Made by a program: the position numbers and the translations under genes
Part shown: positions 1 to 64,000 of the stretch, one piece after another
Position numbering within the stretch: position 1 is the stretch's first letter
Layout of the letters: every line of letters begins with the position of its first letter
Notes under the pieces: model-generated
The model's database searches: none
Seen by the model: the letters and a program-made list of their open reading frames with translations, nothing else
Told to the model about the DNA's origin: nothing
Assembly: GCA_963766325.1 (NCBI GenBank)
Contig: CAVXZF010000007.1
Span: forward strand, 93,706 to 157,705
Reading direction: 5' to 3'
Length of the DNA stretch: 64,000 bases
From: an uncultured Actinomycetota bacterium
Lineage (GTDB): Bacteria; Actinomycetota; Actinomycetes; Mycobacteriales; CADCTP01

Positions 1-270
1 CACGTCGACAACGACGCGCTCATGGCATTCTCCAAGCGCGACGACGAGACCGGCGACACCGTGCTCGTCATCGTCACCCTCGACCCCTACGCGGCCCAGG
101 AAGGGACCACGTCCCTCGACATGCCGGCGCTGGGGCTGGACTGGCACGACCGCTTCATCGCCCACGACGAGATGAGCGGCGGCCGGCGCGACTACGAGTG
201 GGGGCAGTTCAACTTCGTCCGGCTCGACCCGCACGTCGAGCCGGCTCACGTCTTCGTGGTGCGGCGTTGA
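1..270 (+). CDS. glgE: Alpha-1,4-glucan:maltose-1-phosphate maltosyltransferase GlgE, C-terminal end only (gene starts upstream of window)
   Basis: Frame 1 is open from nt 1 to TGA 268-270. The tail ...DYEWGQFNFVRLDPHVEPAHVFVV looks like the GlgE C-terminal domain. It lies directly upstream of treS-pep2-glgB, the conserved actinobacterial GlgE-pathway cluster. Confidence 0.6.
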   Translation, partial: HVDNDALMAFSKRDDETGDTVLVIVTLDPYAAQEGTTSLDMPALGLDWHDRFIAHDEMSGGRRDYEWGQFNFVRLDPHVEPAHVFVVRR

Positions 271-282
271 TCAGGAGTGTTC

Positions 283-2084
<1,802 letters not shown>

Positions 2085-2088
<4 letters not shown>

Positions 2089-3491
2089 TGGCTGCCCCCG
2101 CCGAGCTCGCCGGCCTGCTGGAGGCCTGGCTGCCGGGGCAGCGCTGGTTCGCCGGCAAGGGCCGGTCGTTCGCCGTCACCGGCGTCGACGCGCTCGGTGT
2201 CCTCACCGTGCGGCCCTGGCGCAGCGACCTCTGGCTGGTCCAGGTCCGGTACGCCGACGACGGCTCGACGGAGACTTATCAAGTGCCGCTGGTCCGCCGG
2301 CCGCAGCCGGCCGACCAGGTCGCGCACGTGCTGGTCGGCGAGACGGCGGACCCGGACTACGGCGGCCGGTCGTGGTGGTACGACGCGCTGCACGACAAGG
2401 AGGTCACCGGCGCCTGGGTGGCCGGCATCGACGCCGACCGGTCCGAGGACGGGCTGCACTTCAGCCGGGGCCGGGACGCCGGCGAGCTGCCGCTGGACGC
2501 GGCCAGCCTGCCGATCCCCCACGAGCAGAGCAACACGTCGCTGGTCTTCGACGACGACGCGATCCTCAAGGTCTTCCGCCGGGTCTACCCGGGCCACAAC
2601 CCGGACATCGAGGTGCACGAGGCGCTGTCCCAGGTGGACGGTGGGTCGCGGCACGTGGCCCGGCTGCTCGGGCACGTCTCCGGGCAGTGGCCCGAGACCG
2701 GCGACCGGGTCGACCTGGCCATGCTGCAGGAGTTCTTCCGGACCGCCAGCGATGGCTGGGAGCTGGCCAAGATCAGCATCCGCGACCTCTACGCCGAGGC
2801 CGACCTGCACGCCAGCGAGGTCGGCGGCGACTTCGCCGGCGAGGCGCAGCGGCTCGGGCAGGCGACCGCGGAGGTGCATGCCGACCTCGCCCGGGCGCTG
2901 CCCACCGCCGAGCTCGGCCCGGACGAGCTGGCCGAGAAGGCGGCCGGGATGCGCCGCCGGCTGGACGTCGCGGTCGCCGCCGTCCCCCAGCTGGAGCCGT
3001 ACACGGACGGCCTGCAGGCAGCCTTCGACGCGCTCGCCACCCACGAGGCGCCGGTCCCGGTGCAGCGGGTGCACGGCGACTACCACCTCGGCCAGGTGCT
3101 GCGCACCTCGCACCGGTGGGTGGTGCTCGACTTCGAGGGCGAGCCAGCCAAGCCGCTGGACGAGCGGACCGGGCTGGACTCGCCCATCCGGGACCTGGCC
3201 GGGATGCTCCGCTCGTTCGAGTACGCGGCGCAGCACCTGCTGCACGACCACCCGTACGAGCCGCACCTCTCCTACCGTGCGGAGGAGTGGGCGCAGCGCA
3301 ATCGGGAAGCCTTCTGTGCCGGCTACGCCGACGCGGGCGGGCCCGACCCGCGCACCGACCCGGTGCTGCTGCGGGCGTACGAGGCGGACAAGGCGGTGTA
3401 CGAAGCGGTGTACGAGGCCCGCAACCGGCCGTCCTGGCTGCCGATCCCGCTGGCGTCGCTGGCGCGGCTGACCGAAGGAGCCCGATCGTGA
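2085..3491 (+). CDS. pep2: Maltokinase (maltose 1-phosphate forming; Pep2/Mak)
   Basis: Kinase-fold motifs [10 protein letters not shown] and VVLDFEGEP. The start overlaps the treS stop (GTGATG). The position between treS and glgB matches other actinomycetes. Confidence 0.8.
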
Positions 3492-3573
3492 GCGCGAGGG
3501 CTCGCAGCGAGAGCGAGGGACCGACGGCGGCCGGCGGGCCGCCCGCGGCACGCTTGTCGACGGAGGGGGCATC

Positions 3574-6195
3574 GTGACATCGACCGACCTGGCCGCCGAC
3601 CCGACCGGAGTGACCCGGGAGGAGCTGGACCGGCTCGTCGGCGGGGCGCACCACGACCCGCACTCGCTGCTCGGCCTGCACCCGGTGCGGGCCGCCCGGG
3701 CGGTGCCGGAGCGGGCGCCGGTCGCCTCGCCCGGGTCCGGGCAGCAGGCGATCGACACCGCCACCGACCCCACCGCCGCCCAGCCCGCCACCAACGGGGT
3801 CGCGGGTGCGGGCGCCGCCGCGGGTGCGGGCGCCGACACCGAGTCCCCGACCGAGGCCCCGACCGCCCCAGCCGCCCCAGCCGCCCCGACGGACCCGGCC
3901 GCCCAGACCTCCCCAGCCGCCCAGACCTCCCCAGCCGCCCCGACCTCCCCAGCCGCCCCGACGGATCCGGCTGCCCGGACCGCCCCAGCCGCTCCGGCCG
4001 GCGCGGGCGATCCGTCGACCGGCTCGCTGGAAGCGGGCGCCGACCCGGACCCCGGCACCGAGCCCGAGGCTGAGGTCGGCACCCTCGTGCTGCGCACCCT
4101 GCGCCCGGACGCCGGCCGGGTGGTCGCCGTCGTCGGCGACCGGCGGCACGAGCTGGACCGGGTGCACCCCGGCGGCGTGTTCGCCGGCCTGCTGCCCGGT
4201 CCGCCCGCCGACTACCGGCTCGAGGTGACCTACCCGGGCACCGGCGGCGGTCCGGACGAGACGATCACGGTCGACGACGCGTACCGGTGGCTGCCGACGC
4301 TGGGCGAGATCGACCTGCACCTGATCGGCGAGGGCCGGCACGAGCGGCTCTGGGAGGCGCTGGGCGCGCATTTCCGGACGTACGAGACCCCGCACGGGCC
4401 GGTCAGCGGCACCTCCTTCGCGGTGTGGGCGCCGAGTGCGCGGGGCGTCCGGGTCACCGGCGACTTCGACTACTGGCAGCGGCGCGCGTACCCGATGCGC
4501 TCGCTCGGCTCCAGCGGCATCTGGGAGATCTTCGTCCCGGGCGTGGTGCCCGGCGCGAAGTACAAGTTCTCCATCCTCGGCCGGGACGGCCGCTGGCGGG
4601 ACAAGGCCGACCCGCTGGCGTTCCAGACCGAGCGGACCCCGGCGACGGCGTCGGTGGTGCACAGCTCGACCCACCTGTGGTCCGACGACGAGTGGATGGC
4701 CAAGCGCGCGTCCACCCGCTGGCACGCCGCGCCGATGAGCACGTACGAGGTGCACCTCGGCTCCTGGCGCAAGGGCCTCGGCTACCGCGACGCGGCCGAC
4801 CAGCTGGCCGACTACCTGGTCGAGACCGGCTTCACCCACGTCGAGCTGCTGCCGCTGGCCGAGCACCCGTACGACGGGTCCTGGGGTTACCAGGTCACCT
4901 CGTTCTTCGCCCCGACCGCCCGCTTCGGCACCCCGGACGACTTCCGCTACTTCGTCGACCGGATGCACCAGGCCGGCATCGGCGTGATCATGGACTGGGT
5001 GCCCGGGCACTTCCCCAAGGACGAGTGGGCGCTGGCCCGCTTCGACGGCGGCCCGCTGTACGAGCACCCCGACCCGCGCCGCGGCGAGCAGCCGGACTGG
5101 GGCACGCTCGTCTTCGACTTCGGCCGCCGCGAGGTCCGCAACTTCCTGGTCGCGAACGCGCTCTACTGGCTCGAGGAGTTCCACATCGACGGGCTGCGGG
5201 TGGACGCGGTCGCCTCGATGCTCTACCTGGACTACTCCCGGCCGGCCGGGGAGTGGCTGCCCAACCAGTACGGCGGCCGGGAAAACCTGGAGGCCATCGC
5301 CTTCCTGCAGGAGATGAACGCGACCGTCTACCGACGGGTGCCGGGCGCGATCACGATCGCCGAGGAGTCGACCGCCTGGCCGGGCGTCACCCGGCCCACC
5401 CACCTCGGCGGGCTCGGCTTCGGCTTCAAGTGGAACATGGGGTGGATGCACGACACCCTGGACTACGCGTCCAAGGCGCCGATCTACCGGCAGTGGCACC
5501 ACCACCAGATGACCTTCTCGATGATGTACGCGTTCAGCGAGAACTACATGCTCCCGCTGTCGCACGACGAGGTCGTACACGGCAAGAAGTCGCTGCTCGG
5601 CCGGATGCCCGGCGACCACTGGCAGCAGGCGGCCACCCTGCGGGCGCTGTACGCGTACATGTGGGCCCATCCGGGCAAGCAGCTGCTGTTCATGGGCGGC
5701 GAGTTCGGCCAGGGCGCGGAGTGGGCCGACGGCCGGTCGCTGGACTGGTGGCTGCTGGACGACCCGCTGCACGGCGGGCTGCAGCGGCTCGTCGGCGACC
5801 TCAACCAGGCCTACCGGTCCGCCCCGGCGCTGTGGACGCAGGACACCTCGCCGGCCGGCTTCTCCTGGATCGACGCCAACGACGCCAGCAACAACACGTT
5901 CTCCTTCCTGCGCTGGGGCGACGAGGGCTCGGTGCTGGCCTGCGTGGTCAACTTCGCCAGCGTGCCGCACGAGGGCTACCGGCTCGGGCTGCCCCGCGCC
6001 GGCCGCTGGGTCGAGACGGTCAACACCGACGCCACCGTCTACGGCGGCTCCGGGGTGGGCAACATGGGCGAGGTCACCGCCGACCCCCAGCCCTGGCACG
6101 GCCAGCCCGCGTCGGTGCGGCTGCGGGTGCCGCCGCTGGGCGCCCTGTGGCTTCGCTACACCGGTGCGGCCATGCCCGACGGCACGGAGGACTGA
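3574..6195 (+). CDS. glgB: 1,4-alpha-glucan branching enzyme with a ~131-aa Pro/Ala/Thr-rich insertion in the N-terminal domain
   Basis: GH13 motifs [36 protein letters not shown] and [18 protein letters not shown] lies 4-5 nt before GTG 3574. Confidence 0.9.
3865..3990 (+). repeat. In-frame 9/18-bp repeats (gccccagcc; gcccagacctccccagcc) inside glgB
   Basis: Read directly. The repeats encode [37 protein letters not shown]. Confidence 0.85.
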
Positions 6196-6297
6196 CACCC
6201 TCCACACGCCGCCGCTGGCACGCTGTGGGGAGGTCTCCCGCGGGGCCCTCCGGCAGGATGGGGAACGACGGCGGTGCGGACGAGGGGTGGTTCGGCT

Positions 6298-7647
6298 ATG
6301 TCCTCCAGGAGCGTGCGGGCCCGGGTCGCGGTGCTGGCCGTGCTCGGTCTGCTGGCCAGCGGCTGCGCGCAGCAGGTCCCCGGCCTGGGCAGCTACTCGT
6401 CCGGCCGGACCGCCGTGGCCGACGCCAAGGTCGCCATCGAGGGCACCGACAACGGCGAGATCGACAAGCTCGCCGGCAACGCGATCGCGGACATCGAGAA
6501 GTTCTGGACCGAGCAGATGCCCGAGGTCTTCAACGAGCGCTACGACAAGGTCAAGGCGTATCACTCCATCGACCCGGACGGCAGCAGGGCCGCGCCGTGC
6601 ACCGACAGCGCCTCCGACATCCGCGGCAACGCGTTCTACTGCCCGTCCCGCGACGTCGTCGCCTGGGACCGCAAGGGCCTCTTCCCCGAGCTGCAGAAGC
6701 GCTTCGGCGACTTCCTCGTCGCCATGGTGCTCGCGCACGAGTGGGGGCACGCGATCCAGAAGCGCACCCGGATGCCGAGCAGCAAGACGATCGTGGTGGA
6801 GACCCAGGCCGACTGCTACGCCGGCGCCTGGACGCAGTACGCGCTCAAGGGCGGCGCGCCGCACTTCGAGATCGAGCGGCCCACGCTGGACAACGCGCTG
6901 TCCGGCTACCTGCTCTTCCGCGACCCGCTCGGGTCCGACCAGGACGACCGGCAGGCGCACGGCTCCGGCTTCGACCGGATCTCCGGCTTCCAGGACGGCT
7001 TCGAGAAGGGCGCGAAGTTCTGCACCACCTTCTCCGACACCCGGACCTTCACCCAGATCCGGTACGAGTCCGCCCGGGACGAGGCCCAGGAGGGCAACCT
7101 GCCGTTCGAGGACGCCTGGCGGCTGGGCACCGCGGACCTCGCCGAATACTGGGACAAGAGCTTCCGCACCACTTTCAACCAGGAGTGGGAGCCGGTGGCC
7201 GGTGTCGAGCAGTACTCCGGCAGCAAGCCCGGCTGCCAGGGCACCGAGAGCACCGCGGTGCGCTACTGCTCCGGCGAGGACAAGATCCTCGCCTCCACCG
7301 ACAGCCTCCGCCGGGTGGACCGGGAGACCGGCGACTTCGGCATGATGAGCCTGCTCGCGATCGCGTACGGGCAGGCGGTCCGCAAGCGGATCGGCAAGCC
7401 GATCAACGGCGACTCGGCTCTGCTCGGCTCCATCTGCCTGGCCGGCGGGTACGCGCGGGACTCCTTCGACAAGAAGCGTCCGGACGCGGAGATCACCCTG
7501 TCGCCGGGCGACCTCGACGAGGCGGTGCAGACGCTGCTCAACTTCGTCGGCAGGCAGGACGGCTTCTTCGTGGCCCGCAGCACCACCGGCTTCGACCGGG
7601 TGTCCGCCTACCGCAGCGGGTTCAACGACATCAAGGCCTGCCCCTGA
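6298..7647 (+). CDS. Putative secreted/lipoprotein neutral zinc metallopeptidase
   Basis: Signal peptide ending in a lipobox-like LLASGC. HEWGHAIQ (HExxH) zinc motif. The upstream start 6274 given in the track is an alternative. Confidence 0.65.
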   Translation: MSSRSVRARVAVLAVLGLLASGCAQQVPGLGSYSSGRTAVADAKVAIEGTDNGEIDKLAGNAIADIEKFWTEQMPEVFNERYDKVKAYHSIDPDGSRAAPCTDSASDIRGNAFYCPSRDVVAWDRKGLFPELQKRFGDFLVAMVLAHEWGHAIQKRTRMPSSKTIVVETQADCYAGAWTQYALKGGAPHFEIERPTLDNALSGYLLFRDPLGSDQDDRQAHGSGFDRISGFQDGFEKGAKFCTTFSDTRTFTQIRYESARDEAQEGNLPFEDAWRLGTADLAEYWDKSFRTTFNQEWEPVAGVEQYSGSKPGCQGTESTAVRYCSGEDKILASTDSLRRVDRETGDFGMMSLLAIAYGQAVRKRIGKPINGDSALLGSICLAGGYARDSFDKKRPDAEITLSPGDLDEAVQTLLNFVGRQDGFFVARSTTGFDRVSAYRSGFNDIKACP

Positions 7648-7650
7648 CGC

Positions 7651-7673
7651 GAGCCGGCTCCACCAGCCGGCTC
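7651..7673. terminator. Hairpin between the convergent metallopeptidase and thioredoxin-domain genes
   Basis: Perfect 9-bp stem GAGCCGGCT / AGCCGGCTC with loop CCACC. The right arm overlaps the thioredoxin-gene stop codon. Confidence 0.5.
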
Positions 7674-8652
7674 AGTAGAGCGCGCGGGAGAGGTCGCGGC
7701 GGGCCACGGTGACCCGCGGGTCGTCGGTCCCGACCACGCCGAAGAGCTCGACCAGCCGGGTCCGGGCCTGCTCCCGCTCGGCTCCCGCGGTGCGGCGCAC
7801 CGTGCCGAGCAGCCGGCGGAAGGCGCCGTCGACGTCGCCCTCGGCCAGCTCGACGTCGGCCGCGAGCAGCTGGGCGTCCAGGTCGTCGGGGGCGGCGTCG
7901 GCGCGGGCGACCGCGTCGGCCGGCGCGGCGGTGACCCGGCGGAGCAGCTCGACCTCGCGCAGCGCGGCGGCGGCCCGCGGGTGGCCCGGGTCGGCGGCGA
8001 GAATCTGCTGGTAGAGCCGGGCCGCGGTGTCGAAGTCGCCGGCCGCGGTGGCGTCCTCCGCCTCGAGCACCTGCGGGTCGTCTGGCTCCGCGGGCAGCTC
8101 GGCGTCCTCCCCGGGCGGGCCGGCCGGGGCCGCGCCGCTGGTCGCCTCGACCACCGCCTGGACGAACTGGCGGACCTGCGCCTCGGGCAGCGCGCCGGCG
8201 AACTCGCCGAGAACCTGGCCCTGGAAGACCGCCTTGACCGCCGGGATGCTCTGCACCCGCAGCGCCTGGGCCAGCGCCTGGTTGGAGTCCACATCGACCT
8301 TGGCCAGCACCCAGGCGCCGCCGCCCTCGGCGGCCAGCCGCTCCAGCACCGGGGACAGCTGCTTGCACGGCCCGCACCACTCGGCCCACAGGTCGAGGAT
8401 CACCGGGGTGCGGAACGAGCGGTCCAGCACCTCGGCCTGGAAGGTCGTCTCGGTGACGTCGAGCACGGTCACCGGCGCGGCCGGGGCGCCGCCGCCGTCG
8501 GGCGCCTGGGCCTGCGCGGCGGCCTGCGCCTCGGCCCGGTCCCGGGCCTCGGCCCGCGCCTTCAGCGCGGACAGGTCGACCGCGCCGGCGAGCGCGGCGG
8601 ACAGAGCGGGGCTGGGCGCGGGAGCACCCCGCGACGGACGACCAGGCTGCAT
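7672..8652 (-). CDS. Thioredoxin-domain protein with TPR-like C-terminal half (YbbN-like co-chaperone)
   Basis: WAEWCGPCKQL active-site motif followed by a helical repeat region. Same map position as Rv1324 in M. tuberculosis. Confidence 0.8.
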   Translation of the reverse strand: MQPGRPSRGAPAPSPALSAALAGAVDLSALKARAEARDRAEAQAAAQAQAPDGGGAPAAPVTVLDVTETTFQAEVLDRSFRTPVILDLWAEWCGPCKQLSPVLERLAAEGGGAWVLAKVDVDSNQALAQALRVQSIPAVKAVFQGQVLGEFAGALPEAQVRQFVQAVVEATSGAAPAGPPGEDAELPAEPDDPQVLEAEDATAAGDFDTAARLYQQILAADPGHPRAAAALREVELLRRVTAAPADAVARADAAPDDLDAQLLAADVELAEGDVDGAFRRLLGTVRRTAGAEREQARTRLVELFGVVGTDDPRVTVARRDLSRALY

Positions 8653-8710
8653 GTGCCCAGCCTAACCACGCCACCACCCCCGCCGCCGACCCCGCCCCGC
8701 CCCGCCCTCC

Positions 8711-8800
8711 TCCGCCTCCGCCTCCGCCTCCGCCGACTGCGGAGTTCCGCCGCCGACTGAGCAGCTGTAGCTCCTCAGTCGGTGCCGAACTTCTCAGTCG
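8711..8800. repeat. (TCCGCC)4 microsatellite followed by a small two-orientation member of the GACTGA/TCAGTC repeat family (2+2 units, 19-20 bp spacing)
   Basis: GACTG cores at 8735 and 8755. TCAGTC cores at 8775 and 8794. The inner arms CCGACTGAG / CTCAGTCGG are complementary. Confidence 0.85.
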
Positions 8801-8831
8801 CGGGCGGCGGGGGCCGCGGCAGGGGGCGGGG

Positions 8832-10508
8832 TCAGAAGCGGGCGGGCTCGGTGTACGACCCCCACTCGTCGCGCAGGGCGCCGCAGATCTCGCCCAGGGT
8901 GGCCTCGGCGCGGGCAGCGGCGAGCATCGGCGGGACCATGTTGGCGTCGGACCGTGCCGCCTCGACCATCGCGGCCAGCGCGGACCGGACCGCGGCGTCG
9001 TCCCGGGCGGCCCGCCGGGCGGCCAGCACCCGGACCTGCTCGCGCTCCACCTCGCCGCTGATCCGCAGGATCTCCAGGTCCTCGCCCTCGCCGCCCGGGT
9101 ACGCGTTGACCCCGACGACCTTCTTGTCGCCCTTCTCCACGGCTTGCTGGTAGCGGAAGGCGGCCTCGGCGATCTCGCCCATGAACCAGCCGTCCTCGAT
9201 GCCGCGCAGGATGCCGGAGGTCATCGAGCCGTCGGTGCCCATGTCCCGGATCCGGGCGAAGATCTCCTCGGCCTGCCGCTCCAGCTCGTCGGTGAGCGCC
9301 TCGACGTACCAGGAGCCGCCGAGCGGGTCGGCGACGTTCATCACGCCGGTCTCCTCGGCGATGACCTGCTGGGTGCGCAGCGCGATCTGGGCGGCCCGCG
9401 CGCTGGGCAGCGCGAGCACCTCGTCGAGCGCGTTGGTGTGCAGCGAGTTGGTGCCGCCGAGCACGGCGGCCAGCGCCTCGACCGCGGTCCGGACGATGTT
9501 GTTGTCCGGCTGCTGCGCGGTCAGCGAGACGCCGGCGGTCTGGGTGTGGAAGCGCAGCCACTGCGCCCGCTCGGTCTTGGCGCCGTAGACGTCGCGCAGC
9601 CAGCGGGCCCAGATCCGCCGGGCGGCACGGAACTTCGCGATCTCCTCGAAGAAGTCGACGTGCGCGTCGAAGAAGAACGACAGCCCGGGCGCGAACTGCT
9701 CGACGTCCAGGCCTCGGGACAGGCCCAGCTCGACGTACCCGAACCCGTCGGCGAGGGTGAACGCGAGCTCCTGCGCGGCGGTCGAGCCAGCCTCCCGGAT
9801 GTGGTAGCCGGAGACCGACAGCGGCTTGTACGCCGGGATCTCGGCCGCGCAGAACTCCATCAGATCGCCGATGAGCCGCAGGTGCGGCTCGGGACCGAAG
9901 AGCCACTCCTTCTGCGCGATGTACTCCTTGAAGATGTCGGTCTGCAGCGTGCCGTCCAGCCCGCGCAGGCCGGTGCCCTGCCGCTCGGCGGCCACCAGAT
10001 ACATGCAGAAAACCGGCACCGCCGGCCCGCTGATCGTCATCGAGGTGGTGACGTCGCCGAGCGGGATGTCGCGGAAGAGCAGGTCCATGTCCGCGGCCGA
10101 GTCGATCGCGACCCCGCAGTGGCCGACCTCGCCCAGGCTGCGCGGGTCGTCGGAGTCGCGGCCCATCAGCGTCGGCATGTCGAAGGCGACCGACAGCCCG
10201 CCGCCGCCCTCGGCCAGGATCATCCGGTAGCGCTCGTTGGTCTGCTCGGCGTTGCCGAAGCCGGCGAACTGCCGGATCGTCCACGGCCGGCCCCGGTAGC
10301 CGGTCGGGTAGAGCCCGCGGGTGAACGGGAACTCCCCCGGCCAGCCGATCCGCTCGAAGCCGGGACCGGCGTCGCCCGGTCCGGTCGGGCCGTAGACCGG
10401 GGCCACCTCGACCCCGGACAGGGTGGTGAAGTCGGCGTCGCGCTTGCGGGCCGCGTCGTAGCGGGCCTGCCAGCGGGCACGCCCGGCGGCGATCTCGTCG
10501 GGTGTCAC
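8832..10508 (-). CDS. icmA: Acyl-CoA mutase large (substrate-binding) subunit, isobutyryl-CoA mutase IcmA-like; no B12-binding domain
   Basis: Mutase TIM-barrel sequence. The specificity positions read [11 protein letters not shown] and [10 protein letters not shown], i.e. Phe and Gln as in IcmA where methylmalonyl-CoA mutase has Tyr and Arg. Confidence 0.7.
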
Positions 10509-10515
10509 ACCGGAA

Positions 10516-10533
10516 TACTAGGACGTCCTAGTA
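10516..10533. promoter_or_regulatory. Perfect 18-bp palindrome TACTAGGACGTCCTAGTA in the divergent icmA / LLM-oxidoreductase promoter region (candidate operator)
   Basis: Perfect dyad, AT-richer than its surroundings. It lies 8 bp from the icmA start and 82 bp from the LLM start. Confidence 0.4.
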
Positions 10534-10614
10534 ACGGCGGCCAGCGGTCGGGGGCATATCGGCGGGGACCGCAGCGTTCTGCGGATAGTTGCAAGCTCAA
10601 CAAAGGAGCTGACG

Positions 10615-11901
10615 ATGCAGATCGGCGTGTTCTCGGTGGGCGATGTCACACCCGACCCCACCACGGGCCGGGAGCCGACCGAGGCCGAGCGGATCAAGGC
10701 GATGGTGGCCGTCGCGGTCAAGGCCGAGGAGGTCGGGCTCGACGTCTTCGCCACCGGCGAGCACCACAACCCGCCGTTCGTGCCCTCCTCGCCGACCACC
10801 CTGCTCGGCTTCGTGGCCGCACGCACGTCGCGGCTGCTGCTGTCCACGGCCACCACGCTGATCACCACCAACGACCCGGTGAAGATCGCCGAGGACTACG
10901 CGATGCTGCAGCACCTGGCCGACGGCCGGGTCGACCTCATGCTCGGCCGCGGCAACACCGGCCCCGTCTACCCGTGGTTCGGCCAGGACATCCGGACGGG
11001 CATCCCGCTGGCCGTGGAGAACTACGCGCTGCTGCGCCGGCTGTGGCGGGAGGACGTGGTCGACTGGGAGGGCCGATTCCGCACCCCGCTGCAGGGCTTC
11101 ACCTCGACCCCGCGGCCGCTGGACGGGGTGCCGCCGTTCGTCTGGCACGCCTCGATCCGGTCACCGGAGATCGCCGAGCAGGCGGCGTACTACGGCGACG
11201 GGTTCTTCCACAACAACATCTTCTGGCCGCCGTCGCACGTGCGGCGGATGGTCTCGCTGTACCGCCGGCGGTACGAGCACTACGGGCACGGCCCGGCCGC
11301 GCACGCGACCGTCGGGCTGGGCGGGCAGGTCTTCGTCCGCAAGAGCTCGCAGGACGCGGTGCGCGAGTTCCGGCCGTACTTCGACCGGGCGCCCGTGTAC
11401 GGGCACGGCCCGTCCCTGGAGGACTACATGGCCGAGACCCCGCTGACCGTGGGCAGCCCGCAGCAGGTCATCGACCGCACCCTCGGCTTCCGCGAGCTGG
11501 TCGGCGACTACCAGCGGCAGCTCTTCCTGGTCGACCACGCCGGACTGCCGCTGAAGACAGTGCTGGAGCAGCTGGACATCCTCGGCGAGGAGGTCGTGCC
11601 GGTGCTGCGGCGGGAGTTCGCCGCGCGGCGGCCGGCCGGCGTGCCGGAGGACCCGCCGACCCACGCCTCCCTGCTCGCCGACCAGCTGGCCGGGGCGGCC
11701 GAGCCGACCAGGTCGGTCCGCGCCACCGAGCCCGCCGGGACCGCCGGCGTGACCGTGGCCGGGACCGCCGGGACCGCCGGCGTGGCCGGGACCGTCGGGA
11801 CCGCCGGGACCGCCGGCGTGGCCGGGACCGTCGGCTTGGCCGGGACGACCGGCGGGGCCGGGACCGCCGTGGCGGTCGAGCCGGCCGGGGTGGCGCGATG
11901 A
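10615..11901 (+). CDS. LLM-class (luciferase-like) flavin-dependent oxidoreductase with repetitive Ala/Gly/Thr/Val C-terminal tail
   Basis: LLM fold sequence (MQIGVFSVGD.., GEHHNPPF). AAGGAG lies 6 nt before ATG 10615. The stop overlaps the next start (ATGA). Confidence 0.75.
   Translation: MQIGVFSVGDVTPDPTTGREPTEAERIKAMVAVAVKAEEVGLDVFATGEHHNPPFVPSSPTTLLGFVAARTSRLLLSTATTLITTNDPVKIAEDYAMLQHLADGRVDLMLGRGNTGPVYPWFGQDIRTGIPLAVENYALLRRLWREDVVDWEGRFRTPLQGFTSTPRPLDGVPPFVWHASIRSPEIAEQAAYYGDGFFHNNIFWPPSHVRRMVSLYRRRYEHYGHGPAAHATVGLGGQVFVRKSSQDAVREFRPYFDRAPVYGHGPSLEDYMAETPLTVGSPQQVIDRTLGFRELVGDYQRQLFLVDHAGLPLKTVLEQLDILGEEVVPVLRREFAARRPAGVPEDPPTHASLLADQLAGAAEPTRSVRATEPAGTAGVTVAGTAGTAGVAGTVGTAGTAGVAGTVGLAGTTGGAGTAVAVEPAGVAR
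11734..11871 (+). repeat. In-frame 9-bp repeat (gccgggacc and variants) at the 3' end of the LLM oxidoreductase gene
   Basis: Read directly. The repeats encode AGTAGVTVAGTAGTAGVAGTVGTAGTAGVAGTVGLAGTTGGAGTA. Confidence 0.85.
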
Positions 11902-12518
11902 CCGCCCGCCGGATCGCGGTGGTCACCGCCGGCACCGGCCGGCCGTCGGCGACCCGGCTGCTGGCCGACCGGCTGGCCGCGGCCACCGGCCAGGCGCTGG
12001 CCGAGCGCGGCCTGGCCGCCGAGGTCGAGGTGGTCGAGCTGCGCGAGCACGCCCGGGGGCTGGCCGACCACCTGGTCACCGGTTTCCCCGGCGGCGCGCT
12101 GCGGGCGGCCGTGCAGACCGTCACCGGCGCGGACGCGCTGATCGCGGTCACCCCGGTGTACGCGGCGTCGTACAGCGGGCTGTTCAAGACCTTCTTCGAC
12201 CTGCTCGACGATGACGCGCTGGCCGGCCTGCCGGTGCTGCTCGCCGCCACCGGCGGCACCGCGCGGCACTCCCTGGTGCTCGAGCACGCGATGCGCCCGC
12301 TCTTCAGCCACCTGCGCGCCCTCCCGGTGCCGACCGCGGTCTTCGCCGCGCCCGAGGACTGGGCCGGCGGCGGCGGCGACCGCACCGACCCCGGGCTGGA
12401 CCGGCGGATCGCCCGGGCCGCCGGCCAGCTGGCCGACCTGCTCGCCGGCCGCCGCCCGGAGCGCCCCGCCGACCCCTTCGCCGACCCCGTCCCCTTCGCC
12501 CAGCTCCTCACCGGCTGA
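11898..12518 (+). CDS. NAD(P)H-dependent FMN reductase (partner of the LLM oxidoreductase)
   Basis: RIAVVTAGTGRPSATRLLA and VTPVYAASYSGLFKTFFDLL are typical of this family. ATG 11898 lies in an ATGA overlap. This is only the 3' end of the 1124-aa track ORF 9144-12518. Confidence 0.7.
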   Translation: MTARRIAVVTAGTGRPSATRLLADRLAAATGQALAERGLAAEVEVVELREHARGLADHLVTGFPGGALRAAVQTVTGADALIAVTPVYAASYSGLFKTFFDLLDDDALAGLPVLLAATGGTARHSLVLEHAMRPLFSHLRALPVPTAVFAAPEDWAGGGGDRTDPGLDRRIARAAGQLADLLAGRRPERPADPFADPVPFAQLLTG

Positions 12519-12829
12519 CGGACCACCACCGCGACTGACACGTTCCCACCGCGACTGACACGTTCCCACCGCGACTGACGGCGCTGCCGCCGTCAGCCGC
12601 GGGCGGGCGCCGTCAGCCGCGGGCGGGCGCCGTCAATCGCGGGCGGGCGCCGTCAATCGCGGGCGGGCGCCGTCAATCGCGGGCGGGCGCCGTCAATCGC
12701 GGACGGAGAGCGTCAGCCGCGAGTGGGGGGCGTCAGCCGCGAGTGGGAGGCGTCAGCCGCGGACGCAGAGCGTCAGCCGCGGGTGGGGGCGTCAGCCGCG
12801 AGTGGGGGGCGTCAGGCGGTGGAGGGGGT
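12514..12829. repeat. 20-bp-period tandem array: 4 units GCGRCTGAC.. then 12 units CGTCAGCCGCG+9 nt in the opposite orientation
   Basis: Read directly. The period is exactly 20 bp except for one 19-bp unit. The array fills the whole spacer between the convergent genes. Confidence 0.95.
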
Positions 12830-13354
12830 GACGGTCTCGGAGGGGGGTTTCTGAGCGAAGTCGCCGGCCTCGGACCGGACCGAACGCAGCGCGGTGAAGA
12901 CCGCCTCCCGGCTGTCCGCCTCCAGCCCGGACAGCCCGAAGTCGATCGCCATCAGGTCGGCGGTCGCCGCCTCGGCCACCACCCGGCCCTGCTCGGTGAT
13001 CGAGGCGAGCACGCCCCGCCGGTCCGCCGGGTTGGACCGCCGCTCGACCAGCCCGGCCGCGGCCAGTCGGGTGATCGCGTTGGTCACGCTGGTCGGGTGG
13101 ACCATGAGCCGACTGCCGATCACCTTCAGCGGCAGCACGCCGGCGGTGCTGAAGTGCAGCAGCACCAGCGCCTCGTACCGGGCGAAGGTGAGTCCGTGCC
13201 GCCGCAGCACCTCGTCGTACCGTGCGAGGAGGATCTGCTGGACCCGCATGACCGATGTGGCCACCCGCATGGCGGAGGCCGGCCCCCAGGTCCGCTCCCA
13301 GATCTCCCCCGCGCGTTCGATCGGGTCGAACGGCAGATCCAGCGGCTTGGGCAC
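12812..13354 (-). CDS. MarR-family transcriptional regulator
   Basis: Winged-helix pattern LTFARYEALVLL...MVHPTSVTNAITRLAAAGLVERRSNPADRR. GTG start. Confidence 0.8.
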   Translation of the reverse strand: MPKPLDLPFDPIERAGEIWERTWGPASAMRVATSVMRVQQILLARYDEVLRRHGLTFARYEALVLLHFSTAGVLPLKVIGSRLMVHPTSVTNAITRLAAAGLVERRSNPADRRGVLASITEQGRVVAEAATADLMAIDFGLSGLEADSREAVFTALRSVRSEAGDFAQKPPSETVTPSTA

Positions 13355-13388
13355 ATGCAGACAGTAACGGACCGGAGTATTGACACCG

Positions 13389-13414
13389 ACTGGTCTAGTC
13401 TGGTCTAGTCCACT
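13389..13414. promoter_or_regulatory. Two overlapping DasR-responsive-element (dre)-like boxes upstream of the chitinase gene
   Basis: ACTGGTCTAGTCTGGTCTAGTCCACT contains CTGGTCTAGT twice. The 16-mer TCTGGTCTAGTCCACT (13399-13414) matches the Streptomyces dre consensus ACTGGTCTAGACCACT at 14/16 positions. TTGACA at 13380-13385 lies just upstream. Confidence 0.6.
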
Positions 13415-13465
13415 TCATCCGCTGCCGCGACTCCGTTCAGCCCACGTCGTCCTGCGAGGAGCACC

Positions 13466-15394
<1,929 letters not shown>

Positions 15395-15412
15395 GCTAGC
15401 CGGGGGTCGACC

Positions 15413-15450
15413 GGGCCCGGGGAGGCGTGGCAGCGGACCTCCCCGGGCCC
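15413..15450. terminator. Bidirectional intrinsic-terminator-like hairpin between chitinase and meaB
   Basis: Perfect 13-bp GC-rich stem GGGCCCGGGGAGG / CCTCCCCGGGCCC with a 12-nt loop. Confidence 0.6.
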
Positions 15451-15481
15451 TCCCACGTCCGCGCCCGACCCCGGCGGGCCG

Positions 15482-16486
15482 TCAGGCGGTGAGCTCGGCG
15501 ACCAGGTCGTCGGCGGCCGCGTACGGGTCGAGCTCGCCGGCGACGACCCGGGCGGCCAGCGCGTCCAGGGCGGCCGACCCGTGCAGGTCGCCCATCCGGT
15601 CGCGCAGGGCGGCCACCGCGATCGCCTCCACCTCGGCGGCGGCGCGGGCGAGCCGGCGGCGGTCGCCCTCCCCGCTGGCGGCCAGCCACTCGGCGTGCTT
15701 GTCCAGGGCGTCCAGCAGCTCGTCGATCCCCTCGCCCTTGGCCGCGACGGTCCGCACGATCGGCGGCCGCCAGGCGCCGGGCTCGGAGTGCCGGCCGCCG
15801 AGCGACTGCATGGCCCGCAGGTCCCGTACGGTCTGGTCGGCGCCGTCCCGGTCGGCCTTGTTGACCACCAGCACGTCGGCCACCTCGAGGATGCCGGCCT
15901 TGGCGGCCTGGATGCCGTCGCCCATGCCGGGGGCGAGCAGCACCAGCGTGGTGTCCGCGGTGGAGGCGACCTGGACCTCGGCCTGGCCGACCCCGACGGT
16001 CTCCACCAGCACCACGTCGCAGCCGGCGGCGTCGAGCACCCGGACCGCCTGCGGGGTGGCCCAGGCGAGCCCGCCCAGGTGGCCGCGGGAGGCCATCGAG
16101 CGGATGAAGACGCCGGCGTCGGTGGCGTGGTCCTGCATCCGGACCCGGTCGCCGAGCAGCGCCCCGCCGGAGAACGGCGAGGACGGGTCGACGGCGAGGA
16201 CCCCGACCCGGGCGCCCTGCTTGCGCAGCGCGGTCACCAGCACCGCGGTGGAGGTCGACTTGCCCACCCCGGGCGAGCCGGTGAGGCCGAGCACCCGCGC
16301 CCGGCCGGCGTGCGGGGTGAGCGCGGCGGCCACCTCGCGCAGCGCCGGGGAAGCGTCCTCGACCAACGAGATCAGCCGCGCGACCGACCGCGGGTCGCCC
16401 TCACGCGCCCGCGCCACCAGCGCAGCCACGTCCACCCGGCGGTTGCGCCGACCGGCCGGCGCCGCCGCGGGCGCACCTTCGCTCAC
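15482..16486 (-). CDS. meaB: Methylmalonyl-CoA mutase-associated G-protein chaperone (MeaB/ArgK)
   Basis: P-loop GSPGVGKST and VVNKADRDGA (NKxD). Confidence 0.85.
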   Translation of the reverse strand: MSEGAPAAAPAGRRNRRVDVAALVARAREGDPRSVARLISLVEDASPALREVAAALTPHAGRARVLGLTGSPGVGKSTSTAVLVTALRKQGARVGVLAVDPSSPFSGGALLGDRVRMQDHATDAGVFIRSMASRGHLGGLAWATPQAVRVLDAAGCDVVLVETVGVGQAEVQVASTADTTLVLLAPGMGDGIQAAKAGILEVADVLVVNKADRDGADQTVRDLRAMQSLGGRHSEPGAWRPPIVRTVAAKGEGIDELLDALDKHAEWLAASGEGDRRRLARAAAEVEAIAVAALRDRMGDLHGSAALDALAARVVAGELDPYAAADDLVAELTA

Positions 16487-16504
16487 CGGCAGGACGCTAC
16501 CGAC

Positions 16505-17692
16505 TCACGGGGCCGGGACGCGGAGGATGAGCGCGTCGCCCTGCCCGCCGCCGCCGCACAGCCCGGCGGCGCCGGTGCCGCCGCCGCGCCGGCGCAGCTC
16601 CAGCACGGTGTCCAGCACGATCCGGGCACCGCTCATCCCGATGGGGTGACCGAGGGCGATGGCCCCGCCGTTGGGGTTGACCTTGTCCGGGCCGAGGCCG
16701 AGCTCGCGCATCGACTGGATCCCGACGGCGGCGAACGCCTCGTTGATCTCGACCACGTCGAGGTCCTCGGTGGTCAGCCCCTCCCGCTCGAGCGCCTTGC
16801 GGATCGCGTTGGCCGGCTGGGACTGCAGCGAGTTGTCCGGGCCGGCGACCACGCCGTGGGCGCCGATCTCGGCCAGGATCGGGGCGCCCAGCCGCTCGGC
16901 CGCGGCCCGCGACATCACCACGACCGCGCAGGCGCCGTCGGAAATCTGCGAGGACGTGCCGGCGGTGATGGTCCCGTCCTTGGCGAACGCGGGCCGGAGC
17001 CGGGACAGCGACTCGACGGTGGTGTCGGCGCGGATGCCCTCGTCCTCGCGGAACTCGATCGGGTCGCCCTTCCGCTGCGGGATCCGCACCGGGACGATCT
17101 CCTCGTCGAACAGCCCGTTTTTCTGGGCCGCGGCGGCCCGCTGGTGCGAGCGCGCGGCGAACTCGTCCTGCTCCTCGCGGCTGATGTCGAGCCCGGCGTT
17201 GTGCCGCTCGGTCGACTCGCCCATCGCGACGTGGTCGAAGGCGTCGGTGAGCCCGTCGTGCGCCATCGCGTCGAGCAGCTGGACCGACCCGTACTTGAAG
17301 CCCTGCCGGGAGCCGGGCAGCAGGTGCGGCGCGTTGGTCATCGACTCCATGCCGCCGGCGACCACGACCTCGAACTCGCCGGCCCCGATCAGCTGGTCGG
17401 CCAGCGCGATGGCGTCCAGCCCGGACAGGCAGACCTTGTTGATCAGCAGCGACGGGACGGTCATCGGGATGCCGCCGGCGACCGCGGCCTGCCGGGCGGG
17501 CATCTGCCCGGCGCCGGCCTGCAGCACCTGGCCGAGGATGACGTAGTCGACCTGCTCGCCGGTGATGCCGGCCCGCTCCAGCGCCGCCTCGATCGCGATG
17601 CCGCCGAGATCGGCGGCCGAGAAGTCCTTGAGCGAGCCCATCAGCCGCCCCATCGGGGTCCGGGCACCGCTGACGATCACCGATCCGGGCAT
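16505..17692 (-). CDS. Acetyl-CoA C-acetyltransferase (thiolase II)
   Basis: Thiolase sequence throughout, e.g. [12 protein letters not shown] (active-site Cys) and the C-terminal [14 protein letters not shown]. Confidence 0.9.
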
Positions 17693-17800
17693 GACCGACC
17701 TCCCCGAGCACGAGCGCTGGTATTTACGCCGACTTTACCGGCGGGGCGGCGGCGGCCGGCTGTGACGCCGCGCACCGTGCCCGGGCGGTACGGTTCGTAC

Positions 17801-18214
17801 GTGTTCACCCGAGTCGACCACGTCGGCATCGCCGTCCCGGACCTGGACGAGGCGATCGCCTGGTATGCGAAGACCTTCGAGCTGCGCTCGGTGCACGAGG
17901 AGGTCAACGAGGAGCAGGGCGTCCGCGAGGCGATGCTCGCCGTCGGCGACGGCGAGACCCGCATCCAGCTGCTGGCGCCGGCCCGGCCGGACTCCACGAT
18001 CGCCAAGTTCCTGGACCGGTCGGGGCCGGGCATCCAGCAGGTGGCGTACACGGTCGAGGACGTCGAGGCGGTCGCGGCCACCCTGCGCGAGCGTGGCCTG
18101 CGAGTGCTGTACGAGACCGCCAAGCGCGGCACCGCCGGGTCCCTCGTCAACTTCGTCCACCCCAAGGACGCCGGCGGCGTCCTCGTCGAGCTCGTCCAAC
18201 CCGCCAGGACGTGA
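17801..18214 (+). CDS. mce: Methylmalonyl-CoA epimerase (VOC family)
   Basis: VFTRVDHVGIAV...EVNEEQGVREAML...GIQQVAY...FVHPKDAGGVLVELV. GTG 17801 was chosen because homologues start M-x-T-R-I-D-H-I-G. Confidence 0.8.
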   Translation: MFTRVDHVGIAVPDLDEAIAWYAKTFELRSVHEEVNEEQGVREAMLAVGDGETRIQLLAPARPDSTIAKFLDRSGPGIQQVAYTVEDVEAVAATLRERGLRVLYETAKRGTAGSLVNFVHPKDAGGVLVELVQPART

Positions 18215-18813
18215 GGCTCCGCCCGGTCGGGTGGGGGGCGGTGCTGGTCGAGGTGGACTCGGCCGGAGAGGTGCGGGCCGCGTACGAGCGGCTGGTGGGG
18301 GCGCGGGCGCGCGGGGAGCTGCCCGGGGTGGTGGAGCTGGTGCCGGCGGCGCGGACCGTGCTGGTGAGCGGCGACGTGCCGGACCTGCAGGGGCTGCTCG
18401 CCGACCTCGACCCGGCCGCCGAGGAGCCGGGCGGGGCGCAGGTGGAGGTCCGGGTCACCTATGACGGGCCGGACCTGGCCGAGGTGGCGCGGCTGGCGGG
18501 CTTGAGCGAGGACGACGTGGTGCGGCGGCACGCGGGCGCGGACTACACGGTCGCATTCTGCGGGTTCGCCCCCGGCTTCGGTTACCTGACCGGGCTGCCG
18601 GCCGAGCTGCAGGTGCCGCGGCGGGACACCCCGCGGACCGCGGTGGACGCCGGGGCGGTGGGGATCGCCGGCGAGTTCGCCGGGGTCTACCCGCGCCGCT
18701 CCCCCGGCGGCTGGCAGCTGCTCGGCCGTACGGACGCGGTGCTCTGGGACCCCGAGCGGGACCCGCCGGCTCTGCTGGCGCCCGGGACCCGGGTGCGCTT
18801 CGTGCCGGCATGA
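18211..18813 (+). CDS. pxpB: 5-oxoprolinase subunit B / allophanate hydrolase subunit 1 (PxpB, KipI family)
   Basis: GFAPGFGYL and GIAGEFAGVYPRRSPGGWQLLG motifs. The GTGA overlap with the mce stop indicates coupling. Confidence 0.75.
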   Translation: MRLRPVGWGAVLVEVDSAGEVRAAYERLVGARARGELPGVVELVPAARTVLVSGDVPDLQGLLADLDPAAEEPGGAQVEVRVTYDGPDLAEVARLAGLSEDDVVRRHAGADYTVAFCGFAPGFGYLTGLPAELQVPRRDTPRTAVDAGAVGIAGEFAGVYPRRSPGGWQLLGRTDAVLWDPERDPPALLAPGTRVRFVPA

Positions 18814-18901
18814 GCGAGTCCGAGAGCCCGCAGGGCGAGCGGGGAGCGACGAGGACCGGCCGGCCGGCGCACGCGCCTGCCGGCCTGTCCGAGGAGCGGT
18901 C

Positions 18902-19750
18902 ATGAGCCTGACCGTGGTGCGGGCCGGGCCGCTGACGACCGTGCAGGATCTGGGCCGGCCCGGGCATGCCCACCTCGGGGTGCCGCGGTCCGGCGCCGCC
19001 GACCGCCCGGCGCTGCGCCGGGCCAACCGGATGGCCGGCAACCCCGAGGGCGCCGCGGCGCTGGAGACCACGCTGGCCGGCGTCACCGTCCGGCTCGACG
19101 AGGAACGCTGGGTCGCGGTGGCCGGCGCCGAGGCCGGCCTCACCGTCGACGGGGAGCCGGCCGGCTCGCCGGTCCTGGTCCCGGCCGGGGCCACCGTGAC
19201 GGTCGGCCGGGCCCGCCGCGGGCTGCGCTCCTACCTCGCCATCGGCGGCGGCCTGGATACACCGGCCACGTTGGGCAGCCGCAGCACCGACCGGCTGTCC
19301 GGGCTCGGCCCGGACCCGCTGCACGACGGCGACACCCTGCCGCTCGGCCCACCCACCGGGCCCGGGGCGGCGGAGCCGGATCCGGAGTTGCCCGTGGAGC
19401 CGGTGCTGCGGGTGCGGCTCGGGCCGCGGGCGGACTGGTTCGCGAGCGCCGACCCGCTGACCAGCGGCCCGTACGAGGTCCGCCCGGACAGCGACCGCGT
19501 CGGCCTGCGGCTGGCCGGACCGGCGCTGACCCGGGCCCGGTCCGGCGAGCTGCCGAGCGAGGGGCTGGTGCCGGGCGCGATGCAGGTGCCGGCGGACGGC
19601 CGGCCGGTGCTCTTCCTCGCCGACGTGCCGACCACCGGCGGCTACCCGGTGGTCGGGGTGGTCCACCCGGACGATCTCTGGCTGGCCGCCCAGGCCCGCC
19701 CAGGGGCCCGGCTGCGCTTCGACGTGGTGCCCGACCACGCTGTGGAGTAG
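18902..19750 (+). CDS. pxpC: 5-oxoprolinase subunit C / allophanate hydrolase subunit 2 (PxpC, KipA family)
   Basis: N-terminus MSLTVVRAGPLTTVQDLGRPGHAHLGVPRSGAAD and the C-terminal TTGGYPVVGVV motif. Confidence 0.75.
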   Translation: MSLTVVRAGPLTTVQDLGRPGHAHLGVPRSGAADRPALRRANRMAGNPEGAAALETTLAGVTVRLDEERWVAVAGAEAGLTVDGEPAGSPVLVPAGATVTVGRARRGLRSYLAIGGGLDTPATLGSRSTDRLSGLGPDPLHDGDTLPLGPPTGPGAAEPDPELPVEPVLRVRLGPRADWFASADPLTSGPYEVRPDSDRVGLRLAGPALTRARSGELPSEGLVPGAMQVPADGRPVLFLADVPTTGGYPVVGVVHPDDLWLAAQARPGARLRFDVVPDHAVE

Positions 19751-19772
19751 CTCACGGACCCCTCGTCTCGAC

Positions 19773-19791
19773 CGCTACCTGCCGGTAACGT
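19773..19791 (+). promoter_or_regulatory. Motif CGCTACCTGCCGGTAACGT upstream of ccr (near-identical copy at 32116-32134)
   Basis: 18/19 identity between the two copies. Contains a TACC-N4-GGTA dyad and a TANNNT-like TAACGT. It ends 30 bp before the ccr start. Confidence 0.35.
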
Positions 19792-19820
19792 CCGCAGCCC
19801 CGACGCCGGGAGGTGCCGCC

Positions 19821-21164
19821 GTGTCCGACGACGTCAAGGCGATCCGCGACGCGATCCTTGCCGACGAGCTCAGCGCGCTGGGCGACCTGCCGGTGCCGGA
19901 TTCGTACCGGGGGATGGTGGTCCGGGAGTCCGACACCGGGATGTTCGAGGGGCTCGCGACCCAGGACAAGGATCCGCGCCGGTCCCTGCACCTGGACGAG
20001 GTGCCGACCCCGGAGCTCGGCCCGGGCGAGGCGCTGGTCGCGGTGATGGCCAGCGCGGTCAACTACAACACCGTCTGGACCTCGATCTTCGAGCCGCTGG
20101 CGACCTTCGGCTTCCTGCGCCGCTACGGCCGGCTGTCCGCGCTGACCAAACGGCACGACCTGCCGTACCACGTGGTCGGCTCCGACCTGGCCGGTGTGGT
20201 GCTGCGCACCGGGCCCGGGGTGACCAGGTGGGCGGCCGGCGACGAGGTGGTCGCGCACTGCCTGTCGGTCGAGCTGGAGGACGCCGCCGGGCACGACGAC
20301 ACGATGCTCGACCCGCAGCAGCGGATCTGGGGCTTCGAGACCAACTTCGGCGGCCTGGCCGAGATCGCGCTGGTCAAGACCAACCAGCTGATGCCCAAGC
20401 CGGCCCACCTGACCTGGGAGGAGGCGGCGGTCCCGGGCCTGGTCAACTCGACGGCGTACCGGCAGCTGGTGTCCCGGCACGGCGCCCAGATGAAGCAGGG
20501 CGACACGGTGCTGGTGTGGGGCGCCTCCGGCGGCCTGGGCTCGTACGCGACCCAGATGGTGCTCAACGGCGGCGGCATCCCGGTCTGCGTGGTGTCCTCG
20601 CCGGAGAAGGCGGAGATCTGCCGGCGGATGGGTGCCGAGCTGATCATCGACCGGGCGGCCGAGGGCTTCCGGTTCTGGAAGGACGAGCGGACCCCCGACC
20701 CGGACGAGTGGAAGCGCTTCGGCGCCCGCATCCGCGCGCTCACCGGCGGCGACGACCCGGACATCGTCTTCGAGCACCCGGGACGGGAGACCTTCGGGGC
20801 CAGCGTCTTCGTGGCCCGCCGCGGCGGCGTCATCGTCACCTGCGCGTCCACCTCCGGGTACGAGCACGAGTACGACAACCGCTACCTGTGGATGCACCTC
20901 AAGCGGATCGTCGGCTCGCACTTCGCGAACTACCGCGAGGCCTGGGAGGCCAACCGGCTCATCGCCAAGGGGCTGATCCACCCGACGCTGTCCAAGTCGT
21001 ACGCGCTCGCGGAGACCGGGCAGGCGGCGTACGACGTGCACCGCAACCTGCACCAGGGCAAGGTCGGCGTGCTCTGCCTGGCGCCGGAGGAGGGGCTCGG
21101 GGTGCGTGACCCGGAGCTGCGGCAGCAGCACCTGACCGCGATCAACCGATTCCGGGACGTCTAG
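19821..21164 (+). CDS. ccr: Crotonyl-CoA carboxylase/reductase
   Basis: 447-aa MDR-family protein with the Ccr-typical N-terminus (DKDPRRSLHLDEVPTPELGPGEALVAVMASAVNYNTVW) and the WGASGGLGSYA nucleotide motif. Confidence 0.85.
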   Translation: MSDDVKAIRDAILADELSALGDLPVPDSYRGMVVRESDTGMFEGLATQDKDPRRSLHLDEVPTPELGPGEALVAVMASAVNYNTVWTSIFEPLATFGFLRRYGRLSALTKRHDLPYHVVGSDLAGVVLRTGPGVTRWAAGDEVVAHCLSVELEDAAGHDDTMLDPQQRIWGFETNFGGLAEIALVKTNQLMPKPAHLTWEEAAVPGLVNSTAYRQLVSRHGAQMKQGDTVLVWGASGGLGSYATQMVLNGGGIPVCVVSSPEKAEICRRMGAELIIDRAAEGFRFWKDERTPDPDEWKRFGARIRALTGGDDPDIVFEHPGRETFGASVFVARRGGVIVTCASTSGYEHEYDNRYLWMHLKRIVGSHFANYREAWEANRLIAKGLIHPTLSKSYALAETGQAAYDVHRNLHQGKVGVLCLAPEEGLGVRDPELRQQHLTAINRFRDV

Positions 21165-21207
21165 GACGACTCGTCCGGGGTGCTTGCCTCCCGGCTCGGG
21201 TGGGACG

Positions 21208-22212
21208 ATGGGGGCCATGGATCGCCGCGAGCAGCAGACCGAGCTCCTGCCCCTGCTGGAGGGGGCCAGCACCTTCGACGTCGTCCTGCGCGGGTACGAC
21301 CGGCATCAGGTGCACGAGCACGTGGAGCGGCTGGAGGCCGACCTGCGCATCGCCGTCGCCGAGCGGGACGCGGTGGCGGCCCGCAGCGCCGAGCTGGCCG
21401 GCCAGGTCGCCGCCGCCCACGCCGAGATCGACGCCCTGCACGCGCGGCTGGACCAGGCGTCCGCCGCGCCCGCACTGGAGGATGTGAGCGACCGGATCCG
21501 GTCGATGCTCTCGCTGGCCCAGCAGGAGGCGGCCGAGATCCGCAACCGCGCCCAGCACGAGGCGACCGAGCTGCAGTCCCGCTTCGACATGCTCGACCAG
21601 GAGGTCGTCTCCCGGCTCAGCTCGGCCGAGCGGAGCTCGGCGGAGAAGCTGACGGCGGCCGAGCAGCGGGCCGGCGCGGTGCTGGCCGAGGCCGAGCGCA
21701 GGGCGTCGGCGCTGGTGGCGGACGCCGAGCAGCGCTCGGCGGCACTGCTGGCGGAGGCCGAGCACCGCTCGGCCTCGCTGACCGAGGAGGCCGAGCGGCT
21801 GTCCACGGAGGCGCGCACCAGGGCGGCCACGATCACCGCGGAGGCGGACGAGCGGCGCCAGCAGGCCGACGCCGAAGCGGAGTCCAAGCGGACCCAGGCC
21901 AGCGAGGACTTCGAGATCGCGCTGCGGCTGCGGCGGACCCAGGAGGCGGAGGCCGACGAGAGCCGCCGGGCCGAGGCCCGCCGGGAGGCCGAGCGGCAGC
22001 GGGCGGCCGCGGCCAAGGCGGCCGAGGACCATGTGAGCGCGGCCCGGGCCGAGGCCGAGCGGATCGTCGGCGAGGCCCACGCGCGGGCCCAGGAGCTGGC
22101 CACCGTGCGGACGACCGTGCTGAGCCAGCTGTCCGCGGTGCGCAGCATCCTGGACCGCGTGCCGGCGGCCGCGTCGGCGTCGCTGGAGGAGTGGCCGGCC
22201 CGCGAGCGCTGA
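21208..22212 (+). CDS. Coiled-coil protein with DivIVA-type N-terminal motif (FilP/Scy-like cytoskeletal family)
   Basis: FDVVLRGYDRHQVHEHVERLEADL followed by ~300 aa of Ala/Glu/Arg heptad-like repeats (AEAERRASALVADAEQRSAALLAEAEHRSASL). ATG 21217 is an alternative start. Confidence 0.6.
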   Translation: MGAMDRREQQTELLPLLEGASTFDVVLRGYDRHQVHEHVERLEADLRIAVAERDAVAARSAELAGQVAAAHAEIDALHARLDQASAAPALEDVSDRIRSMLSLAQQEAAEIRNRAQHEATELQSRFDMLDQEVVSRLSSAERSSAEKLTAAEQRAGAVLAEAERRASALVADAEQRSAALLAEAEHRSASLTEEAERLSTEARTRAATITAEADERRQQADAEAESKRTQASEDFEIALRLRRTQEAEADESRRAEARREAERQRAAAAKAAEDHVSAARAEAERIVGEAHARAQELATVRTTVLSQLSAVRSILDRVPAAASASLEEWPARER

Positions 22213-22304
22213 CCCGGCGCGGGTTCCGAGCCGCGCACCGGCGGGCAGGATCCGGCCGCGCCCCCGTACGCTCCCCGCGGCGGGGGCCGACAGGGAGGCA
22301 CGCG

Positions 22305-23843
22305 GTGAGCGACGACGGTCCGGCCGACCGGGTGAGGACCGGGGTCCGGAAGGCGACGGCGGCGGCGCAGCGGGCGGCGGGTGCCGCCCGCCAGCGGCTG
22401 CGCGCGGCCGTCTTCGTGCCGGAGCCGCCGCCCGAGCCGCGGCCGAGGCGCCTGCCGACCGGTGCGGCCGGCGCCGCGACCGACGCGGCCGGGCACCGCG
22501 AGGCGGCCGGGCACCGCGACAACACCGCCGGACACCGCGACAACACCGCCGGACACCGCGACAACACCGCCGGACACCGCGACAACACCGCCGGGCTCGG
22601 CGAGGCGGCCGGGCACCGGGACCGGGCGGCCGGGCACCGGGACGGGGCCGGGCAGGCCCTCGAGGTCGCCCGGGCCGCCGGCGTGGAGACCGGGGAGGCC
22701 CGGGACGCGGCGATGCGGGGGGTGGGGACGTTCGACGGCGACCCGGTGCTGGACGAGAAGGTCCGCCACGAGGAAGCCGGCGTCGACGCGGACAACCCGT
22801 TCGGGCGGCCAGGCCGGCCGGGCAACCGGTTCTCCCCGTTCCGGGTCGGCTTCGCCTTCACCACCGGCGCGGGCGTGGCGTACCTGCTCTACCAGGCGCT
22901 CATGAGCGCGCGCTCGGTGCTGGTGCTCGTGCTGGTGGCGGCGTTCCTGGCCATCGGGCTCAACCCGATGGTGAGCCGGCTGGAGCGGATGGGCCTGCGC
23001 CGCGGTGGCGCGGTCGGGATCGTCTTCCTCGGCGTGCTCGCCTTCTTCGCCGCGTTCGGGTACGCGGTGCTCCCCCCGGTCGTGACCCAGGTCGCCAACT
23101 TCGTCGAGGCGCTGCCCGGTTACGTACGCGACCTCCAGGCGAACCCGACCGTCGCCGACCTGGACCGGCGCTTCGGGCTGGTCGACCGGCTCAACGACTA
23201 CGTCACCGGCGACCTGGGCCGGCAGGCCGCGGGCAACATCGTGAGCATCGGGCAGCAGCTGGCGGGCATCGTCTTCAAGGGCCTGACCGTCCTCATCCTC
23301 ACCCTCTACTTCCTGTCCTCGTTCAACGCGATCAAGGAGACGGCGTACCGGCTGATCCCCCGCTCGCGGCGGGCCCGGGTGACGCTGATCGGCGACGAGA
23401 TCCTCGGCCGGGTGGGCGGCTACGTGGCCGGCGCGGTGGTGGTCGCGCTGATCGCCGGCACCGCGACGCTGGTCTGGGTGAGCGCGCTGGGCATCCCGTA
23501 CCCGCTGGCGCTGGCGCTCATCGTGGCGCTCACCGACGTCATCCCGCTGATCGGCGCGACCATCGGCGCGGTGCTCGTGACCGCGGTGGCCTTCTTCGTC
23601 TCGCTGCCGGTCGGGATCGCCACCGGGATCTTCTTCATCGTCTACCAGCAAGTGGAAAACTACCTGGTCTACCCGCGGGTGATGAGCCGGTCGGTGGACG
23701 TCAATCCGGCAGCGGCCATCGTCGGCGCACTCGTCGGCGGTACCCTGCTCGGGTTCGTGGGGGCGCTACTGGCGGTGCCGGCGACGGCGGCGATACAGCT
23801 CATCCTGCGAGAGGTCCTGGTCCCGCGCCAGGACGCACAGTGA
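22305..23843 (+). CDS. AI-2E family transporter (PerM/UPF0118) with ~170-aa N-terminal extension carrying AGHRDNT heptad repeats
   Basis: Eight predicted TM segments and AI-2E-like sequence from aa ~190. GGGAGG lies 6 nt before GTG 22305. A later start (ATG near 22714) cannot be excluded. Confidence 0.7.
   Translation: MSDDGPADRVRTGVRKATAAAQRAAGAARQRLRAAVFVPEPPPEPRPRRLPTGAAGAATDAAGHREAAGHRDNTAGHRDNTAGHRDNTAGHRDNTAGLGEAAGHRDRAAGHRDGAGQALEVARAAGVETGEARDAAMRGVGTFDGDPVLDEKVRHEEAGVDADNPFGRPGRPGNRFSPFRVGFAFTTGAGVAYLLYQALMSARSVLVLVLVAAFLAIGLNPMVSRLERMGLRRGGAVGIVFLGVLAFFAAFGYAVLPPVVTQVANFVEALPGYVRDLQANPTVADLDRRFGLVDRLNDYVTGDLGRQAAGNIVSIGQQLAGIVFKGLTVLILTLYFLSSFNAIKETAYRLIPRSRRARVTLIGDEILGRVGGYVAGAVVVALIAGTATLVWVSALGIPYPLALALIVALTDVIPLIGATIGAVLVTAVAFFVSLPVGIATGIFFIVYQQVENYLVYPRVMSRSVDVNPAAAIVGALVGGTLLGFVGALLAVPATAAIQLILREVLVPRQDAQ
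22488..22649 (+). repeat. In-frame 21-bp (and 18-bp) tandem repeat encoding AGHR(D/E)xx units; three consecutive copies are identical (22527-22589)
   Basis: gccggacaccgcgacaacacc occurs three times perfectly and a fourth time with one change. Degenerate copies flank these. Confidence 0.9.
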
Positions 23844-23871
23844 CGGTTCGGACGCTGAGGGCGTCGACGGG

Positions 23872-24852
23872 ATGGGGATCATGTCTGACCGCACCGACCT
23901 GAGCTACATGGCCGACATGAGCATGAGCCACAACTTCGACGTGGCGCTGCGCGGCTACGACCGGCGGCAGGTCGACGACTACCTTTCCCAGCTGGAGAGC
24001 GAGCTCGCCACCCTGCGGCACGAGCGGGAGTCGGCCGGCGACCGGGTCGGGATGCTCGAGCAGCGGCTGGAGGAGCTGCAGATCGAGCTGCAGACCGCCC
24101 AGCGCAAGGTCGCCGAGTTCGAGCCGTCGTACGCGGGCCTCGGCGCCCGGGTGGAGAACATCCTCCGCCTCGCCGAGGAGGAGGCCATGAGCCTGCGCAC
24201 CGAGGCCGGTGCGCACGGCGACCGGGTCCGCGCCTCGGCCGAGGAGGACGCCAAGCGGGTCCGGGCCGAGGCCGAGCGGGAGGCGCGGGACATCGTCGGC
24301 GCCGCCGACCGGGAGGCCGGCCAGCGCCGGGCCGCGGCGATGAACGAGGCCGAGGCGCTGCGCTCCGAGGCCGGCAGGGACGCGGCCGCGGTCCGGGCCG
24401 AGGCGGCCAGCGAGCTGGAGGAGGCCCGGGCCAAGGCGGCCCAGGCGGCCAAGGACTTCGAGACCACCCTGCACCGCCGCCGGGACCAGGCCGAGCAGGA
24501 GCTGTCGGCCCGGCTGACCGAGGTGGAGCGCCGGCTCACCGAGACCAACGAGACGGCCGAGCAGATCAAGCGGGAGGCCGAGGCGCACCGGGCGGAGACC
24601 GAGCGGCGGTCCGCGCAGATCCTGGACACCGCCCGCCGGGAGGCCGAGGCGGTGGTCACCGACGCGACCGCGAAGGCGAGCCGGCAGAAGTCCGAGGTGG
24701 AGCGGGAGCTGGCCACGCTGGTCCGCCGCCGCGACAGCGTGCAGGCCCAGCTGCAGAACGTCCGCGAGATGCTCGCCACCATGACCGGCGGCTCGGTCGG
24801 CGGCGAGCAGGAGCCGGACGCGGCCGAGCCCGCTGCCCCGGCGCGCGACTGA
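23872..24852 (+). CDS. Coiled-coil protein with DivIVA-type N-terminal motif (FilP-like), paralogue of 21208-22212
   Basis: FDVALRGYDRRQVDDYLSQLESEL followed by Ala/Glu/Arg coiled-coil repeats. ATG 23881 is an alternative start. Confidence 0.6.
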   Translation: MGIMSDRTDLSYMADMSMSHNFDVALRGYDRRQVDDYLSQLESELATLRHERESAGDRVGMLEQRLEELQIELQTAQRKVAEFEPSYAGLGARVENILRLAEEEAMSLRTEAGAHGDRVRASAEEDAKRVRAEAEREARDIVGAADREAGQRRAAAMNEAEALRSEAGRDAAAVRAEAASELEEARAKAAQAAKDFETTLHRRRDQAEQELSARLTEVERRLTETNETAEQIKREAEAHRAETERRSAQILDTARREAEAVVTDATAKASRQKSEVERELATLVRRRDSVQAQLQNVREMLATMTGGSVGGEQEPDAAEPAAPARD

Positions 24853-25040
24853 CGGATCGCCGCCGCGGCTGACGGATCGCCGCCGCGACTGACGGACCCA
24901 GCGCCGTCAGTCGCGATCGCGCGGCGTCAGTCGCGATCGCGCGGCGTCAGTCGCGATCGCGCGGCGTCAGTCGCGATCGCGGGAGGTCAGTCACCGAGCC
25001 GCGGCGTCAGTCACGGAGCCGCGGCGTCAGTCGGGGGCGG
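24845..25040. repeat. 20-bp-period tandem array: 3 units GCGRCTGACGGATCGCCGCC then 7 units CGTCAGTCGCGATCGCGCGG in the opposite orientation
   Basis: Read directly. The central perfect inverted repeat is 24884-24895 / 24904-24915. Confidence 0.95.
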
Positions 25041-25980
25041 CTCCGGTGAGCTGGTCCAGCGCGGCGAGGTCGTCGGGGGAGGGTTCCCAGTCGCCGGCGC
25101 GGGCGTTGGCCCGGACCTGGTCCGATGAGGTCGCACCGGCGATCACCGAGGCGACGGCGGGCTGGGCGGCGAGCCCGCCGATCGCGACGTCGATCATGCC
25201 CAGGCCGCGGTCGCGGGCGTACGCGTCCAGCCCCTCGAGCACGTCCCACGGGGCGGCGTCGTACAGGTCGCGCTTGCGGTCGGCGATCCGGGTGCCGGCC
25301 GGCGGCTCCTCGCCGCGCCGGTACTTCCCGGTCAGCAGCCCGTTGGCCAGCGGGAAGAACGGCAGCAGGCCGACCCCGTACGCCTCGCAGGCCGGCACCA
25401 GCTCGGCCTCGACCCGGCGGTCGAGCAGGCTGTACTCGTTCTGCGCGCTGACGAATCGCTCCGCGCCCAGCCCGGCGGCGACGTGGTCGGCCTGCGCGAC
25501 CTGCCAGCCGGCGAAGTTGGACGAGCCGACGTAGCGCACCTTGCCGGCCCGGACCAGCTCGTCCAGCGCGGCCAGCGTCTCGCCGACCGGGGTGAGCCCG
25601 TCGGGCCGGTGGTACTGGTACAGGTCGATGTGGTCGGTGCGCAGCCGGCGCAGCGACGCCTCCACCGCGGTCCGGATGTAGCGCCGCGACCCGCGGGCGC
25701 CCCAGTCGGGCCCGTTGACCCCGCGCATGTCCATGCCGAACTTGGTGGCCAGCACCACCTCGTCCCGCCGCCCGTCGAGCACCTCGCCGAGGATCTCCTC
25801 GGACTGCCCGGGATGGCCGCCGTACGTGTCCGCGACGTCGAGCAGGGTGATCCCGGCGTCCAGGGCGGCGTCGAGGACCTTGCGGGTGCCGGCGACGTCG
25901 AGGCTGCGACCGAGGTTGTTGCAGCCGAGCCCGACCACCGAGACGGTCAGGCCGGAGCGGCCGAGGGGGCGGTAGCGCAC
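25027..25980 (-). CDS. Aldo/keto reductase
   Basis: AKR family sequence (MRYRPLGRSGLTVSVVGLGCNNLG, IDLYQYHRPD, VRYVGSSNF). Confidence 0.85.
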   Translation of the reverse strand: MRYRPLGRSGLTVSVVGLGCNNLGRSLDVAGTRKVLDAALDAGITLLDVADTYGGHPGQSEEILGEVLDGRRDEVVLATKFGMDMRGVNGPDWGARGSRRYIRTAVEASLRRLRTDHIDLYQYHRPDGLTPVGETLAALDELVRAGKVRYVGSSNFAGWQVAQADHVAAGLGAERFVSAQNEYSLLDRRVEAELVPACEAYGVGLLPFFPLANGLLTGKYRRGEEPPAGTRIADRKRDLYDAAPWDVLEGLDAYARDRGLGMIDVAIGGLAAQPAVASVIAGATSSDQVRANARAGDWEPSPDDLAALDQLTGAAPD

Positions 25981-26016
25981 GGGATCACTATCCCCTTCCC
26001 CGGGAGGGCGAACCGG

Positions 26017-26775
26017 TCAGATCGCGGTCTGCCCGCCGTCGACCACCAGCACCTGGCCGGTCATGAACGAGGACGCGTCGCTGGCCAGGAACACCGCCGG
26101 CCCGGCCATCTCCTCGGCCCGGCCCCAGCGGCCCATCGGGATCGTCGAGGTCAGCCCGGCCGAGGCCCGCTCGTCCTCCCACAGGTTGCGGTTGAGGTCG
26201 GTCGCGGTCCAGCCCGGGCAGAGCGCGTTGACCCGGACGCCGGTCGAGGCCCACTCCACCGCCAGCGACCTGGTCAGCGAGATCAGCGCCGCCTTGGAGG
26301 CCCCGTACGGCGAGAGGGCCGGGGTGGCGCCCAGCCCGGCCACGCTGGCCACGTTGACGACCGAGCCCTGGCCGCGCTCCAGCAGGTGCGGCGCGACCGC
26401 CTGCAGCACGTGCACCACCGACTCGACGTTGAGCCGCATCACCTTTTCCCAGCCGGCGAAGCGCAGCTGGGTGAACGGGACCATGAACGCGGTGCCGCCG
26501 GCGTTGTTGACCACGATGTCGACGTGGCCGAGGCCGTCGATGGCGCCGGCGACCATGCCGCGGACCGACTCCACGTCGGTGACGTCCGCGGGCAGCACCA
26601 GGGCGCGCCGGCCCAGCTGGCCGATCTCGGCCGCGACCTTGTCCAGCGCCTCGGCGTTGCGGCTGTTGAGCGCGACGTCGGCGCCCTGCCGGGCCAGCGC
26701 GACGGCGATCTCGGCGCCGATTCCGCGGGAGGCACCGGTGACGAGGGCGGTCTTCCCGGTGAGGTCGAAGGTCAT
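26017..26775 (-). CDS. Short-chain dehydrogenase/reductase (SDR)
   Basis: TGASRGIG cofactor motif, NNAG, and the catalytic YGASKAAL. Confidence 0.85.
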   Translation of the reverse strand: MTFDLTGKTALVTGASRGIGAEIAVALARQGADVALNSRNAEALDKVAAEIGQLGRRALVLPADVTDVESVRGMVAGAIDGLGHVDIVVNNAGGTAFMVPFTQLRFAGWEKVMRLNVESVVHVLQAVAPHLLERGQGSVVNVASVAGLGATPALSPYGASKAALISLTRSLAVEWASTGVRVNALCPGWTATDLNRNLWEDERASAGLTSTIPMGRWGRAEEMAGPAVFLASDASSFMTGQVLVVDGGQTAI

Positions 26776-26797
26776 GGCCAGACCCTAGCGACGGCGC

Positions 26798-27049
26798 CTA
26801 CCGGCGGGTAGCCCGGCCGGGGCGGACGGTCCGGGCGGTGCGCCGGTCCCGCGCCCGCCAGCAGGCGGCGTGCCAGTGCCGCCGGTCAGTGCCGTCCGGG
26901 TCGTCGGCCGGCCAGGCCACCACGTGCGGCGTCGCCGGGCGGACCAGCTGGTCGCAGCCGGGGCACCGGTACGGCTTCGTGCTGGCCGAGCCGGTCAGCC
27001 GGCGGACCAGGTAGTCCTCGCCGCGCCACTCCTCCACCGACTCGCCCAC
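26798..27049 (-). CDS. Small conserved zinc-ribbon-like protein (hypothetical)
   Basis: 83 aa with CPGC ... HWHAAC. Tightly packed between neighbouring minus-strand genes. Function unknown. Confidence 0.5.
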   Translation of the reverse strand: MGESVEEWRGEDYLVRRLTGSASTKPYRCPGCDQLVRPATPHVVAWPADDPDGTDRRHWHAACWRARDRRTARTVRPGRATRR

Positions 27050-27069
27050 TTCACCAGCGTAGGCCGGTG

Positions 27070-28851
27070 TCAGCGGGCGGAGTGGTCGCGGAAGCCCTTG
27101 CCGGTCTTGCGGCCCAGGTAGCCGGCGGTGACCAGGTGCTCCAGCAGCGGCGCCGGCGCGAAGCCGGGCTCGCGGAACTCCAGGTAGAGCGTGCGCTGGA
27201 TGGCCAGCGCGACGTCCAGCCCGACGACGTCGAGCAGCGCGAACGGCCCGAGCGGGTAGCCGCAGCCGACCACCATGGCCGCGTCGATGTCGTCCGCGAC
27301 CGCGTAGTGCGCCTGCAGCATCTTCACCGCGTCGTTGAGGTACGGGAACAGCAGCGCGTTGACGATGAACCCGGCCCGGTCTCCGCAGGTGACCGGGTGC
27401 TTGCCGAGCCGCTCACAGAAGGCCAGCGCGGTCGCCACGGTGTCGTCCGCGGTGGTGACGGTCCGGACCACCTCGACCAGCTTCATCACCGGTGCCGGGT
27501 TGAAGAAGTGGATGCCGACCACGTCCCGGGGCCGCCCGGTCGCGGCCGCGCACTCGACCACCGGCAGGCTCGACGTGGTCGTGGCCAGCACCGCCCCGGG
27601 CCGGACGATCTCGTCCAGCGAGGCGAAGAGCGCCTGCTTGACCGCCAGGTCCTCGATCACCGCCTCCACCACCAGGTCGACCCCGGCCAGGTCGTCCAGG
27701 CCGGTGGTGGTGGTGACCCGGGCCAGCGCGGCATCCCGGTCCGGCTCGGTCAGCTTGCCGCGGACGACGGCCTTGTCCATCGACCGGCGCAGCGCGCTGA
27801 GCACGCCGGCCGCCTTGGCGTCCGACCGGGCCACCACGGTGACGTCGTAGCCGGCCTTCGCGCAGACCTCGACGATGCCGGTGGCCATGGTGCCCGAGCC
27901 GACCACGCCGACCCGCCGGACCGGCCGGGCCGGCTCGCCGACCGGCGGCCCGGTCGGGGTGGCCGCGTCCGCCACCACCTCGGGCGAGCCCGGGGCCGCG
28001 TACGTGTAGAAGCCGCGGCCGGTCTTGCGGCCGAGCAGCCCGGCGCTGACCATCTGCCGGAGCACCGGGGCCGGGGCGTGCAGCCGGTCGCGGGACTGCC
28101 GGTACATCGTGTCCAGGATCTCGTACGCGGTGTCCAGGCCGATCAGGTCGAGCAGCGCGAGCGGGCCCATCGGCAGCCCGCAGCCGAGCCTCATCGCCGC
28201 GTCCAGGTCCTCGCGGGTCGCGTACCGGGACTCGACCATGGCGGCGGCGTGGTTGAGATAGCCGAACAGCAGCGCGTTGGCGATGAAGCCGGCCTTGTCC
28301 CCGACGGTGACGTCGACCTTGCCGAGCCGCTGGGCCAGCGCCTCGACGTCGGCCACCACCTCCGGCTCGGTGACCACGGTCCGGATGACCTCGACCAGCT
28401 TCATCACCGGGGCCGGGTTGAAGAAGTGCAGCCCGACGACCTTGCCGGGCCGGGAGGTGGCGACCGAGATCTCGGTGACCGACAGGGACGAGGTGTTGGT
28501 GGCGAAGATCGTGTCCGGCGGGCAGATCGTGTCCAGCCGGGCGAAGAGGTCCCGCTTGAGGTCGAGGCGCTCGGGCACCGCCTCGATCACCAGCTCGGCG
28601 TCCTTGAGGTCCTCGACCTCGGTGCCGAAGGCGATCCGGCCCAGCAGCTCGGCCTGCTCGTCCGCGGTCAGCTTGCCCCGCTGGACGGCGCGGCCGGTCG
28701 ACCCCTCGATCTGGCCGCGGCCGCGGGCCAGCGCGTCGCCGTCCTTCTCGACCGCGACCACGTCGAGCCCGGACCGGGCCAGCACCTCGGCGATGCCGGC
28801 GCCCATGGTGCCGAGCCCGATCACTCCCACCGTGCTGAAAGGACGCCCCAT
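27070..28851 (-). CDS. 3-hydroxyacyl-CoA (3-hydroxybutyryl-CoA) dehydrogenase, tandem two-module fusion
   Basis: Two complete HBD modules, each with a GxGxMG Rossmann motif (VIGLGTMGAGIA and VVGSGTMATGIV) and an HFFNPAPVMKLVEV motif. The start was moved to the internal ATG 28851 (MGRPFSTVGVIG). Confidence 0.8.
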   Translation of the reverse strand: MGRPFSTVGVIGLGTMGAGIAEVLARSGLDVVAVEKDGDALARGRGQIEGSTGRAVQRGKLTADEQAELLGRIAFGTEVEDLKDAELVIEAVPERLDLKRDLFARLDTICPPDTIFATNTSSLSVTEISVATSRPGKVVGLHFFNPAPVMKLVEVIRTVVTEPEVVADVEALAQRLGKVDVTVGDKAGFIANALLFGYLNHAAAMVESRYATREDLDAAMRLGCGLPMGPLALLDLIGLDTAYEILDTMYRQSRDRLHAPAPVLRQMVSAGLLGRKTGRGFYTYAAPGSPEVVADAATPTGPPVGEPARPVRRVGVVGSGTMATGIVEVCAKAGYDVTVVARSDAKAAGVLSALRRSMDKAVVRGKLTEPDRDAALARVTTTTGLDDLAGVDLVVEAVIEDLAVKQALFASLDEIVRPGAVLATTTSSLPVVECAAATGRPRDVVGIHFFNPAPVMKLVEVVRTVTTADDTVATALAFCERLGKHPVTCGDRAGFIVNALLFPYLNDAVKMLQAHYAVADDIDAAMVVGCGYPLGPFALLDVVGLDVALAIQRTLYLEFREPGFAPAPLLEHLVTAGYLGRKTGKGFRDHSAR

Positions 28852-28997
28852 TTCCGGAGTGTGGCACGAGGGCCGAGCCTCCGGCCGGCCGCGCGACGAA
28901 CGCCACACCCCAGCTCAGGGCCGCGGGAGGTGCCGCGGCGCGCCCGGGTCGCCGACGACCGCGACCGGCCGGCGCGGCGTACGGCCCGCCCGGAGGC

Positions 28998-30494
28998 TCA
29001 CCGGCGGCGCGGGGCCCGGCCGTAGACGGCGGCCAGGACCAGCACCAGCCGCTTGATCGCGGCCGGGTGCCGATCGAAGCGGGTCACGTCGACCACGGAC
29101 GGGAAGCGCTGCCGGGTGACCGCCTTGGACCGGGCGAACTCGCGCAGCCCGTCCTCGCCGTGGATCCGGCCGAAGCCGGAGTCGCCGACCCCGCCGAAGG
29201 GCAGCGCGCCGACCCCCGTGAACGTGAGCACCGAGTTGACGCTGGCCATCCCGGAGCGCAGCCGGCGGGCGATCTCCTCGCCGCGGGCCTTGCCGAAGAC
29301 GGCGCCGCCCAGCCCGTACGCCGACGCGTTGGCCTTGGCGACCGCCTCGTCGGCGTCCCGCACCCGGGTCACCGTGAGCGTCGGTCCGAAGGTCTCCTCG
29401 CGGACCGCGGCGGCGTCCTCGGGCACGTCGACCAGCACGACCGGGTCCACGTACGGCGGGCGGACCGAGTCGGCGCCGCCGACCACCGCACGGCCACCGC
29501 GGTCGAGCGCGTCGGTCACGTGCCGGCGGATCACGTCCACCTGGGACGGCATCGTCGCCGGTCCGTACGCCGCCTCCCGGTCGTCGCCCGGCCGCAGCAG
29601 GGCCGCCTTGGCGGCCAGCGCGCGGACGAACTCGTCGTAGACGGCGTCGACCGCGTACACGCGCTCGATCCCGACGCAGGTCTGGCCGGCGTTGGCCATC
29701 CCGCCCCACAGCGCCGCGGTCGCCGCCGCCTGCACGTCCGCGTCGGCGTCCACCACCATGGCGTCCTTGCCGCCGCACTCCAGCAGCACCGGGGTGAGCG
29801 TCTCGGCGCAGGCCGCCATGATCTTCTTCGCCGTCGCCGTCGACCCGGTGAAGGCGATCTTGTCCACCCCGGACCGGCACAGCGCGGCCCCGGTGCCGCC
29901 GCCGCCGGTGACCAGCTGCAGCACCGGGTGCTCGGGCACCACGGTGGCGAACGAGCGGACCAGCCAGTCGGCCACCGCCGGCGTGTACTCGGACGGCTTG
30001 AAGACGACCGCGTTGCCGGCCGCCAGCGCGTACGCGATCGAGCCCATCGGGGTGAAGACGGGGTAGTTCCACGGGCCGATCACGCCGACCACCCCGTACG
30101 GCTGGTATTCCAGCGTGGCCGCGTGGTTGGCCAGCAGCAGCCCGGGCCGGACCTTGCGCCGGCCGAGCACCCGCTCCGCGTTGGCCGGCGCCCAGGACAG
30201 GTGCTCGATGGTGGCGGCGATCTCGATCACCGCGTCGTCGGTCGGCTTGCCGCCCTCGCGGTGCACCAGCTCGGCCAGCTCGGCCACCTTGCCGGCCAGC
30301 TGCACCCGCCAGGCCCGCAGCCGCTCGGCCCGGCCGGCGAAGCCGAGCCCGGCCCACCACTCCGCCGCGGCCCGGGCGCGCTCCACAGTGGACCGCACCG
30401 CGGCCTCGTCGTGCACGGCGAAGCGGCCGACCAGCTCGCCGGTGGCCGGGTCGGTGGAGTCGAAGGTCTCCACCCGGCTGTCCACAGTGGTCAT
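28998..30494 (-). CDS. NAD(P)-dependent aldehyde dehydrogenase
   Basis: ALDH motifs GPWNYP, FTGSTATAK, LECGGKDA and the catalytic Cys in GQTCVGIERV. The ATG lies in an ATGA overlap with the upstream GMC gene stop. Confidence 0.85.
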   Translation of the reverse strand: MTTVDSRVETFDSTDPATGELVGRFAVHDEAAVRSTVERARAAAEWWAGLGFAGRAERLRAWRVQLAGKVAELAELVHREGGKPTDDAVIEIAATIEHLSWAPANAERVLGRRKVRPGLLLANHAATLEYQPYGVVGVIGPWNYPVFTPMGSIAYALAAGNAVVFKPSEYTPAVADWLVRSFATVVPEHPVLQLVTGGGGTGAALCRSGVDKIAFTGSTATAKKIMAACAETLTPVLLECGGKDAMVVDADADVQAAATAALWGGMANAGQTCVGIERVYAVDAVYDEFVRALAAKAALLRPGDDREAAYGPATMPSQVDVIRRHVTDALDRGGRAVVGGADSVRPPYVDPVVLVDVPEDAAAVREETFGPTLTVTRVRDADEAVAKANASAYGLGGAVFGKARGEEIARRLRSGMASVNSVLTFTGVGALPFGGVGDSGFGRIHGEDGLREFARSKAVTRQRFPSVVDVTRFDRHPAAIKRLVLVLAAVYGRAPRRR

Positions 30495-32107
30495 CGGGGT
30501 GCTCCCGTCAGGGTGGGGGCCGGCGCCTCCGCCGGCAGCGGGGTCCGGCCGCGGAGCAGGTCGGCGGCGCGCTCGGCCAGCGCGATGACCGGCGCGTTGG
30601 TGTTGCCCCGGGGCACGGTCGGCATGACGCTGGCGTCCACCACCCGCAGCCCGGCCACCCCGTGCACCCGCAGCTCGGGGTCGACGACCGGCCCGATCGC
30701 GCAGGTGCCGACCGGGTGGTAGAGCGTCTCGGTGCCGGCCCGCACCGCCTCCCGGACGTCGTCGTCGCTGCGCGCCTCCGGGCCGGGCAGGTACGGCCGG
30801 TCGACGAAGCGGGCCAGCGGGCCCCGGGACGCGATGTCCTGGGCGACCCGCACCCCGGCCACCATCGCGTCCAGGTCGGCCGGCTCGGTGTAGTAGCCGG
30901 CGTCCACCGCCGGCCGCCAGCGCGGGTCGGCCGAGCGCAGGGTCACCCGGCCGCGGCTGCGCACGTGCACCACCGTCGGCGCGATAGTCACGCCGACCCC
31001 GGGCGGCGGGGTGAGCCCGTGGTTCGCCGCGATCGCCGGCACCACCATGAACTGCACGTCCGGCGCCGGCAGCCCGGCCGTGGAGCGGACGAACCCGCCG
31101 GACTCGGAGACGTTCGACACCAGCGGGCCGCGGTGGCCGGCGAACCAGCGCAGCAGGTTGGCCGTCGTCTCCGCCGCATGCAGGTCGGAGGTGCCGCGGG
31201 TGAACCAGCTGACCGGCACGTACGGGTGGTCCTGCAGCCCCTCCCCCACCCCCGGCAGGTCGGCGGCGACCTCGATCCCGTGCTCGCGCAGCTGGCTGGC
31301 CGGGCCGACCCCGGACAGCAGCAGCAGCTGCGGGCTCTGCACCGCGCCGGCGGCCAGCACGACCTCGCGCTCGGCGCGCACGGTCAGCTCGGCGCCGCGG
31401 TGCCGCAGCGTCACCCCGGTGGCCCGGCCCTGCTCGACCGTGACCCGGGTCACCAGCGCGTCCGTCAGCACGGTGAGATTGGGCCGGTGCAGCGCCGGGC
31501 GCAGGTACGCGTCCGCCGCCGACCAGCGCCGCCCGCCCCGCTGGGTCACCTGGTAGCGCCCGGCGCCGTCCTGGGTCGGCCCGTTGAAGTCGTCGTTGGC
31601 CGGCAGCCCGGCCACCGCCGCCGAGCCGAGGTAGGCGTCGGTCAGCTCGTGCACCCGGGGCAGGTCCTCGACCCGCAGCGGCCCGCCGGTCCCGTGGTAC
31701 GGCCCTGTCAGCCGAGCGTTGTCCTCGGCCCGCCGGAAGTAGGGCAGCAGGTCGGCGTAGCCCCAGCCGGCCGCGCCGTGCTCGTCCCGCCAGCCGTCGT
31801 AGTCGAGTGCGGCGCCGCGGATGTAGATCATCGCGTTGATCGACGAGCAGCCGCCGAGCATCCGCCCGCGCGGCCAGTAGAGCTTGCGGCCGTGCAGCTG
31901 CTTCTGCTCCTCGGTGCTGACGTCCCAGTCGCGCTCGGTCTTGAAGAGCTTGTAGAACGCGGCCGGGATGCGCACCTCCGGCACGTCGTCCGGCGGGCCG
32001 GCCTCCAGCAGCAGCACCTGGCTGCCCGGGTCCTCGGACAGCCGGCCGGCCAGCACGCAGCCGGAACTGCCCGCCCCGACCACGACGAAGTCGTACGAGG
32101 GCTTCAC
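30491..32107 (-). CDS. GMC-family FAD oxidoreductase (choline dehydrogenase-like)
   Basis: N-terminal YDFVVVGAGSSGCVLAGRLSED FAD motif and a GMC signature region. Only the 3' 539 codons of the 1227-aa track ORF are called. GTG 32107 is chosen; GTG 32116 is an alternative. Confidence 0.8.
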   Translation of the reverse strand: MKPSYDFVVVGAGSSGCVLAGRLSEDPGSQVLLLEAGPPDDVPEVRIPAAFYKLFKTERDWDVSTEEQKQLHGRKLYWPRGRMLGGCSSINAMIYIRGAALDYDGWRDEHGAAGWGYADLLPYFRRAEDNARLTGPYHGTGGPLRVEDLPRVHELTDAYLGSAAVAGLPANDDFNGPTQDGAGRYQVTQRGGRRWSAADAYLRPALHRPNLTVLTDALVTRVTVEQGRATGVTLRHRGAELTVRAEREVVLAAGAVQSPQLLLLSGVGPASQLREHGIEVAADLPGVGEGLQDHPYVPVSWFTRGTSDLHAAETTANLLRWFAGHRGPLVSNVSESGGFVRSTAGLPAPDVQFMVVPAIAANHGLTPPPGVGVTIAPTVVHVRSRGRVTLRSADPRWRPAVDAGYYTEPADLDAMVAGVRVAQDIASRGPLARFVDRPYLPGPEARSDDDVREAVRAGTETLYHPVGTCAIGPVVDPELRVHGVAGLRVVDASVMPTVPRGNTNAPVIALAERAADLLRGRTPLPAEAPAPTLTGAPR

Positions 32108-32115
32108 AGGGCACA

Positions 32116-32134
32116 CGCTACCTGCGGGTAACGT
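32116..32134 (+). promoter_or_regulatory. Motif CGCTACCTGCGGGTAACGT between the divergent GMC oxidoreductase and DUF4230 genes
   Basis: 18/19 identity to 19773-19791. Confidence 0.35.
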
Positions 32135-32207
32135 GGTTGGGACAGCCGTCGTTCGGCGGTACGGCCGAGCGGGTAGGTCTTCTGAGACACCGTCCAGGAG
32201 GGCCGTG

Positions 32208-32948
32208 ATGACGACCAGCGACACCGACCGGCACGACACCGAGCCGACCCGCCCGGTCCCGCCGGTGCGCCGCGGGGCCACCCGGTGGACGCCGGGCGCG
32301 GTCCGCCGCGGGTTCCTGCGGACCGTCGCCGCCGGCGCGGCGATCCTGCTGGTCAGCCTGCTCGCGCTGCTCGGGTTGCGGTCGATCGCGGGCTGGCCGT
32401 TCGGCGACAAGGAGATCGACCGCAGCGGGCCGGCCGTGCTGACCGCCATGCGCGACCTCTCCGAATACCACGCCGCCGCGGGGCAATACCAGGTCGTCAT
32501 CGACATCGAGCAGGACGCCAAGTACCTGCCGGACATCCTCAAGGGCAAGCGGATGATCTTCCTCGCGATCGGCTCGGTGGACGCGTACGTGGACTTCCGC
32601 AAGCTCGACGACGACGCGGTCATCGTCTCCGAGGACCGCCGCACGGTGACGATCCGGCTGCCCAAGGCGCAGCTGTCCACGCCCAACGTCGACCCCAACC
32701 AGAGCCGCGTGCTCAACCAGGACCTGGGTGTGATCGACCGGCTCGGCGGGCTCTTCTCCGACCAGCCCAACCCGCAGAACCAGCAGATGTTCGTGCTCGC
32801 CCAGCAGCGGCTGGCCGAGGCCGCCACCCAGGTCGGCCTGCAGGGCCGGGCCGAGGACAACACCCGCATCACGCTCGAGAAGCTGATGCGCTCCCTCGGC
32901 TTCACCGAGGTCAAGGTCTCCTTCGTCGACTCCTCCGCCGGCGGGTAG
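32208..32948 (+). CDS. DUF4230-like membrane-anchored protein
   Basis: AGGAGG lies 6 nt before ATG 32208. One N-terminal TM helix followed by a conserved soluble domain (AAGQYQVVIDIEQDAKYLPD...). Confidence 0.6.
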   Translation: MTTSDTDRHDTEPTRPVPPVRRGATRWTPGAVRRGFLRTVAAGAAILLVSLLALLGLRSIAGWPFGDKEIDRSGPAVLTAMRDLSEYHAAAGQYQVVIDIEQDAKYLPDILKGKRMIFLAIGSVDAYVDFRKLDDDAVIVSEDRRTVTIRLPKAQLSTPNVDPNQSRVLNQDLGVIDRLGGLFSDQPNPQNQQMFVLAQQRLAEAATQVGLQGRAEDNTRITLEKLMRSLGFTEVKVSFVDSSAGG

Positions 32949-32959
32949 CGTCCCGCGCC

Positions 32960-33544
32960 GTGACCGAGCGGCCGGGGCGGCGGGGGTGGTGGGCGGCGGT
33001 CGGCTTGCTGGTCGCGACCGTGGGGCAGCTGCTGGTGGCGACGCTGGTGCCGGGGCTGCCGCAGTTCGAAGGCAAGGCGTTCGCCGGCCGGCTGCTCGCC
33101 TACCCGGTGCTCATGCTGCTGGTGCCGGCGATCTGGGCGGTCGCGCGGTGGCGGCGGGGTGGGCGGGAGCCGCTGCCGTGGGGCGCGTTCGCGCTGCTCA
33201 TGCTGCCGTTCTTCGTCGACGTCACCGGCAACACGCTCGACCTGTACGACTCGATCAGCTGGTGGGACGACGCCAACCACCTGGTCAACTGGTTCTTCCT
33301 GTCCCTCGGCGCCGGGCTGCTGCTGGCCCGCGGCGGCGTGCGGCCGCGGTGGGCGCTCGGCCTGCTGGTGGCCGGGGTCGGTGCGCTGCTGGCGGTCGGC
33401 TGGGAGCTCGGCGAGTGGGCGACGTTCATCCGGCACGGCACCGAGCTGGACACCGCGTACACCGACACGCTGGGCGACGAGGTGCTGGGCTGCCTCGGGG
33501 CGGCGGTCGCGGGTGCGGTCGTGGCCCGGCGGGCGCCCGACTAG
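32960..33544 (+). CDS. Hypothetical integral membrane protein
   Basis: About five hydrophobic segments (e.g. WWAAVGLLVATVGQLLVATLV, WALGLLVAGVGALLAVGW). GTG 32960 lies 11 nt after the previous stop. No family recognised. Confidence 0.45.
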   Translation: MTERPGRRGWWAAVGLLVATVGQLLVATLVPGLPQFEGKAFAGRLLAYPVLMLLVPAIWAVARWRRGGREPLPWGAFALLMLPFFVDVTGNTLDLYDSISWWDDANHLVNWFFLSLGAGLLLARGGVRPRWALGLLVAGVGALLAVGWELGEWATFIRHGTELDTAYTDTLGDEVLGCLGAAVAGAVVARRAPD

Positions 33545-33554
33545 TTTCGACGGC

Positions 33555-35195
33555 GTGGCGAGTCCTGTCTTCGACCTCTGCGACCGGTACGTGACCGAGC
33601 TGGCGGCCCTCAACCCGGTGTGGGCCACCATGCGCGGGGTGGCCGGCCCGCCGGGCGCCGGCACCGACCTCGGCCCGGAGGGATACGCGGCCCGCGCCGA
33701 CCTGATCCGGCGCACCCTGGCCGAGCTGGCGCCGCTGCCCCGGGAGTCGGCCGCCGACGAGGCCGCCGCCGCGTTCCTGCGCGGCCGGCTGCAGGCCGAG
33801 CTGGACTGGCACGACACCGGCGAGCCGCTGCGGCTGCTGCACGCGCCCTTCGGCCCGGTGGCGGCGGTCCGGGACTCCGTCGACATGCTGGCCCGGGGTG
33901 GCGGCGACCCGGTGCCGGTCCGCGACCGGCTCGCCGCGGTGCCGGCGACGCTGGCCAGCTGGCGGCGCAGCCTCGCGCTCGGGCTGGACCGCGGCCTGCC
34001 CGCGGCCCGGCGGCAGGCGGTGGAGTGCGCCGCCCAGGCCGACCGGTACGCGGCCGGCGCCACCCACGCCGAGCTGGTCCGCGGGCACGGCGACGGCCCG
34101 CTGGCCGGCGAGCTGGCCGCTGCCGCGGACGCCGCCCACGCCGCGTACGCCGACCTGGCCCGCTGGCTGCGCACCGACTACGCGCCGCGGGCGGCCGAGG
34201 CCGACGCGGTCGGGCCCGAGCGGCACGCGGTGGCCCGCCGGCTGGTGCTGGGCGCCGACCCGGACCCCACCGAGTCGTACGAGTGGGCGTGGGCCGAGCT
34301 GCACCGGATCGAGGCCGAGCTGGCCGCCGAGGCCGACCGGGTGCGCCCGGGCGCGTCCCCGGCCGAGGCCGCCGCGCTGCTGGACGGGACCGACGTGGTC
34401 GAAGGCGCGGACGCGTACCGGGCCTGGCTGCAGGAGCAGCACGACATGGCGATCGAGCGGCTGGACGGGGTGCACTTCGACATCGCGCCGCCGCTGCGGA
34501 CCGTGGACGTGACGCTCGCGGTCGGGTCCAGCTCCGGCTCGGCCTACTACACCCCGCCGGACGAGACCTTCACCCGCCCGGGCCGGACCTGGTGGCCGCT
34601 GGGCGACCGGGACCGCTTCGGGGTGTGGGCCGAGCAGACCACCGTCTTCCACGAGGGCGTGCCCGGCCACCACCTGCAGCTCGGCCAGACCCGGGTGCTC
34701 GGCGACCGGCTGTCCCGGCACCAGCGGGTCGACGGGGTCTCGGGCCACTCCGAGGGCTGGGCTCTGTACGCCGAGCGGCTGGCCGACGAGCTCGGCTGGT
34801 TCGACACCCCGGGGCGCCGGCTCGGCATGCTCAAGGGCTCCGCGCTGCGGGCGGCCCGGGTCGTCATCGACATCGGCCTGCACCTCGACCTACCGCTGCC
34901 GGCCGCCGAGGCCACCCGGCACGGTCCGAAGTGGACCTTCGAGGTGGCGTCCGAGGTGCTCCGGGAGCGGGGTCACATCGCCGGCCACCGGCTGCACCCC
35001 GAAGTGGTCCGCTACTGCGGCTGGCCGGCCCAGGCGACCGCGTACAAGCTGGGCGAGCGGGCCTGGCTGGCCGCCCGGGACGAGGCCCGGGCCCGGCTCG
35101 GCGCCGGCTTCGACCTCAAGCACTGGCACACCAACGCGCTCGCCCTCGGGCCGGTCGAGCTGGACACCCTCGCCGCCGCCCTGCGCGCGGCCTGA
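33555..35195 (+). CDS. DUF885-family protein (putative metallopeptidase-like)
   Basis: HEGVPGHHLQ motif and DUF885-like sequence. The start (GTG 33555) is uncertain. Confidence 0.7.
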   Translation: MASPVFDLCDRYVTELAALNPVWATMRGVAGPPGAGTDLGPEGYAARADLIRRTLAELAPLPRESAADEAAAAFLRGRLQAELDWHDTGEPLRLLHAPFGPVAAVRDSVDMLARGGGDPVPVRDRLAAVPATLASWRRSLALGLDRGLPAARRQAVECAAQADRYAAGATHAELVRGHGDGPLAGELAAAADAAHAAYADLARWLRTDYAPRAAEADAVGPERHAVARRLVLGADPDPTESYEWAWAELHRIEAELAAEADRVRPGASPAEAAALLDGTDVVEGADAYRAWLQEQHDMAIERLDGVHFDIAPPLRTVDVTLAVGSSSGSAYYTPPDETFTRPGRTWWPLGDRDRFGVWAEQTTVFHEGVPGHHLQLGQTRVLGDRLSRHQRVDGVSGHSEGWALYAERLADELGWFDTPGRRLGMLKGSALRAARVVIDIGLHLDLPLPAAEATRHGPKWTFEVASEVLRERGHIAGHRLHPEVVRYCGWPAQATAYKLGERAWLAARDEARARLGAGFDLKHWHTNALALGPVELDTLAAALRAA

Positions 35196-35214
35196 CGCCG
35201 CTGCCGGCGGTCAG
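35192..35214. terminator. Short hairpin whose arms contain the two convergent stop codons (DUF885 gene TGA and nucS TGA)
   Basis: CTGAC-GCCG-ctgc-CGGC-g-GTCAG: 5+4 bp with one bulge. Confidence 0.4.
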
Positions 35215-35870
35215 AAGAGGCGGCCGGTGGGGTCGTCAACGCCGCGCAGGGCGTCGTAGTCGAGGGTGACACAGGCGATGCCGCGGTCGGTGGCCAGCAC
35301 CCGGGCCTGCGGGGTGATCGCCTGCGCGGCGAAGATGCCACGCACCGGGGCGAGCACGGGGTCCCGGTTCATCAGCTCCAGGTAGCGGGTCAGCTGCTCG
35401 ACCCCGTCGATCTCGCCGCGCCGCTTGATCTCCACCGCGACGCTGGCCCCGGCGCCGTCCCGGCAGAGGATGTCCACCGGGCCGATCGCGGTCGGGTGCT
35501 CCCGGCGGACCAGCCGGTAGCCCTCGCCCAGCGTGGTGATCTGCTCCGCCAGCAGCCGCTGCAGCTCGGCCTCGACGCCGTCCTTGACCAGCCCGGGGTC
35601 GGTGCCCAGCTCGTGTTCGGAGTCGTGCAGGACCTCCTCCAGCGTGATCAGCAGCTGCTCGCCGGCCTTGTTGGTCACCGTCCAGCGGCCCGGCTCCTCG
35701 CGCAGCGTGCAGGGCGGGCTCATCCAGTTCAACGGCTTGTACGCCCGGTCGTCGGCGTGGATCGAGACCGACCCGTCCGCCTTGACCAGCAGCAGCCGCG
35801 GCGCCATCGGCAGGTGGGCGGTCAGCCGCCCCACGTAGTCCACGCTGCACCGGGCGACGACCAGTCTCAC
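35211..35870 (-). CDS. nucS: Endonuclease NucS (EndoMS, mismatch-specific)
   Basis: (M)[49 protein letters not shown] ... [21 protein letters not shown] closely matches actinobacterial NucS. Confidence 0.85.
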
Positions 35871-35894
35871 GGTCCCGCAGGCTACACATGAGCC

Positions 35895-36659
35895 ATGCAG
35901 CCGGAGCCGTTGACACCGACCACGCCGCGCCCGGTGGGGCGGACGGTCTTCACGCAGGCGTGGCGGGACCTGACGTTCGTGCACTGGGCGGTCGACCCGA
36001 CGCTGGTCGCGCCGCTGCTGCCGTACGGGGTGCGCCCGGACCTGCTGGACGGGACGACGCCGGTCGGGCTGGTCGCGTTCCGGATGCGGGACGTGGGGAT
36101 CGGGCCGAGCCCGGGCATCCCGTACTTCGGCTCGTTCGCGGAGACGAACGTGCGGCTCTACACCGTCGACACGGCCGGGCGGCGGGGCGTCCTCTTCCTG
36201 TCCCTGGACGCGGCCCGGCTGGCGCCGGTGCTGGTGGCGCGGGCGTTGGGCGTGCCGTACTCGTGGTCCCGGATGGCGGTGGTGGCGACCGGCGACACGC
36301 GGGCTTACAGCTGCCGCCGGCGCTGGCCGGGACCGCGCGGCGCGACCAGCCGGCTGGTGGTCCGGATCGGCGCGCCGGTGACCGCGCCGACCGAGCTGGA
36401 GCGCTTCGTCACCGCCCGCTGGGGGCTGCACCTGGCCGGCCGCCGGGCGCTGTCCCGCGGACCGCGGCCGGCCGCCGCGTACTGGCCGAACGAGCACCCC
36501 GAGTGGCCGCTGCACCACGCCGACCTGCTCGACCTCGACGACGAGCTGGTCGCCGCCACCGGCCTGCCCGCCCCGACCACCCCACCCACCAGCGTCCTCT
36601 GGTCCCCGGGCGTCCCGGTCCGCTTCGGCCCCCGCCGCCCGATGCTCCTGCCGCCGTGA
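35895..36659 (+). CDS. DUF2071 (YqjF-like) domain protein
   Basis: Family-typical [17 protein letters not shown]...GLVAFRM...[11 protein letters not shown]. Confidence 0.65.
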
Positions 36660-36678
36660 TCAGGCTAGGATTGTGTAC

Positions 36679-36972
36679 ATGAAGTACGTTCCGGTGGGCG
36701 AGGCGCGGCAGCACTTCTCGGAGCTGCTGACCGAGGTCCAGAAGTACCGCGAGCACGTGATGATCACGAAGAACGGCCGGCCGGCGGCGATGATCATCTC
36801 CTTCGAGGAGTGGGAGGAGATCACCGAGACCGAGTTCTGGCGATCCCAGCCCGGCATCATGGAGGACATCGCCCGGTCGAAGGCTGAGCTCGGTCGCGGC
36901 GACTACGTCACCGCCGACGAGCTTCTGGCCGATGCCACGCGCCGGCTGACTACCGAGCGGGAGGCCGGGTGA
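36679..36972 (+). CDS. Type II antitoxin, Phd/YefM (RelB-like) family
   Basis: MKYVPVGEARQHFSELLTEVQKYREHVMITKNGRPAAMIISFEEWE is a classic YefM N-terminal domain. AGGA lies 7 nt before ATG 36679. The gene overlaps the toxin gene by 4 nt. Confidence 0.8.
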   Translation: MKYVPVGEARQHFSELLTEVQKYREHVMITKNGRPAAMIISFEEWEEITETEFWRSQPGIMEDIARSKAELGRGDYVTADELLADATRRLTTEREAG

Positions 36973-37229
36973 CCTACAAGGTCACCGTCACCGGCTCAGC
37001 CCAGCGTTCGCTCCAGCGCCTGCCACCCAAGGCGTACTTCGCCGTCGCCGAGTTCATCGCGCACGTCCTCGCCGAGAACCCGTACCGGGTCGGCAAGGCT
37101 CTGGCCGACCCCCTCGACGGCCTGTTCTCCGCTCGGGTGCAGGTCTACCGAGTGCTCTACACGGTGGACGACGACACGATCACCGTCGAGGTCGTGCGGG
37201 TGGGGCATCGCTCCGACATCTGCGGCTGA
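36969..37229 (+). CDS. Type II toxin, RelE/ParE family mRNA interferase
   Basis: 86 aa with the pattern LQRLPPK...NPYRVGKAL..LDGLFSARVQVYRVLYTVDDDTITVEVVRVGHRSD. GTGA overlap with the antitoxin stop. Confidence 0.8.
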   Translation: MTYKVTVTGSAQRSLQRLPPKAYFAVAEFIAHVLAENPYRVGKALADPLDGLFSARVQVYRVLYTVDDDTITVEVVRVGHRSDICG

Positions 37230-37235
37230 CGGGGC

Positions 37236-39254
37236 TCAAGTGAGGCCGTGGGTGGTGCGCAGGACGGTGACGATCTGGTCGAGGATCTCGGTCAGGCCGT
37301 AGTCCTTGGGGGTGAAGACCTGGGCGACGCCGGCCGCGCGCAGGGCGGCGGCGTCGGCGGGCGGGATGATGCCGCCGACCACGACCGGCACGTCGTCCAG
37401 CCCGGCGGCGCGCAGGCCGTCGACCACCTCGGGGACGACGGAGCGGTGCGAGCCGGAGAGCACCGACAGGCCGACCACGTCGACGTCCTCCTCGACCGCG
37501 GCCGCGACCAGCTGCGCCGGGGTGAGCCGGATGCCCTGGTAGACGACCTCGAAGCCGACGTCGCGGGCCCGTACGGCGATCTGCTCGGCGCCGTTGGAGT
37601 GCCCGTCCAGCCCGGGCTTGCCGACGAGCATCCGCAGCCGCGGCCGGCCCAGCTCCTCGGCCGTCGCGCGGGCCCGCGCACGGACCGCGGCGATCCCGGC
37701 GGCGTCCGCACCCGGCGAGGCCGCCCCGGACACCCCGGTGGGCGCGCGGTATTCCCCGTATACCTCGCGCAGCACCCCGGCCCACTCGCCGGTGGTGACG
37801 CCGGCCCGGGCGCAGCGCAGCGTCGGCGGCACCAGGTTGGCGTCGGTCTTCGCCGCCGCGCGCAGCTCGTCCAGCGCCTCGGCCGCCGCGGCGCCGTCCC
37901 GGGCGGCCCGCCACTCCTGCACGGCGGCCACCGCGGCCGCCTCCACCGCCGGGTCGACCGTCTGCACGGCGGCATCCAGGTCGGCGGTGAGCGGCGACGG
38001 CTCGGTCTCGGTGAACCGGTTGACCCCGACGACCACGTCCTCGCCCGACTCGACCCGCCGTCGGCGCTCGGCCAGTGACGCGACCAGCTGGGTCTTCATG
38101 TAGCCGGACTCGACCGCGGCGACCGCCCCGCCCAGCTCCTGCACCCGGTCCATCTCGGCCCGGGCACCGTCCATGATGGACGCGACCTTGGCCTCGACCA
38201 CGTGCGAGCCGTCGAAGAGGTCGCCGTGCTCGAGCAGGTCGGTCTCGTACGCGAGCACCTGCTGGAAGCGCAGCGACCACTGCTGGTCCCAGGGCCGGGG
38301 CAGGCCGAGCGCCTCGTTCCAGGCGGGGAGCTGGACCGCGCGGGCGCGGGCGTCCCTGGACAGGGTCACGCCGAGCATCTCCAGCACGATCCGCTGGACG
38401 TTGTTCTCCGGCTGGGCCTCGGTCAGGCCGAGCGAGTTGACCTGCACGCCGTAGCGGAAGCGGCGCTGGGCGGGGTCCGTCACCCCATAACGCGAGGTCA
38501 CCAGCGCGTCCCACAGCCGGCCGAAGGCGCGCAGCTTGCACATCTCCTCGACGAACCGCACCCCGGCGTTGACGAAGAACGACACCCGGCCGACGACGTC
38601 GCCGAACCGCTCGGCCGGCACCTGCCCGGAGTCGCGCACCGCGTCCAGCACCGCGATCGCCGTGCACAGCGCGTACGCGACCTCCTGGACCGGGGTGGCC
38701 CCGGCCTCCTGCAGGTGGTACGAGCAGATGTTGATCGGGTTCCACCGGGGCAGCGTGGTGACCGCCCAGGCCACGGTGTCGGTGGTCAGCCGCAGCGACG
38801 GGCCGGGCGGGAAGACGTACGTCCCCCGGGAGAGGTATTCCTTGACGATGTCGTTCTGCGTGGTGCCGGCGAGCTTGGTCAGGTCGGCGCCCTGCTCCTC
38901 GGCCACGGTGACGTAGAGCGCGAGCAGCCACAGCGCGGTCGCGTTGATCGTCATCGAGGTGTTGGCCTCGGCCAGCGGGATGCCGTCGAAGAGCGCGCGC
39001 AGGTCGCCGATGTGCGCGACCGGCACGCCGACCTTGCCGACCTCGCCGCGGGCGAGCTCGGCGTCGGGGTCGTAGCCGGTCTGGGTGGGCAGGTCGAAGG
39101 CGACCGACAGCCCGGTCTGGCCCTTGGCCAGGTTGCGGCGGTAGAGCGCGTTGGACTCGGCGGGCGAGGAGTGGCCCGCGTACGTCCTCATCACCCAGGG
39201 TCGATCCCGCTGGACCGGCGGGTCCGCGGCGGGTTCGCGAGATGGCATCGACAC
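37236..39254 (-). CDS. meaA: Single-chain B12-dependent acyl-CoA mutase, ethylmalonyl-CoA mutase (Ecm/MeaA)-like
   Basis: N-terminus RDRPWVMRTYAGHSSPAESNALYRRNLAKGQTGLSVAFDLPTQTGYD is MeaA-like as I recall it. The C-terminal B12 domain has GKPGLDGHSNGAEQIA (DxHxxG). Confidence 0.7.
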   Translation of the reverse strand: MSMPSREPAADPPVQRDRPWVMRTYAGHSSPAESNALYRRNLAKGQTGLSVAFDLPTQTGYDPDAELARGEVGKVGVPVAHIGDLRALFDGIPLAEANTSMTINATALWLLALYVTVAEEQGADLTKLAGTTQNDIVKEYLSRGTYVFPPGPSLRLTTDTVAWAVTTLPRWNPINICSYHLQEAGATPVQEVAYALCTAIAVLDAVRDSGQVPAERFGDVVGRVSFFVNAGVRFVEEMCKLRAFGRLWDALVTSRYGVTDPAQRRFRYGVQVNSLGLTEAQPENNVQRIVLEMLGVTLSRDARARAVQLPAWNEALGLPRPWDQQWSLRFQQVLAYETDLLEHGDLFDGSHVVEAKVASIMDGARAEMDRVQELGGAVAAVESGYMKTQLVASLAERRRRVESGEDVVVGVNRFTETEPSPLTADLDAAVQTVDPAVEAAAVAAVQEWRAARDGAAAAEALDELRAAAKTDANLVPPTLRCARAGVTTGEWAGVLREVYGEYRAPTGVSGAASPGADAAGIAAVRARARATAEELGRPRLRMLVGKPGLDGHSNGAEQIAVRARDVGFEVVYQGIRLTPAQLVAAAVEEDVDVVGLSVLSGSHRSVVPEVVDGLRAAGLDDVPVVVGGIIPPADAAALRAAGVAQVFTPKDYGLTEILDQIVTVLRTTHGLT

Positions 39255-39311
39255 GGCTGGCCTCCCGGAGATTCCGTCCAGACTAGGAGCCAGCGGTGCG
39301 GCAGGGCACCG

Positions 39312-39406
39312 TGTGATCGGTCACCCGGCGGGGCCGTCAGGCGAGCACCCGGCGAGGGCGTCAGGCGAGCACCCGGCGGGGCCGTCAGGCGAGCACGGTG
39401 CCGCGG
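39312..39406. repeat. 24-bp tandem repeat (about 3.5 copies) CGTCAGGCGAGCACCCGGCGGGGC; the last copy is the 3' end and stop of the STAS gene
   Basis: Read directly. Copies start at 39335, 39359 and 39383. Confidence 0.9.
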
Positions 39407-39699
39407 CGCTCCACCACGATGACCCGGTCCAGCCGGGTCAGCGCGAGCAGCCGGGCGACCCGGGGCACGGCGTCGACCAGCACCAGCTCGCGACCCTGCA
39501 GCCGGGCTCGCCGGTGGGCCGCGACCAGGACGCCGAGACCGGTCGCGTCGAGCAGCTCGACCCCGGACAGGTCCACCACCAGCCGGCCGGATCCGCGGGT
39601 GAGCGCCTCGTGCAGCGCCTCGCGCGCCGCCGCCGCTCCCCGCGCGTCGAGCCGGCCGACCAGCTCGACCCCACCGTCCTGCGTCACGTTCGCTCGCAT
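39385..39699 (-). CDS. STAS-domain anti-sigma-factor antagonist
   Basis: LVVDLSGVELLDATGLGVLVAAHRRARLQGRELVLV pattern. GGGAGG lies 6 nt before ATG 39699. The track start 39738 is less likely. Confidence 0.7.
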   Translation of the reverse strand: MRANVTQDGGVELVGRLDARGAAAAREALHEALTRGSGRLVVDLSGVELLDATGLGVLVAAHRRARLQGRELVLVDAVPRVARLLALTRLDRVIVVERRGTVLA

Positions 39700-39851
39700 G
39701 GCGTCCCTCCCCCGCGCTAACGCCGGTACTGAGCACACATGATCGGGCGCTGATACGTCGCGTCCTCGCAGGGATCGTCATCGGATCGTCACCTGGGTGA
39801 CCGTCCGTGTTCGGCAGGCCCGTCGGCCGCGGGCAGTGCCAGACTGGACAC

Positions 39852-40187
39852 ATGCCTCTCGAGACCGGCGGCTACCACTACGTGGCGGGACCGGTCGTCG
39901 CGATCGTCCTGGTCTGCCTGCTCGCCATGCTGGCCCGGTGGATCTTCGGCACCGGCCGCAACCACGCCGCCGGCCGGGCACTGCCGCCGCGCTCCGGCCC
40001 GCAGGACCACGGGCTGCTCCGCCCGGTCGCCGAGCTTCCCGACCGGGCCGCCGGCGCGGCCCTGCGGGCGCTGCTGTCCGACGCCGGCATCCGGTCCACC
40101 CTCGGCGTACGGCGAGACGGCAGCGTGCAGGTGCTGGTCTTCCCGGACGACGAGGAGCAGGCCCGCCGGCTGGTCCCGCCCGGCTGA
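39852..40187 (+). CDS. Hypothetical small membrane-anchored protein
   Basis: One TM helix (VAGPVVAIVLVCLLAMLARWIF) plus a short soluble C-terminal domain. Supported only by ORF and position. Confidence 0.4.
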   Translation: MPLETGGYHYVAGPVVAIVLVCLLAMLARWIFGTGRNHAAGRALPPRSGPQDHGLLRPVAELPDRAAGAALRALLSDAGIRSTLGVRRDGSVQVLVFPDDEEQARRLVPPG

Positions 40188-40209
40188 CCCGCGGCCGTAG
40201 GGTGGCCGC

Positions 40210-40782
40210 ATGGCCGTGCACCTGACCCGCATCTACACCAAGACCGGCGACAAGGGCACGACCGCGCTCGGCGACATGAGCCGGGTGCGCAAGACCGATC
40301 CGCGGCTGGTCGCGTACGCGGACGTGGACGAGGCCAACTCGGCCATCGGCGCGGCGATCGCGCTCGGCGACCTGCCGAAGCCGATCGCGGCCCTGCTCCG
40401 TACGGTGCAGAACGATCTCTTCGACGTCGGCGCCGACCTCTGCACCCCGGTCGTGGACAACCCCGAGTTCCCGCCGCTGCGGGTCACCGACGCGCAGGTC
40501 GAGCGGCTGGAGGCGGCCTGCGACGAGCACAACCCGCGGCTGCCCAAGCTGGACAGCTTCCTGCTGCCCGGCGGCACCCCCGGCGCCGCCCTGCTGCACG
40601 TCGCCCGGACCGTGACGCGCCGGGCCGAGCGGAGCACCTGGGCGCTGCTCGAGGCGGACCCGGAGCGGACCGCCGAGGTGCCGGCCCGCTACCTCAACCG
40701 GCTGTCCGACCTGCTCTTCATCCTCGCCCGCACCGCCAACCCGGACGGCGACGTGCTCTGGACCCCGGGGGCCAACCGCTGA
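40210..40782 (+). CDS. ATP:cob(I)alamin adenosyltransferase, PduO type
   Basis: MAVHLTRIYTKTGDKGTTALGD...VDEANSAIG. Same position relative to the atp operon as Rv1314c. Confidence 0.85.
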   Translation: MAVHLTRIYTKTGDKGTTALGDMSRVRKTDPRLVAYADVDEANSAIGAAIALGDLPKPIAALLRTVQNDLFDVGADLCTPVVDNPEFPPLRVTDAQVERLEAACDEHNPRLPKLDSFLLPGGTPGAALLHVARTVTRRAERSTWALLEADPERTAEVPARYLNRLSDLLFILARTANPDGDVLWTPGANR

Positions 40783-40791
40783 ACGGATCGG

Positions 40792-41232
40792 TCAGGACGC
40801 GGCATATCCGGGCACCGCGAACCCGGGCGGGGCGGACTCGAGCCAGGACAGGAAGCCGGTGACCGCCCCGGAGCTCATCGCCACCTGCACCGGACCGGTG
40901 TCGTCCTGGCACTCCACGATCACCGCGCCGGCCTGCACCGCCCATGACTCGGCGCCGCTGGGCATCCGCCGGCCGATCACCTGCAGCTCGCGCCGGGACA
41001 GCGTGCGGGCCGGCTTCACCGACAGGGCGAACAACCGAAACCACAGCAGGTCGTCGCCGGTGTAACGGCCGACGCCAAGCGCCCAGCCGCCGCCGATCCG
41101 GCTGAAGCGGGTGCGCAGGCTCATGTCGATCGACCCGGCCGGGCGCAGCAGCACCCGGCGCCGCAGCGCCAGCAGCAGGAGGCTCAGGACGACGACGCCG
41201 ACCGCGACGGCGACGGCCAGCACGACCTCCAC
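40792..41232 (-). CDS. DUF2550 membrane protein (conserved downstream partner of atpC in actinobacteria)
   Basis: N-terminal TM helix followed by GWALGVGRYTGDDLLWFRLFALSVKP. Lies directly after atpC, like Rv1312. Confidence 0.7.
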   Translation of the reverse strand: MEVVLAVAVAVGVVVLSLLLLALRRRVLLRPAGSIDMSLRTRFSRIGGGWALGVGRYTGDDLLWFRLFALSVKPARTLSRRELQVIGRRMPSGAESWAVQAGAVIVECQDDTGPVQVAMSSGAVTGFLSWLESAPPGFAVPGYAAS

Positions 41233-41247
41233 CGCCGACCCCGCCGA

Positions 41248-41643
41248 CTAGACCGGCTGGCCGGACGCGCGGAGCCGGGACAGCGCCCGGCTGGCGGCAG
41301 CGCCCGCCTCGGAGTCGTCCTCGTCGGCGGACCGCGCCCGCTCCAGCGCCTGCTGGGCCCGGCCGACGTCGATCTCGTCAGCCCGCTCGGCCAGCTCGGC
41401 GAGGATCGAGACGCCGTCCTCGGTGACCGACAGGAAGCCGCCGTGCACGGCGAAGACGAGCTCCTCGCCGCCGCCTTCCTCCTGGATCCGGACGACGCCA
41501 CCGGGGGCGAGCTCACCGAGCAGCGGCGCGTGGCCCGGGAGCACGCCCAACTCGCCCTCGGTCGTACGGGCGATGACCATGCGGGCCTCGCCCGACCACA
41601 GCAGTCGCTCGACCGAGACGAGCTCGACGTGCACTGATGCCAC
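41248..41643 (-). CDS. atpC: F1 ATP synthase subunit epsilon
   Basis: [45 protein letters not shown] lies 6 nt before GTG 41643. ATG 41649 abuts the SD and is less likely. Confidence 0.85.
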
Positions 41644-41713
41644 GCGCATCTCCTTCGCCGGCGGGGGTCCTGCGCAGTCTAGCCAGTGCCTTTCGGCCGG
41701 TTAGGCTCGGGCT

Positions 41714-42376
41714 GTGCCCGCCCGGCCCTACGTGCTGCTGAGTTGCGCCATGTCACTGGACGGGTGCCTGGACGACGCGACCGACCAGCGGCTGGTGCTG
41801 TCCGGGCCGGCCGACCTGGACCGGGTGGACGCCGAGCGGGCCGGCTGCGACGCCATCGTGGTCGGCGCGGAGACGGTCCGCCGCGACGACCCGCGGCTGG
41901 AGGTGCGCTCGCCGGCCCGGCGCGCGGCCCGGATCGCGGCCGGGCGGCCGCCGTCGCCGCTGCGGGTGGTGCTGACCCGCGGTGGCGGGCTGGACCCCGG
42001 GGCGCGGCTGTTCGGCGGCGGGGCGACGCCGCTGGTCTACTGCGCCAGCGCGGGGCTGGATCAGGCCCGGGAGCGGCTCGGCGCGGTGGCCACCGTGGCC
42101 GACGCCGGCCCGGCCGGTGACCTCCACGGCGTGCTGGCCGACCTGGCCGGGCGGGGCGTGCGGCGGCTGATGGTGGAGGGCGGCAGCGCGGTGCTGGCCG
42201 GCTTCCTCGACGCCGGGCTGGCCGACGAGCTGCAGCTGGCCGTTGCGCCGCTGCTGGTCGGTGACCCGCGGGCGCCGCGCTTCCTCGGGAGGCCGGGGCG
42301 GCCCCGGCTGCTCGACCTGCGGGCGGTCGGGGACGCGGCGCTGCTGCGGTACGCGCTGTCGGACCGGGCCTCGTGA
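41714..42376 (+). CDS. RibD C-terminal-domain reductase (5-amino-6-(5-phosphoribosylamino)uracil reductase-like / DHFR-fold)
   Basis: RPYVLLSCAMSLDGCLDD...RAGCDAIVVGAETVRRDDPRL...RRLMVEGGSAVLAGFL. Confidence 0.7.
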   Translation: MPARPYVLLSCAMSLDGCLDDATDQRLVLSGPADLDRVDAERAGCDAIVVGAETVRRDDPRLEVRSPARRAARIAAGRPPSPLRVVLTRGGGLDPGARLFGGGATPLVYCASAGLDQARERLGAVATVADAGPAGDLHGVLADLAGRGVRRLMVEGGSAVLAGFLDAGLADELQLAVAPLLVGDPRAPRFLGRPGRPRLLDLRAVGDAALLRYALSDRAS

Positions 42377-42807
42377 CCGACGACACCGAGCTGCTCCGCC
42401 GGGCGGTCGAGCTGGCCCGCCGCTGCCCGCCTTCCCGGACCGCGTACGCGGTGGGCGCGCTGGTGGTGGCCCCGGACGGCACCGTGCTGGGCCACGGGCA
42501 CTCCCGGGAGACCGCCCCGGACGTGCACGCCGAGGAGGTCGCGCTGGACCGCTCCGGCGTGGCCGCGACCGGCGCGACCGTCTACAGCTCGCTGGAGCCG
42601 TGCGGGGTCCGCCGGTCCCGTCCGGTGCCGTGTGCGCGGCTGCTCGTCGCCGCCGGCGTACGGCGAGTGGTCTTCGCGCTGCGCGAGCCGCCGCTGCTGG
42701 CCGCCGGCGGCGGGGCGGAGGTGCTCACCGCGGCCGGCGTGGAGGTCCTCGAGCTGCCCGGGTTGGCCGACGCCGCCCGGGCCGCCAACCCGCACCTGCT
42801 CGACTGA
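42373..42807 (+). CDS. Cytidine/deoxycytidylate-type zinc deaminase (RibD N-terminal-domain-like)
   Basis: HAEEVAL and LEPC....PC zinc-ligand motifs. GTGA overlap with the preceding reductase gene. Confidence 0.7.
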   Translation: MTDDTELLRRAVELARRCPPSRTAYAVGALVVAPDGTVLGHGHSRETAPDVHAEEVALDRSGVAATGATVYSSLEPCGVRRSRPVPCARLLVAAGVRRVVFALREPPLLAAGGGAEVLTAAGVEVLELPGLADAARAANPHLLD

Positions 42808-42814
42808 GCACGGA

Positions 42815-42850
42815 CGGCGACGGCCGGTCCGCAGGGACCGGCCGCCGTCG
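42815..42850. terminator. GC-rich hairpin between the deaminase gene (+) and atpD (-)
   Basis: 16-bp stem CGGCGACGGCCGGTCC / GGACCGGCCGCCGTCG with one mismatch and one G-T pair, loop GCAG. It starts 8 nt after the atpD stop. Confidence 0.5.
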
Positions 42851-42858
42851 TGGGTGGA

Positions 42859-45245
<2,387 letters not shown>

Positions 45246-45249
45246 CGGA

Positions 45250-46908
45250 TCAGCCCTGGCTCTGCGCCGGGCGCGGCTGCCGGTAGCGCTTGACCGTCTC
45301 CTGGCCGACGTCCTCGGCGTCCATCGCCTCGGCCGGCGCCTCGTGGCCAACCAGCGGCCGGCCCTCCGAGGTCTGGAACTCCTTCTTGAACGCTTCGACG
45401 GCCCGCTTGAGCTGCTCCAGCGTGTCGTCGTCGAGCTTGCCGGTCTGCACGATCGCGTCGTAGATCCCGCGGTGCTCGCGGCCGACGTAGTCGAGGAACT
45501 CCCGCTCGAAGCGGCGGATGTCGGCCACCGGGACCACGTCCAGCTCGCCGGTGGTGCCGGCCCAGATGGACACGACCTCCTGCTCGACCGGGAAGGGTGA
45601 GTACTGCGGCTGCTTGAGCAGCTCGACCAGCCGGGCACCGCGGGCCAGCGCGTCCTGCGAGGCCTTGTCCAGGTCGGAGCCGAACGCGGAGAACGCCTCG
45701 AGCTCGCGGAACTGGGCCAGGTTGAGCCGCAGCGAGCCGGCCACCGTCTTCATCGCCTTGATCTGCGCGTTGCCGCCGACCCGGGAGACCGAGACGCCGA
45801 CGTTGATGGCCGGCCGGACGCCCGAGTTGAACAGGCCGGTCTCCAGGAAGATCTGGCCGTCGGTGATGGAGATGACGTTGGTCGGGATGTACGCCGAGAT
45901 GTCGTTGCCGCGGGTCTCGATCATCGGGAAGCCGGTCATCGAGCCGCCGCCGAGCTCGTCGGACAGCTTCGCGCAGCGCTCCAGCAGCCGGGAGTGCAGG
46001 TAGAAGACGTCGCCCGGGTACGCCTCGCGGCCCGGCGGGCGGCGCAGCAGCAGCGAGATCGCGCGGTACGCCTCGGCCTGCTTGGACAGGTCGTCGAAGA
46101 CGATCAGCACGTGCTTGCCGCCGTACATCCAGTGCTGGCCGATGGCCGAGCCGGTGTAAGGGGCCAGGTACTTGAAGCCGGCCGCGTCCGAGGCCGGGGC
46201 GGCGACGATCGTCGTGTACTCCAGCGCGCCGGCCTCCTCCAGCGTCGCCCGCAGCGCGGCGATCGTGGAGCCCTTCTGGCCGACCGCAACGTAGATGCAG
46301 CGGACCTGCTGCTTCGGGTCGCCGGTGGCCCAGTTGGCCTTCTGGTTGATGATCGTGTCGATCGCGATCGTGGTCTTGCCGGTCTGCCGGTCGCCGATGA
46401 TGAGCTGGCGCTGGCCGCGGCCGATCGCGGTCATCGCGTCGATCGCCTTGATACCGGTCTGCAGCGGCTCCTTCACCGGCTGGCGCTGCACCACGCTCGG
46501 CGCCTGCAGCTCCAGCGCGCGCCGCTCCTCGCTGGTGATCTCGCCCATGCCGTCGATCGGCTCGCCCAGCGCGTCGACCACGCGGCCGAGGAACCCGTCG
46601 CCGACCGGGACGGACAGGATGTCGCCGGTGCGCTGCACCGGCTGGCCCTCGTCGATGCCCTGCTGGTCGCCGAGGATCACGACGCCGATCTCGCGGACGT
46701 CGAGGTTGAGGGCCAGGCCCAGCGTGCCGTCCTCGAAGCGGAGCAGCTCGTTGGTCATCGCCGACGGAAGACCCTGGACACGGGCGATGCCGTCACCGGT
46801 CTCCGAGACGACGCCGACCTCCTCGCGCGAGACCTCCGGGGAGTAGGACCGGACGTAGTCGTCGAGAGCACTCCGGATCTCATCGGCGGAGATCGTCAAC
46901 TCAGCCAT
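45250..46908 (-). CDS. atpA: F1 ATP synthase subunit alpha
   Basis: [12 protein letters not shown]... and Walker [15 protein letters not shown] lies 8 nt before ATG 46908. Confidence 0.95.
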
Positions 46909-46996
46909 CTGCACTGCTCCCCTGCATATCGTCCGTCGTTCGTGTCGCTTCGCGTACGGTCCCTGCCCGCATGGTCCCTGCCCCGCGCCGGCCCGG

Positions 46997-47824
46997 CTAC
47001 CCGGCCAGCCGGTGCCGGGCCGTGGTCAGCCGGGAGAGCACGCTGCCGTCGATGACCTCGTCGTTCACCCGCACCACCAGGCCGCCGAGCAAGGCCGGGT
47101 CGACCGCCACCTGGATCGACACCGGGCGGCCGTAGATCCGGGCCAGCACGTCGGCCAGCCGGCGCTCCTGCTGCTCGGTCAGCGGCGCCGCCGCGGTCAC
47201 CGTCGCCACGTAGCGCTGCCGGCGGGCCGCGGCCAGCTCGACGAGCTCGCCGGTCGACCGGTCCAGCGTGCGGCCGCGGGGCACGCGGACCGCGTGCTCC
47301 AGCAGTCGCCGGGTGGTCGGGTCGACCCGCTCGCCGATCAGCCGATCGAGGAGGCCGGCGCGGCGATCCGGGTCGGCCGTGCGGTCCTCCAGCGCCTGCC
47401 GCAGCCCCGGCTCGCCGTCCAGGATCCGGGCGAAGCGGAACAGCTGGTCCTCGACCTCGTCCAGCCTGCCCTCGCGCTCGGCCACCCCGAGCGCGGCCCG
47501 GCGGCCGAGCAGCTCGGTCGCGTCGGTCAGATCGCGCGGGGTGGACCAGCGGGACCGCACCAGCGGGCGCAGCAGCCGCAGCGTCGAGTCGCCGACCTGG
47601 GCGCCGAGCAGCCGCTCCAGCAGCGCCGCCCGGCGGTCCGGCTCGGCGGCCGGGTCGGCCAGCGCCCGACGCACGCCGGGCTGCCGGTCCAGCAGCGTCA
47701 CGGTGGCGAACAGCTCGTCCGCCATCCGGGCCAGGTCGGCCGGGTCGGCGCTGTCGACGTAGTCGTCCAGCCCGCGGGTCGCAAGATCGAGCGACTCGCG
47801 GCTGGCCGCACCGGTGAGGTCCAT
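46997..47824 (-). CDS. atpH: F1 ATP synthase subunit delta
   Basis: C-terminal OSCP pattern ([22 protein letters not shown]). ATG 47824 lies 1 nt after the atpF stop. Confidence 0.85.
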
Positions 47825-47825
47825 G

Positions 47826-48596
47826 TCAGCGCCGCCGGGACGACGGGCCGTCCCCGTCGCCGTCGCCACTCGCCGCCGTCCCGCCGGTCTCCCTCGCCGC
47901 GCCGGTCGAGCCGCTGAAGCCCGTCGAGCCGCTGCCGCCCGTCGAGCCGCTGCCGCCGGTCGGGCCGCCGCCGGTCGAGCTGCTGGAGGCGCCGCCGGTC
48001 AGGCCGGCCGAGCCGCTGCTGGCCGAGTCGGTGCTGCTGGGAGCGCCGGCGGGCACGGACTCCGCCATTCCGTCCAGGTCGTCGAGGAACCGGTCCACGG
48101 TCCGCTGCCGCGCCTGGTCGTGGGCCAGCGACTCGCCGACCACCCGCTCGGCGAGCTGGGTCGCCAGCGTGCCGATCTCCCCGCGCAGCTCGCGCACCAC
48201 CTGCTGGCGCTGCACGGACAGCTGCTCCTCGCCCCGGGCCACGATCCGCGCGGACTCCTCCTGCGCGGTGGACCGCATCTCCTCGATGATCCGCTGGCCC
48301 TCGGCCCGGGCGTTGTCCCGGATCTGCGCGGCCTCGGTGCGCGCCTCGGCGAGCTGCTGCCGGTAGTCGGTCAGCAGCCGCTTAGCCTCCTCCTGGGCCT
48401 CCTCGGCCCGCTTGATCCCGCCCTCGATCGCGTCGCGGCGCGCCTCGAAGGTCGCCTCCATCCGCGGCCAGACGTACTTCATCAGCACCCAGGCGAGGAT
48501 CGCGAACGCGATCAGGCCGATGATGATCTCTTCGACGGGCGGGACGACCGGGTTCGGCTCCTCCCCGCCCTCGGTGACGGCCAGGATGTGCAGCAT
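47826..48596 (-). CDS. atpF: Fo ATP synthase subunit b with ~78-aa Ser/Gly/Thr-rich C-terminal extension
   Basis: N-terminal TM helix plus a long charged helix (RRDAIEGGIKRAEEAQEEAKRLL) and operon position. Confidence 0.8.
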   Translation of the reverse strand: MLHILAVTEGGEEPNPVVPPVEEIIIGLIAFAILAWVLMKYVWPRMEATFEARRDAIEGGIKRAEEAQEEAKRLLTDYRQQLAEARTEAAQIRDNARAEGQRIIEEMRSTAQEESARIVARGEEQLSVQRQQVVRELRGEIGTLATQLAERVVGESLAHDQARQRTVDRFLDDLDGMAESVPAGAPSSTDSASSGSAGLTGGASSSSTGGGPTGGSGSTGGSGSTGFSGSTGAARETGGTAASGDGDGDGPSSRRR

Positions 48597-48619
48597 GGCG
48601 AGTCCCGTCTGGTGCTGGG

Positions 48620-48877
<258 letters not shown>

Positions 48878-48914
48878 TCACGCGTACCGAACGGGGCGGG
48901 TGGGGCCGGGGGCC

Positions 48915-49730
48915 TCAGTGCGCCTCTTCCAGGGCACCGGCCAGGTAGGTCGCGGTGAGCACGGTGAACACGTACGCCTGCAGGACCTGCACCAGCAGCT
49001 CGAAGAACGTCATGATGACCGCCATCACGAACGACACCGGCGCGAAGACCACCGAGAAGTTCCCGGTCTGGAGCAGGTACGCCGCGCCGAGCGCGAAGAT
49101 CACCAGCAGCAGGTGGCCGGCGAACATGTTCGCAAACAGCCGGATGGCGAGGGTCAGCGGCCGGAAGATCAGCGTCGAGGCGATCTCGATGGGCGTGACG
49201 AGCACGTACATCGGCTTGGGCACCCCGGGCGGGAACGCGACACCCTTGAAGTAGGGCCCGATGCCCTGGGCGCGAATGCCCACCCAGTTGAAGAGGAGGT
49301 ACGTGATCGCGGCGAGGAATGCCGGGATCGCGATCTTCGCCGTCGGCGCGATCTGCGCGAACGGGACGATCCCCATCAGGTTGTTGGCCAGGATGAAGTA
49401 GAAGAGGACCCCGAGATAGGGCGCGAACCGCAGCCCCTCCCGGCCGATCACCTCGCGGGCGATGCCGTCCCGGACGAACGAGTAGGCCGCCTCGCCCATC
49501 CACTGCAGCTTCGCCGGCACCAGCTGCGGCCGGCGCACCGACGCGAGGAAGAAGATCCCCACCGCCGCGGTGGCGATCCAGGAGATGACGGTGATGCGGG
49601 TGATCTCGAAGGTCAGGCCCAACACGCTGAACTCGGCCAGCGGCGCGGGGAAGAACTCGTTGACGGTCGGCGCGCAGAACCCGGGGTCGTCCGGCGGGCA
49701 CTCGGTGGCGAGGATGGTGCTGGTGCTCAC
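48915..49730 (-). CDS. atpB: Fo ATP synthase subunit a
   Basis: The conserved LAIRLFANMFAGHLLL motif and operon position. Confidence 0.9.
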   Translation of the reverse strand: MSTSTILATECPPDDPGFCAPTVNEFFPAPLAEFSVLGLTFEITRITVISWIATAAVGIFFLASVRRPQLVPAKLQWMGEAAYSFVRDGIAREVIGREGLRFAPYLGVLFYFILANNLMGIVPFAQIAPTAKIAIPAFLAAITYLLFNWVGIRAQGIGPYFKGVAFPPGVPKPMYVLVTPIEIASTLIFRPLTLAIRLFANMFAGHLLLVIFALGAAYLLQTGNFSVVFAPVSFVMAVIMTFFELLVQVLQAYVFTVLTATYLAGALEEAH

Positions 49731-49743
49731 CCGGACTCTCCTC

Positions 49744-49950
49744 TCACTTCCCGTACCGGACGGTCACGTAGTAAATCGATGCAGCCGCCCCGACGATCAC
49801 CCCGATCGCCTTGACGAAGGTGGTACCCAACCAGAGGTCGACCAGCCAGCCGACCCCGCCCCACACGCAGATCCCCGCGAGCAAGGTGCCGAGAGCCGCC
49901 CAGCCCTGAGCTGCTCCGGAGGAGTCCGGAGGCTGACGTCCCTCTGTCAT
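49744..49950 (-). CDS. AtpZ/AtpI-family small membrane protein
   Basis: 68 aa with two TM helices, immediately upstream of atpB. Confidence 0.6.
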   Translation of the reverse strand: MTEGRQPPDSSGAAQGWAALGTLLAGICVWGGVGWLVDLWLGTTFVKAIGVIVGAAASIYYVTVRYGK

Positions 49951-50035
49951 GGCAGCCGTACCGTATCAGCGGCGGTGGTCGGCTCCGACCGCGGCCCCCC
50001 GGCTGAGCAGGCCACCAGCGCAGGCCACGAGGGGT

Positions 50036-50518
50036 TCAGCGGCCGGCGCCCGGGTCGACGTAGTAGATCCGCGACGTCCACACCCGCCGGGCGTGCACCG
50101 CGGTCCAGGCGATGGTCCCGACCAGCACCGACAGGCCCAGCGCGGTCGGGTCCAGCCAGGGCTGGTCGCGCACCGACACCATGAGCACGCCGAGCAGCAC
50201 GACCTTTATCAGGTACGTCCCCAGCGCGGCCGGCAGGGTCAGCTCGTCGCCCAGCTTGCCGGCAGCGGCCACCGCCAGCGCCCCGATGCAGAAGAACGCG
50301 GCCACGATCGCCAGCCCGACCGCCACCCAGGCCGCGGCCCGAGCGTCCCGCAGCAGCCAGGCGCCGGGCACCCCGACGGCGGCGAGCACCGCGGTGGTCG
50401 CCAGCCCGGAGCGCAGGTGGCCGAGGTCCCAGGGCACCGCGGACGCCGGCTTCGGCAGCCCGTCGTCGGCCGGCCCGCCCACGGCCGCCGGGTCGCTCAC
50501 GGGCGGCGGGCCGCTCAC
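50036..50518 (-). CDS. atpI: ATP synthase protein I-like membrane protein
   Basis: Four hydrophobic segments, located between wecA and atpB (as Rv1303). The start is uncertain: GTG 50518 overlaps the wecA stop, and GTG 50500 is an alternative. Confidence 0.5.
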   Translation of the reverse strand: MSGPPPVSDPAAVGGPADDGLPKPASAVPWDLGHLRSGLATTAVLAAVGVPGAWLLRDARAAAWVAVGLAIVAAFFCIGALAVAAAGKLGDELTLPAALGTYLIKVVLLGVLMVSVRDQPWLDPTALGLSVLVGTIAWTAVHARRVWTSRIYYVDPGAGR

Positions 50519-51630
50519 GGGCGCCGGGCCGCGCGCAGCCGCGGCACGCTCGAGAGGACCAGCGCGATCGCGGCCAGCCCGCCGACCGCGGACAGCACCG
50601 GCATCGGGTCGCTGGCGATCGACATGGCGACCCCGCCGAAGGCGAGCAGCGCCGACCAGAAGTAGATGAGCAGCACCGCCCGCCGGTGCGAGTGGCCGAT
50701 CTCCAGCAGCCTGTGGTGCAGGTGCATCTTGTCCGGCGCGAACGGCGACCGCCCCGCCTTGACCCGCCGGAACACCGCCATGAGCAGGTCGACCAGCGGC
50801 ACCGCGAGCACCACCAGCGGCAGCAGGAACGGCAGGTAGAGCGGGACCGCGTTGACCACCGCGCCGTCGAAGGTCTGCGGGTCGGCGCTGGTCGAGGCGG
50901 TGACCGCGGCCGCGGCCAGGGTCAGCCCGATCAGCATCGAGCCGGAGTCGCCCATGAAGACCCGGGCCGGGGAGAAGTTGTGCGGCAGGAAGCCGAGGCA
51001 GGCGCCGGCCAGCACCGCGGACAGCAGCGTCGGCGCGAAGGCGACGTCGCCGTAGCCGTCCAGGGAGAGGTGGTACGAGTACGCGAAGAACGCCAGCGCC
51101 GAGATCGCCGACACCCCCGCGGCCAGCCCGTCCAGGCCGTCGATGAAGTTGATCGCGTTGATGGTGAGCAGGCACAGCACGACGGTCAGCCCGACCGAGT
51201 CGTTGCGACCGAAAGACAGCGTGCCGATGCTGCCGAACGGCAGGTAGAGCGTCAGCAGCTGCACCCCGAGCAGGACCATCACGCCGGCGGCGAAGACCTG
51301 CCCGGCGAGCTTGGTCAGCGAGTCCAGCTCCCAGCGGTCGTCCAGCACGCCGAGCAGGCAGATGATCCCGCCGGCGATCAGCAGGGCGGTCGTCTCCGAG
51401 CCGGTGTCGTACGCCCGTCGCAGCGTCGGCATCAGGTTGGCCACCAGCAGCGCTACGGCCATGCCGGCGAAGATCGCCACCCCGCCGAGGCGCGGCGTGG
51501 GGATCGCGTGCACGTCCCGGTCGCGCGGCCGCGCCACCGCGCCCCACCGCCGCGCCGCCACCCGCACCACCGGGGTGAGCAGGAAGGTGACCGCGGCGGC
51601 GATGCAGCAGACCAGCGCGTACTCGCGCAC
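50515..51630 (-). CDS. wecA: Polyprenyl-phosphate GlcNAc-1-phosphate transferase (WecA/Rfe, MraY-like glycosyltransferase family 4)
   Basis: NAINFIDGLDGLAAG, FMGDSGSM and DKMHLHHRLLE-type motifs. This is the 3' 372 codons of track ORF 50515-52476. Confidence 0.85.
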   Translation of the reverse strand: MREYALVCCIAAAVTFLLTPVVRVAARRWGAVARPRDRDVHAIPTPRLGGVAIFAGMAVALLVANLMPTLRRAYDTGSETTALLIAGGIICLLGVLDDRWELDSLTKLAGQVFAAGVMVLLGVQLLTLYLPFGSIGTLSFGRNDSVGLTVVLCLLTINAINFIDGLDGLAAGVSAISALAFFAYSYHLSLDGYGDVAFAPTLLSAVLAGACLGFLPHNFSPARVFMGDSGSMLIGLTLAAAAVTASTSADPQTFDGAVVNAVPLYLPFLLPLVVLAVPLVDLLMAVFRRVKAGRSPFAPDKMHLHHRLLEIGHSHRRAVLLIYFWSALLAFGGVAMSIASDPMPVLSAVGGLAAIALVLSSVPRLRAARRP

Positions 51631-51638
51631 GGGAGTGC

Positions 51639-52907
51639 TTAGCTCCCGGGCGCCGGGTAGGCCGGGTGGGCCTCGACCAGCCGGCGGACCCCCTCGGCGA
51701 CCTCGCCGGCCGCGCCCGGGTCCCGGACGGCCCGGCCGATCAGCGTCGCGACCTCCTTGAGGTCGGACTCGGTCATGCCCTGGGTGGTCACCGCCGGGGT
51801 GCCGACGCGGATGCCGGAGGCGGTCATCGGGGGCTGCGGATCGTACGGGATCGCGTTCTTGTTCAGCGTGATCCGGGCGGCGTCGCAGCGGGCCTCGGCG
51901 TCCTTGCCGGTGACGCCGACCTCGCGCAGGTCGATCAGCGCGAGGTGGGTGTCGGTGCCGCCGGAGACCGGGCGCATGCCCTCCTCGGCCAGCCCCTGGG
52001 CGAGGGCCTGGGCGTTGGCGATCACCTGGCGCGCGTACGCCTGGTATTCCGGCTGGGCCGCCTCCCGCAGGGCCACCGCCTTGGCGGCGACGCCGTGCAT
52101 CAACGGGCCGCCCTGGGTGAACGGGAAGACCGCCTTGTCGATCGCCTTGGCCATCTCCTCGCGGCAGACGATCATGCCGCCGCGCGGGCCGCGCAGCACC
52201 TTGTGGGTGGTGAAGCACACCACGTCCGCGTGCGGCACCGGGGACGGGATCGCCTTGCCGGCGACCAGCCCGATGAAGTGCGCCGCGTCCACCATCAGCT
52301 TGGCGCCGACCTCGTCGGCGATCTCCCGGAACGCGGCGAAGTCGATCAGCCGCGGGTACGCCGTCGCGCCCGCGATGATCATCTTCGGCCGGTGCTCCCG
52401 GGCCAGGTCGCGCACCTGGTCGTAGTCGATCAACTCGTCGCCCTCGCGGACGCCGTACGACACCGTGTGGAACCACTTGCCGGAGAAGCTGACCTTGCTG
52501 CCGTGGGTGAGGTGGCCACCGTGCGGCAGCGACATCGCCAGCACTGTGTCGCCGGGCTGGCAGATCGCCGCGTACGCCGCCAGGTTGGCGCTCGCGCCGG
52601 AGTGCGGCTGCAGGTTGGCGTGCTCGGCGCCGAAGAGCTCCTTGGCCCGGGCGATGCCGATCTCCTCGGCGATGTCGACCTGCTGGCAGCCGCCGTAGTA
52701 GCGGCGGCCCGGGTAGCCCTCGGCGTACTTGTTGCTCAGCGTGCTGCCCAGCGCCGCGAGCACGGCCGGGGACGTGAGGTTTTCGCTGGCGATGAGCTGG
52801 AGGCCGCCGCGGAGGCGGTCCAGCTCGCCGAGCACGACGTCGGCGATCTCCGGGTCCTCGGCCTGCAGGGCGGCGAAATCCGGGCCCCAGAAGGGCGTCT
52901 CGCTCAT
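51639..52907 (-). CDS. glyA: Serine hydroxymethyltransferase
   Basis: SNKYAEGYPGRRYYGGC and the PLP site TTHKVLRGPRGG. GAGGAG lies 7 nt before ATG 52907. Confidence 0.95.
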   Translation of the reverse strand: MSETPFWGPDFAALQAEDPEIADVVLGELDRLRGGLQLIASENLTSPAVLAALGSTLSNKYAEGYPGRRYYGGCQQVDIAEEIGIARAKELFGAEHANLQPHSGASANLAAYAAICQPGDTVLAMSLPHGGHLTHGSKVSFSGKWFHTVSYGVREGDELIDYDQVRDLAREHRPKMIIAGATAYPRLIDFAAFREIADEVGAKLMVDAAHFIGLVAGKAIPSPVPHADVVCFTTHKVLRGPRGGMIVCREEMAKAIDKAVFPFTQGGPLMHGVAAKAVALREAAQPEYQAYARQVIANAQALAQGLAEEGMRPVSGGTDTHLALIDLREVGVTGKDAEARCDAARITLNKNAIPYDPQPPMTASGIRVGTPAVTTQGMTESDLKEVATLIGRAVRDPGAAGEVAEGVRRLVEAHPAYPAPGS

Positions 52908-53605
52908 CGGATGGCTCCTCGCGCGGCTCGGTGGCGGCTCCACTGTAGGGCCCGGACGACGCCGGGAACCCTATCCCGGACGGTGCGGCGGGCCGGCGCC
53001 GGTCCGGCGACCACGTCGAGCAGCAGGTCCACCCAGGTGGCGGTCTGCGCGACCATGTCGCGCTGGGCCGGGTCGTTGTCGGTCGGGTCGGCCAGGTCGT
53101 ACGCCTCGCACACGTACGGCATGCCGGGCACGTGCCGCTCCTCCCGCAGCGCGCTGGCCCGGGCGACCAGCGCGCGCAGCCGGGTGGCGGGGTCGCCCTG
53201 CGGGAGGGCCTCGTCCGGCACCCCCTCGACCAGCCGGACCAGCTCGCCCAGGGTGAAGGTGCGGTGCCGGGCGGCCAGCTGGTAGCGCCAGACCGCCCGC
53301 ACGTGCTCGGCGGTGGAGGCCAGCACCAGGTCGGCCTCGACGATGGCCCGCTGGGTCAGCCGGATGGAGACGGCAGCGGCCACCTCGCCGGCGCCGACCC
53401 CGGCCTTGCGCAGCGCCCCCGCGGTGCCCGGCTCGACCGGCCGGCCGGGCGTGGCCCAGGTGCCCGCGCTGGCCACCTCGATGTGCTCGTCCGCGGCCGG
53501 TCCGAGCCGGCGGTGCAGGCCGGCGCGCAGCAGCAGCTCGGCGGCCGGCGAGCGGCACACGTTGGCGGTGCACACGCAGAGCACGGAGGCAGGGGTCTCG
53601 CCCAT
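52904..53605 (-). CDS. Low-molecular-weight protein-tyrosine-phosphatase family protein (with C-terminal extension)
   Basis: CX5R(S) loop VLCVCTANVCRSP. ATGA overlap with the glyA start. Confidence 0.75.
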   Translation of the reverse strand: MGETPASVLCVCTANVCRSPAAELLLRAGLHRRLGPAADEHIEVASAGTWATPGRPVEPGTAGALRKAGVGAGEVAAAVSIRLTQRAIVEADLVLASTAEHVRAVWRYQLAARHRTFTLGELVRLVEGVPDEALPQGDPATRLRALVARASALREERHVPGMPYVCEAYDLADPTDNDPAQRDMVAQTATWVDLLLDVVAGPAPARRTVRDRVPGVVRALQWSRHRAARGAIR

Positions 53606-53625
53606 CGGCCCAGGTTACGTCGGGA

Positions 53626-54279
53626 TCACGCCGGGTCCGGGGCGACGAGGTCCGGGACCACCTCGCGCAGCTGGTCCAGCGACACCGCGCCGGGCCGGAG
53701 CAGGCGGGGCACCTCGCCGGTGACGTCCACGATCGTGGACGGCACCGGGTCGCCGGACGGCCCGGCGTCCAGGTAGACCGCCACCGGGTAGCCGAGCTGC
53801 TCCTGGGCGCCCTCGGCGGTCACCGGCGGCGGCTGCCCGGTCCGGTTGGCGCTGGAGACCCCCAGCGGCCCGGTCCGGGCCAGCAGCTCCAGCGCGACCG
53901 GGTGCAGCGGCATCCGCACCGCCACCGTGCCGCGGGTGTCGCCGAGGTCCCAGGCCAGCGACGGCGCGTGCTCGATCACCAGGGTCAGCCCACCCGGCCA
54001 GAACGCCTCGACCAGCTCCCGGACCGTCGGCTGCACCAGCAGGGTCAGCCCGTCCAGCCCGGTCCACGACCCGACCAGCACCGGCACCGGCATGTCCCGG
54101 CCGCGACCCTTGGTCGCCAGCAGCGAGTCGATCGCGTCCGGCTGGAACGCGTCCGCGCCGATCCCGTACACGGTGTCGGTCGGCAGCACGACCAGCTCGC
54201 CGCGGCGGATCGAGTCCGCCGCGGCCTCGAGGCCCTCGGCCCGCTCGGCCGGGTCGGCGCAGTCGTAGAACAGGCTCAT
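53626..54279 (-). CDS. tsaC: L-threonylcarbamoyladenylate synthase (TsaC/Sua5/YwlC family)
   Basis: VVLPTDTVYGIGADAF and SSANRTGQPP motifs. Confidence 0.85.
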   Translation of the reverse strand: MSLFYDCADPAERAEGLEAAADSIRRGELVVLPTDTVYGIGADAFQPDAIDSLLATKGRGRDMPVPVLVGSWTGLDGLTLLVQPTVRELVEAFWPGGLTLVIEHAPSLAWDLGDTRGTVAVRMPLHPVALELLARTGPLGVSSANRTGQPPPVTAEGAQEQLGYPVAVYLDAGPSGDPVPSTIVDVTGEVPRLLRPGAVSLDQLREVVPDLVAPDPA

Positions 54280-54433
54280 CGCCGCCGCAGCGTACGGCGG
54301 CCGCCGCCGGGCCGTGCCGCCACCCCGCCATGGCGTGCGAAGGGTGTTGTCAGGACGTTCTCAGACCTGTTCCTACGGTCCTTCTCGTGGGCCCCCGGCG
54401 CCGGCCGGGTCGGCCCCTCGCGGGGAGGTCGCG

Positions 54434-55183
54434 ATGGTGGGGAACGTACGGGTCGAGATGCTGGGGCCGCTGGTCGTACGGGCCGGCGGGGGCAGTGGGC
54501 AGGCGGTGGGGCTGCCGCGGTCGGACGTGGTGCGCGGGCTGCTCGCCGGCCTGCTGCTGAGCGGCGAGCAGCCGCTGCCGGTGCCGCGGCTGATCGAGCT
54601 GGTCTGGGCGGACTGGACCGAGCGCACCCAGCCCAGCTCGGTGCACGTCGGGATGACCCGGCTGCGCGGCTGGCTGGCCCAGGCCGGGCTGCCGATGACC
54701 GTGCTGCGGGACGGGGCCGGCTACCGGCTGCGGCACACTGCCGAGGTCGACCTGCACCGGCTGGTCGCCGTCGGGCCGGCCGGCTCCGCGGGCGAGCGCT
54801 GTGCCGCCTTGGGTGCCGCGCTGGGGGCGTACCGGGGTCCGGTGGTGGCCGACCTGGCCCGGCTGGACCGGTCGGACCCGCTGCTGCTCGCGGCCGAGCG
54901 GCTGGTCCGCCGCCGCTGCCTGGAGCTGGCCGACGCGGCCGAGGCCGCCGGCGAGCCGGACCGGGCGGTCGCGGCGCTGCAGACCTGCGTGGCGTCCGAT
55001 CCGTACGACGAGGTGGCGCAGGCGCGGCTGGTCGAGCTGCTGGCCGCCGCCGACCGGCCGGCCGCGGCGCTGCGGCACTACGAGACGGTGCGCTACCGGC
55101 TGCACCTCGACCTCGGCGTCCGGCCCAGCCCCCGCCTGCACCGCGCCGGCTCCTCCTGCCGCGCCGCCCTGTCCGCGCGTTAA
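54434..55183 (+). CDS. SARP/AfsR-type transcriptional regulator (OmpR-like winged helix + BTAD)
   Basis: VEMLGPLVV...LIELVW...VHVGMTRLRGWL...GYRL followed by helical BTAD-like repeats (ALGAYRGPVVADL...YDEVAQARLVELL...ALRHYETVRYRL). GGGGAGG lies 5 nt before ATG 54434. Confidence 0.65.
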   Translation: MVGNVRVEMLGPLVVRAGGGSGQAVGLPRSDVVRGLLAGLLLSGEQPLPVPRLIELVWADWTERTQPSSVHVGMTRLRGWLAQAGLPMTVLRDGAGYRLRHTAEVDLHRLVAVGPAGSAGERCAALGAALGAYRGPVVADLARLDRSDPLLLAAERLVRRRCLELADAAEAAGEPDRAVAALQTCVASDPYDEVAQARLVELLAAADRPAAALRHYETVRYRLHLDLGVRPSPRLHRAGSSCRAALSAR

Positions 55184-55293
55184 GGGAGTCAGGTGGGGTC
55201 AGGGCGACGTGCGCGATGGTGACCAGCGGCGGGGCGGCCACGCACCAGGCGATGGCGGCGGAACTGTCGGTGCCCCGGCGTACGGTCCCCGCC

Positions 55294-55806
55294 ATGACAC
55301 ATCCCGATCCCGAGCCGGCGCGGGACCGCCCCACCCTGCCCGACGGCTACGGCCTGCCGGAGACCGCCGACGGGCTGCTGAGCTGGTCCGACGTCGAGCC
55401 ACGGCTGGCCGCGTCGCTGCACTACTGGCTGGCTTCGGTGCGGCCGGACGGCACGCCGCACTCGGTGCCCCGCTGGGGCGTGTGGGTGGACGGCCGGTTC
55501 TACTACGACGGCGCCCCGACCACCCGGCACACCCGCAACGTGGAGCTCAACCCGGCCTGCACGCTGACCCTGGAGAGCGGCACCGAGGTGGTCATCGTCG
55601 AGGGCACGTCCTCGGCCTCCCGAGCCGACGCCGACGGGCTCGGCGTGCGGCTGGCCACGGCCTTCGAGAAATACCACCCGCAGGGCTACTCCCCCGGCGC
55701 CGACTCCTGGTCCGGACAGGACGGCGGCGGGCTGCGGGTCATCACCCCGCGCCGCGCGCTGGCGTGGTTCTCCTTCCCGACCGACTGCACCCGCTTCACC
55801 TTCTGA
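55294..55806 (+). CDS. Pyridoxamine 5'-phosphate oxidase (PPOX)-family flavin/F420-binding protein
   Basis: Split-barrel pattern HYWLASVRPDGTPHSVPRWGVWVDGRFYYDG...RNVELNPACTLTLE. The start is uncertain (ATG 55216 or 55294). Confidence 0.6.
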   Translation: MTHPDPEPARDRPTLPDGYGLPETADGLLSWSDVEPRLAASLHYWLASVRPDGTPHSVPRWGVWVDGRFYYDGAPTTRHTRNVELNPACTLTLESGTEVVIVEGTSSASRADADGLGVRLATAFEKYHPQGYSPGADSWSGQDGGGLRVITPRRALAWFSFPTDCTRFTF

Positions 55807-55836
55807 CCGCGGCGCGGCGGCGGGACAGGCACCCAG

Positions 55837-56661
55837 TCAGGCGGGCTTGCGAGCGGTGGTGAAGCGGGGGCGGCCGACGAGGTCGGGATGGTCCTCGACG
55901 TCGGACCAGCGGACGAAGACGGCGGGGACCGACTCGCCCTGTGCGTCGGCGTGCTCGACGGCGACCAGCCCGCCCGGGCGCAGCAGCCGCGTCGCGGCCC
56001 GCTCGACCGCCCGGACCACGTCTAGCCCGTCCTCGCCGCCCCACAGCGCGGCCGGCGGGTCGTGCTCGGCCACCTCGCGCTCGACGGTCGCGCCGTCGGG
56101 GATGTACGGCGGGTTCGCCGTCACCACGTCGACGGTCCCGGCCAGCGCGACCAGCAGCGAAGGGTCGGCCACGTCGCCGCGGTGCAGGGTCACCGGCAGG
56201 CCGGTCCGCTCGACGTTGCGGGCGGCCCAGGCGAGCGCGTGCTCCTCCCGCTCGACCGCGTGCACGCTCACCCCGGGCGCCTCGTCGGCGATCGCCAGCG
56301 CGACCGCGCCGGACCCGGCGCACAGGTCGACCACCAGCGCCCCGGGCGCCAGCCGGGCCAGCGCCCACTCGACCAGCGACTCGGTCTCCGGCCGCGGCAC
56401 GAAGACCCCCGGCCCGACGGCGAGGTCGAGGCGGCGGAAGCCGGTCACCCCGGTGAGGTGCTGCAGCGGCACCCGGGCGGCCCGCTGCTCGACCAGCTCG
56501 GCGAAGCGGGCGTCCGCGCCGGCCGGCAGCCGGTCCAGCAGCGCCAGCCGGGACCGCGACACGCCGAGCACGAAAGCGGCCAGCTCCTCGGCGTCGTACG
56601 CCGGGCTCGCCACCCCCGCCGCGGCCAGCACGCCGGCCGCCGCCCTGACCTCGGGGATCAC
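55837..56661 (-). CDS. prmC: Release-factor glutamine N5-methyltransferase
   Basis: VDLCAGSGAVALA SAM motif and the catalytic VVTANPPYIP (NPPY). Lies downstream of prfA. Confidence 0.8.
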   Translation of the reverse strand: MIPEVRAAAGVLAAAGVASPAYDAEELAAFVLGVSRSRLALLDRLPAGADARFAELVEQRAARVPLQHLTGVTGFRRLDLAVGPGVFVPRPETESLVEWALARLAPGALVVDLCAGSGAVALAIADEAPGVSVHAVEREEHALAWAARNVERTGLPVTLHRGDVADPSLLVALAGTVDVVTANPPYIPDGATVEREVAEHDPPAALWGGEDGLDVVRAVERAATRLLRPGGLVAVEHADAQGESVPAVFVRWSDVEDHPDLVGRPRFTTARKPA

Positions 56662-56704
56662 CCGGCGACCGGCCGGCTGTCGGCGGCCGCGCGCGCTGCG
56701 GGGG

Positions 56705-57775
56705 TCACTCCGCCGGGGTGCCGGCGAGCAGCGCGTCGGTGTCGGCCTTGGCCAGCGCGTCCAGGACGCCGTCGAGGTCGCCGTCGAGCACCCCGTCGAG
56801 GTTGTACGCCTTGTAGCCCACCCGGTGGTCGGAGATCCGGTTCTCCGGGAAGTTGTACGTGCGGACCCGCTCGCTGCGGTCGACCGTACGGACCTGGGAC
56901 CGCCGCGCGTCGGAGGCCTCCTTGTCCGCCTCCTCCTGGGCGGCGGCCAGCAGCCGGGCCCGCAGCACCCGCATCGCGGCCTCGCGGTTCTGCAGCTGGC
57001 TCTTCTCGTTCTGCATCGACACGACGGTGCCGGTCGGCACATGCGTGATGCGGACGGCCGAGTCGGTGGTGTTGACGCTCTGCCCGCCCGGCCCGGATGA
57101 CCGGTAGACGTCGATGCGCAGGTCGTTGGGGTCGATCTGGACGTCGACGTCCTCGGCCTCGGGCAGCACGAGCACGCCGGCCGCGCTGGTGTGGATGCGG
57201 CCCTGCGACTCGGTCGCGGGCACCCGCTGCACCCGGTGCACGCCGCCCTCGTACTTCAGCCGCCGCCACACCCCGGTGTCCGCTCGGCCCCGTACGGCGA
57301 CGGTGACGTCCTTGTAGCCGCCCAGGTCGCTCGGCTCGGAGTCCAGCACCTCGGTCTTCCACCCGTGCCGCTCGGCGTAGCGCAGGTACATCCGGAGCAG
57401 GTCGCCGGCGAACAGCGCCGACTCCTCGCCGCCCTCCCCCGCTTTGACCTGCAGGATCACGTCCTTGCCGTCGTTGGGGTCGCGGGGCAGCAGCAGCTCG
57501 CGCAGCTTCTCGCCCAGCGCCTCGGCCTGCTGCTCGAGCTCGGCCGCCTCGGCGGCGAACGACGCGTCCTCGCCAGCCAGCTCGCGCGCGGTGCCCAGGT
57601 CGCCGCGGACCGCCTCCAGCTGGCGGGCGGTCTCCGCGACCGCGGTGAGCTCCGCGTACCGTCGGCCCAGCCGCCGGGCCAGCGCCTGGTCGGCGTGCAC
57701 GCCGGGGTCGGCGAGCCGCCGCTCCAGCTCGGCGTGCTCGGCCAGCAGCGTCGGCAGGCTGTCCGGGGTGGTCAT
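56705..57775 (-). CDS. prfA: Peptide chain release factor 1
   Basis: [20 protein letters not shown] (GGQ) and a PAT-type tripeptide region ([14 protein letters not shown]). Confidence 0.95.
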
Positions 57776-57795
57776 CGTCGTCTCCCTGTACGCGA

Positions 57796-57830
57796 ACGGC
57801 GCCCACCCCCTGCGCGGGGATGGGCGCCGT
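57796..57830 (-). terminator. Hairpin between rpmE stop and prfA start (terminator/attenuator candidate)
   Basis: 15-bp stem ACGGCGCCCACCCCC / GGGGATGGGCGCCGT with one mismatch and a 5-nt loop. Confidence 0.45.
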
Positions 57831-57838
57831 CGAGGTCG

Positions 57839-58057
57839 CTAGCTGTTGCGCTGGCGCTTGCCGTAGCGCTGCTCGAAGCGGGCCACCCGGCCACCGGTGT
57901 CCAGAATCTTCTGCTTGCCGGTGTAGAAGGGGTGGCACTGGGAGCACACGTCGGCGTGGATCACGCCGTTCTTCGCGGTGCTCCGCGTCGTGAACGAGGC
58001 CCCGCAGGAGCAGGTCACCGTCGTCTCGACGTAGTCGGGGTGGATTCCGGACTTCAC
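57839..58057 (-). CDS. rpmE: 50S ribosomal protein L31 (zinc-ribbon type)
   Basis: [19 protein letters not shown]...[13 protein letters not shown]. Confidence 0.95.
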
Positions 58058-58197
58058 GAATGGGTCCTCTCGTCGGTGGCCGCCGGGTCGCCTGCGCCGT
58101 TGATGAACGGGGCCGGGCGTGAACCGGAGCCGAGGTCGTGCCCAGTGTGCCAGAGCGGCGCACCGCTGCGTTCAACGGACGGCACGGTCAGGTATTC

Positions 58198-58477
58198 CGG
58201 ACCGCCGCCATCATGATCACGTCGTGCCGCCGGCCGTCCCAGAGCAGCCCCTCGCGCTTGACGCCCTCGACGACGAAGCCTCGATCGCCCAGTCGTACCG
58301 GCCGGGGGCGTCGCCCCGGCTCCGGCACCAGATGTCGGTGTCGGTCTCGGAGAAGACCCGGTGGGTGCCGGTGAGCCGGCGCAGCTCCGGGTCCTGCACC
58401 GAGCGCCAGAGGTCCGCCGAGTCGCGCTCGTCGAGGGGCCGCAGCCTCACCCGCGGCCCCCGCAACGTAGCCCGCAT
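58198..58477 (-). pseudogene. GNAT (RimJ/RimL-like) N-acetyltransferase remnant: N-terminal ~65 codons joined out of frame to the last ~32 codons, catalytic core deleted
   Basis: The frame from ATG 58477 reads MRATLRGPRVRLRPLDERDSADLW..DPELRRLTG..RYDWAIE. A different frame ending at TGA (complement of 58198-58200) reads FVVEGVKREGLLWDGRRHDVIMMAAVRNT. The total span is 280 nt, which is not a multiple of 3. Confidence 0.5.
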
Positions 58478-60900
58478 CAGTCCTGACCGGGGGTGGACTT
58501 CGCGATCTGCATGAGGAACTCGACGTTGGTCCGGCTCTGCTTGAGCCGGTCCAGCAGCAGGTCGATCGCCTGCTCCGGGTCGAGCGCGTTGAGCACCCGG
58601 CGGAGCTTGTGCACGATCACCAGCTCCTCCGGCGCCAGCAGGATCTCCTCCTTGCGGGTGCCGGAGGCGATCACGTCGACGGCCGGGAAGGTCCGCTTGT
58701 TGGCGATCTTGCGGGACAGGATCAGCTCGGCGTTGCCGGTGCCCTTGAACTCCTCGAAGATCACCGTGTCCATCGTCGACCCGGTCTCGATCAGCGCGGT
58801 GGCCAGGATCGTCAGCGAGCCGCCGTGCTCGATGTTGCGGGCCGCGCCGAGGAAGCGCTTCGGCGGGTAGAGCGCGGTCGAGTCGACACCGCCGGACAGG
58901 ATCCGACCGGACGCCGGCGCGGCCAGGTTGTACGCGCGCCCCAGCCGGGTGATGTTGTCCAGCAGCACGACCACGTCGTGGCCGAGCTCGACCAGCCGCT
59001 TGGCCCGCTCGATCGACAGCTCGGCGACCGTGGTGTGGTCCGTCGGCGGCCGGTCGAACGTGCTCGCGATCACCTCGCCCTTGACCGCGCGCTGCATGTC
59101 GGTGACCTCCTCCGGCCGCTCGTCCACGAGGACGACCATGAGGTGGCACTCCGGGTTGTTGGTGGTGACGGCGTTGGCGATGGTCTGCAGGATCATCGTC
59201 TTGCCGGCCTTCGGCGGGGACACGATGAGCGCCCGCTGGCCCTTGCCGATCGGCATCACCAGGTCGATCACCCGCGAGGTGAGGATGTGCGGCTCGGTCT
59301 CCAGGCGGAGCCGGTCCTGCGGGTAGAGCGGGGTCAGCTTCATGAACTCGGGCCGGTTGCGAGCCTGCTCCGGGTCCACACCGTTGACCGTGTCCAGCCG
59401 GACCAGCGCGTTGTACTTGTCCCGCCGCTCACCCTCCCGCGGCTGCCGCACCGCGCCGGTGATCGCGTCGCCGCGGCGCAGGCTGTGCCGGCGGACCTGG
59501 GCGAGCGAGACGTACACGTCGTTGGGGCCGGTCAGGTAGCCGGAGGTCCGGACGAACGCGTAGTTGTCCAGGATGTCGAGGATGCCGGCCACCGGCAGCA
59601 GCACGTCGTCCTCGGCGATGACCGGCTCGGCCGGCTCGCCGCCGAAGCGGTCGGTGCGGTTGCGCCGGTTGCGGTCGCGGAAGCGGCCCCGGCGGCGGCC
59701 GCCGCCCCGGCCGTCGAAGTCGTCGTCGTCGTCCCGCTGGGCACCACCCTGGACGCCGTCCCGCTGGGCACCGTCCCGCTGGCCCTGCTGGCGGTCGCCG
59801 TCACGCTCGCGGTCGCCCTGCGCGACGCGCTGGTTGTCCCTGCCGCCGTCCCGCTCGCGGTCACCCTGCGCAGCGCGCTGGTTGTCCCGGCCACCGTCCC
59901 GCTGCCGGTCACCACCCTGCCGGTCGTCGCGCTGCCGCTCGCCGCCCTGCCGCTCGCCGTCGCGCTGCCGGTCACCACCCTGCCGGTCGTCGCGCTGCCG
60001 CTCGCCGCCCTGCCGCTCGCCGTCCCGCTGCCGGTCACCAACCTGCCGCTCACCAACCTGCCGGTCACCAACCTGCCGCTCGCCCGCCTGCCGGTCGCCA
60101 CCCTGCCGGTCGCCGTCGCGCTGGCCCTCGCGCTGCCGGTCGCCGCGCTCGCGGCGCTGCTCGCGCTGGTCGTCGCCGCGGTCACCCCGGTCGGCACGGT
60201 CCGACCGATCCGTACGGTCCGTACGGGTGCCGCGCTCCAGGCGGGCGCTCGCGTCCTGCCCGTCCACCGGCCGCTCGGTGGTCGCGGTCACCTCGGCCGC
60301 ACCCTCCGGCGCCGAGACCGTGTCGGGGCTGCCGGCTGGCCGGCTGGCCGCCCGGCGTTGCCGCCCCGGCCGCCCGGAGCCGGTCGATGTGTCAATGCTC
60401 ACATCCGGCCCGGTCTCCACCGCGGCGTCCGGCTGACCGGTCAGCACCGGGCGCGCCTCCGCCGGCACCTCGCTCACCGGGGCCGGCGCAACCGCCGCCT
60501 CGGCAACCGGCGACGCGACCGGCGACGCGACCGGCGACGCGGGCTCGACCGCCGGAGCCGACACCGACGGCGCAACCGACGCCTCGATGCCCGGCGGACC
60601 GCCCAGCGGCAGCTGCCCCTGCCCGTCGCCGCCCGGCGCGCCGTTGCCGGTCTGCCGCGCCTGGATGGCGCTGACCAGGTCGCCCTTGCGCATGCGGCCG
60701 ACGCCGCTGATGCCCAGCGAGGTGGCCATGGACTGCAGCTCGGGCAGCAACATGCCGGCCAGTCCGGCGGCGCGCCGGCGGGGCCGGGCGTCGGCCGCCG
60801 GCGCGGCGGGGGTCTCGACCGGGCCGGCAGCGGCTGGGCCTGCGGCGGGCTCGGCGTCCTGGCCGGCGGGGCCGGTCAAGGTGTCCGTGGTGTCGCTCAC
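58477..60900 (-). CDS. rho: Transcription termination factor Rho with ~350-aa hydrophilic insertion in the N-terminal RNA-binding region
   Basis: The C-terminal 370 aa are canonical Rho (CSD-like DNYAFVRTSGY, Walker A PPKAGKT, and the Q/R-loop regions). Total length is 807 aa. Confidence 0.95.
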   Translation of the reverse strand: MSDTTDTLTGPAGQDAEPAAGPAAAGPVETPAAPAADARPRRRAAGLAGMLLPELQSMATSLGISGVGRMRKGDLVSAIQARQTGNGAPGGDGQGQLPLGGPPGIEASVAPSVSAPAVEPASPVASPVASPVAEAAVAPAPVSEVPAEARPVLTGQPDAAVETGPDVSIDTSTGSGRPGRQRRAASRPAGSPDTVSAPEGAAEVTATTERPVDGQDASARLERGTRTDRTDRSDRADRGDRGDDQREQRRERGDRQREGQRDGDRQGGDRQAGERQVGDRQVGERQVGDRQRDGERQGGERQRDDRQGGDRQRDGERQGGERQRDDRQGGDRQRDGGRDNQRAAQGDRERDGGRDNQRVAQGDRERDGDRQQGQRDGAQRDGVQGGAQRDDDDDFDGRGGGRRRGRFRDRNRRNRTDRFGGEPAEPVIAEDDVLLPVAGILDILDNYAFVRTSGYLTGPNDVYVSLAQVRRHSLRRGDAITGAVRQPREGERRDKYNALVRLDTVNGVDPEQARNRPEFMKLTPLYPQDRLRLETEPHILTSRVIDLVMPIGKGQRALIVSPPKAGKTMILQTIANAVTTNNPECHLMVVLVDERPEEVTDMQRAVKGEVIASTFDRPPTDHTTVAELSIERAKRLVELGHDVVVLLDNITRLGRAYNLAAPASGRILSGGVDSTALYPPKRFLGAARNIEHGGSLTILATALIETGSTMDTVIFEEFKGTGNAELILSRKIANKRTFPAVDVIASGTRKEEILLAPEELVIVHKLRRVLNALDPEQAIDLLLDRLKQSRTNVEFLMQIAKSTPGQD
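59901..60120 (-). repeat. In-frame repeats inside rho: two 63-bp copies (125/126 identical, 59901-60026) followed by six 15-bp units
   Basis: Read directly. The repeats encode RQRDGERQGGERQRDDRQGGD twice and (V/A)G(D/E)RQ pentads. Confidence 0.9.
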
Positions 60901-61208
60901 GGTGGTTTTCCCTTCGGGGTCGGCCGGGTGTCAGACCGCGGCCGGGTCGAGCGACCGGCCGGGACGGCCGGTGACGGTCCGCCGAACGGCGGACGGGTGT
61001 GGCAGCCTCGCTGGAGCGCCTCGGAGCACCTGCGGGAACTCCTCGGAACAACGGGGACAGCGGAGCGTCGGACGACCCATCAGTGTGCGAGGCGATGAAA
61101 CCGACGACCCCACCGAGAGCGCACCCTCGGGCGGCTGGTGAGAGAAGCCTAGACGCTGTGCTGCCGCACCGGCAACAACCGGGGGCACCTGCGTGTTCCC
61201 CGGATCGG

Positions 61209-62144
61209 TCAGCCGGCCAGCGCGAGCTGCTCCGCCCCGCCCTGGTCGACCGCCAGCACCTCGCAGGTCCAGTTGCGCGGCGCGTACGAGCCCAGGTCGT
61301 CGGTGGGCCCGGCGAAGGCGAGCACCGAGGGTCCGGCGCCGGACACCACGGCCGGCACCCCGTCGGCCCGCAGCGCCGCCACCAGCCCGGCCGTACGCGC
61401 CTGGCCGGCCGCCCGGTACGGCTGGTGCAGCCGGTCCTCGGTCGCGGCCAGCAGCAGCCCGGGCTCGCGGGCGAGCGCGTGCACCAGCAGCGCTGCCCGG
61501 GCGCCGTTGGCGGCGGCGTCGGCGTGCGGCACCGTCTCGGGCAGCAGCTTGCGCGCCTTCGCCGTCGAGGAGGTGGTCGCCGGCACGAAGACGACCGGCC
61601 GCAGCGCCGGCGACACCGGCAGCCGGACCGCGGTCGCCCGGTCGTCCGGCGGGGTCCACGCCAGGGTCAGCCCGCCGAGCAGGCAGGCGGCCACGTTGTC
61701 CGGGTGGCCCTCCAGCTCGGTGGCCAGGGCCAGCAGCGCGGCGTCGTCGAGCGTCTCCTCGCCGCCGAGCACCAGCGCGCGGGCGGCCACCAGGCCGGCC
61801 ACGATGGCCGCCGCGGAGGAGCCGAGGCCGCGGCTGTGCGGGATGCGGTTGGCGCAGACCACCTCGAGCCCGCGGGGCTGCCCGCCGAGCGCGTCGAAGC
61901 CGGCCTGCAGCGCGCGCACCACCAGGTGCCGGCGGGTGCGCGGGACGGTGTCGGCGCCCTCGCCGGCCACGTCGACGTACAGGCCCTCGTCGGAGACGCG
62001 GACGACCACGTCGTCGTACAGCGCCAGGGCTAGACCGAGCGCGTCGAAGCCGGGCCCGAGGTTGGCGCTGGTGGCCGGCACCCGGACGCGCACCGGCGCG
62101 GCCCGGAACGCGGCCCTCGACCCCCGTGACGCCGCTCTCCCCAC
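61209..62144 (-). CDS. thrB: Homoserine kinase
   Basis: GHMP-kinase motifs PATSANLGPGFD and NRIPHSRGLGSSAAA. GTG 62093 is an alternative start. Confidence 0.85.
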   Translation of the reverse strand: MGRAASRGSRAAFRAAPVRVRVPATSANLGPGFDALGLALALYDDVVVRVSDEGLYVDVAGEGADTVPRTRRHLVVRALQAGFDALGGQPRGLEVVCANRIPHSRGLGSSAAAIVAGLVAARALVLGGEETLDDAALLALATELEGHPDNVAACLLGGLTLAWTPPDDRATAVRLPVSPALRPVVFVPATTSSTAKARKLLPETVPHADAAANGARAALLVHALAREPGLLLAATEDRLHQPYRAAGQARTAGLVAALRADGVPAVVSGAGPSVLAFAGPTDDLGSYAPRNWTCEVLAVDQGGAEQLALAG

Positions 62145-62197
62145 GGCGCGCAGGCTACCGGGTCACCATGATCACCTTCGCCGACCGGGCGATCCCG

Positions 62198-63247
62198 TCA
62201 GGCGAGACCGAGCCGGGCGGCGGCGGCCGCCGCGTCGGCCGGGATGGTGACCGGGGCCGGCGCGCCCGAGATCGCCCAGTCCGGGTCCTTGAGCCCGTTG
62301 CCGGTGACCGTGCAGACGACGGTCTGGCCCGGCTCCAGACCTGACTTGAGCAGGCCGGCCACCGAGGCCGCGGACGCCGGCTCGACGAAGACGCCCTCGC
62401 TGCGGGCCAGCAGCCGGTACGCCGCCAGGATCTCCCGATCGGTGACCGCGCTGATCGCCCCGCCGGACTCGTCCCGGGCGGCCAGCGCGGAGGCCCAGGA
62501 CGCCGGCCGGCCGATCCGGATCGCGGTGGCGATCGTGACCGGCCGGTCCACCGGCTGCCCGGACACGATCGGCGCCGCCCCGGCGGCCTGGAAGCCGAGC
62601 ATCCGCGGGCGGCCCTGCCCGTACTCGGTGTAGCCCTTCCAGTAGGCCGTGATGTTGCCGGCATTGCCGACCGGCAGGCAGTGCACATCCGGGGCGCGGC
62701 CGAGCAGGTCGCAGATCTCGAACGCGGCCGTCTTCTGCCCCTCGATGCGGTCCGGGTTGACCGAGTTGACCAGCGTGACCGGGTAGTGCTCGGACAGGTC
62801 CCGGGCGACGGCCAGGCAGTCGTCGAAGCCGCCGTCCACCTGCAGCAGCCGGGCGCCGTGGACCAGCGCCTGGGCCAGCTTGCCGAGCGCGATCTTGCCC
62901 TGCGGGACCAGGACCGCGCAGGTCAGGCCGGCCCGGACCGCGTACGCGGCCGCGGACGCCGAGGTGTTGCCGGTGCTGGCGCAGATGACCGCCTTGGCGC
63001 CCCGGGCCGCCGCCTGGGTGATCGCCACCGTCATCCCGCGGTCCTTGAAGGATCCGGTCGGGTTGGCACCCTCGACCTTGAGCCACACCTCGCAGCCGGT
63101 CCGCCGGGACAGCTCCACCGCGCGCAGCAGCGGGGTGCCGCCCTCCAGCAGCGTGACCACCGGCGTGTCCGGGGCGACCGGCAGCCGATCCCGGTACGCC
63201 TCCACCACGCCCGGCCACCCGGCCGCTCGTACCCCCGCCATCGTCAC
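62198..63247 (-). CDS. thrC: Threonine synthase
   Basis: PLP-lysine motif [15 protein letters not shown]. Confidence 0.9.
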
Positions 63248-63276
63248 CCGACCAGCCTAAGCCGTCCCCACCACCG

Positions 63277-63581
63277 CCACGGCCGAGCAACGTCACGCAC
63301 GCCGACTGACGGCTCCCGGCCTCCGCTGACGGCACCAGCGCCACGGCCGAGCAACGTCACGCACCCGCGACTGACGGCTCCCGCTCGCCAGTGACGGCAC
63401 CAGCGACGTCAGCCGCGGACGCCCGACGTCAGTCGCGGACGCCCCGACGTCAGCCGCGGACGCCCGACGTCAGCCGCGGACGCCCGCCGTCAGTCGCGGA
63501 CGCCCGACGTCAGTCGCGGACGCCCGACGTCAGTCGGGGGCGCCGGCAGTCAGGGGGGAGCCACGGGGGCGGGTCAGGCGG
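63277..63581. repeat. Composite repeat: 2 copies of a ~64-bp unit (each carrying two CTGACGG/GTGACGG cores) followed by ~9 units of CGTCAGYCGCGGACGCCCGA (20-21 bp)
   Basis: Read directly. Lies between the hom stop (63574) and the thrC start (63247). Confidence 0.95.
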
Positions 63582-64000
63582 GGTCGCCCTCGACGCGCAT
63601 GACGCTGGCGACCTCACGGACGACGGGCAGCCGGCGCAGGTCCTCGACGGTGGCGGACAGCGCCGCGTCGGGGGCGAGGTGGGTGACCAGCACCAGCGTG
63701 GCGTCCGCGCCGCGCCCGGACTGCCGGACCGTGGAGATGCTCACGTCGTGCGCGGCGAAGGCCTGCGCGACCGCGGCCAGCACGCCCGGCCGGTCGGCCA
63801 CGTCGAGCGCGATGTGGTAGCGGGTCGGCGTCTCCCCCATCGGCCGGACCCTGAGGTCCGCGTACGCCGACTCGCCCGCGCCGCGCGCCCCGGTCAGCCG
63901 GTTGCGGGCGACCGCGACCAGGTCGCCGAGCACCGCCGACGCGGTCGGCGCGCCGCCGGCCCCGCGGCCGTAGAACATCAGCTCGCCGGCCGCGTCGCCG
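63574..64000 (-). CDS. hom: Homoserine dehydrogenase, C-terminal part including ACT domain (5' end beyond window)
   Basis: ...FYGRGAGGAPTASAVLGDL... followed by an ACT domain (YHIALDVADRPGVLAAVAQAFAAHDVSI). The frame stays open to the window edge. Confidence 0.85.
   Translation of the reverse strand, partial: GDAAGELMFYGRGAGGAPTASAVLGDLVAVARNRLTGARGAGESAYADLRVRPMGETPTRYHIALDVADRPGVLAAVAQAFAAHDVSISTVRQSGRGADATLVLVTHLAPDAALSATVEDLRRLPVVREVASVMRVEGDPA

Follow-up and report, generated by a model that had tools for sequence, protein, structure and literature searches.

Between the convergent FMN-reductase and MarR genes of the window (the whole 64-kb stretch of DNA that was analysed) lies a 20-bp repeat array (12514-12829; array 1), in which four forward units are followed by twelve reverse units and which we tentatively interpret as one copy of a lineage-specific, dispersed family of hairpin-forming minisatellites, REP/BIME- or MIRU-like in character, sitting directly on the 3' ends of genes in an uncultured actinobacterial lineage of high GC content. 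As its candidate function, the array probably provides an RNA 3'-end hairpin. Within an arm the units stand in tandem, and both their number and their variable 8-9 nt differ between related genomes; at orthologous junctions arrays have been gained, expanded or decayed, or are absent. What persists across arrays is the core, the geometry of the centre and the mutual complementarity of the two arms. The outermost units supply the stop codons of the flanking genes and sometimes their last few codons as well. The nearest MAGs of the host lineage are labelled order Mycobacteriales, and its nearest cultured relatives are Geodermatophilaceae.

Table 1. Arrays of the window and the two genes that flank array 1 (positions of the window)
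Feature	Position	Strand	Description
NADPH-dependent FMN reductase gene	11898..12518	+	Pfam FMN_red; TGA 12516-12518 in first forward unit
Array 1, forward arm	12514..12590	+	4 units of ~20 bp, ..GCGRCTGAC + variable part
Array 1, central hairpin	12570..12601		cgcgactgacggcg-ctgc-cgccgtcagccgcg; 14-bp stem, 13/14 paired, 4-nt loop; TGA-N14-TCA geometry
Array 1, reverse arm	12591..12829	-	12 units, CGTCAGCCGCG or CGTCAATCGCG + 9 nt
MarR-family regulator gene	12812..13354	-	stop = complement of 12812-12814, in last reverse unit
Array 2, forward arm	24844..24903	+	3 units (CGCGRCTGACGGATCGCCGC)
Array 2, reverse arm	24904..25044	-	7 units (CGTCAGTCGCGATCGCGCGG and variants)
Array 3, forward arm	63277..63405	+	65-bp higher-order repeat x2.1, two forward units per copy
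Array 3, reverse arm	63406..63581	-	7 regular + 2 degenerate units
Mini-array	8735..8800		2 forward + 2 reverse units, variant core CCGACTGAG / CTCAGTCGG

The two-orientation structure of array 1, and the position of both convergent stop codons in its outermost units, had been described in an initial annotation and are confirmed by reading of the sequence and by Tandem Repeats Finder, which returns 12526-12579 (period 20, 100% matches) and 12588-12815 (period 20, 11.4 copies, 86%). The forward TGAs are found at 12516 (the FMN_red stop), 12536, 12556 and 12576, and the reverse-arm TCAs run from 12593 to 12812 with a unit spacing of 20 bp throughout, except for a single spacing of 19, so that the strict 20-bp period claimed earlier holds for nearly all spacings. 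Each unit has the core CCGCGRCTGACG(G). The homogeneous sub-blocks from which stepwise local amplification had been proposed are real, and comprise cgtcagccgcgggcgggcgc twice, four consecutive cgtcaAT units and units of the gagtgggggg type. The last reverse unit encodes not only the MarR stop codon but the final five codons of the gene (TPSTA*).

Two further arrays of the window have the same architecture (Table 1). The first TGA of the forward arm of array 2 (24850-24852) is the stop codon of a DivIVA-domain gene (23872-24852), and the TCA at 25027-25029 is that of an aldo/keto reductase gene (25027-25980). In array 3, the TCA at 63574-63576 is the stop codon of homoserine dehydrogenase (hom, 63574 to beyond 64000, - strand), and the forward arm, with TGAs at 63307, 63327, 63372 and 63392, faces the start of thrC (62198-63247, - strand), with no gene end there; because the array lies between the co-directional hom and thrC, its forward arm meets a gene start rather than a gene end. 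The forward arm present in the related contig L070 likewise has no gene ending at it. The proposition that the arrays always lie at gene ends thus holds on one flank or both in every array, and does not extend to the forward arm as such; as forward arms also occur without a gene end, the two-orientation hairpin is intrinsic to the element and not the product of two meeting gene ends. Six loci of the window had originally been listed, five as carrying the core and one as a 24-bp relative, and of these the ones at 12.5 kb, 24844-25044 (3+7) and 63277-63581 (4+9) are retained, as is 8735-8800 in the form of a variant mini-array, located downstream of methylmalonyl-CoA mutase (8832-10508, - strand) and folding into a hairpin of -28.4 kcal/mol. 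The stretch 35191-35214 was rejected as a family member, being without the core and having a hairpin z-score of -0.38, and 39312-39406 is a threefold 24-bp duplication in a single orientation across the stop codon of a STAS-domain gene, which has only CGTCAG in common with the family.

The repeat unit consists of a conserved core of 11-13 bp and a variable part of 8-9 nt, the latter recurring between neighbouring units, and some units deviate from 20 bp (15, 18, 19, 21 or 22 bp). The core CGTCAGYCGCG has 22 matches in the window versus 0.85 +/- 0.93 expected (0/100 shuffles reach 22), all of which fall within the arrays at 12.5, 24.8 and 63.3 kb, and self-matching of 11-mers at the 20-bp period is confined to these same three arrays. 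The same core of 12-13 nt, together with a TGA-N14-TCA centre, recurs at no fewer than 12 loci, spread over several genomes, with arrays at seven convergent, three to four co-directional and no divergent junctions. Multi-unit arrays of two orientations were found only in related high-GC contigs, the scan of genome contigs giving single matches only in other taxa and that of viral contigs, for the tandem and for the hairpin pattern, no match; it has to be noted that the two large collection scans demanded the 20-bp period together with this core and therefore cannot show either to be special outside the lineage. At Rfam gathering thresholds the arrays are unmatched, the sole match in the window being an L31 leader (58078-58133), and literature searches by the core sequences returned nothing relevant.

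The geometry of the centre, TGA-N14-TCA, is found in 11 of the 12 arrays compared, with hairpin energies of -19 to -34 kcal/mol, and whole arrays fold with z-scores of -3.3 to -6.6. In array 1 the inverted repeat at the junction, originally given as complementary at 11 of 12 positions, is in fact a stronger one (Table 1), with folding energies of -28 kcal/mol (z -4.3) on one strand and -33.8 kcal/mol (z -5.6) on the other. When the 12 central hairpins are compared, 84.7% of the cells are paired and five pairs are altered on both sides, giving a covariation score of 0.131 vs 0.058 in shuffles, with 4/500 shuffles reaching 0.131; this covariation is explained indistinguishably by RNA or DNA pairing, by concerted evolution of the inverted copies or by a protein site that is read both ways. 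A unit lacks self-complementarity; it finds its partner only in the opposite arm, where core pairs with core. The variable 8-9 nt of opposite arms are not complementary, the overall complementarity of 75% being essentially that of the cores alone, and as only the cores and the centre pair, 12 units far exceed the need of a hairpin.

The hairpin of array 1 is not followed by a T-run, and the terminator scan of 12300-13000 gave no terminator-like site, so a canonical intrinsic terminator was rejected: the hairpin is present and the U-tract is absent. Mycobacterial RNA polymerase has been reported to require a U-tract, which means that termination at the arrays is not assured, and at array 3, between hom and thrC, which are normally transcribed together, strong termination would sever thrC from the shared transcript. 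Reading the arms as a C-rich Rho-utilisation tract was also dropped, as by base counts it fits array 1 and not arrays 2 and 3.

The [forward]n-[reverse]m layout is also found in independent metagenome assemblies (L032, L040, L050, L053, L055, L070 and L084), and gene-anchored orthologous arrays are present at the MarR junction (locus 1) in L087 and L089 and at the aldo/keto-reductase junction (locus 2) in L092. The unit-number polymorphism that the initial annotation had proposed to look for at orthologous spacers was indeed observed: on the MarR side of locus 1 the window has 12 units vs 6 in L087, whose MarR is 88-89% identical to that of the window and carries a homologous array at the same locus, and the arrays at this locus are smaller or absent in L089, L001 and L088. 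Over the inner 71 nt the arrays of the window and L087 are identical at 65/71 positions (91.5%), whereas the third codon positions of the two MarR genes are only 77% identical, and by this comparison the array at locus 1 is of common ancestry in the two and is more conserved than the adjacent third codon positions. In both, the C-terminus of MarR is extended by residues that a repeat unit encodes (TPSTA* and TPSAD*); in the outgroup L001, MarR ends in ETVG* and the two stop codons overlap as CTAG, with no array. Comparison of this empty site with the filled sites of the window and L089 revealed no target-site duplication.

At locus 2 a decay series runs from 3+7 units in the window and ~7+4 in L092 to a degenerate 2+2 in L093 and a 1+1 relic in L091. 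The two arms have changed concordantly in L092 (CGCGAGTGACGG / CCGTCACTCGCG), as they have in L089, and where units of L092 and L093 have decayed, their TGA is gone. Arrays are missing in the close relatives L001, L091 (apart from the relic at locus 2) and L094, which implies that no single array is indispensable. One-orientation 20-bp arrays of other Actinomycetota also vary within identical flanks (3 units in L023 vs 2 in L042 and L054; 2 units in L018 vs 4 in L034). Set beside a MITE, an element of defined length with terminal inverted repeats and target-site duplications, the arms behave as inverted repeats, but the copies vary in length from 40 to 320 bp.

In the mechanism that we propose, the basic element would be an inverted pair of ~20-bp units, CCGCGRCTGACGG + 8 nt and CCGTCAGYCGCGG + 8 nt, with the fixed TGA-N14-TCA centre, and replication slippage or unequal exchange would lengthen and shorten its arms, in a VNTR-like manner. 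Because each unit offers a TGA oriented to the gene that runs into it and the 20-bp period rotates the frame, the element could sit and expand in convergent junctions of zero length while leaving the ORFs intact, and a tolerance for deletions that fuse an ORF to the array would explain why stop codons are found in the outermost units. Once transcribed, the arms may fold into one or more GC-rich hairpins that hold the stop codon, which would constitute a 3'-end structure acting as a U-tract-less terminator or roadblock, as protection against 3' exonucleases, or both. These hairpins might in addition affect how the upstream ORF is terminated, an effect reported for the REP elements of E. coli. 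Against this explanation weighs that neither a transposase nor any other machinery for seeding was identified. The more far-reaching version, in which the arrays are a dedicated and actively propagated gene-end module, is decidedly improbable in our estimate: it would be a stop-bearing hairpin cassette, seeded at stop codons by a putative sequence-specific machinery (a RAYT-like enzyme or a binder of the 13-bp core at two-turn phasing) and selected as an insulator of tight or overlapping convergent genes via all-frame stops and an RNA/DNA roadblock.

These interpretations compete with one, unlikely on balance yet deserving of weight, in which the arrays are a neutral by-product of a gene-dense genome: tandem duplications that span a stop codon would be the sole tolerated ones of a length that is not a multiple of 3, and slippage would then build arrays from them, with no dedicated element or function. 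Consistent with this are the one-orientation arrays of 2-5 units on stop codons in many unrelated Actinomycetota and a Methylobacterium, the STAS-domain gene end, which is a duplication of such a type, and the absence or decay of arrays in close relatives. Moreover, CGC-GAC-TGA reads as Arg-Asp-stop in preferred codons; the DivIVA-like gene ends in it natively in the window, L091, L092 and L093, as does another gene in L001 (position 1193), solo and with no array, and the most frequent stop context of the window is CTGAC(G). The suggestion that the core is the selected part is accordingly to be qualified, the core being the conserved part and at the same time partly an ordinary stop context. 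By-product formation fits less well, however, with one core and one centre at so many loci in several genomes, with forward arms at which no gene ends, with a core that at locus 1 took the place of a CTAG overlap having no such sequence, with an array conserved beyond third codon positions, and with the concordant change of arms. The shared core and centre, and the arms without a gene end, make independent duplication of each gene's own end insufficient by itself, and it was rejected as the sole explanation. A selected stop trap, very improbable in our view, would place the advantage in a three-frame TGA just past the genes, which would limit long aberrant extensions, following read-through or a frameshift, in a 74% GC genome with rare out-of-frame stops. 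Core positions next to the TGA vary, but the TGA itself is present in each of the 39 units that make up the three window arrays, an invariance that partly reflects how units were recognised, and decayed units of L092 and L093 lack it. The presence of TGA in three frames, noted at the outset, stands (frames 0, 2, 1 in array 1) as an arithmetic result of the 20-bp period, and the shorter distances to the first stop in every frame, <=95 nt at arrays vs up to 1309 nt at array-less convergent junctions, are no proof of selection. Three units would be enough for such a trap and arrays reach 12, array 3 keeps TGA in forward units into which no ORF runs, and an array is absent from the majority of the window's gene ends.

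An improbable alternative of another kind is a phased binding array, in which a putative protein would recognise the 11-13-bp core and polymerise at a two-turn spacing of 20-21 bp, the array serving as a nucleoid-organising site or a transcription roadblock at gene ends. The period is near 2 x 10.5 bp, the core is conserved with the spacer free, one and the same site is found in either orientation, with co-variation between genomes, and the non-complementary variable parts of the arms indicate that a long helix is not what is kept; protein binding has also been proposed by Subirana and Messeguer for 20-21-nt constant-size repeats (PMC8161180). Yet no protein stands out as a candidate, the number of units differs widely, relatives dispense with arrays and units occur off-size, while the fact that the forward arm is always 5' of the reverse arm, with a conserved centre between them, is explained more simply by a hairpin. 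As regards a misassembled, repeat-rich MAG, the source is apparently a MAG-type contig of 1.43 Mb, and arrays do interrupt the short-read contigs of relatives (L087 stops at the centre of the array, L086 28 bp past MarR); nevertheless this explanation is effectively refuted by homologous variant-unit arrays of the same architecture in independent JGI, ENA, NCBI and Logan assemblies, by ordered point variants and sub-blocks in place of collapsed identical copies, and by flanking ORFs that terminate correctly in the outermost units.

Should the favoured reading, a dispersed hairpin-forming family on gene 3' ends, be true, a class of 20-21-nt repeats known from statistics only would gain an anatomy of inverted tandem arms, a core that includes a stop codon, a central hairpin of fixed geometry and a location on gene ends; a true gene-end module would, in addition, explain mechanistically the 20-21-nt constant-size repeats across bacteria. 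The arrays would also illustrate how a repeat can colonise and enlarge zero-length convergent junctions without damage to the genes, rewriting last codons as in MarR. Arrays would make good VNTR markers for this uncultured soil actinobacterial lineage, and they break short-read assemblies (L086, L087). Long antisense ORFs pass through them, by which gene callers can be misled.

Among known systems, CRISPR loci combine repeats of 23-55 bp and unique, similarly long spacers with a leader and cas genes, and this reading was rejected here in view of the core of 11-13 bp, the variable part of 8-9 nt that is itself repeated, the two orientations and the flanking genes (FMN_red, MarR, DivIVA-like, aldo/keto reductase, hom and thrC). 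Iterons or partition centromeres, in which arrays of 11-22-bp direct repeats lie beside the rep or par gene of a replicon, were rejected as well, since the arrays occupy many chromosomal loci among housekeeping genes and 0/10 flanking genes are rep or par genes by Pfam. What had been deduced at the outset, a dispersed element linked to the 3' ends of genes that is not CRISPR and not a transposon with cargo, is supported, but its novelty is not, given that 20-21-nt constant-size repeats are known (PMC8161180) and that REP/BIME and MIRU are close analogues.

The REP/BIME/REPIN elements of Proteobacteria are, like the arrays, short GC-rich extragenic repeats found mainly at 3' ends and between convergent genes, as single copies or clusters of variable number in both orientations, which form mRNA hairpins and are lineage-specific in sequence. 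The REP unit of 20-40 bp, however, forms an imperfect palindrome on its own and has a GTAG head, whereas array units pair across arms only; BIMEs alternate in orientation, whereas array units run head-to-tail within each arm with one switch of orientation; and a stop codon within the conserved core distinguishes the arrays from both. Protection of mRNA 3' ends and termination are reported roles of REP elements, and a REP hairpin within ~15 nt of the stop codon reportedly down-regulates the upstream ORF, a finding attributed to Liang, Rudd and Deutscher (Mol Cell 2015). Searches of the literature on REP/RAYT in actinobacteria and on REP elements with trans-translation gave nothing usable. The MIRU, said to have been described by Supply et al. 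(Mol Microbiol 1997) as tandem repeats interspersed between genes and following the orientation of their neighbours, with ends overlapping stop and start codons and a strain-variable copy number, are an actinobacterial family that shares with the arrays the overlap with neighbouring stop codons and the varying copy number (here, stops in outermost units and 12 vs 6 units at one locus), and some MIRU copies lie inside operons as array 3 does at hom/thrC. They differ in having units of 40-100 bp in one orientation, in being of the M. tuberculosis complex and unrelated in sequence, and in being without an inverted arm or central hairpin, the arrays having 20-bp units in two opposite arms.

Closest in unit size are the bacterial tandem repeats of 20-21 nt described by Subirana and Messeguer, which are of constant size and variable sequence with a short signal per unit and include Actinobacteria (PMC8161180, citing J Bacteriol 2020;202:e00229-20). 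Like the arrays, they are non-coding, 20-21 (20-23) nt long, present as many arrays per genome with the same size and different sequence, and provided with a short signal in each unit that is species- or lineage-specific; the arrays correspond to them both in the 20-21-nt size with differing sequence and in the conserved, lineage-specific CCGCGRCTGACG signal. This class is defined by size statistics alone, and in PMC8161180 there is no mention of stop codons, gene-end position, two-orientation architecture or a central hairpin. Bidirectional, U-tract-less ('I-shaped') terminators likewise combine a GC-rich stem-loop of convergent genes, foldable on both transcripts, with stop codons in or near the stem, but in the arrays the arms are multiplied 3-12 times and the stem sequence recurs at many loci, also within hom-thrC. 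The intergenic TAACTGA direct repeats of Beggiatoaceae (PMC4679880) are abundant, with many sets per genome and possibly a post-transcriptional role, and resemble the arrays in a unit that contains stop codons (..CTGA), while differing in the 7-nt unit, the almost exclusively direct arrangement, the phylum and the sequence.

The entire spacer between the NADPH-dependent FMN reductase gene and the convergent MarR regulator gene, from TGA 12516-12518 to TCA 12812-12814, was found on direct reading of positions 12300-13000 to be periodic, in a window of 74% G+C. The initial annotation had described it as a two-orientation 20-bp array (array 1) holding both convergent stop codons in its outermost units, and this is borne out by the reading and by Tandem Repeats Finder: both stops lie inside the outermost repeat units of the array. 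The TGA reading frame rotates 0, 2, 1, which also upholds the claim that successive units present TGA in all three frames. The two arms are joined by a central 14-bp stem, paired at 13/14 positions, with a 4-nt loop, giving hairpin energies of -28 and -33.8 kcal/mol for the two strands. The periodic pattern is not due to chance. Where 0.85 matches to the motif CGTCAGYCGCG would be expected, the window has 22, a count reached by no shuffle, and all 22 are confined to three arrays, as is the exact 11-mer self-match at a 20-bp offset.

Features of the window (flanking genes of array 1 were identified from a rough third-position-GC gene map and Pfam)
Feature	Position	Strand	Details
Array 1, forward-arm repeat	12526-12579		period 20, 100% matches (Tandem Repeats Finder)
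Array 1, reverse-arm repeat	12588-12815		period 20, 11.4 copies, 86% (Tandem Repeats Finder)
Array 1, forward-unit TGAs	12516, 12536, 12556, 12576
Array 1, reverse-unit TCAs	twelve positions, 12593 to 12812		20-bp steps, one of 19
NADPH-dependent FMN reductase gene	11898-12518	+	third-position GC map, Pfam
MarR regulator gene	12812-13354	-	third-position GC map, Pfam
Array 2	24844-25044		3 forward + 7 reverse units; between DivIVA-domain gene and aldo/keto reductase gene
Array 3	63277-63581		4 forward + 9 reverse units
2+2 mini-array	8735-8800		variant core CCGACTGAG / CTCAGTCGG
Low-complexity run	8669-8735		CGCCTC / CCGCCCC; between thioredoxin/TPR_20 gene (7672-8652, -) and methylmalonyl-CoA mutase gene (8832-10508, -)
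STAS-domain gene-end repeat	39312-39406		24-bp unit CGTCAGGCGAGCACCCGGCGGGGC, three copies, one orientation
L31-Actinobacteria ribosomal protein leader	58078-58133	-	RF03158, 52 bits, E = 9e-8
In-ORF tandem repeat	59792-60176		periods 15/30/63 bp
In-ORF tandem repeat	22438-22654		periods 21/42 bp
In-ORF tandem repeat	3851-4000		periods 18/36 bp
In-ORF tandem repeat	21648-21796		period 33 bp
In-ORF tandem repeat	47900-47973		period 18 bp

Among the other loci first listed for the same core, always at gene ends, the arrays at 24.8 kb and 63.3 kb (arrays 2 and 3) stand, the mini-array stands with a variant core, and 35191-35214 was rejected as a family member, being an ordinary short hairpin without the core (z = -0.38). 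Array 2 repeats the layout of array 1, with both flanking stops in its outermost units. Array 3 lies between same-strand genes for homoserine dehydrogenase (hom) and a PALP enzyme, threonine synthase (thrC); only its reverse arm adjoins a stop codon, while the forward arm, a 65-bp higher-order repeat, faces the thrC start. Each array has a gene end on one side at least, but this arm has none. The 24-bp unit of the STAS-domain gene (39385-39738, -) duplicates the last 14 nt of that gene, including its stop, plus 10 nt of 3' flank. Tandem duplication across a stop thus occurs again in this genome, apart from the 20-bp family.

Some further features of the window may be recorded here. The low-complexity run lies directly upstream of the mini-array. 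The periods of the long in-ORF repeats are all multiples of 3, unlike that of the intergenic arrays. A 36-bp coding tandem repeat (11732-11866) gives a luciferase-like gene (10615-11901), whose stop overlaps the FMN reductase start, an (A/V)GT-rich C-terminal tail (...AGTAGVTVAGTAGTAGVAGTVGTAGTAGVAGTVG...); the orthologue on a related contig, L001, is without this tail (357 aa vs 428 aa). Searched against Rfam at the gathering threshold, the whole window gave no match besides the ribosomal protein leader.

An alignment of 89 units from 27 arms, anchored on the TGA, gave the consensus CCGCGACTGACGg and, after it, 8-9 nt of low conservation, with core positions flanking the TGA conserved at 82-97% and variable positions at 49-76%. 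The invariance of the TGA in this set is partly by construction; on direct reading it is kept in 39/39 units of the three window arrays, and it is lost only in decayed units of two relatives, L092 and L093. The innermost TGA and TCA span 17 nt (TGACGG-N8-CCGTCA) in 11 of the 12 two-orientation arrays, with a loosely conserved 8-nt centre, C(A/G)CC(A/G)GCG. In the 12 central hairpins 84.7% of cells are paired, and in five pairs both partners have changed; 4 of 500 shuffles reach the covariation score of 0.131 (0.058 in shuffles). Arm-to-arm complementarity (~75%) is essentially that of the cores alone, the variable parts not being complementary, and the fold of whole arrays is more stable than that of shuffled sequence (z -3.3 to -6.6). 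What emerges is a scattered family: its basic element consists of two ~20-bp units in inverted orientation, predicted to fold into a GC-rich hairpin that has a stop codon in both arms, and each of the arms behaves as a minisatellite.

Orthologous junctions were located via their flanking proteins and are thereby unbiased for repeats. The relative L087, with a MarR ~88-89% identical, carries an array at the same MarR/FMN reductase position, the centre of which is the reverse complement of the window centre with one mismatch. Over the inner 71 nt it agrees with array 1 at 65/71 positions, whereas the neighbouring MarR genes share only 77% of their third codon positions, so array 1 is conserved above the level of near-neutral sites. 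On the MarR side L087 has 6 units versus 12 in the window, the kind of unit-number polymorphism that the initial annotation had proposed to look for at orthologous spacers, and the outermost unit encodes a MarR C-terminal extension, TPSTA* and TPSAD* (window and L087). Two more relatives (L089, L090) have a small array of 2-3 + 4 units with a variant core (CGACTGAG / CTCAGTCGCG), both stops again lying in the outermost units. No array is present at this junction in L001-L006, the outgroup by MarR identity, where the convergent stops overlap as CTAG, or in L088, where it is rearranged. At the aldo/keto reductase junction, L092 has ~7+4 units with the same change in both arms (CGCGAGTGACGG / CCGTCACTCGCG), L093 a degenerate 2+2 array and L091 a 1+1 relic; at the hom-thrC junction the two closest relatives have none. 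Judged by these sequence comparisons the family is old enough to be common to lineages diverged at a quarter of their synonymous-type sites, yet from one relative to another single arrays have grown, shrunk, decayed or are missing.

Other insertions were seen at corresponding sites. In L096, an unannotated 380-aa gene without Pfam match (3785-4927) separates hom from thrC at the very site of array 3 in the window; it is encoded on the opposite strand, and its stop directly adjoins that of hom (TAGTCA). In L001 the methylmalonyl-CoA mutase gene is followed (14017-17363) by what looks like a defence-island insertion, comprising a TIR_2 gene, a HATPase_c_4 gene and a PhdYeFM/PIN toxin-antitoxin pair; the corresponding window junction holds a mini-array only. 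The short-read contigs of L086 (10534-10562) and L087 (~1040-1062) end within or just after the MarR-side array position, which suggests that such arrays commonly break metagenome assemblies and are under-represented in contig collections.

Pattern scans of 185,579 species genomes and of metagenome contigs demanded a 20-bp period together with this core, and speak to these alone. The species genomes yielded single two-unit matches only, ~17/24 of them 2-3-unit tandem duplications on a gene's stop codon, in hosts including Streptomyces, Agromyces, Sphaerisporangium and Pseudonocardia. The metagenome contigs yielded 55 loci, seven of which (L032, L040, L050, L053, L055, L070, L084; 76-77% G+C) have the forward-centre-reverse layout of the window, most with flanking ORFs terminating inside the outermost units; the L070 junction is co-directional, as at array 3. 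One-orientation arrays in other taxa differ in unit number between identical flanks (3 vs 2, 2 vs 4). A 5-unit 20-bp array (CGTCAGCCGCGCCCGCGCAT) on the metagenome contigs Ga0181518 and Ga0181538 (L064, L067) carries on its opposite strand a TGA then ATG in each unit (GCTGACGATGCGCG), a duplicated stop-start junction resembling the MIRU arrangement. The nearest named relatives of the window lineage are MAGs labelled Mycobacteriales and Jatrophihabitantaceae; the thrC of the window is 78-80% identical to those of Blastococcus and Geodermatophilus.

As to how the element may work, slippage or unequal exchange would alter arm length. Each unit has a TGA readable by the incoming gene, and the 20-bp period is not divisible by 3, so that the element could settle or expand within junctions without spare DNA; an ORF joined to it by a small deletion would still terminate at once, which would place stops in the outermost units even if integration were not site-specific. 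Within transcripts, the arms would give at least one stable hairpin around a stop codon. From what is reported for REP elements (among others by Liang, Rudd and Deutscher, 2015), such hairpins may set transcript 3' ends, shield them, or influence how the upstream ORF terminates. Conservation above the third-codon-position level and compensated arm changes argue for some constraint on the arrays. A strong, indispensable terminator is disfavoured by the lack of a U-tract, by the position of array 3 inside hom-thrC, by close relatives without arrays and by unit numbers far exceeding what a hairpin needs.

Several other explanations have to be weighed. The arrays could be neutral by-products of stop-spanning tandem duplications, given that CGC-GAC-TGA spells Arg-Asp-stop with preferred codons and is also found by itself at a gene end; this accounts for many small one-orientation arrays and for the 24-bp repeat, but leaves unexplained the 13-nt core and centre common to at least 12 loci, the arms without gene ends and the replacement of a CTAG overlap by an array. 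Phased sites for a putative binding protein would fit the two-turn period and the design of a core plus free spacer, the covariation being equally compatible with them, and protein binding was proposed for this repeat size class by Subirana and Messeguer (PMC8161180). A selected translational stop trap is consistent with read-in of at most 95 nt at arrays, compared with as much as 1309 nt where convergent junctions lack one, yet three units would suffice for it. An assembly artefact is excluded by independent assemblies. The initial annotation is confirmed in its observation and partly supported in its interpretation: the element has a well-defined anatomy and, within an uncultured Mycobacteriales lineage, is both conserved and dynamic; any function is putative. 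That it is an actively seeded, selected gene-end module we consider improbable, though such a module, if real, would explain the 20-21-nt repeat class generally.

Among known systems, CRISPR and iteron or centromere arrays were excluded, as was a canonical terminator, a terminator scan finding no T-run after any array hairpin; the element is probably not a typical MITE either. REP/BIME/REPIN elements are closest in working, sharing position, hairpin, clusters and lineage specificity, although their defining unit palindromy is absent here. MIRUs share the stop-codon overlap, orientation with genes, VNTR behaviour and actinobacterial hosts, but their units differ in size and a further arm in inverted orientation is absent from them. 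The constant-size tandem repeats of 20-21 nt (PMC8161180, citing J Bacteriol 2020;202:e00229-20), reported from Actinobacteria and other groups, agree with the element in every stated class feature; stop codons, gene ends, inverted arms and hairpins go unmentioned for them in PMC8161180. The signal TCGCGG, conserved in the 21-nt repeats of Bacillus weihaiensis (PMC8161180, Table 2), also occurs within the core described here (GTCAGTCGCGG), which may be coincidence. With a layout that PMC8161180 does not describe, the element ranks as a variant among the interspersed intergenic repeats already known.

Follow-up and report, generated by a model that had tools for sequence, protein, structure and literature searches.

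Opposed arms of a stop-bearing 20-nt repeat at the 3' ends of convergent genes in an uncultured Actinomycetota bacterium: a candidate REP/BIME-like element

Two convergent genes of an uncultured, high-GC actinomycete, one for a DivIVA-domain coiled-coil protein and one for an aldo/keto reductase (AKR), end within a single tandem array that turns around an inverted center, which raises the question of what kind of element can supply the stop codons of both neighbors and whether it is one of a family. Below, the window is the whole 64-kb stretch of DNA that was analyzed.

Layout of the array and of its sister arrays

The array is a block of ~200 bases (24844-25043) in which one 20-nt unit is read three times forward and, beyond an 8-nt loop, seven times in reverse, with the period held at exactly 20 nt in both arms (Table 1). 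This layout of 3 + 7 units had been proposed in a preliminary description and is borne out by the sequence, every coordinate matching, and the perfect 12-bp inverted repeat at the center, formed by CGCGACTGACGG (24884-24895) and CCGTCAGTCGCG (24904-24915) around the 8-nt loop, was found at the same place; the list of open reading frames confirms that both genes stop on the outermost units. The three TGA codons of the left arm fall at 1, 0, and 2 modulo 3 and so occupy all three frames, and the loop read with its closing pair, GACCCAGCGC, belongs to a recurrent type, GCRCCAGCGC. In the right arm units 1 to 3 are identical and unit 4 is nearly so, units 5 and 6 form a subtype, and unit 7, from which the reductase takes its final residues and its stop codon, is degenerate, in agreement with the progressive decay that had been described for the three units nearest that gene. 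The tandem repeats finder TRF scores the array at 99 and 178. Across the window there are 22 pairs of cores spaced by 20 nt, compared with none in 200 first-order shuffles, and 44 core matches against 19.9 expected, a count that none of 100 shuffles reaches; the array is far beyond chance.

Three arrays in the window share the core CGCGRCTGACG, and each of them abuts at least one gene 3' end. The first, which had been placed at 12514-12829, is real and measures slightly longer, and the proposal that it and the array studied here are two members of one repeat family is supported; the 11-bp core that they were said to share is common as a family core but is not identical, being CGTCAGTCGCG here and CGTCAGCCGCG or CGTCAATCGCG at 12.5 kb. 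At this first array the FMN reductase gene (+) stops at 12516-12518 and the MarR gene (-) at 12812-14, and the outermost unit adds five residues, TPSTA*, to MarR. The third array contains a 60-nt secondary duplication and lies in a co-directional spacer, downstream of hom (ACT-domain) and with thrC as the next gene. A location between convergent genes is therefore not the rule that it had seemed, since both this 63.4-kb array and its ortholog in a related contig (L155) sit between hom and thrC. A further repeat in the window, a threefold 24-nt duplication that takes in the stop codon of a STAS-domain gene, was considered as a member of the family and set aside, because its core differs (CTCGCCTGACGG) and an inverted arm is missing; it is an example of plain 3'-end duplication.

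Table 1. Positions in the window of the array, its flanking genes, and the other repeats discussed
Feature	Position	Strand	Remarks
Sister array 1	12509..12830		3-4 forward and 12 reverse units, between FMN reductase and MarR
DivIVA-domain coiled-coil gene, 326 aa	23872..24852	+	Pfam PF05103, E 3.6e-8; stop TGA 24850-24852, in the outermost left unit
Left arm, 3 sense units	24844..24895	+	CGCGRCTGACGG + 8 nt each; TGACG (hence TGA) starts 24850, 24870, 24890
Central hairpin loop, 8 nt	24896..24903		ACCCAGCG; reads GACCCAGCGC with the closing pair
Right arm, 7 units	24904..25043	-	Minus-strand reading nnnnnnnnnCGCGACTGACGG; CGTCA starts 24905, 24925, 24945, 24965, 24985, 25005, 25025 (unit 5, GGTCA)
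Aldo/keto reductase gene, 317 aa	25027..25980	-	Pfam PF00248, E 8.9e-65; stop TCA 25027-25029, in the outermost right unit
24-nt x3 single-arm tail duplication	39322..39396	-	Includes the STAS-domain gene stop; core CTCGCCTGACGG
Sister array 3	63306..63560		~8 units in the sense of upstream hom, loop, then 2-4 opposite units

Gene termini and turnover of the spacers

The gene to the left of the array had been called FilP-like, of which the DivIVA-domain coiled-coil assignment (PF05103) stands and nothing narrower is supported. Orthologous termini had been named as the place to look for signs that the repeat replaced ancestral gene ends, and they give a different answer for each of the two genes. 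In a C-terminal alignment of 120 homologs of the reductase, the outgroup orthologs have conserved endings, ...LDEIVPRGTLAA or ...IVPPG, and the reductases of the array-bearing clade have short hypervariable tails, the last codon of which is the core codon that precedes TGA (GAC, GAG, CAG, or GGC). The last residue tracks the core variant, as in ...APD* (GACTGA) in the window, where the repeat-derived tail is GAAPD*, and ...PPE* (GAGTGA) in a related metagenome-assembled genome (MAG), L025. The DivIVA-like protein does not bear out replacement, as L025, L028, and L149 share its ...RD* end (CGCGACTGA), and in them it lies outside the array or the array is absent. To judge from these alignments, the DivIVA-like terminus ...ARD* is ancestral and the reductase C terminus is the one that has been rewritten. 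More widely, the comparison shows flanking ORFs ending on unit TGA codons, with outer units rewriting the C-terminal tails of both AKR and MarR.

The nearest named relatives are "Mycobacteriales bacterium" MAGs. Two related MAGs, L025 and L028, with reductases 87% and 85% identical, have the same architecture between the two genes, with the core CGCGAGTGACG in both arms and with spacers unrelated to those of the window. The distance between the DivIVA-like and AKR genes is 174 nt in the window, 230 in L025, 194 in L028, and 195 in the P0004 genome; it falls to 61 nt with decayed remnants in L149 and to 1 nt in the P0010 genome. An unrelated 18-nt repeat occupies this spacer in L026 and L027 (seven or six copies), and L149 has an unrelated 18-nt repeat in four copies. 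The FMN reductase/MarR site is empty in L153, in which the genes overlap by 4 nt, and the hom/thrC spacer is an empty 41 nt in L156 and L157 (ThrC 93% identical) and holds 15 + 3 units with core GGGTGACG in L155. Such comparisons of orthologous spacers show that arrays have been gained, lost, expanded, and contracted between close relatives, and that spacer sequences turn over fully while the core, the period, the complementarity of the arms, and often the loop persist; the core variant tracks the genome and not the locus.

One reading takes the arrays as purely neutral or selfish junk with no function, local 3'-end tandem duplications that survive only in 3'-3' or 3'-5' spacers, with two tails sharing the preferred stop context CTGACG by chance and intrastrand template switching making the arms complementary. 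Presence and absence do differ among close relatives, the same genomes carry unrelated tail and spacer repeats (39322-39396, L026/L027, and L149), and stop-region duplications of two to three copies occur in Streptomyces and others (L003, L010, L016, L017, and L024). The preliminary description had itself allowed that the overlap would be coincidental if the stop context were simply the one that the genome prefers, and this is half the case: with 17 of 41 crude gene calls, C-TGA-C is the context in which stops most often lie, so an overlap of array and stop is easily arrived at, but the shared 11-12-nt core is left unexplained, and of the seven calls among the 41 with CTGACG four are at arrays. 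Independent duplications would not yield a single 11-12-nt core shared by six arms from three loci, nor the recurrent GCRCCAGCGC loop, exact 20-nt period, and fixed center in at least ~20 contigs, and a core that survives complete replacement of its spacers and follows the genome rather than the locus is also contrary to this account, which we regard as possible but doubtful.

Selection for additional stop codons in bacteria finds no support in one study (PMC6764699), which agrees with a neutral origin and argues against a fail-safe translational stop, in which TGA codons in all frames would catch read-through or frameshifted ribosomes. That three units span three frames, and that three is the modal arm length, would suit such a function, but 7 to 15 copies far exceed the need, close relatives manage without arrays, and the inverted arm and the conserved CGCG and loop are left unexplained, making it a very improbable explanation.

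Spread of the family and its possible agents

We found no published description of this repeat family. It is dispersed both within the source genome and across many contigs. A metagenome scan for three CGTCANYCG motifs at 20-nt spacing, which fixes TGACG and the 20-nt step in one arm only and so defines the sample, returned at least ~20 independent high-GC contig loci that carry the opposite arm at the same period, on the plan (TGACG units)n - N10 - (CGTCA units)m with the fixed center TGACG-N10-CGTCA, along with many irrelevant 10-nt or low-GC repeats. Among the loci listed the modal array has 3 + 3 units, and one locus (L039) is a 1.9-kb cluster of ~10 modules. Two classes of array can be distinguished, each with its own core, spacer, and loop, and the asymmetric loop GCRCCAGCGC recurs in unrelated loci. 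With five L039 centers set aside, at least one ORF runs into 17 of the 20 metagenome and window arrays. Incoming ORFs stop within 1 nt of 10 + 20k nt from the center in 18 of 27 cases, where ~15% would be expected by chance. TGAC is kept even in the most decayed units, and the arrays contain units of 19 and 21 nt, blocks of identical units, and higher-order periods of 35 and 60 nt. A scan of a genome collection (from which the source species is absent) for two CGTCAGYCGCG cores 20 nt apart gave only 24 single matches in scattered taxa, most of them duplications of stop regions in two to three copies. The array pattern had no match among plasmids, and among viral contigs only two chance matches, in coding DNA of 50% GC.

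A core that is common to separate loci would be accounted for by a non-autonomous, REPIN- or MITE-like mobile element, in which an enzyme of its own, such as a RAYT-like nuclease of the HUH/Y1 kind recognizing the central hairpin and loop, moves or copies a 3 + 3 module into gene ends and slippage only tunes the copy number. In favor of it, close relatives have compact empty sites (the 4-nt overlap and the 1-nt and 41-nt spacers), each of the two classes keeps its core and asymmetric loop from locus to locus, the 3 + 3 module is modal and ~10 modules are clustered in L039, and the genome-specific core is reminiscent of REPIN-RAYT coevolution (bioRxiv 10.1101/2021.07.10.451892). Against this, no transposase was identified in the sequences compared, the outer units fade into the flanks and leave neither a target-site duplication nor a sharp boundary to be seen, plasmids gave no match and viral contigs only chance ones, and the presence of different cores in the same spacers could equally represent old occupancy with concerted evolution, so that a mobile element in this strict sense seems rather unlikely.

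An improbable further reading is that the units are phased duplex-DNA sites for a sequence-specific protein, with arms opposed in polarity, that would either obstruct transcription or replication in one direction, as a polar roadblock, or act between genes as an element of nucleoid structure or DNA topology. As 20 bp is about two helical turns, all cores would lie on one face of the helix, and it is consistent with this that the period is strictly kept while the spacer sequence is free, that TGAC is retained even in the most decayed units, that many units have no pairing partner, and that the arm following the upstream gene is much the longer one in co-directional spacers (8 units against 2-4 in the window, 15 against 3 in L155). 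However, no candidate protein is known, covariation of the stem would not be required, and the arrays are dispensable in close relatives. BldD- and CRP-type operators were set aside, since their half-site orientation and spacing presumably do not match the array.

Folding of the array and its place among known repeats

The arms are complementary and in register, so a long imperfect hairpin is possible; slipped alternative hairpins or a long imperfect cruciform had been suggested. Folded alone as RNA the central hairpin has a predicted energy of -23.1 kcal/mol, and the segment 24835-25050 folds at -135 kcal/mol on the + strand (z -3.5) and at -129 kcal/mol on the - strand (z -2.9). Across 21 centers, 82.8% of stem cells are paired compared with 76.7% after shuffling, a value that none of 500 shuffles reaches, and the covariation score is 0.221 against 0.140 (1 of 500), with stem pairs 14/37, 15/36, and 21/30 switching between AU and GC or between GC and CG, although the covariation depends on roughly three subfamilies and could reflect copying from arm to arm (quasi-palindrome correction) instead of selection. 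Some arrays have mismatched cores, GAG against GAC in L061 and an A.C mismatch in array 1 of the window, and selection for pairing is therefore not strict. In the sense direction, coding potential through the array is ruled out, as every unit carries a TGA and no ORF can run through it.

A strong GC-rich hairpin just past both stop codons would also be the mark of a canonical, bidirectional intrinsic terminator, which consists of a hairpin followed by a U-tract of 7-9 nt. Here the hairpin is present and the T-run absent: neither arm is followed by a U-tract on its strand, a terminator scan of 24300-25600 returned 0 sites, and Rfam gave nothing at any array at the gathering threshold and only chance noise of the miRNA type at E<=10. 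Because mycobacterial RNA polymerase requires a U-tract for intrinsic termination (PMC3993855), we consider a canonical terminator the least credible of the explanations, to the point of near dismissal. Rut-like C-rich tails were also considered and rejected, as the composition of the sense tails is inconsistent: C and G are roughly balanced in arrays 2 and 3, and L155 shows the same. TRIT is a conserved mycobacterial terminator.

A likeness is found in the 3' stem-loops of Actinobacteria, which have long stems, often lack a U-rich tail, and show the highest Rho dependence (PMC13613805), and 3' structures may stabilize RNA or define its ends without terminating transcription (PMC3993855). The array resembles these in placing a long GC-rich stem right after the stops and in sharing it between two convergent genes. 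Ordinary actinobacterial 3' hairpins, such as GAGCCGGCT/AGCCGGCTC at 7648-7671 in the window, are however unique sequences, whereas the stem of the array is a dispersed and iterated 20-nt module with a conserved core and loop. Unniraman, Mitra, and Nagaraja reportedly described U-less actinobacterial terminators as "I-shaped," or as "X-shaped" when between convergent genes.

A close parallel is offered by the REP, BIME, and REPIN elements of Proteobacteria (PMC3733652, PMC3116915), short GC-rich palindromes that are repeated outside genes in high copy number, most densely downstream of genes and where genes converge, and that are clustered and strain-variable with lineage-specific sequence variants, thought to act as RNA 3' hairpins, and sometimes overlapping gene ends. 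A RAYT (Y1/HUH) transposase flanked by the repeats goes with REPIN-RAYT systems; no RAYT turned up beside the arrays in the sequences compared. The array family is likewise high in copy, extragenic, and mostly 3' of genes. The differences are that a single REP folds into a hairpin (stem 5-13 bp) whose GTAG or CGTC tag stays unpaired, whereas in the array CGTC lies within the stem and GTAG is absent; that the REP/BIME unit is an imperfect palindrome of 20-40 nt, whereas the array unit is not palindromic and pairs only between arms; that BIMEs alternate in orientation, whereas the array has direct runs at exactly 20 nt and a single switch; and that a TGA in the sense of incoming genes is a feature of the array and not of REPs. 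Head-to-tail REP dimers are "negligible" for CGTC REPs, and neither super-family, GTAG- or CGTC-tagged, is reported from Actinobacteria (PMC3733652; PMC3116915). CGTC-tagged REPs proper, which came into question because array units begin with CGTCA, are ruled out on stem, loop, and tag structure, orientation pattern, and taxon range.

Other repeats share single features. The TAACTGA heptamer repeats of Beggiatoaceae, Cyanobacteria, and Bacteroidetes (PMC4679880) are also dispersed intergenic tandem repeats with a stop-bearing unit and a period not divisible by 3. Their forward copies close all frames and can overlap only the ends of ORFs, and they likewise vary in copy number and have repeat-free orthologous spacers in close relatives; they differ in their 7-nt AT-rich unit, in having no inverted arm or hairpin, in their usual position just upstream of starts, and in their phyla, so the likeness is one of analogy and not of membership. 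The Coxiella MITEs, reported to insert at gene ends and rewrite C termini (PMC5896051), are like the array a palindromic non-coding module that can alter the 3' ends of ORFs. As for MITEs in general, the array has inverted arms and empty sites (L153, L156), but its outer units decay with no duplication recognized, its arms are internally tandem-repetitive, and it has neither a known signature of terminal inverted repeats and target-site duplication nor a parent IS. The MIRU/VNTR loci of Mycobacterium (Supply et al. 1997) are said to be intergenic tandem repeats of polymorphic copy number that overlap flanking stops and starts. MIRU units are 46-101 bp long, direct only, and located inside operons, with small ORFs translationally coupled to their neighbors; the array has a 20-nt unit and opposed arms, and MIRUs have no inverted arm or 20-nt period. 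CRISPR was rejected, as it has repeats of 24-48 nt and unique spacers of similar length, whereas the array has a core of 11-12 nt and spacers of 8-9 nt that are identical within an arm. In design the array also resembles the engineered omega interposon, as both present translation stops and a hairpin symmetrically on either side.

Our preferred explanation, to which we give about an even chance, is that the array represents a family of palindromic repeats of the REP/BIME-like kind, dispersed in uncultured high-GC Actinomycetota, that grows by local slippage, is tolerated at gene 3' ends, and acts as a hairpin in RNA. Its ground plan is a central hairpin with a stem of 12-13 bp (CGCG-R-S-TGACGG) that closes a loop of 8 nt, often CACCAGCG-like, and has no U-tract; the two arms are iterated head to tail at exactly 20 nt, mostly as 3 + 3 and here as 3 + 7. 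The arms would grow by replication slippage or unequal exchange between neighboring units, as is suggested by the identical-unit blocks, the 19- and 21-nt units, and the 35- and 60-nt periods, with homogenization probably strongest beside the hairpin. Persistence at gene 3' ends may follow from the TGA that each unit presents in the sense of the incoming gene: 20 is not divisible by 3, so that three units suffice to close every frame, and therefore an array that encroaches on an ORF would only trim or rewrite a few C-terminal residues. Both converging transcripts would receive a long-stem, U-less 3' hairpin of the kind typical of Actinobacteria, which could define or protect the transcript end or aid factor-dependent termination and the insulation of neighbors, and spread to new loci could proceed through a dedicated enzyme or through gene conversion between loci. 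Intergenic mobile elements are reported to be placed non-randomly in bacterial genomes (PMC2942039).

Several observations fit the REP/BIME-like explanation poorly, above all in the RNA role, which we infer. The requirement of mycobacterial RNA polymerase for a U-tract (PMC3993855) counts against it, the surplus of unpaired units (7 against 3, 12 against 4, and 15 against 3) has no role in a hairpin model, and a hairpin in the hom-thrC spacer is awkward if both genes are cotranscribed. Indeed, a simple 3' hairpin needs neither a conserved asymmetric loop nor a fixed 20-nt period, and these two features hint at a factor that recognizes the array. One bolder possibility, which we offer tentatively and think unlikely, is that a dedicated system, acting in trans and specific to the lineage, both makes the arrays and works on them. 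It could be a nuclease or recombinase that recognizes the hairpin and loop, or else a sequence-specific binding protein that coevolves with the core, and it would install and maintain the arrays at gene 3' ends throughout the genome, which would make them a new class of domesticated mobile element; the array would then serve as a symmetric insulator, combining all-frame stops with a transcript-end structure or polar roadblock, and continual rewriting of C termini would be a by-product.

If arrays are as frequent throughout the genome as in the window (three in 64 kb), they would be one of the main kinds of repeat in uncultured soil Actinomycetota of a group that is widespread. In practical terms they shift annotated stop codons and break short-read assemblies, as seen from contigs that end inside arrays, and they would suit strain typing as VNTR markers. 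They show concretely how enzymes that are conserved elsewhere in their sequence can vary rapidly at the C terminus, and the pairing of a stop in each unit with a period not divisible by three would be a tolerance mechanism that lets a repeat occupy gene ends harmlessly. If the hairpins mark transcript ends, the arrays would provide a sequence-defined handle on 3'-end formation in the absence of a U-tract, a process that is poorly understood in high-GC Actinobacteria.

Build of the array and its relatives in the window

The repeat between the DivIVA-like gene (called FilP-like in the preliminary description) and the aldo/keto reductase gene is a confirmed array of 20-nt units, in which two arms face each other across a loop, and its coordinates, its three plus seven units, and its exact 20-nt period match the sequence as first described, as do the gene ends in the outermost units when set against the ORF list. 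The perfect 12-bp central stem that had been proposed is present as the inverted repeat 24884-24895/24904-24915, and the RNA fold of this central hairpin alone has an energy of −23.1 kcal/mol. The array is far above chance expectation, with TRF scores of 99 and 178; pairs of the conserved core spaced 20 nt apart number 22 in the window versus 0 in 200 shuffles, and 44 core matches are observed where 19.9 are expected. Because 20 is 2 mod 3, three successive units present TGA in all three frames.

Coordinates and composition of the array at 24844-25043, its flanking genes, and further repeats at gene ends in the window
Feature	Position	Strand	Description
DivIVA-domain coiled-coil protein gene	23872-24852	+	326 aa (Pfam); stop is the TGA of the first unit
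Left arm	TGACG at 24850, 24870, 24890		3 units CGCGRCTGACGG (+8 nt)
Loop	24896-24903		8 nt, ACCCAGCG
Right arm	CGTCA from 24905 to 25025		7 units CCGTCAGTCGCG (+8 nt); unit 5 is GGTCA
Aldo/keto reductase gene	25027-25980	-	317 aa (Pfam); stop is the TCA of the last unit
Window array 1	12509-12830		3-4 forward and 12 reverse units, between FMN reductase (+) and MarR regulator (-)
Window array 3	63306-63560		~8 units, loop, 2-4 opposite units; 3' of hom, before thrC, same strand
24-nt repeat	39322-39396		CACCCGGCGGGGCCGTCAGGCGAG x3; duplicates stop codon and 3' flank of STAS-domain gene 39385-39738 (-)

The description of this locus as the second array of one family holds, with the core CGCGRCTGACG common to all six arms of the three window arrays and the spacers within units being arm-specific. 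Every one of the three has a gene 3' end, though a location between convergent genes is not the rule, since array 3 sits in the codirectional hom/thrC spacer and convergent genes are therefore not required. The 24-nt repeat at the STAS-domain gene was rejected as a family member; it has a different core and a single arm with no inverted partner and is therefore a plain tail duplication. Long tandem repeats also lie in frame within coding sequence at 3851-4000 (18/36 nt), 11732-11869 (36 nt), 22438-22654 (21/42 nt), and 59894-60176 (15/30/63 nt), an example of such coding repeats being the AGHRDNT repeat in a long open frame that enters the gene, predicted to encode a transporter, upstream of the DivIVA-like gene.

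Turnover in related genomes and the termini of flanking genes

The same architecture occupies the DivIVA-like/reductase spacer in the related loci L025 (reductase 87% identical) and L028 (85%), with the left-arm core CGCGAGTGACG and the right-arm core CGTCACTCGCG, a C-to-G change made on both arms, and with unit spacers that bear no resemblance to those of the window array. In L149 (85%) the intergenic spacer is 61 nt and holds only decayed remnants, and in the genome encoding the homologue P0010 it is 1 nt. More distantly related strains, L026 (10978-11096) and L027 (10978-11078), with reductases at 76%, have at this site a direct repeat of 18 nt (GGCGCCGCCCGGAAGCGA), unrelated to the array, in seven and six copies, respectively, a copy-number polymorphism between genomes with identical reductase proteins. 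The array 1 site is empty in L153, where the FMN_red and MarR genes overlap by 4 nt. At hom/thrC, L156 and L157, the nearest relatives by ThrC (93%), have a 41-nt spacer without repeats, and L155 (88%) has, at 9546-9880, 15 sense units (GGCGGGTGACGGCGCYGCS), a loop, and three opposite units with core GGCGGGTGACG. Arrays are present, absent, or resized among related MAGs at three loci, and gain, loss, and resizing are therefore fast; by these sequences, it is the genome and not the locus that sets the core variant. The conserved thrC leader farther downstream in L155 (ctggtcgggTGACGatg) includes an octamer, GGGTGACG, that is also found in the array.

The proposal that the repeat has replaced gene termini stands for the reductase and fails for the DivIVA-like gene. 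In an alignment of 120 reductase homologues, outgroup proteins keep a conserved C-terminus (...LDEIVPRGTLAA or ...IVPPG), and the nearest 22 have short, hypervariable tails that end in D, E, Q, or G, the residues encoded directly before TGA in the core variants, so that the tails vary with the core: the window reductase ends in ...APD* (GACTGA) and that of L025 in ...PPE* (GAGTGA). The window MarR is five residues longer (TPSTA*), and the outermost unit of array 1 encodes this extension, which is missing in L152 and L153. The ...RD* end of the DivIVA-like protein (CGCGACTGA) is unchanged in L025, L028, and L149, in which the repeats do not reach it or are absent, and is therefore the ancestral terminus. 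In the full set of family arrays examined, the stops of 18 among 27 incoming ORFs are within 1 nt of 10+20k nt off the centre, that is, on a unit TGA. The embedding of stops had been considered potentially coincidental if their context were simply the preferred one; C-TGA-C is indeed the commonest context in the window genome (17 of 41 crude gene calls), and this preference makes overlap of array and stop easier but does not account for the 12-nt core.

In every array the loop-side units differ little or not at all, the gene-side units are the most decayed, and TGAC is retained even in these. Runs of identical variants (e.g., four CAATCG units in array 1), units of 19 and 21 nt, and higher-order periods (L025, 35 nt; array 3, 60 nt, with a thrC leader copy included), together with the loop-side homogeneity, suggest that local slippage or unequal exchange shapes the arrays.

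A dispersed family in metagenomes and cultured Actinobacteria

In the metagenome scan, three CGTCANYCG spaced 20 nt apart were the only fixed pattern, and the matches listed included much noise, but at least about 20 high-GC loci among them share the family plan beyond that pattern. Unforced by the scan, in the matches listed, are the opposite arm with its 20-nt period and the fixed centre TGACG-N10-CGTCA, and the commonest architecture among them is 3+3. Two classes can be told apart. Class I combines the core CGCGA(C/G)TGACGG with a loop approximating GCRCCAGCGC; it includes the present array (window array 2), window array 3, L028, L061, L102, and L134. Class II, which includes L039 and L047, is marked by the core CGGGTGACGA, an ACTTCGG spacer, and a loop approximating AGAAACAAGT. 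The 1.9-kb metagenome contig L039 (1-1897) is without coding signal and contains about ten 3+3 palindromic modules in succession (core CGGTGACGA, spacer ACTTCGG, loop AGAAACAAGT), with linkers of 60-100 nt between them, also repeated. Nothing like the arrays was found in the viral contigs and plasmids searched, and the family is not described in the literature searched. Several short-read metagenome contigs (L044, L062, L068, L081, and L152) end in array interiors; as such contigs start or stop inside arrays, the repeats break assemblies.

Duplications of the stop region in two or three 20-nt copies (CGCGRCTGACG...) are present in L003, L010, L016, L017, and L024, from Streptomyces, Kitasatospora, Sphaerisporangium, and one Streptosporangiaceae MAG, and small tail duplications of the motif therefore occur in cultured Actinobacteria. 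Independent gene-end duplications were rejected as the origin of the arrays because they do not explain why the arrays have core, loop, period, and centre geometry in common; judged on these shared sequence features, the array at 24844-25043 belongs to a dispersed family.

Hairpin structure and relation to known elements

Over 21 centres, the 13-bp stem is paired in 82.8% of cells versus 76.7% in shuffles (0 of 500 reaching the value), its covariation score is 0.221 versus 0.140 (reached by 1 of 500), and three stem pairs show AU/GC or GC/CG exchanges, though the covariation signal comes from a few sub-families only and arm-to-arm copying could give the same signal. Folded as RNA, the whole array forms a rod of 10-12-bp helices with internal loops between, at −135 kcal/mol (z −3.5) on the + strand and −129 kcal/mol (z −2.9) on the − strand, which bears out the hairpin potential noted initially. 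Neither a U-tract nor a promoter-like site was found at the array, and an Rfam search of the window arrays gave no match. Elsewhere, a tight convergent pair has between its stops, at 7648-7671, a hairpin of the ordinary, unique kind (GAGCCGGCT/AGCCGGCTC), unlike the hairpins that the repeats build; upstream of the small gene 57839-58057, at 58078-58133 (-), is an L31-Actinobacteria ribosomal protein leader (RF03158, 52 bits); and the ARAGORN tRNA-Ser call at 42006-42079 (+), which has the unusual anticodon ACT and lies within the high-GC3 ORF 41714-42376, is probably a false positive. Phased G-runs (GGGCGGGCG, GGGGCGGGGCGG) recur every 20 nt on one strand at 12590-12700 and in the right arms of L025, L028, L102, and L107, where they would give one arm G-quadruplex potential in DNA and the adjacent gene's transcript a C-rich tail.

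We rate the family as akin to REP/BIME/MITE-like palindromic repeats. Like REP/BIME elements, it is dispersed at gene 3' ends, dispensable and variable, lineage-specific in sequence variant, and predicted to form hairpins. It differs in that half-stems are iterated directly at 20 nt with only one orientation switch, in lacking a GTAG or CGTC tag, and in that every unit bears a stop codon toward incoming genes; in the CGTC and GTAG REP super-families, head-to-tail arrangements are negligible, and there is no report of them from Actinobacteria (PMC3733652). In function, the stop-bearing units come closest to the TAACTGA heptamer repeat (PMC4679880). Stem-loops at actinobacterial 3' ends are long-stemmed and in many cases have no U-rich tail, and Actinobacteria is the phylum in which Rho dependence is highest (PMC13613805). 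Mycobacterial RNAP requires a U-tract for termination, so hairpins without one may instead mark processed ends or make RNA more stable (PMC3993855). From this published work, we infer that the array may serve as a transcript-end structure rather than as a canonical terminator. Room for a hypothetical trans-acting factor or dedicated mobility enzyme, neither of which turned up in the analysis, is left by features that a hairpin can do without: the strict period, the asymmetric conserved loop, the core that is specific to the genome, and the long arms of unpaired units.

Follow-up and report, generated by a model that had tools for sequence, protein, structure and literature searches.

An opposite-strand reductase-deaminase gene pair separates atpD and atpC in a clade of uncultured Mycobacteriales

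Results

Gene order of the atp locus

The window, that is the whole 64-kb stretch of DNA that was analysed, was found to contain the eight F1Fo structural subunit genes in canonical order, all on the minus strand, from 49730 to 41248. They were assigned with Pfam and NCBIfam models, and the alpha subunit by its ORF and the domains of its relatives. Within the window the structural genes of the operon started with atpB (F0 subunit a; 48915-49730; PF00119, 1.9e-60), followed by atpE (subunit c; 48620-48877; PF00137, 1.3e-14), atpF (subunit b; 47826-48596; PF00430, 1e-29), atpH (delta/OSCP; 46997-47869; PF00213, 1.6e-40) and atpA (alpha; 45250-46914), at whose position the relatives contained the ATP-synt_ab_N, ATP-synt_ab and ATP-synt_ab_C domains. 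The TGA stop of atpG (gamma; 44307-45245; PF00231, 2.9e-96) overlapped the ATG of atpD (ATGA), and atpD (beta; 42859-44310; TIGR01039, 795 bits, cutoff 463) was the last gene of the putative upstream transcription unit. The atpC gene (epsilon; 41248-41643, minus strand; PF02823, 1.6e-27; NF009977, 116 bits, cutoff 80) encoded 131 amino acids from its GTG, the mechanical ORF reaching up to an ATG at 41649. It was followed after 15 nt by a DUF2550 gene on the same strand (40792-41232; PF10739, 2.1e-42). The DUF2550 gene came after atpC in all relatives, and the two are presumably co-transcribed.

The atpD and atpC genes were not adjacent, 1215 bp with two opposite-strand genes lying between them. 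The gap was delimited as 41644-42858 because the GTG at 41643 is the atpC start that was kept in the relatives, and the upstream ATG at 41649 was not, being missing from L003, L004 and the other relatives. On the plus strand the gap contained the gene of a RibD_C pyrimidine reductase (41714-42376) followed by that of a RibD-like zinc deaminase (42373-42807), with a GTGA serving as joint stop and start, in which the deaminase GTG lies over the reductase TGA. Only the atpD-atpC junction was broken, because the atpG-atpD ATGA overlap persisted.

Coding status of the two plus-strand ORFs

Long spurious ORFs are common in high-GC DNA and several long ORFs overlap the gap region, as would be expected if the plus-strand ORFs were chance products or the contig were mis-assembled. 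Against this, GC by codon position was 0.86/0.58/0.96 in the reductase ORF and 0.84/0.57/0.96 in the deaminase ORF, the normal pattern of high-GC coding sequence, and it was found in these two frames only, the competing minus-strand and alternative ORFs of the gap having a non-coding pattern. Both ORFs had Pfam matches (4.9e-39 for the reductase and 2.3e-15 for the deaminase) and thousands of homologues with the catalytic residues kept, were intact in every relative and gave a dN/dS below 1 in all pairwise comparisons. The GC content of the insert (about 0.80, compared with about 0.70 in atpD and 0.75-0.77 in atpC) was like that of other low-expression genes in the window. The identical layout was found in at least 10 independent assemblies. 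Since short-read, long-read and MAG assemblies made independently of one another all contained this arrangement, it does not come from faulty assembly. The artefact reading, which retains a negligible probability, is already refuted, and the plus-strand ORFs are genes.

The first-pass annotation of this DNA had described the 1215-bp gap with two plus-strand genes between atpD and atpC, and the description was borne out by the domain matches, the codon-position GC, the dN/dS and the relatives. The codon-position GC gave the plus strand as coding in 41714-42807, and a comparison of the atpD-atpC layout in relatives returned the same order in the assemblies counted above and an insert-free order in L098 and L099. 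The further prediction that epsilon and DUF2550 are expressed in a non-canonical way also stands, in so far as it can be read from the sequence: canonical expression would be impossible, because two real opposite-strand genes interrupt atpD-atpC.

The reductase and the deaminase

The RibD_C-family (Rib7-like) reductase (41714-42376, plus strand; PF01872) was found to contain 220 amino acids from a GTG start. Against the solved structures it scored 109 bits with archaeal Rib7 5XUX and 92 bits with 6P8C, and 47 bits with B. subtilis RibG. The residues T54, D58 and E155-G156-G157, invariant in the family, aligned with T196, D200 and the E-x-G motif of EcRibD. In ScRIB7 the NADPH-binding and catalytic residues are T79, D83, E180 and G181-G182 (PMC3631187), and their counterparts in the RibD_C family, the Thr and Gly-Gly that bind NADPH as well as the Asp and Glu of catalysis, were present in the reductase. 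A loss of the catalytic Asp, for which 'VVLTR' in place of 'VVxDS' was considered, was rejected, EcRibD Asp200 sitting in 'LADDP', which is D58. A Lys at position 152 of EcRibD (151 of BsRibG) selects the deaminated substrate, AROPP (PMC3631187); this AROPP-type Lys was absent, and its position was occupied by Ser10, which was invariant in 11 family members. The best NCBIfam match was TIGR01508 (122 bits, cutoff 186), the Ser at the specificity site being Rib7-like, and the scores were under the cutoffs of TIGR00227 and TIGR00326. A look-up by exact sequence gave no recorded entry for the reductase of the window.

The deaminase (42373-42807, plus strand) was a stand-alone RibD-like zinc pyrimidine deaminase of 144 amino acids from a GTG, matching PF00383 (dCMP_cyt_deam_1) and the N-terminal part of TIGR00326 (8.9e-23). 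It contained the zinc and catalytic motifs HAEE and PC...C as H52-A-E54 and P76-C77...C87, invariant in 15 homologues. Its best solved relatives were the RibG/RibD deaminase domains (83 bits), and AoRib2 gave 59 bits. The Asp101 and Asn103 of BsRibG contact ribose (PMC8256712), and this pair was not retained: RDPNP of RibG corresponded to REPPL in the deaminase, with an invariant Glu105 and with Pro, Ser, Ala or Asp at position 107. Arg80 and Ser82 were present 3 and 5 residues past the first zinc Cys, and were equated with Arg105 and Ser107 of AoRib2 from match coordinates and motif spacing.

Compared with bifunctional RibD/RibG, the pair was alike in containing both functionally linked domains, in the deaminase profile, which fits RibD/RibG best, and in the RibD_C fold of the reductase with its catalytic Thr, Asp and Glu-Gly-Gly. 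It differed in having separate genes with the reductase before the deaminase, in the replacement of EcRibD K152 by Ser10 and of BsRibG Asp101/Asn103 by Glu105/Pro107, and in the score under the TIGR00326 cutoff. The reductase was far closer to the M. mazei Rib7 and the archaeal DAROPP reductase than to RibG, and its small residue at the specificity site recalls Thr35 of ScRIB7 (PMC3631187), whereas it fell short of the Rib7 model TIGR01508 and contained Thr-Arg or Thr-Gly in place of the Asp-Ser of the Rib7/RibD 'VVxDS' strand. The deaminase resembled AoRib2 (PMC8256712) in Arg80/Ser82 and in the Glu at the RibG Asp101 site, whereas its overall similarity was higher to RibG.

Fusions of reversed order (reductase-deaminase) were found in 11 of the 83 other loci, in some actinomycetes. 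The Micromonospora homologue overlapped the gene of GTP cyclohydrolase II, the product of which is DAROPP. The cassette looks like a pair of the archaeal/fungal type, which would reduce first and then deaminate. No report of an actinobacterial reductase-deaminase pair of this kind was found in the searchable literature.

Hairpin and putative control elements in the gap

The atpD and deaminase genes converge on a GC-rich hairpin (42815-42850), which is separated from the atpD stop (42859-42861) by 8 nt and from the deaminase stop by 7 nt, and which by its fold was terminator-like in both directions. It contained 16 stem positions (14 Watson-Crick pairs, 1 G-T and 1 mismatch) and a loop of 4 nt, with a folding energy of -38.2 kcal/mol on the plus strand (z -3.7) and -35.4 on the minus strand (z -4.0), and 0 of 200 shuffled sequences folded equally well. 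The letters that come after the hairpin on the plus strand were CTACTTGTT, and a terminator-like scan match with a T-rich tail was present at 42842-42857 on the plus strand only. On the atpD-sense strand no U-tract followed the hairpin, and termination of the atpD transcript there may therefore be partial. Every insert-bearing locus had a hairpin at the same place 3' of atpD, though the stems differed in sequence, and L088 kept it despite having another neighbouring gene there.

The atpC gene was preceded by a Shine-Dalgarno sequence AAGGAG (41650-41655, minus strand), spaced 6 nt from its GTG (41643), and further upstream by the -10-like hexamer TAGACT (41676-41681, minus strand), a putative promoter of atpC-DUF2550. 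Both were invariant in 12 of 12 related loci, with differing sequence between and around them. The hexamer stood at -36 to -40 relative to the atpC GTG in the loci with the insert and at -52 in the insert-free sister lineage. Its single occurrence in the 64-kb window is by itself not an enrichment, because 3.5 were expected; the argument is one of positional conservation among related, non-independent sequences. The hairpin with its 16-bp stem, the Shine-Dalgarno sequence and the TAGACT hexamer had each been named in the first-pass annotation, and all were recovered at the same places.

In front of the reductase GTG a second -10-like hexamer, TAGGCT (41702-41707, plus strand), was located at a distance of 6 nt. 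All insert-bearing loci contained a TANNNT 6-7 nt before this GTG, in the form of TAGGCT, TAGGGT, TATGGT or TACCGT, and no AGGAG-like sequence was found between it and the GTG. The cassette is therefore described as a putative leaderless unit, divergent from atpC. Both TAGACT and TAGGCT fit the actinobacterial -10 TANNNT and, being positionally conserved, are treated as putative promoters; no -35 element was recognisable beside either, and a generic sigma-70 scan, not tuned to actinobacterial promoters, gave no promoter. The length of the divergent spacer differed among the insert-bearing loci, with extremes of about 64 and about 150 bp, and the distance between the two hexamers was 20-21 bp in the window, L003, L088 and L089, about 85 bp for L004 and 90-115 bp for L092-L097. 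Neither an FMN riboswitch nor any further Rfam family was found in or near the gap.

Distribution and origin of the split layout

The extent of the trait was followed in metagenome contigs and MAGs. The layout was also found in L003, L004, L088, L089 and L092-L097, which came from independent samples and assemblers and belong to one uncultured Mycobacteriales clade. The atpD-atpC gap was about 1.1-2.6 kb among these insert-bearing relatives. The longest, 2.6 kb in L088, contained four plus-strand genes, which encode the reductase, the deaminase, an ECF sigma factor and a protein of 271 aa, so that as much as 2.6 kb of DNA with genes on the other strand is tolerated at the break. No insert was present in L098 and L099, whose epsilon is 89% identical; their 175-bp atpD-atpC spacer contained a local stem of 11 bp behind atpD and the TAGACT described above.

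A tree built from the flanking proteins placed the insert-bearing loci in a monophyletic group, with L099 as sister (76% bootstrap, the root being one very distant outgroup), and a tree of 43 loci built from the pair united the seven insert-bearing loci in a single clade (88% bootstrap). Throughout the clade the split layout is fixed, and it has a single origin on a flank tree rooted with that one distant outgroup. The direction of change would be a gain rather than a loss; alternatively, the insert may have been lost in the L099 lineage.

In L006 (Streptosporangiaceae) the order was atpD-atpC-DUF2550-pduO-GMC oxidoreductase-ALDH-[reductase-deaminase]-methyltransferase-NucS, with an atpD-atpC spacer of 40 nt that contained a Shine-Dalgarno sequence only. 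NucS, ALDH and GMC oxidoreductase genes adjoined the pair in 17-27 of the 83 other loci. The window itself contained ALDH (29016-30470), GMC oxidoreductase (30545-32095) and NucS (35238-35870) genes, and the pair was absent between them. The neighbourhood from which the cassette came is a few kb away in the atp-nucS region and not outside the genome. Among the 80 metagenome deaminase loci (52-66% identity) none contained atp genes within 3.5 kb; the genome-contig search, with the deaminase as lone query, gave at least two loci. No target-site duplication, terminal inverted repeats or mobile-element direct or inverted repeats were found flanking the insert. A mobile element or recent horizontal island was considered and rejected on the lack of such repeats and on the GC of the insert, which resembles that of other low-expression genes in the window.

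Discussion

The locus shares with the canonical atpIBEFHAGDC operon the usual structural gene order and the atpG-atpD ATGA, and with the canonical actinobacterial operon the presence of DUF2550 and PduO-type adenosyltransferase genes after atpC, as in L006; Rv1311-Rv1314c of M. tuberculosis have the same arrangement. It is unlike the canonical operon in the two opposite-strand genes that split atpD from atpC, where L006 has a spacer of 40 nt, and in the -10-like element that atpC and the hairpin that atpD have of their own. Split atp operons are known as atp1/atp2 of cyanobacteria and chloroplasts and as the separate F0 and F1 operons of alpha-proteobacteria, and in these the beta and epsilon genes remain neighbours (atpB-atpE or atpD-atpC). 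The present locus resembles them in having ATP synthase genes in what would be more than one transcription unit, whereas the break lies exactly between beta and epsilon, the pieces are adjacent and foreign genes are wedged in. No description of an atpD-atpC interruption was found in the searchable literature.

The account that we regard as reasonably probable is an old, short-range inverted relocation of the cassette into a pre-equipped spacer, with three transcription units as the outcome. In a common ancestor of the uncultured Mycobacteriales clade, the two-gene cassette (Rib7-like reductase and RibD-like deaminase, with GTGA-coupled translation) would have shifted by a few kb within the atp-nucS neighbourhood and landed inverted in a long atpD-atpC spacer, which would already have contained the atpD hairpin and the TAGACT -10 in front of atpC. 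The atpC promoter and the long spacer probably predate the insertion. One unit, atpBEFHAGD, would be transcribed from the main atp promoter and end at the GC hairpin 8 nt past the atpD stop. A further unit, atpC-DUF2550, would be transcribed from its own promoter, with the TAGACT 32 nt before the GTG and a leader of about 25 nt. The remaining unit, the reductase-deaminase mRNA, would be leaderless and divergent, its TAGGCT ending 6 nt before the GTG, and would end at the same hairpin, there trailed by CTACTTGTT.

Expression of epsilon and DUF2550 from a separate atpC promoter is favoured over read-through, because the TAGACT was kept amid diverged flanks, the L088 gap measures 2.6 kb and the hairpin was kept. 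Under read-through, atpC-DUF2550 would be transcribed mainly from the main atp promoter, past a U-less hairpin and through 1.2 kb of antisense sequence, with the TAGACT having a minor role or none. The missing U-tract on the atpD-sense strand, the T-rich tail on the plus strand only and the want of an evident -35 element are compatible with this, and we nevertheless consider it unlikely: the position of the TAGACT was kept in all 12 loci including the insert-free sister, transcription would have to cross four opposite-strand genes in L088, a strong hairpin directly after atpD was kept in every lineage, and head-on transcription into a divergently promoted leaderless cassette would carry a cost. 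The clade-wide retention of the divergent arrangement, and the close hexamers of the window, L003, L088 and L089, could also point to a functional coupling, in which the head-to-head cassette and atpC (epsilon with flavin/F420-precursor enzymes) would be co-regulated through a shared control region; the -35 zone of each putative promoter overlaps the -10 of the other, because the hexamers are 20 bp apart in the window. Such a coupling is judged highly improbable, since the hexamer spacing is not conserved in L004 and L092-L097, apart from the hexamers nothing resembling a conserved operator was seen in the alignment, no riboswitch or other Rfam element was found, and the pair is unlinked to atpC in all other lineages.

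A reduce-first reading of the cassette is put forward tentatively, as a possibility somewhat short of probable. The cassette, with its actinomycete relatives and the reversed fusions, would then represent a bacterial reduce-first route to riboflavin or F420 precursors, and epsilon, the F1 inhibitory subunit, would thereby be autonomously promoted and independent in dosage. The Rib7-like reductase may act directly on DAROPP, and the RibD-derived deaminase, with a re-tooled sugar site, may then act on the ribityl intermediate. In the textbook rule of bacterial riboflavin synthesis deamination comes first, and the module may not follow this rule. The reductase-then-deaminase module, with its Rib7-like specificity residues, altered deaminase sugar site and reversed fusions, is possibly of wider biochemical interest.

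As a variation in gene order, the split is real and inherited, but modest. Few gene adjacencies in bacteria are as conserved as the beta-epsilon junction, and it has been stably broken over long evolutionary time in an abundant uncultured clade of soil actinobacteria. Loci of this kind may be miscalled by annotation pipelines in which atpDC adjacency is assumed. The stable break was tolerated likely because atpC already had its own promoter, and the locus would be a natural example of an internal promoter that pre-adapts an essential operon to insertion. The prediction for these organisms is that epsilon stoichiometry would be set transcriptionally and not by translational coupling.

ATP synthase operon and the interrupted atpD-atpC junction

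The minus strand of the window was found to contain a complete F1Fo operon comprising atpB (48915-49730), atpE (48620-48877), atpF (47826-48596), atpH (46997-47869), atpA (45250-46914), atpG (44307-45245) and atpD (42859-44310; atpG/atpD overlap ATGA), followed beyond a gap of 1215 bp (41644-42858) by atpC (41248-41643) and a DUF2550 gene (40792-41232). Two opposite-strand genes between atpD and atpC had been proposed in the first-pass annotation, and both were borne out by Pfam matches and coding GC pattern. The plus strand of the gap contained a 220-aa RibD_C protein, here called the reductase (41714-42376; Pfam 4.9e-39), and a 144-aa zinc deaminase (42373-42807; PF00383, 2.3e-15), whose GTG overlaps the reductase TGA and whose sequence matched the N-terminal half of TIGR00326 (eubacterial RibD) at 8.9e-23. 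The GC by codon position was 0.86/0.58/0.96 in the reductase and 0.84/0.57/0.96 in the deaminase, which identifies both frames as coding, and the alternative ORFs overlapping the pair had non-coding patterns. The GC content was 0.78-0.83 in the inserted genes (41750-42800), ~0.68-0.70 in atpD and 0.75-0.77 in atpC. The longest atpC ORF begins at ATG 41649, leaving 0 nt between it and the Shine-Dalgarno sequence, and the GTG at 41643 was invariant among relatives, where ATG 41649 was absent; automatic annotation could over-extend epsilon by two residues.

In the known split atp operons of cyanobacteria, chloroplasts and alpha-proteobacteria, beta and epsilon stay together, and the searchable literature yielded no description of a break between atpD and atpC. 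The parts are of known kinds (F1Fo operon, RibD-family enzymes, hairpin, -10 hexamers and a putative leaderless mRNA), and the unusual feature is the position of the break in the operon.

Elsewhere in the window, a 126-aa plus-strand ORF (39807-40187; GC3 0.93) between the STAS gene and pduO had no Pfam match, and relatives were found to contain a called gene of 112-117 aa at the matching position. The sole Rfam match at gathering score in the window was an L31-Actinobacteria ribosomal-protein leader (58078-58133, minus strand; 52 bits), just upstream of a 72-aa ORF (57839-58057, minus strand).

Distribution and rate of evolution

The nearest proteins were all from uncultured "Mycobacteriales bacterium" entries or soil metagenome contigs, and no named genus was present among the >120 epsilon clusters at least 85% identical to the window. 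The order atpD, deaminase (reversed), reductase (reversed), atpC was also found in two long-read ENA contigs (L003, L089), in the MAGs GCA_045806925.1 (L004) and GCA_035641815.1 (L088), and in L092-L095 and L096-L097, obtained from several samples and assemblers; the interruption is a fixed clade trait and no accident. The gap of L088 was ~2.6 kb and contained four plus-strand genes, the two extra ones (4829-6144) being placed after the deaminase, with the post-atpD hairpin retained. These encode an ECF sigma factor (167 aa; Sigma70_r2, Sigma70_r4_2, Sigma70_ECF) and a 271-aa protein with no Pfam match, possibly the anti-sigma factor of its neighbour.

The sister loci L098 and L099 did not contain the insert; their epsilon and AtpD were 89% and 88% identical to those of the window, and their atpD-atpC spacer (4824-5000) was gene-free and, at 175 bp, unusually long. 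In a neighbour-joining tree of four flanking proteins, the insert-bearing loci were monophyletic (bootstrap 76%) with L099 as sister, and in a concatenated reductase and deaminase tree of 43 loci the seven insert-bearing loci grouped together (bootstrap 88%). As both trees group these loci, the simplest history would be a single insertion that was then inherited vertically.

The pair was found to evolve ~4x faster than its neighbours (distance 0.45 vs 0.10, window vs L092). The reductase had a dN/dS of 0.13-0.45 and the deaminase one of 0.20-0.74, compared with 0.09-0.23 in atpC, values probably inflated through extreme codon bias; constraint on the pair is weaker than on its neighbours but still purifying. 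The high deaminase dN/dS of 0.6-0.74 within the window's own sub-clade suggests relaxed constraint, perhaps from redundancy with another RibD. The reductase of L092 (4280-4861), L097 (4272-4841) and L093-L096 was missing ~25 residues from mid-fold (alignment columns ~120-145); its ORF was nevertheless intact, with a dN/dS of 0.13 between L092 and L097.

Origin of the inserted pair

The pair was common in other actinomycetes (Micromonosporaceae, Streptosporangiaceae, Pseudonocardia, Streptomyces, Kitasatospora, Actinomadura), where it was never found in the atp operon; none of 80 metagenome loci outside the clade contained atp genes within 3.5 kb of it. Polymorphospora rubra and the 3.3-Mb contig L005 likewise carried it outside the atp operon. 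The recurrent neighbours were a GMC oxidoreductase, an aldehyde dehydrogenase (ALDH), a THUMP-like methyltransferase and NucS. The Streptosporangiaceae locus L006 contained the order atpD, atpC, DUF2550, pduO, GMC oxidoreductase, ALDH, reductase-deaminase unit, methyltransferase, NucS, with a 40-nt atpD-atpC spacer holding a Shine-Dalgarno sequence only. In the window, ALDH (29016-30470), GMC oxidoreductase (30545-32095) and NucS (35238-35870) were present and the pair was absent between them; the flanks of the insert contained no repeats of mobile-element type. From these gene orders and repeat-free flanks, a short-range intrachromosomal rearrangement would be the most economical origin. In one L092-lineage contig (L094:5938-7377), an inserted IS-type DDE transposase gene (DDE_Tnp_1, 479 aa) separates DUF2550 from pduO; this adds to the evidence that the DNA downstream of atpC is prone to rearrangement.

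Hairpin, promoter-like elements and proposed expression

The GC hairpin after atpD (42815-42850) noted at first pass proved real, with 14 Watson-Crick pairs, one G-T pair, one mismatch, folding energies of -38 kcal/mol (plus strand) and -35 kcal/mol (minus strand) and z ~-4. Every insert-bearing locus contained a strong GC hairpin 5-20 nt past the atpD stop, the stems varying in sequence and length between lineages; L088 keeps it although another gene faces atpD there, and the insert-free L099 had a local 11-bp stem directly after atpD. The previously marked signals before atpC were likewise located: TAGACT lies at the complement of 41676-41681, and AAGGAG is 6 nt before the GTG. Loci with the insert had TAGACT at -36 to -40 from the atpC GTG, and L098 and L099 had it at -52; in most loci it was the sole forward TANNNT within 190 nt upstream, its flanking bases differed, and an invariant AAGGAG came after it, 6-7 nt ahead of the GTG. 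On the other strand, a TANNNT (TAGGCT, TAGGGT, TATGGT or TACCGT) occurred 6-7 nt before the reductase GTG with no Shine-Dalgarno sequence between them, the geometry standard for actinobacterial leaderless transcripts. The hairpin, TAGACT and TANNNT were conserved across lineages whose cassette proteins fell to ~60% identity. A generic sigma-70 scan of the region returned no promoter, and an Rfam search at the gap returned no riboswitch or other element.

The conserved elements most likely act as promoters and a terminator. The atpD-sense strand of the hairpin was without a U-tract, so some transcription might still read through it, antisense to the cassette. The insert lies exactly between the hairpin and the promoter-like element, and the insert-free sister has both of them. 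Under the reading with putative terminator and promoters, atpC would already have been semi-autonomous before insertion, and the insertion would have been tolerated for that reason. In the window, TAGACT (minus) and TAGGCT (plus) form divergent -10-like hexamers 20 bp apart (41676-41707). The expected -35 zone of each overlaps the -10 of the other, which might make the two putative promoters mutually exclusive; this spacing was not conserved in L004 and L092-L097.

Predicted chemistry of the reductase and deaminase

The reductase retained T54, D58 and E155-G-G, which match the residues assigned to NADPH binding and catalysis in yeast RIB7 and E. coli RibD (PMC3631187). Its best-scoring solved structures were those of archaeal Rib7 (5XUX at 109 bits, 6P8C at 92 bits), with B. 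subtilis RibG at 47 bits. Bacterial RibD/RibG select the deaminated substrate by a lysine (EcRibD K152), and yeast Thr35 to Lys moves the preference towards AROPP (PMC3631187); this position was Ser throughout the inserted reductase's family, whereas RibD/RibG have Lys. The conserved Asp-Ser strand of Rib7 and RibD was replaced by Thr-Arg or Thr-Gly. The nearest Micromonospora homologue of the reductase (63% identical; Micromonospora aurantiaca GCA_900090255.1; L001:4015-8690) has no deaminase next to it and overlaps a gene for GTP cyclohydrolase II, whose product is the non-deaminated DAROPP. Its cluster also contains PTPS, a GT4 glycosyltransferase, a methyltransferase and an LPG_synthase_TM protein, and might encode a specialised pathway of pterin or flavin-like type.

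The deaminase retained the HAE and PC...C motifs and was closest overall to the RibD/RibG deaminase domains. The RibG residues Asp101 and Asn103, which hold the ribose ring (PMC8256712), were replaced by Glu105 and Pro107. Arg80 and Ser82 lie +3 and +5 residues from the first zinc Cys, like Arg105 and Ser107 of A. oryzae Rib2 (PMC8256712). Both inserted proteins scored under the curated NCBIfam cutoffs. In 11 of 83 other loci both proteins were encoded by one fused ORF with the reductase first and the deaminase second, the reverse of RibD. These fusions (L006 at 5915-7456, L008, L009, L011, L012, L020, L039, L049, L052, L055, L056; 449-668 aa) contained RibD_C, a long linker and the deaminase, and Pfam confirmed both domains in one frame in L006 and L020. 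Apart from the sub-cutoff scores and the altered Asp-Ser strand, the reductase, deaminase and fusion features together suggest that the cassette may provide a reduce-first route to a riboflavin/F420 precursor.

The gene-order change is solid and clade-wide, its pre-adaptation account is plausible and its general interest is modest; the possible reduce-first chemistry and the reversed-order fusions would be the newer lead.

Follow-up and report, generated by a model that had tools for sequence, protein, structure and literature searches.

Organization of the hom-thrC spacer

We analyzed a 64,000-nucleotide stretch of DNA (referred to as the window) from an uncultured Actinomycetota bacterium. 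Close to one end it carries hom, thrC, thrB, and rho, all on the minus strand. A preliminary description of this DNA had named hom, thrC, and thrB, and these identities hold (Pfam). The gap between hom and thrC (63248-63573) is 326 bp. That the spacer is unusually long, as also proposed earlier, was borne out by comparison with the roughly 0-40 bp found between hom and thrC in most relatives. The features of the locus, in window coordinates, are as follows.

58477..60900, minus strand: rho (Pfam)
61209..62144, minus strand: thrB (Pfam)
62198..63247, minus strand: thrC, threonine synthase (Pfam PALP, 8.4e-76; homologues annotated as threonine synthase)
63254..63259, minus strand: TAGGCT, -10-like hexamer with exactly 6 nt between it and the thrC GTG (63247..63245); putative promoter of a leaderless thrC mRNA
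63269..63405, plus strand: two copies of a 65-bp higher-order repeat with four opposite-sense cores; 3' arm of the hairpin on the hom transcript (Tandem Repeats Finder)
63380..63423, no strand assigned: central hairpin CAGTGACGG-CACCAGCG-ACGTCAGCC (pattern match and covariance model R1)
63404..63544, minus strand: seven tandem 20/21-nt units, CGCG[A/G]CTGACGTCGGGCGTC in the hom sense (Tandem Repeats Finder and repeat-family search)
63545..63573, minus strand: either a degenerate first unit or a spacer; its TGA (63552..63550) lies 24 nt past the hom stop, in the same frame
63576..63574, minus strand: hom stop codon, TGA
63574..64000, minus strand: 3' part of hom, homoserine dehydrogenase with an ACT domain (Pfam Homoserine_dh and ACT; third-position GC content [GC3], 0.99)

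Read in the direction of hom, the spacer therefore runs from the hom stop through a degenerate unit, seven good units, the central hairpin, and four opposite-sense cores in two 65-bp copies to about 40 nt of unique sequence and then thrC. Tandem Repeats Finder reported 7.0 copies of a period-20 repeat at 63404-63544 (92% matches; consensus CGACGTCAGTCGCGGACGCC) and 2.1 copies of a period-65 repeat at 63269-63405 (89% matches). Inverted-repeat pairs (I1-I9, 70-79% complementary) link the 65-bp repeat region to the 20-bp units, and the antisense block has been rearranged into 2 x 65 bp. The preliminary description had given two copies of about 64 bp, each with two plus-oriented cores. All four plus cores are there, and the measured period is 65 bp. 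Its "about 9" minus-oriented units correspond to seven good units, one degenerate unit, and the context of the hom stop. It also placed the hom stop within the last unit. This is loosely true in the window, where the stop lies 24 nt from the next TGA and its context (GACCCCGCCTGACCCGCC) resembles a unit weakly, and literally true in one relative (L147), where the TGA of unit 1 serves as the hom stop. Compared with array-free relatives (...VEGGD* or VEGGE*), Hom of the window has 1-2 extra residues at its predicted C terminus (...MRVEGDPA*).

Each good unit contains a TGA. Those in the minus sense are at 63532, 63512, 63492, 63472, 63452, 63431, and 63411, and those in the plus sense are at 63307, 63327, 63372, and 63392. 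The TGA changes reading frame from one unit to the next, since 20 is not divisible by 3, and within three units all three frames are stopped. Therefore, any open reading frame (ORF) that enters the array from either side is closed within three units. Periodic TGAC/GTCA chains in the window have 10, 10, and 16 members, versus at most 5 in 200 first-order Markov simulations.

Three other identities for the array were tried and rejected. A coding repeat would not have stops in all frames, and the array has no GC3 signal. In a CRISPR array the units would be separated by spacers, which is not the case here, and matches to CRISPR-DR29 were at chance level (E of at least 4.9). Finally, an assembly artifact is not compatible with the presence of the same architecture in independent JGI, ENA, and Logan assemblies.

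A family of stop-codon-bearing arrays at gene ends

The preliminary description had assigned the spacer to the same repeat family as two other arrays in the window, at 12516-12811 and 24850-25026. This was confirmed. All three share the core CGCG[A/G]CTGACG, a 20-nt period, and a 16-nt spacing, counted from T to G, at the center (63392-63411 in the hom-thrC array). A smaller and more diverged member lies at 8.75 kb. The members outside the hom-thrC spacer, and the neighbors of the smallest one, are as follows.

7672..8661, minus strand: thioredoxin-TPR gene, downstream neighbor of the 8.75-kb member (Pfam)
8733..8805, no strand assigned: small diverged member, 2 + 2 units, core GACTGAG / CTCAGTC (R1 match and sequence reading)
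8832..10517, minus strand: methylmalonyl-CoA mutase gene, upstream neighbor of the 8.75-kb member (Pfam)
12513..12830, no strand assigned: 4 plus and 12 minus units, between convergent genes for an FMN reductase (stop 12516-12518) and MarR (stop 12812-12814)
24847..25032, no strand assigned: 3 plus and 7 minus units, between a convergent DivIVA-like gene (stop 24850-24852) and an aldo/keto reductase gene (stop 25027-25029)

Covariance model R1 scored the hom-thrC central hairpin at 47.4 bits, with that sequence in its training set. It also matched the 8.75-kb member (8746-8789; 27.7 bits, E = 0.013), a sequence outside the training set. The window thus contains four family members in 64 kb, all of them downstream of stop codons. 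They are dispersed extragenic imperfect palindromes at the 3' ends of genes.

We also scanned metagenomes with two phased cores, which returned 55 contigs. The same architecture was found on independent metagenomic contigs with a GC content of 0.74-0.77 (L086, L094, L104, L107, L109, L124, and L137), with sense units first, TGACGG-N8-CCGTCA at the center, and antisense units last. The T and G of the center are 16 nt apart in all cases but L137 (17 nt), and the loop consensus is approximately C[A/G]CCAGCG. Because the core motif served to pick these loci, its conservation among them is partly circular. Pairing in the 13-bp central helix reaches 85% over 11 members and 26-51% in slid controls. 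The helix is clearly conserved, but covariation in it among the same 11 members was sparse and not significant (79 of 500 shuffles reached the observed score). Every diverged variant, namely, GACTGACGG, GAGTGACGG, GGGTGACGG, and GACTGAG, has kept both the TGA and the palindrome.

The order of plus half and then minus half had been noted in the spacer even though both flanking genes are on the minus strand, and this was taken to mean that the architecture is intrinsic to the element. An intrinsic architecture is supported, but the argument from gene orientation is uninformative. The reverse complement of an (A)n-(A')m arrangement has the same architecture, so that it looks alike on either strand. 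Therefore, the plus-then-minus order appears whatever the orientation of the neighboring genes, and it shows an inverted repeat and nothing more.

To describe how genes end at these arrays, we chose ORFs running toward plus/minus arrays by their GC3. All 18 of the GC3-supported ORF ends that adjoin such arrays have TGA as the stop. It is in the first chained unit in 11 cases, in unit 2 or 3 in 3 cases, and 24-78 nt upstream in 4 cases. The chaining rule somewhat favors an offset of 0; by eye, about ten stops are in unmistakable units (e.g., ...CGCGAC-TGA-CGG). The flanking ORFs usually end on the TGA of a terminal unit. This is clear for the arrays other than that at hom-thrC in the window, and for hom in L147; at the 12.5-kb array both flanking stops are inside terminal units.

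The 12.5-kb array also has an empty counterpart. In a relative whose MarR is 86% identical (L149), the MarR and FMN reductase genes overlap at CTAG, which reads as a TAG stop on either strand. In the window, the space between them is taken up exactly by an array of 293 bp. There, GGC-TGA-CGG closes the FMN reductase gene, and MarR extends 4 residues beyond its L149 counterpart and ends on a degenerate unit. The CTAG of the empty site bears no likeness to a unit, which indicates that the array came from another member of the family and was not built up from the sequence at this site. An origin in situ from the local stop-codon sequence was ruled out on these grounds.

The repeats are a real family of dispersed, hairpin-forming 20-bp elements in an uncultured high-GC actinobacterial lineage annotated as Mycobacteriales. 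The family is apparently undescribed. A literature search found no description of it, and sequence strings matched only primers. An Rfam search of the whole window at the gathering threshold returned only the L31 leader, and in E-value mode the locus gave only chance miRNA and CRISPR-DR29 matches (E of at least 2). The 24.9-kb array had no blastn match in a plasmid collection, and Pfam identified no transposase or other mobility function among the genes flanking the arrays. The array was also absent from the 80 best thrC loci (Streptomyces, Modestobacter, and similar; 74-79% identity; about 1 Mb of loci), a set that serves as an outgroup only.

Variation among relatives and a probable thrC promoter

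The thrC gene of the window is closest to metagenomic sequences, and those with names are annotated "Mycobacteriales bacterium"; its identity to Geodermatophilaceae thrC is 78-80%. Among relatives, the hom-thrC spacer ranges from about 17 to 1216 bp.

L081 (closest relative, 91% thrC nucleotide identity): spacer of 35-41 bp, no array
L141-144 and L146: spacer of about 17-26 bp (stop-to-GTG or called-gene estimate), no array
L140: spacer of 1216 bp, with an opposite-strand ORF inside
L084: spacer of about 310 bp, with unrelated palindromes
L147: spacer of 155 bp, with 5 sense CGAGTGACGGCGC units (the last of which forms the center) and 2 antisense units
L083: spacer of 460 bp, with about 14 sense GGCGGGTGACGGCGC units and 3 antisense units

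The same sequences flank the array on its two sides in the window and in L083 (TGACCCGCC.CCC and GTGGCGGTGGTGGG). This suggests that the array is old at hom-thrC, that it was lost in some lines, and that its units were homogenized to different variants. The closest relatives have no array, and their spacers measure about 17-40 bp; nothing essential can therefore depend on the array. The preliminary description had proposed that an invariant repeat number among relatives would count against a regulatory role. Both copy number and presence vary widely, which by itself is no proof of regulation. The variation fits a dynamic, dispensable element.

A purely selfish or neutral repeat might behave in the same way. 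The arrays would then be a slippage-prone palindromic satellite that is tolerated only in harmless places, just after stop codons, and has no effect on the expression of hom or thrC. Presence and absence are polymorphic among close relatives at both the hom-thrC and MarR junctions, and copy number varies widely (5+2 in L147, about 14+3 in L083, and 9+4 in the window). The 65-bp higher-order duplication and the rapid homogenization of unit variants within arrays point in this direction too. However, a long stem-loop at the end of an mRNA almost unavoidably affects 3' processing. Retention of the TGA and the palindrome in all diverged variants also suggests constraint, although survivorship of harmless insertions would give the same pattern. 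The neutral alternative overlaps with the explanation that we prefer (see below), the sole difference being whether an effect on expression exists. We regard it as unlikely but as a serious contender.

The core itself also varies. It is C-TGA in all four arrays of the window genome and G-TGA in all three relatives with arrays at orthologous loci (L083, L147, and L148). At the aldo/keto reductase junction, for example, L148 (87% identical) has an array with about 7 sense units of GCGAGTGACGG, versus GCGACTGACGC in the window. A genome-specific core is suggestive as a lead only, because variants mix within single arrays (L094, L148, and L083).

Co-evolution with a protein could give rise to such a pattern, and the arrays might be phased DNA-binding sites. 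Symmetric TGACGG...CCGTCA half-sites, repeated about every two helical turns, would be bound by a dimeric or polymerizing protein (e.g., a nucleoid-organizing factor or a transcriptional roadblock), and the RNA hairpin would be incidental. The strict 20-bp period, the near-invariant 16-nt center spacing (17 nt in L137), and a core sequence conserved beyond the needs of pairing are all in keeping with this. Even so, the mixing of core variants within arrays (L094, L148, and L083) makes the genome-specific pattern weak, and conservation of the core in the metagenomic loci is partly due to their selection with the core. Anchoring at stop codons and the rule for TGA orientation would have no obvious meaning for a DNA site, and no candidate protein was identified. 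We consider DNA-binding sites quite improbable.

We also compared the sequence immediately upstream of thrC. In actinobacterial leaderless promoters, the -10 element is TANNNT. In 8 of 8 clade loci, TA[C/G]NCT-N6-GTG precedes thrC, the rest of the spacer does not align, and there is no Shine-Dalgarno sequence. The -10-like box and GTG persist at loci with only about 17-20 nt between hom and thrC, and L140, with its intervening opposite-strand gene, has them too. Streptomyces differs, in that the hom stop (usually TAA) overlaps a GGAG Shine-Dalgarno sequence just before the thrC ATG. This indicates the classic translational coupling of hom and thrC in that genus. In the clade of the window, thrC is probably leaderless with a promoter of its own. 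The conserved -10 box and GTG and the lack of a Shine-Dalgarno sequence argue that the array sits between a stop codon and a predicted promoter and not inside an obligate polycistron. The earlier placement of the array inside an operon junction was therefore overstated for this clade, in which the hom-thrC "operon" is probably two transcription units anyway.

These observations bear on the original proposal, that the array is a regulatory terminator inserted into a hom-thrC-thrB operon, where it would uncouple thrC and thrB from hom. The genes are adjacent and, in Streptomyces, translationally coupled (GGAG over the hom stop), and the array can form a long predicted hairpin. However, the clade thrC has its -10-like box 6 nt before the GTG, without a Shine-Dalgarno sequence, even with a spacer of about 17-20 nt. 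Furthermore, a gene on the opposite strand splits hom from thrC in L140. On both counts, the two genes are already uncoupled without the array. There is also no U-tract, and neither a leader peptide nor a riboswitch is present. A terminator that splits an operon is the least probable of the explanations considered here. Separately, a thr attenuator or riboswitch leader for thrC was rejected: there was no Rfam match, stops in all frames preclude a leader ORF, and thrC is predicted to be leaderless.

Transcript ends and comparison with known repeats

On the minus strand, the hom-thrC array is predicted to fold into one long interrupted stem, with a minimum free energy of -225.7 kcal/mol (z = -2.68 versus dinucleotide shuffles). 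On the other strand, z was -1.8. The corresponding z-scores were -5.46 for the 12.5-kb array and -3.07 for the 24.9-kb array, and the central hairpin dominates the centroid structures of both. The z-scores of the hom-thrC array are modest in its GC-rich background.

A search of 62900-64000 for canonical terminators (a hairpin followed by a U-tract) found zero sites on either strand, and the sequence after the last arm is GGCGGTGGTGGGGACGG. The preliminary description had raised the possibility of a terminator-like structure. The long predicted hairpin agrees with this, but without a U-tract it is not a canonical intrinsic terminator. Many actinobacterial transcripts carry stem-loops without a U-tract at their 3' ends, and Rho dependency is predicted to be higher in this phylum than in any other (PMC13613805). 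In Mycobacterium tuberculosis, only 2-4% of the mapped termination sites coincide with predicted TRIT and I-shaped terminators (bioRxiv 10.1101/2022.06.01.494293). Therefore, hairpins that lack a U-tract may not terminate transcription by themselves, and such rare coincidence would also suit a neutral repeat.

We lean toward the explanation that the array is a REP/TRIT-like nonautonomous palindromic element. Its transcribed 3'-end hairpin, without a U-tract, would delimit or protect the hom transcript, and the element would be dispensable and evolve by slippage. The building block is a hairpin, ...CGCGACTGACGG-N8-CCGTCAGTCGCG..., with each arm amplified in steps of about 20 bp, presumably by replication slippage or unequal exchange. 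Every unit provides a TGA in the sense of the adjacent gene. The element can therefore sit flush against the 3' end of an ORF on either side, or slightly replace it, without producing a long read-through protein. On the hom transcript, sense and opposite-sense units may pair to form a long GC-rich stem-loop without a U-tract. This stem-loop most likely serves as a 3'-end structure, which would cause RNA polymerase, aided by Rho, to pause or terminate, would block 3'-to-5' exonucleases, or would do both. The upstream transcript would be delimited, and the thrC promoter would incidentally be shielded from read-through. The family assignment is much firmer than this function. The sequences themselves show the anatomy, the membership in the family, the anchoring at stop codons, the variation in presence and copy number, the potential to form a hairpin, and the conserved -10 and GTG arrangement. 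What we infer is how the element spreads, that slippage amplifies it, that the thrC promoter is leaderless, and any influence on transcription or on the stability of the RNA.

A more specific possibility, to which we give little credence, is that the arrays are the cis elements of a sequence-specific 3'-end system in actinobacteria that are poor in U-tracts. The conserved CGCGACUGACGG duplex, in either its RNA or its DNA form, would be recognized by a trans factor that protects 3' ends or causes termination in both directions. In spreading to gene ends the element would bring along its own stops, and the core variants would co-evolve with the factor in each genome.

High-GC actinobacteria have few canonical terminators, and the definition of their transcript ends is still debated. 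The arrays bear on whether hairpins that lack a U-tract, like TRIT, affect transcription or RNA stability. A strand-symmetric element that carries stop codons is also a case for how repeat DNA can colonize gene ends without damage to proteins. There are practical consequences as well. The arrays create spurious ORF calls, they alter C termini by a few residues (4 are added to MarR, and the tail of Hom is changed), and they are likely break points in metagenome assemblies.

Among known systems, TRIT is the closest in logic. It is a conserved bidirectional palindromic hairpin without a canonical U-tract, present in many copies, positioned around -8 at the stop codon, and reported only in Mycobacterium (PMC3152330). 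Both TRIT and the family described here are multicopy, conserved, bidirectional palindromes at or adjoining stop codons in high-GC actinobacteria, and both lack a U-tract. However, TRIT is a single hairpin, whereas the arms of the hom-thrC family are blocks of 2-14 tandem 20-bp units with a TGA in each. The hosts also differ, because the window does not come from Mycobacterium, judging by the relatives of its thrC. (TRIT was compared by description only.)

The REPs and BIMEs of Proteobacteria are similar in being short, dispersed, extragenic imperfect palindromes at gene 3' ends and convergent junctions, in forming transcribed stem-loops, and in having a presence that varies between relatives. 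REPs can stabilize upstream mRNA and attenuate transcription. However, BIMEs alternate the orientation of their REPs, whereas the hom-thrC family has one direct block and then one inverted block. Also, no GTAG-type head is evident in the hom-thrC family, and REPs do not systematically carry the stop codon of the flanking gene.

MIRUs are tandem intergenic repeats of actinobacteria, found between codirectional genes, with stop codons related to the flanking ORFs and a variable copy number. The hom-thrC family resembles them in each of these respects. MIRU units are 40-100 bp, however, and they are direct only, with small ORFs that couple translation. The units described here are 20 bp, one half of the array is inverted, and TGA is present in all three frames, so that no ORF crosses it.

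Finally, the TAACTGA heptamer repeats of Beggiatoaceae and Cyanobacteria are direct repeats of 7 nt just upstream of start codons, where they have been proposed as translational-regulator sites (PMC4679880). They share with the hom-thrC family the property of being abundant, lineage-restricted, intergenic tandem repeats that contain TGA, but they have neither a palindromic architecture nor an anchoring at gene 3' ends. The hom-thrC family belongs to the interspersed extragenic palindromes. It is unusual in that every unit carries a stop codon and in that it can be inserted flush between two convergent stops.

Empty site of the 12.5-kb array and smaller repeats

In the relative L149, and also in L150-L152, the MarR gene and the FMN-reductase gene converge and share the palindromic tetranucleotide CTAG (10528-10531 in L149), which provides a TAG stop on each strand. 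This junction is the empty site matching the 12.5-kb array of the window. Smaller repeats were found at two other places in the window:

8733-8805, palindromic repeat of 2 + 2 units, core GACTGAG/CTCAGTC, between methylmalonyl-CoA mutase and thioredoxin-TPR genes
39322-39396, 24-nt unit present three times in frame, GTGCTCGCCTGACGGCCCCGCCGG when read along the minus-strand gene 39385..39777

The repeat at 8733-8805 appears to be a diverged member of the palindromic family, at a second co-directional junction. At the orthologous junction of L149, its place is taken by additional genes spanning approximately 3.4 kb (TIR_2, HATPase_c_4, and a PhD/PIN toxin-antitoxin). The 24-nt copies duplicate the final codons and TGA stop of gene 39385..39777 and fill the spacer up to the start of the next gene. 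Every copy runs in the sense direction, an inverted half is absent, and the core of the unit, GCCTGACGG, is similar to that of the palindromic family. This repeat may be a proto-array, or else an unrelated 3'-end duplication.

rho and its surroundings

58078-58133, minus strand, L31-Actinobacteria ribosomal protein leader (RF03158), 52 bits, downstream of rho
59894-60176, in-frame coding repeats with periods of 15, 30, and 63 nt, within rho (58477..60900, minus strand)

RF03158 was the only Rfam family above the gathering score in the whole window. The coding repeats are long and fall within the N-terminal part of the 807-aa Rho. A repetitive insertion domain is a typical feature of actinobacterial Rho, and the repeats are consistent with that domain.

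Repeats in the spacers of relatives and in L118 and L121

Syntenic spacers in relatives hold other palindromic or tandem repeat families, as in L084 and L146, and L118 and L121 also bear repeats:

L084 9672-9980, GAGCCCCGCCGGGGCGGGGACCCCGGCG repeat, hom-thrC spacer
L146 3716-3978, ~60-bp repeat with GGCCCCGCGCGGGCC hairpin, thrC-thrB spacer
L121 749-829 and L118 14427-14507, tandem array of five 20-nt units, CGCGGCTGACGATGCGCGGG

The intergenic spacers of this lineage seem generally prone to colonization by GC-rich hairpin repeats. Every 20-nt unit in L121 and L118 contains a TGA stop and an ATG start with CG between them. This array is a stop-start gene junction duplicated in tandem, with no inverted half.

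The hom-thrC junction in other genomes

L140 (a relative with 91% identity) 4399-5541, opposite strand, 380-aa ORF as an insertion separating hom from thrC

Pfam gave no match for this ORF, whose stop adjoins that of hom in the sequence TAGTCA. Among the best 80 thrC loci from the genome collection, most Streptomyces hom genes use TAA, an otherwise rare stop, within GAAGGAGAGTAA just upstream of thrC. Therefore, the stop overlaps the thrC Shine-Dalgarno sequence, a coupling solution unlike the inferred leaderless thrC arrangement of the window's clade.
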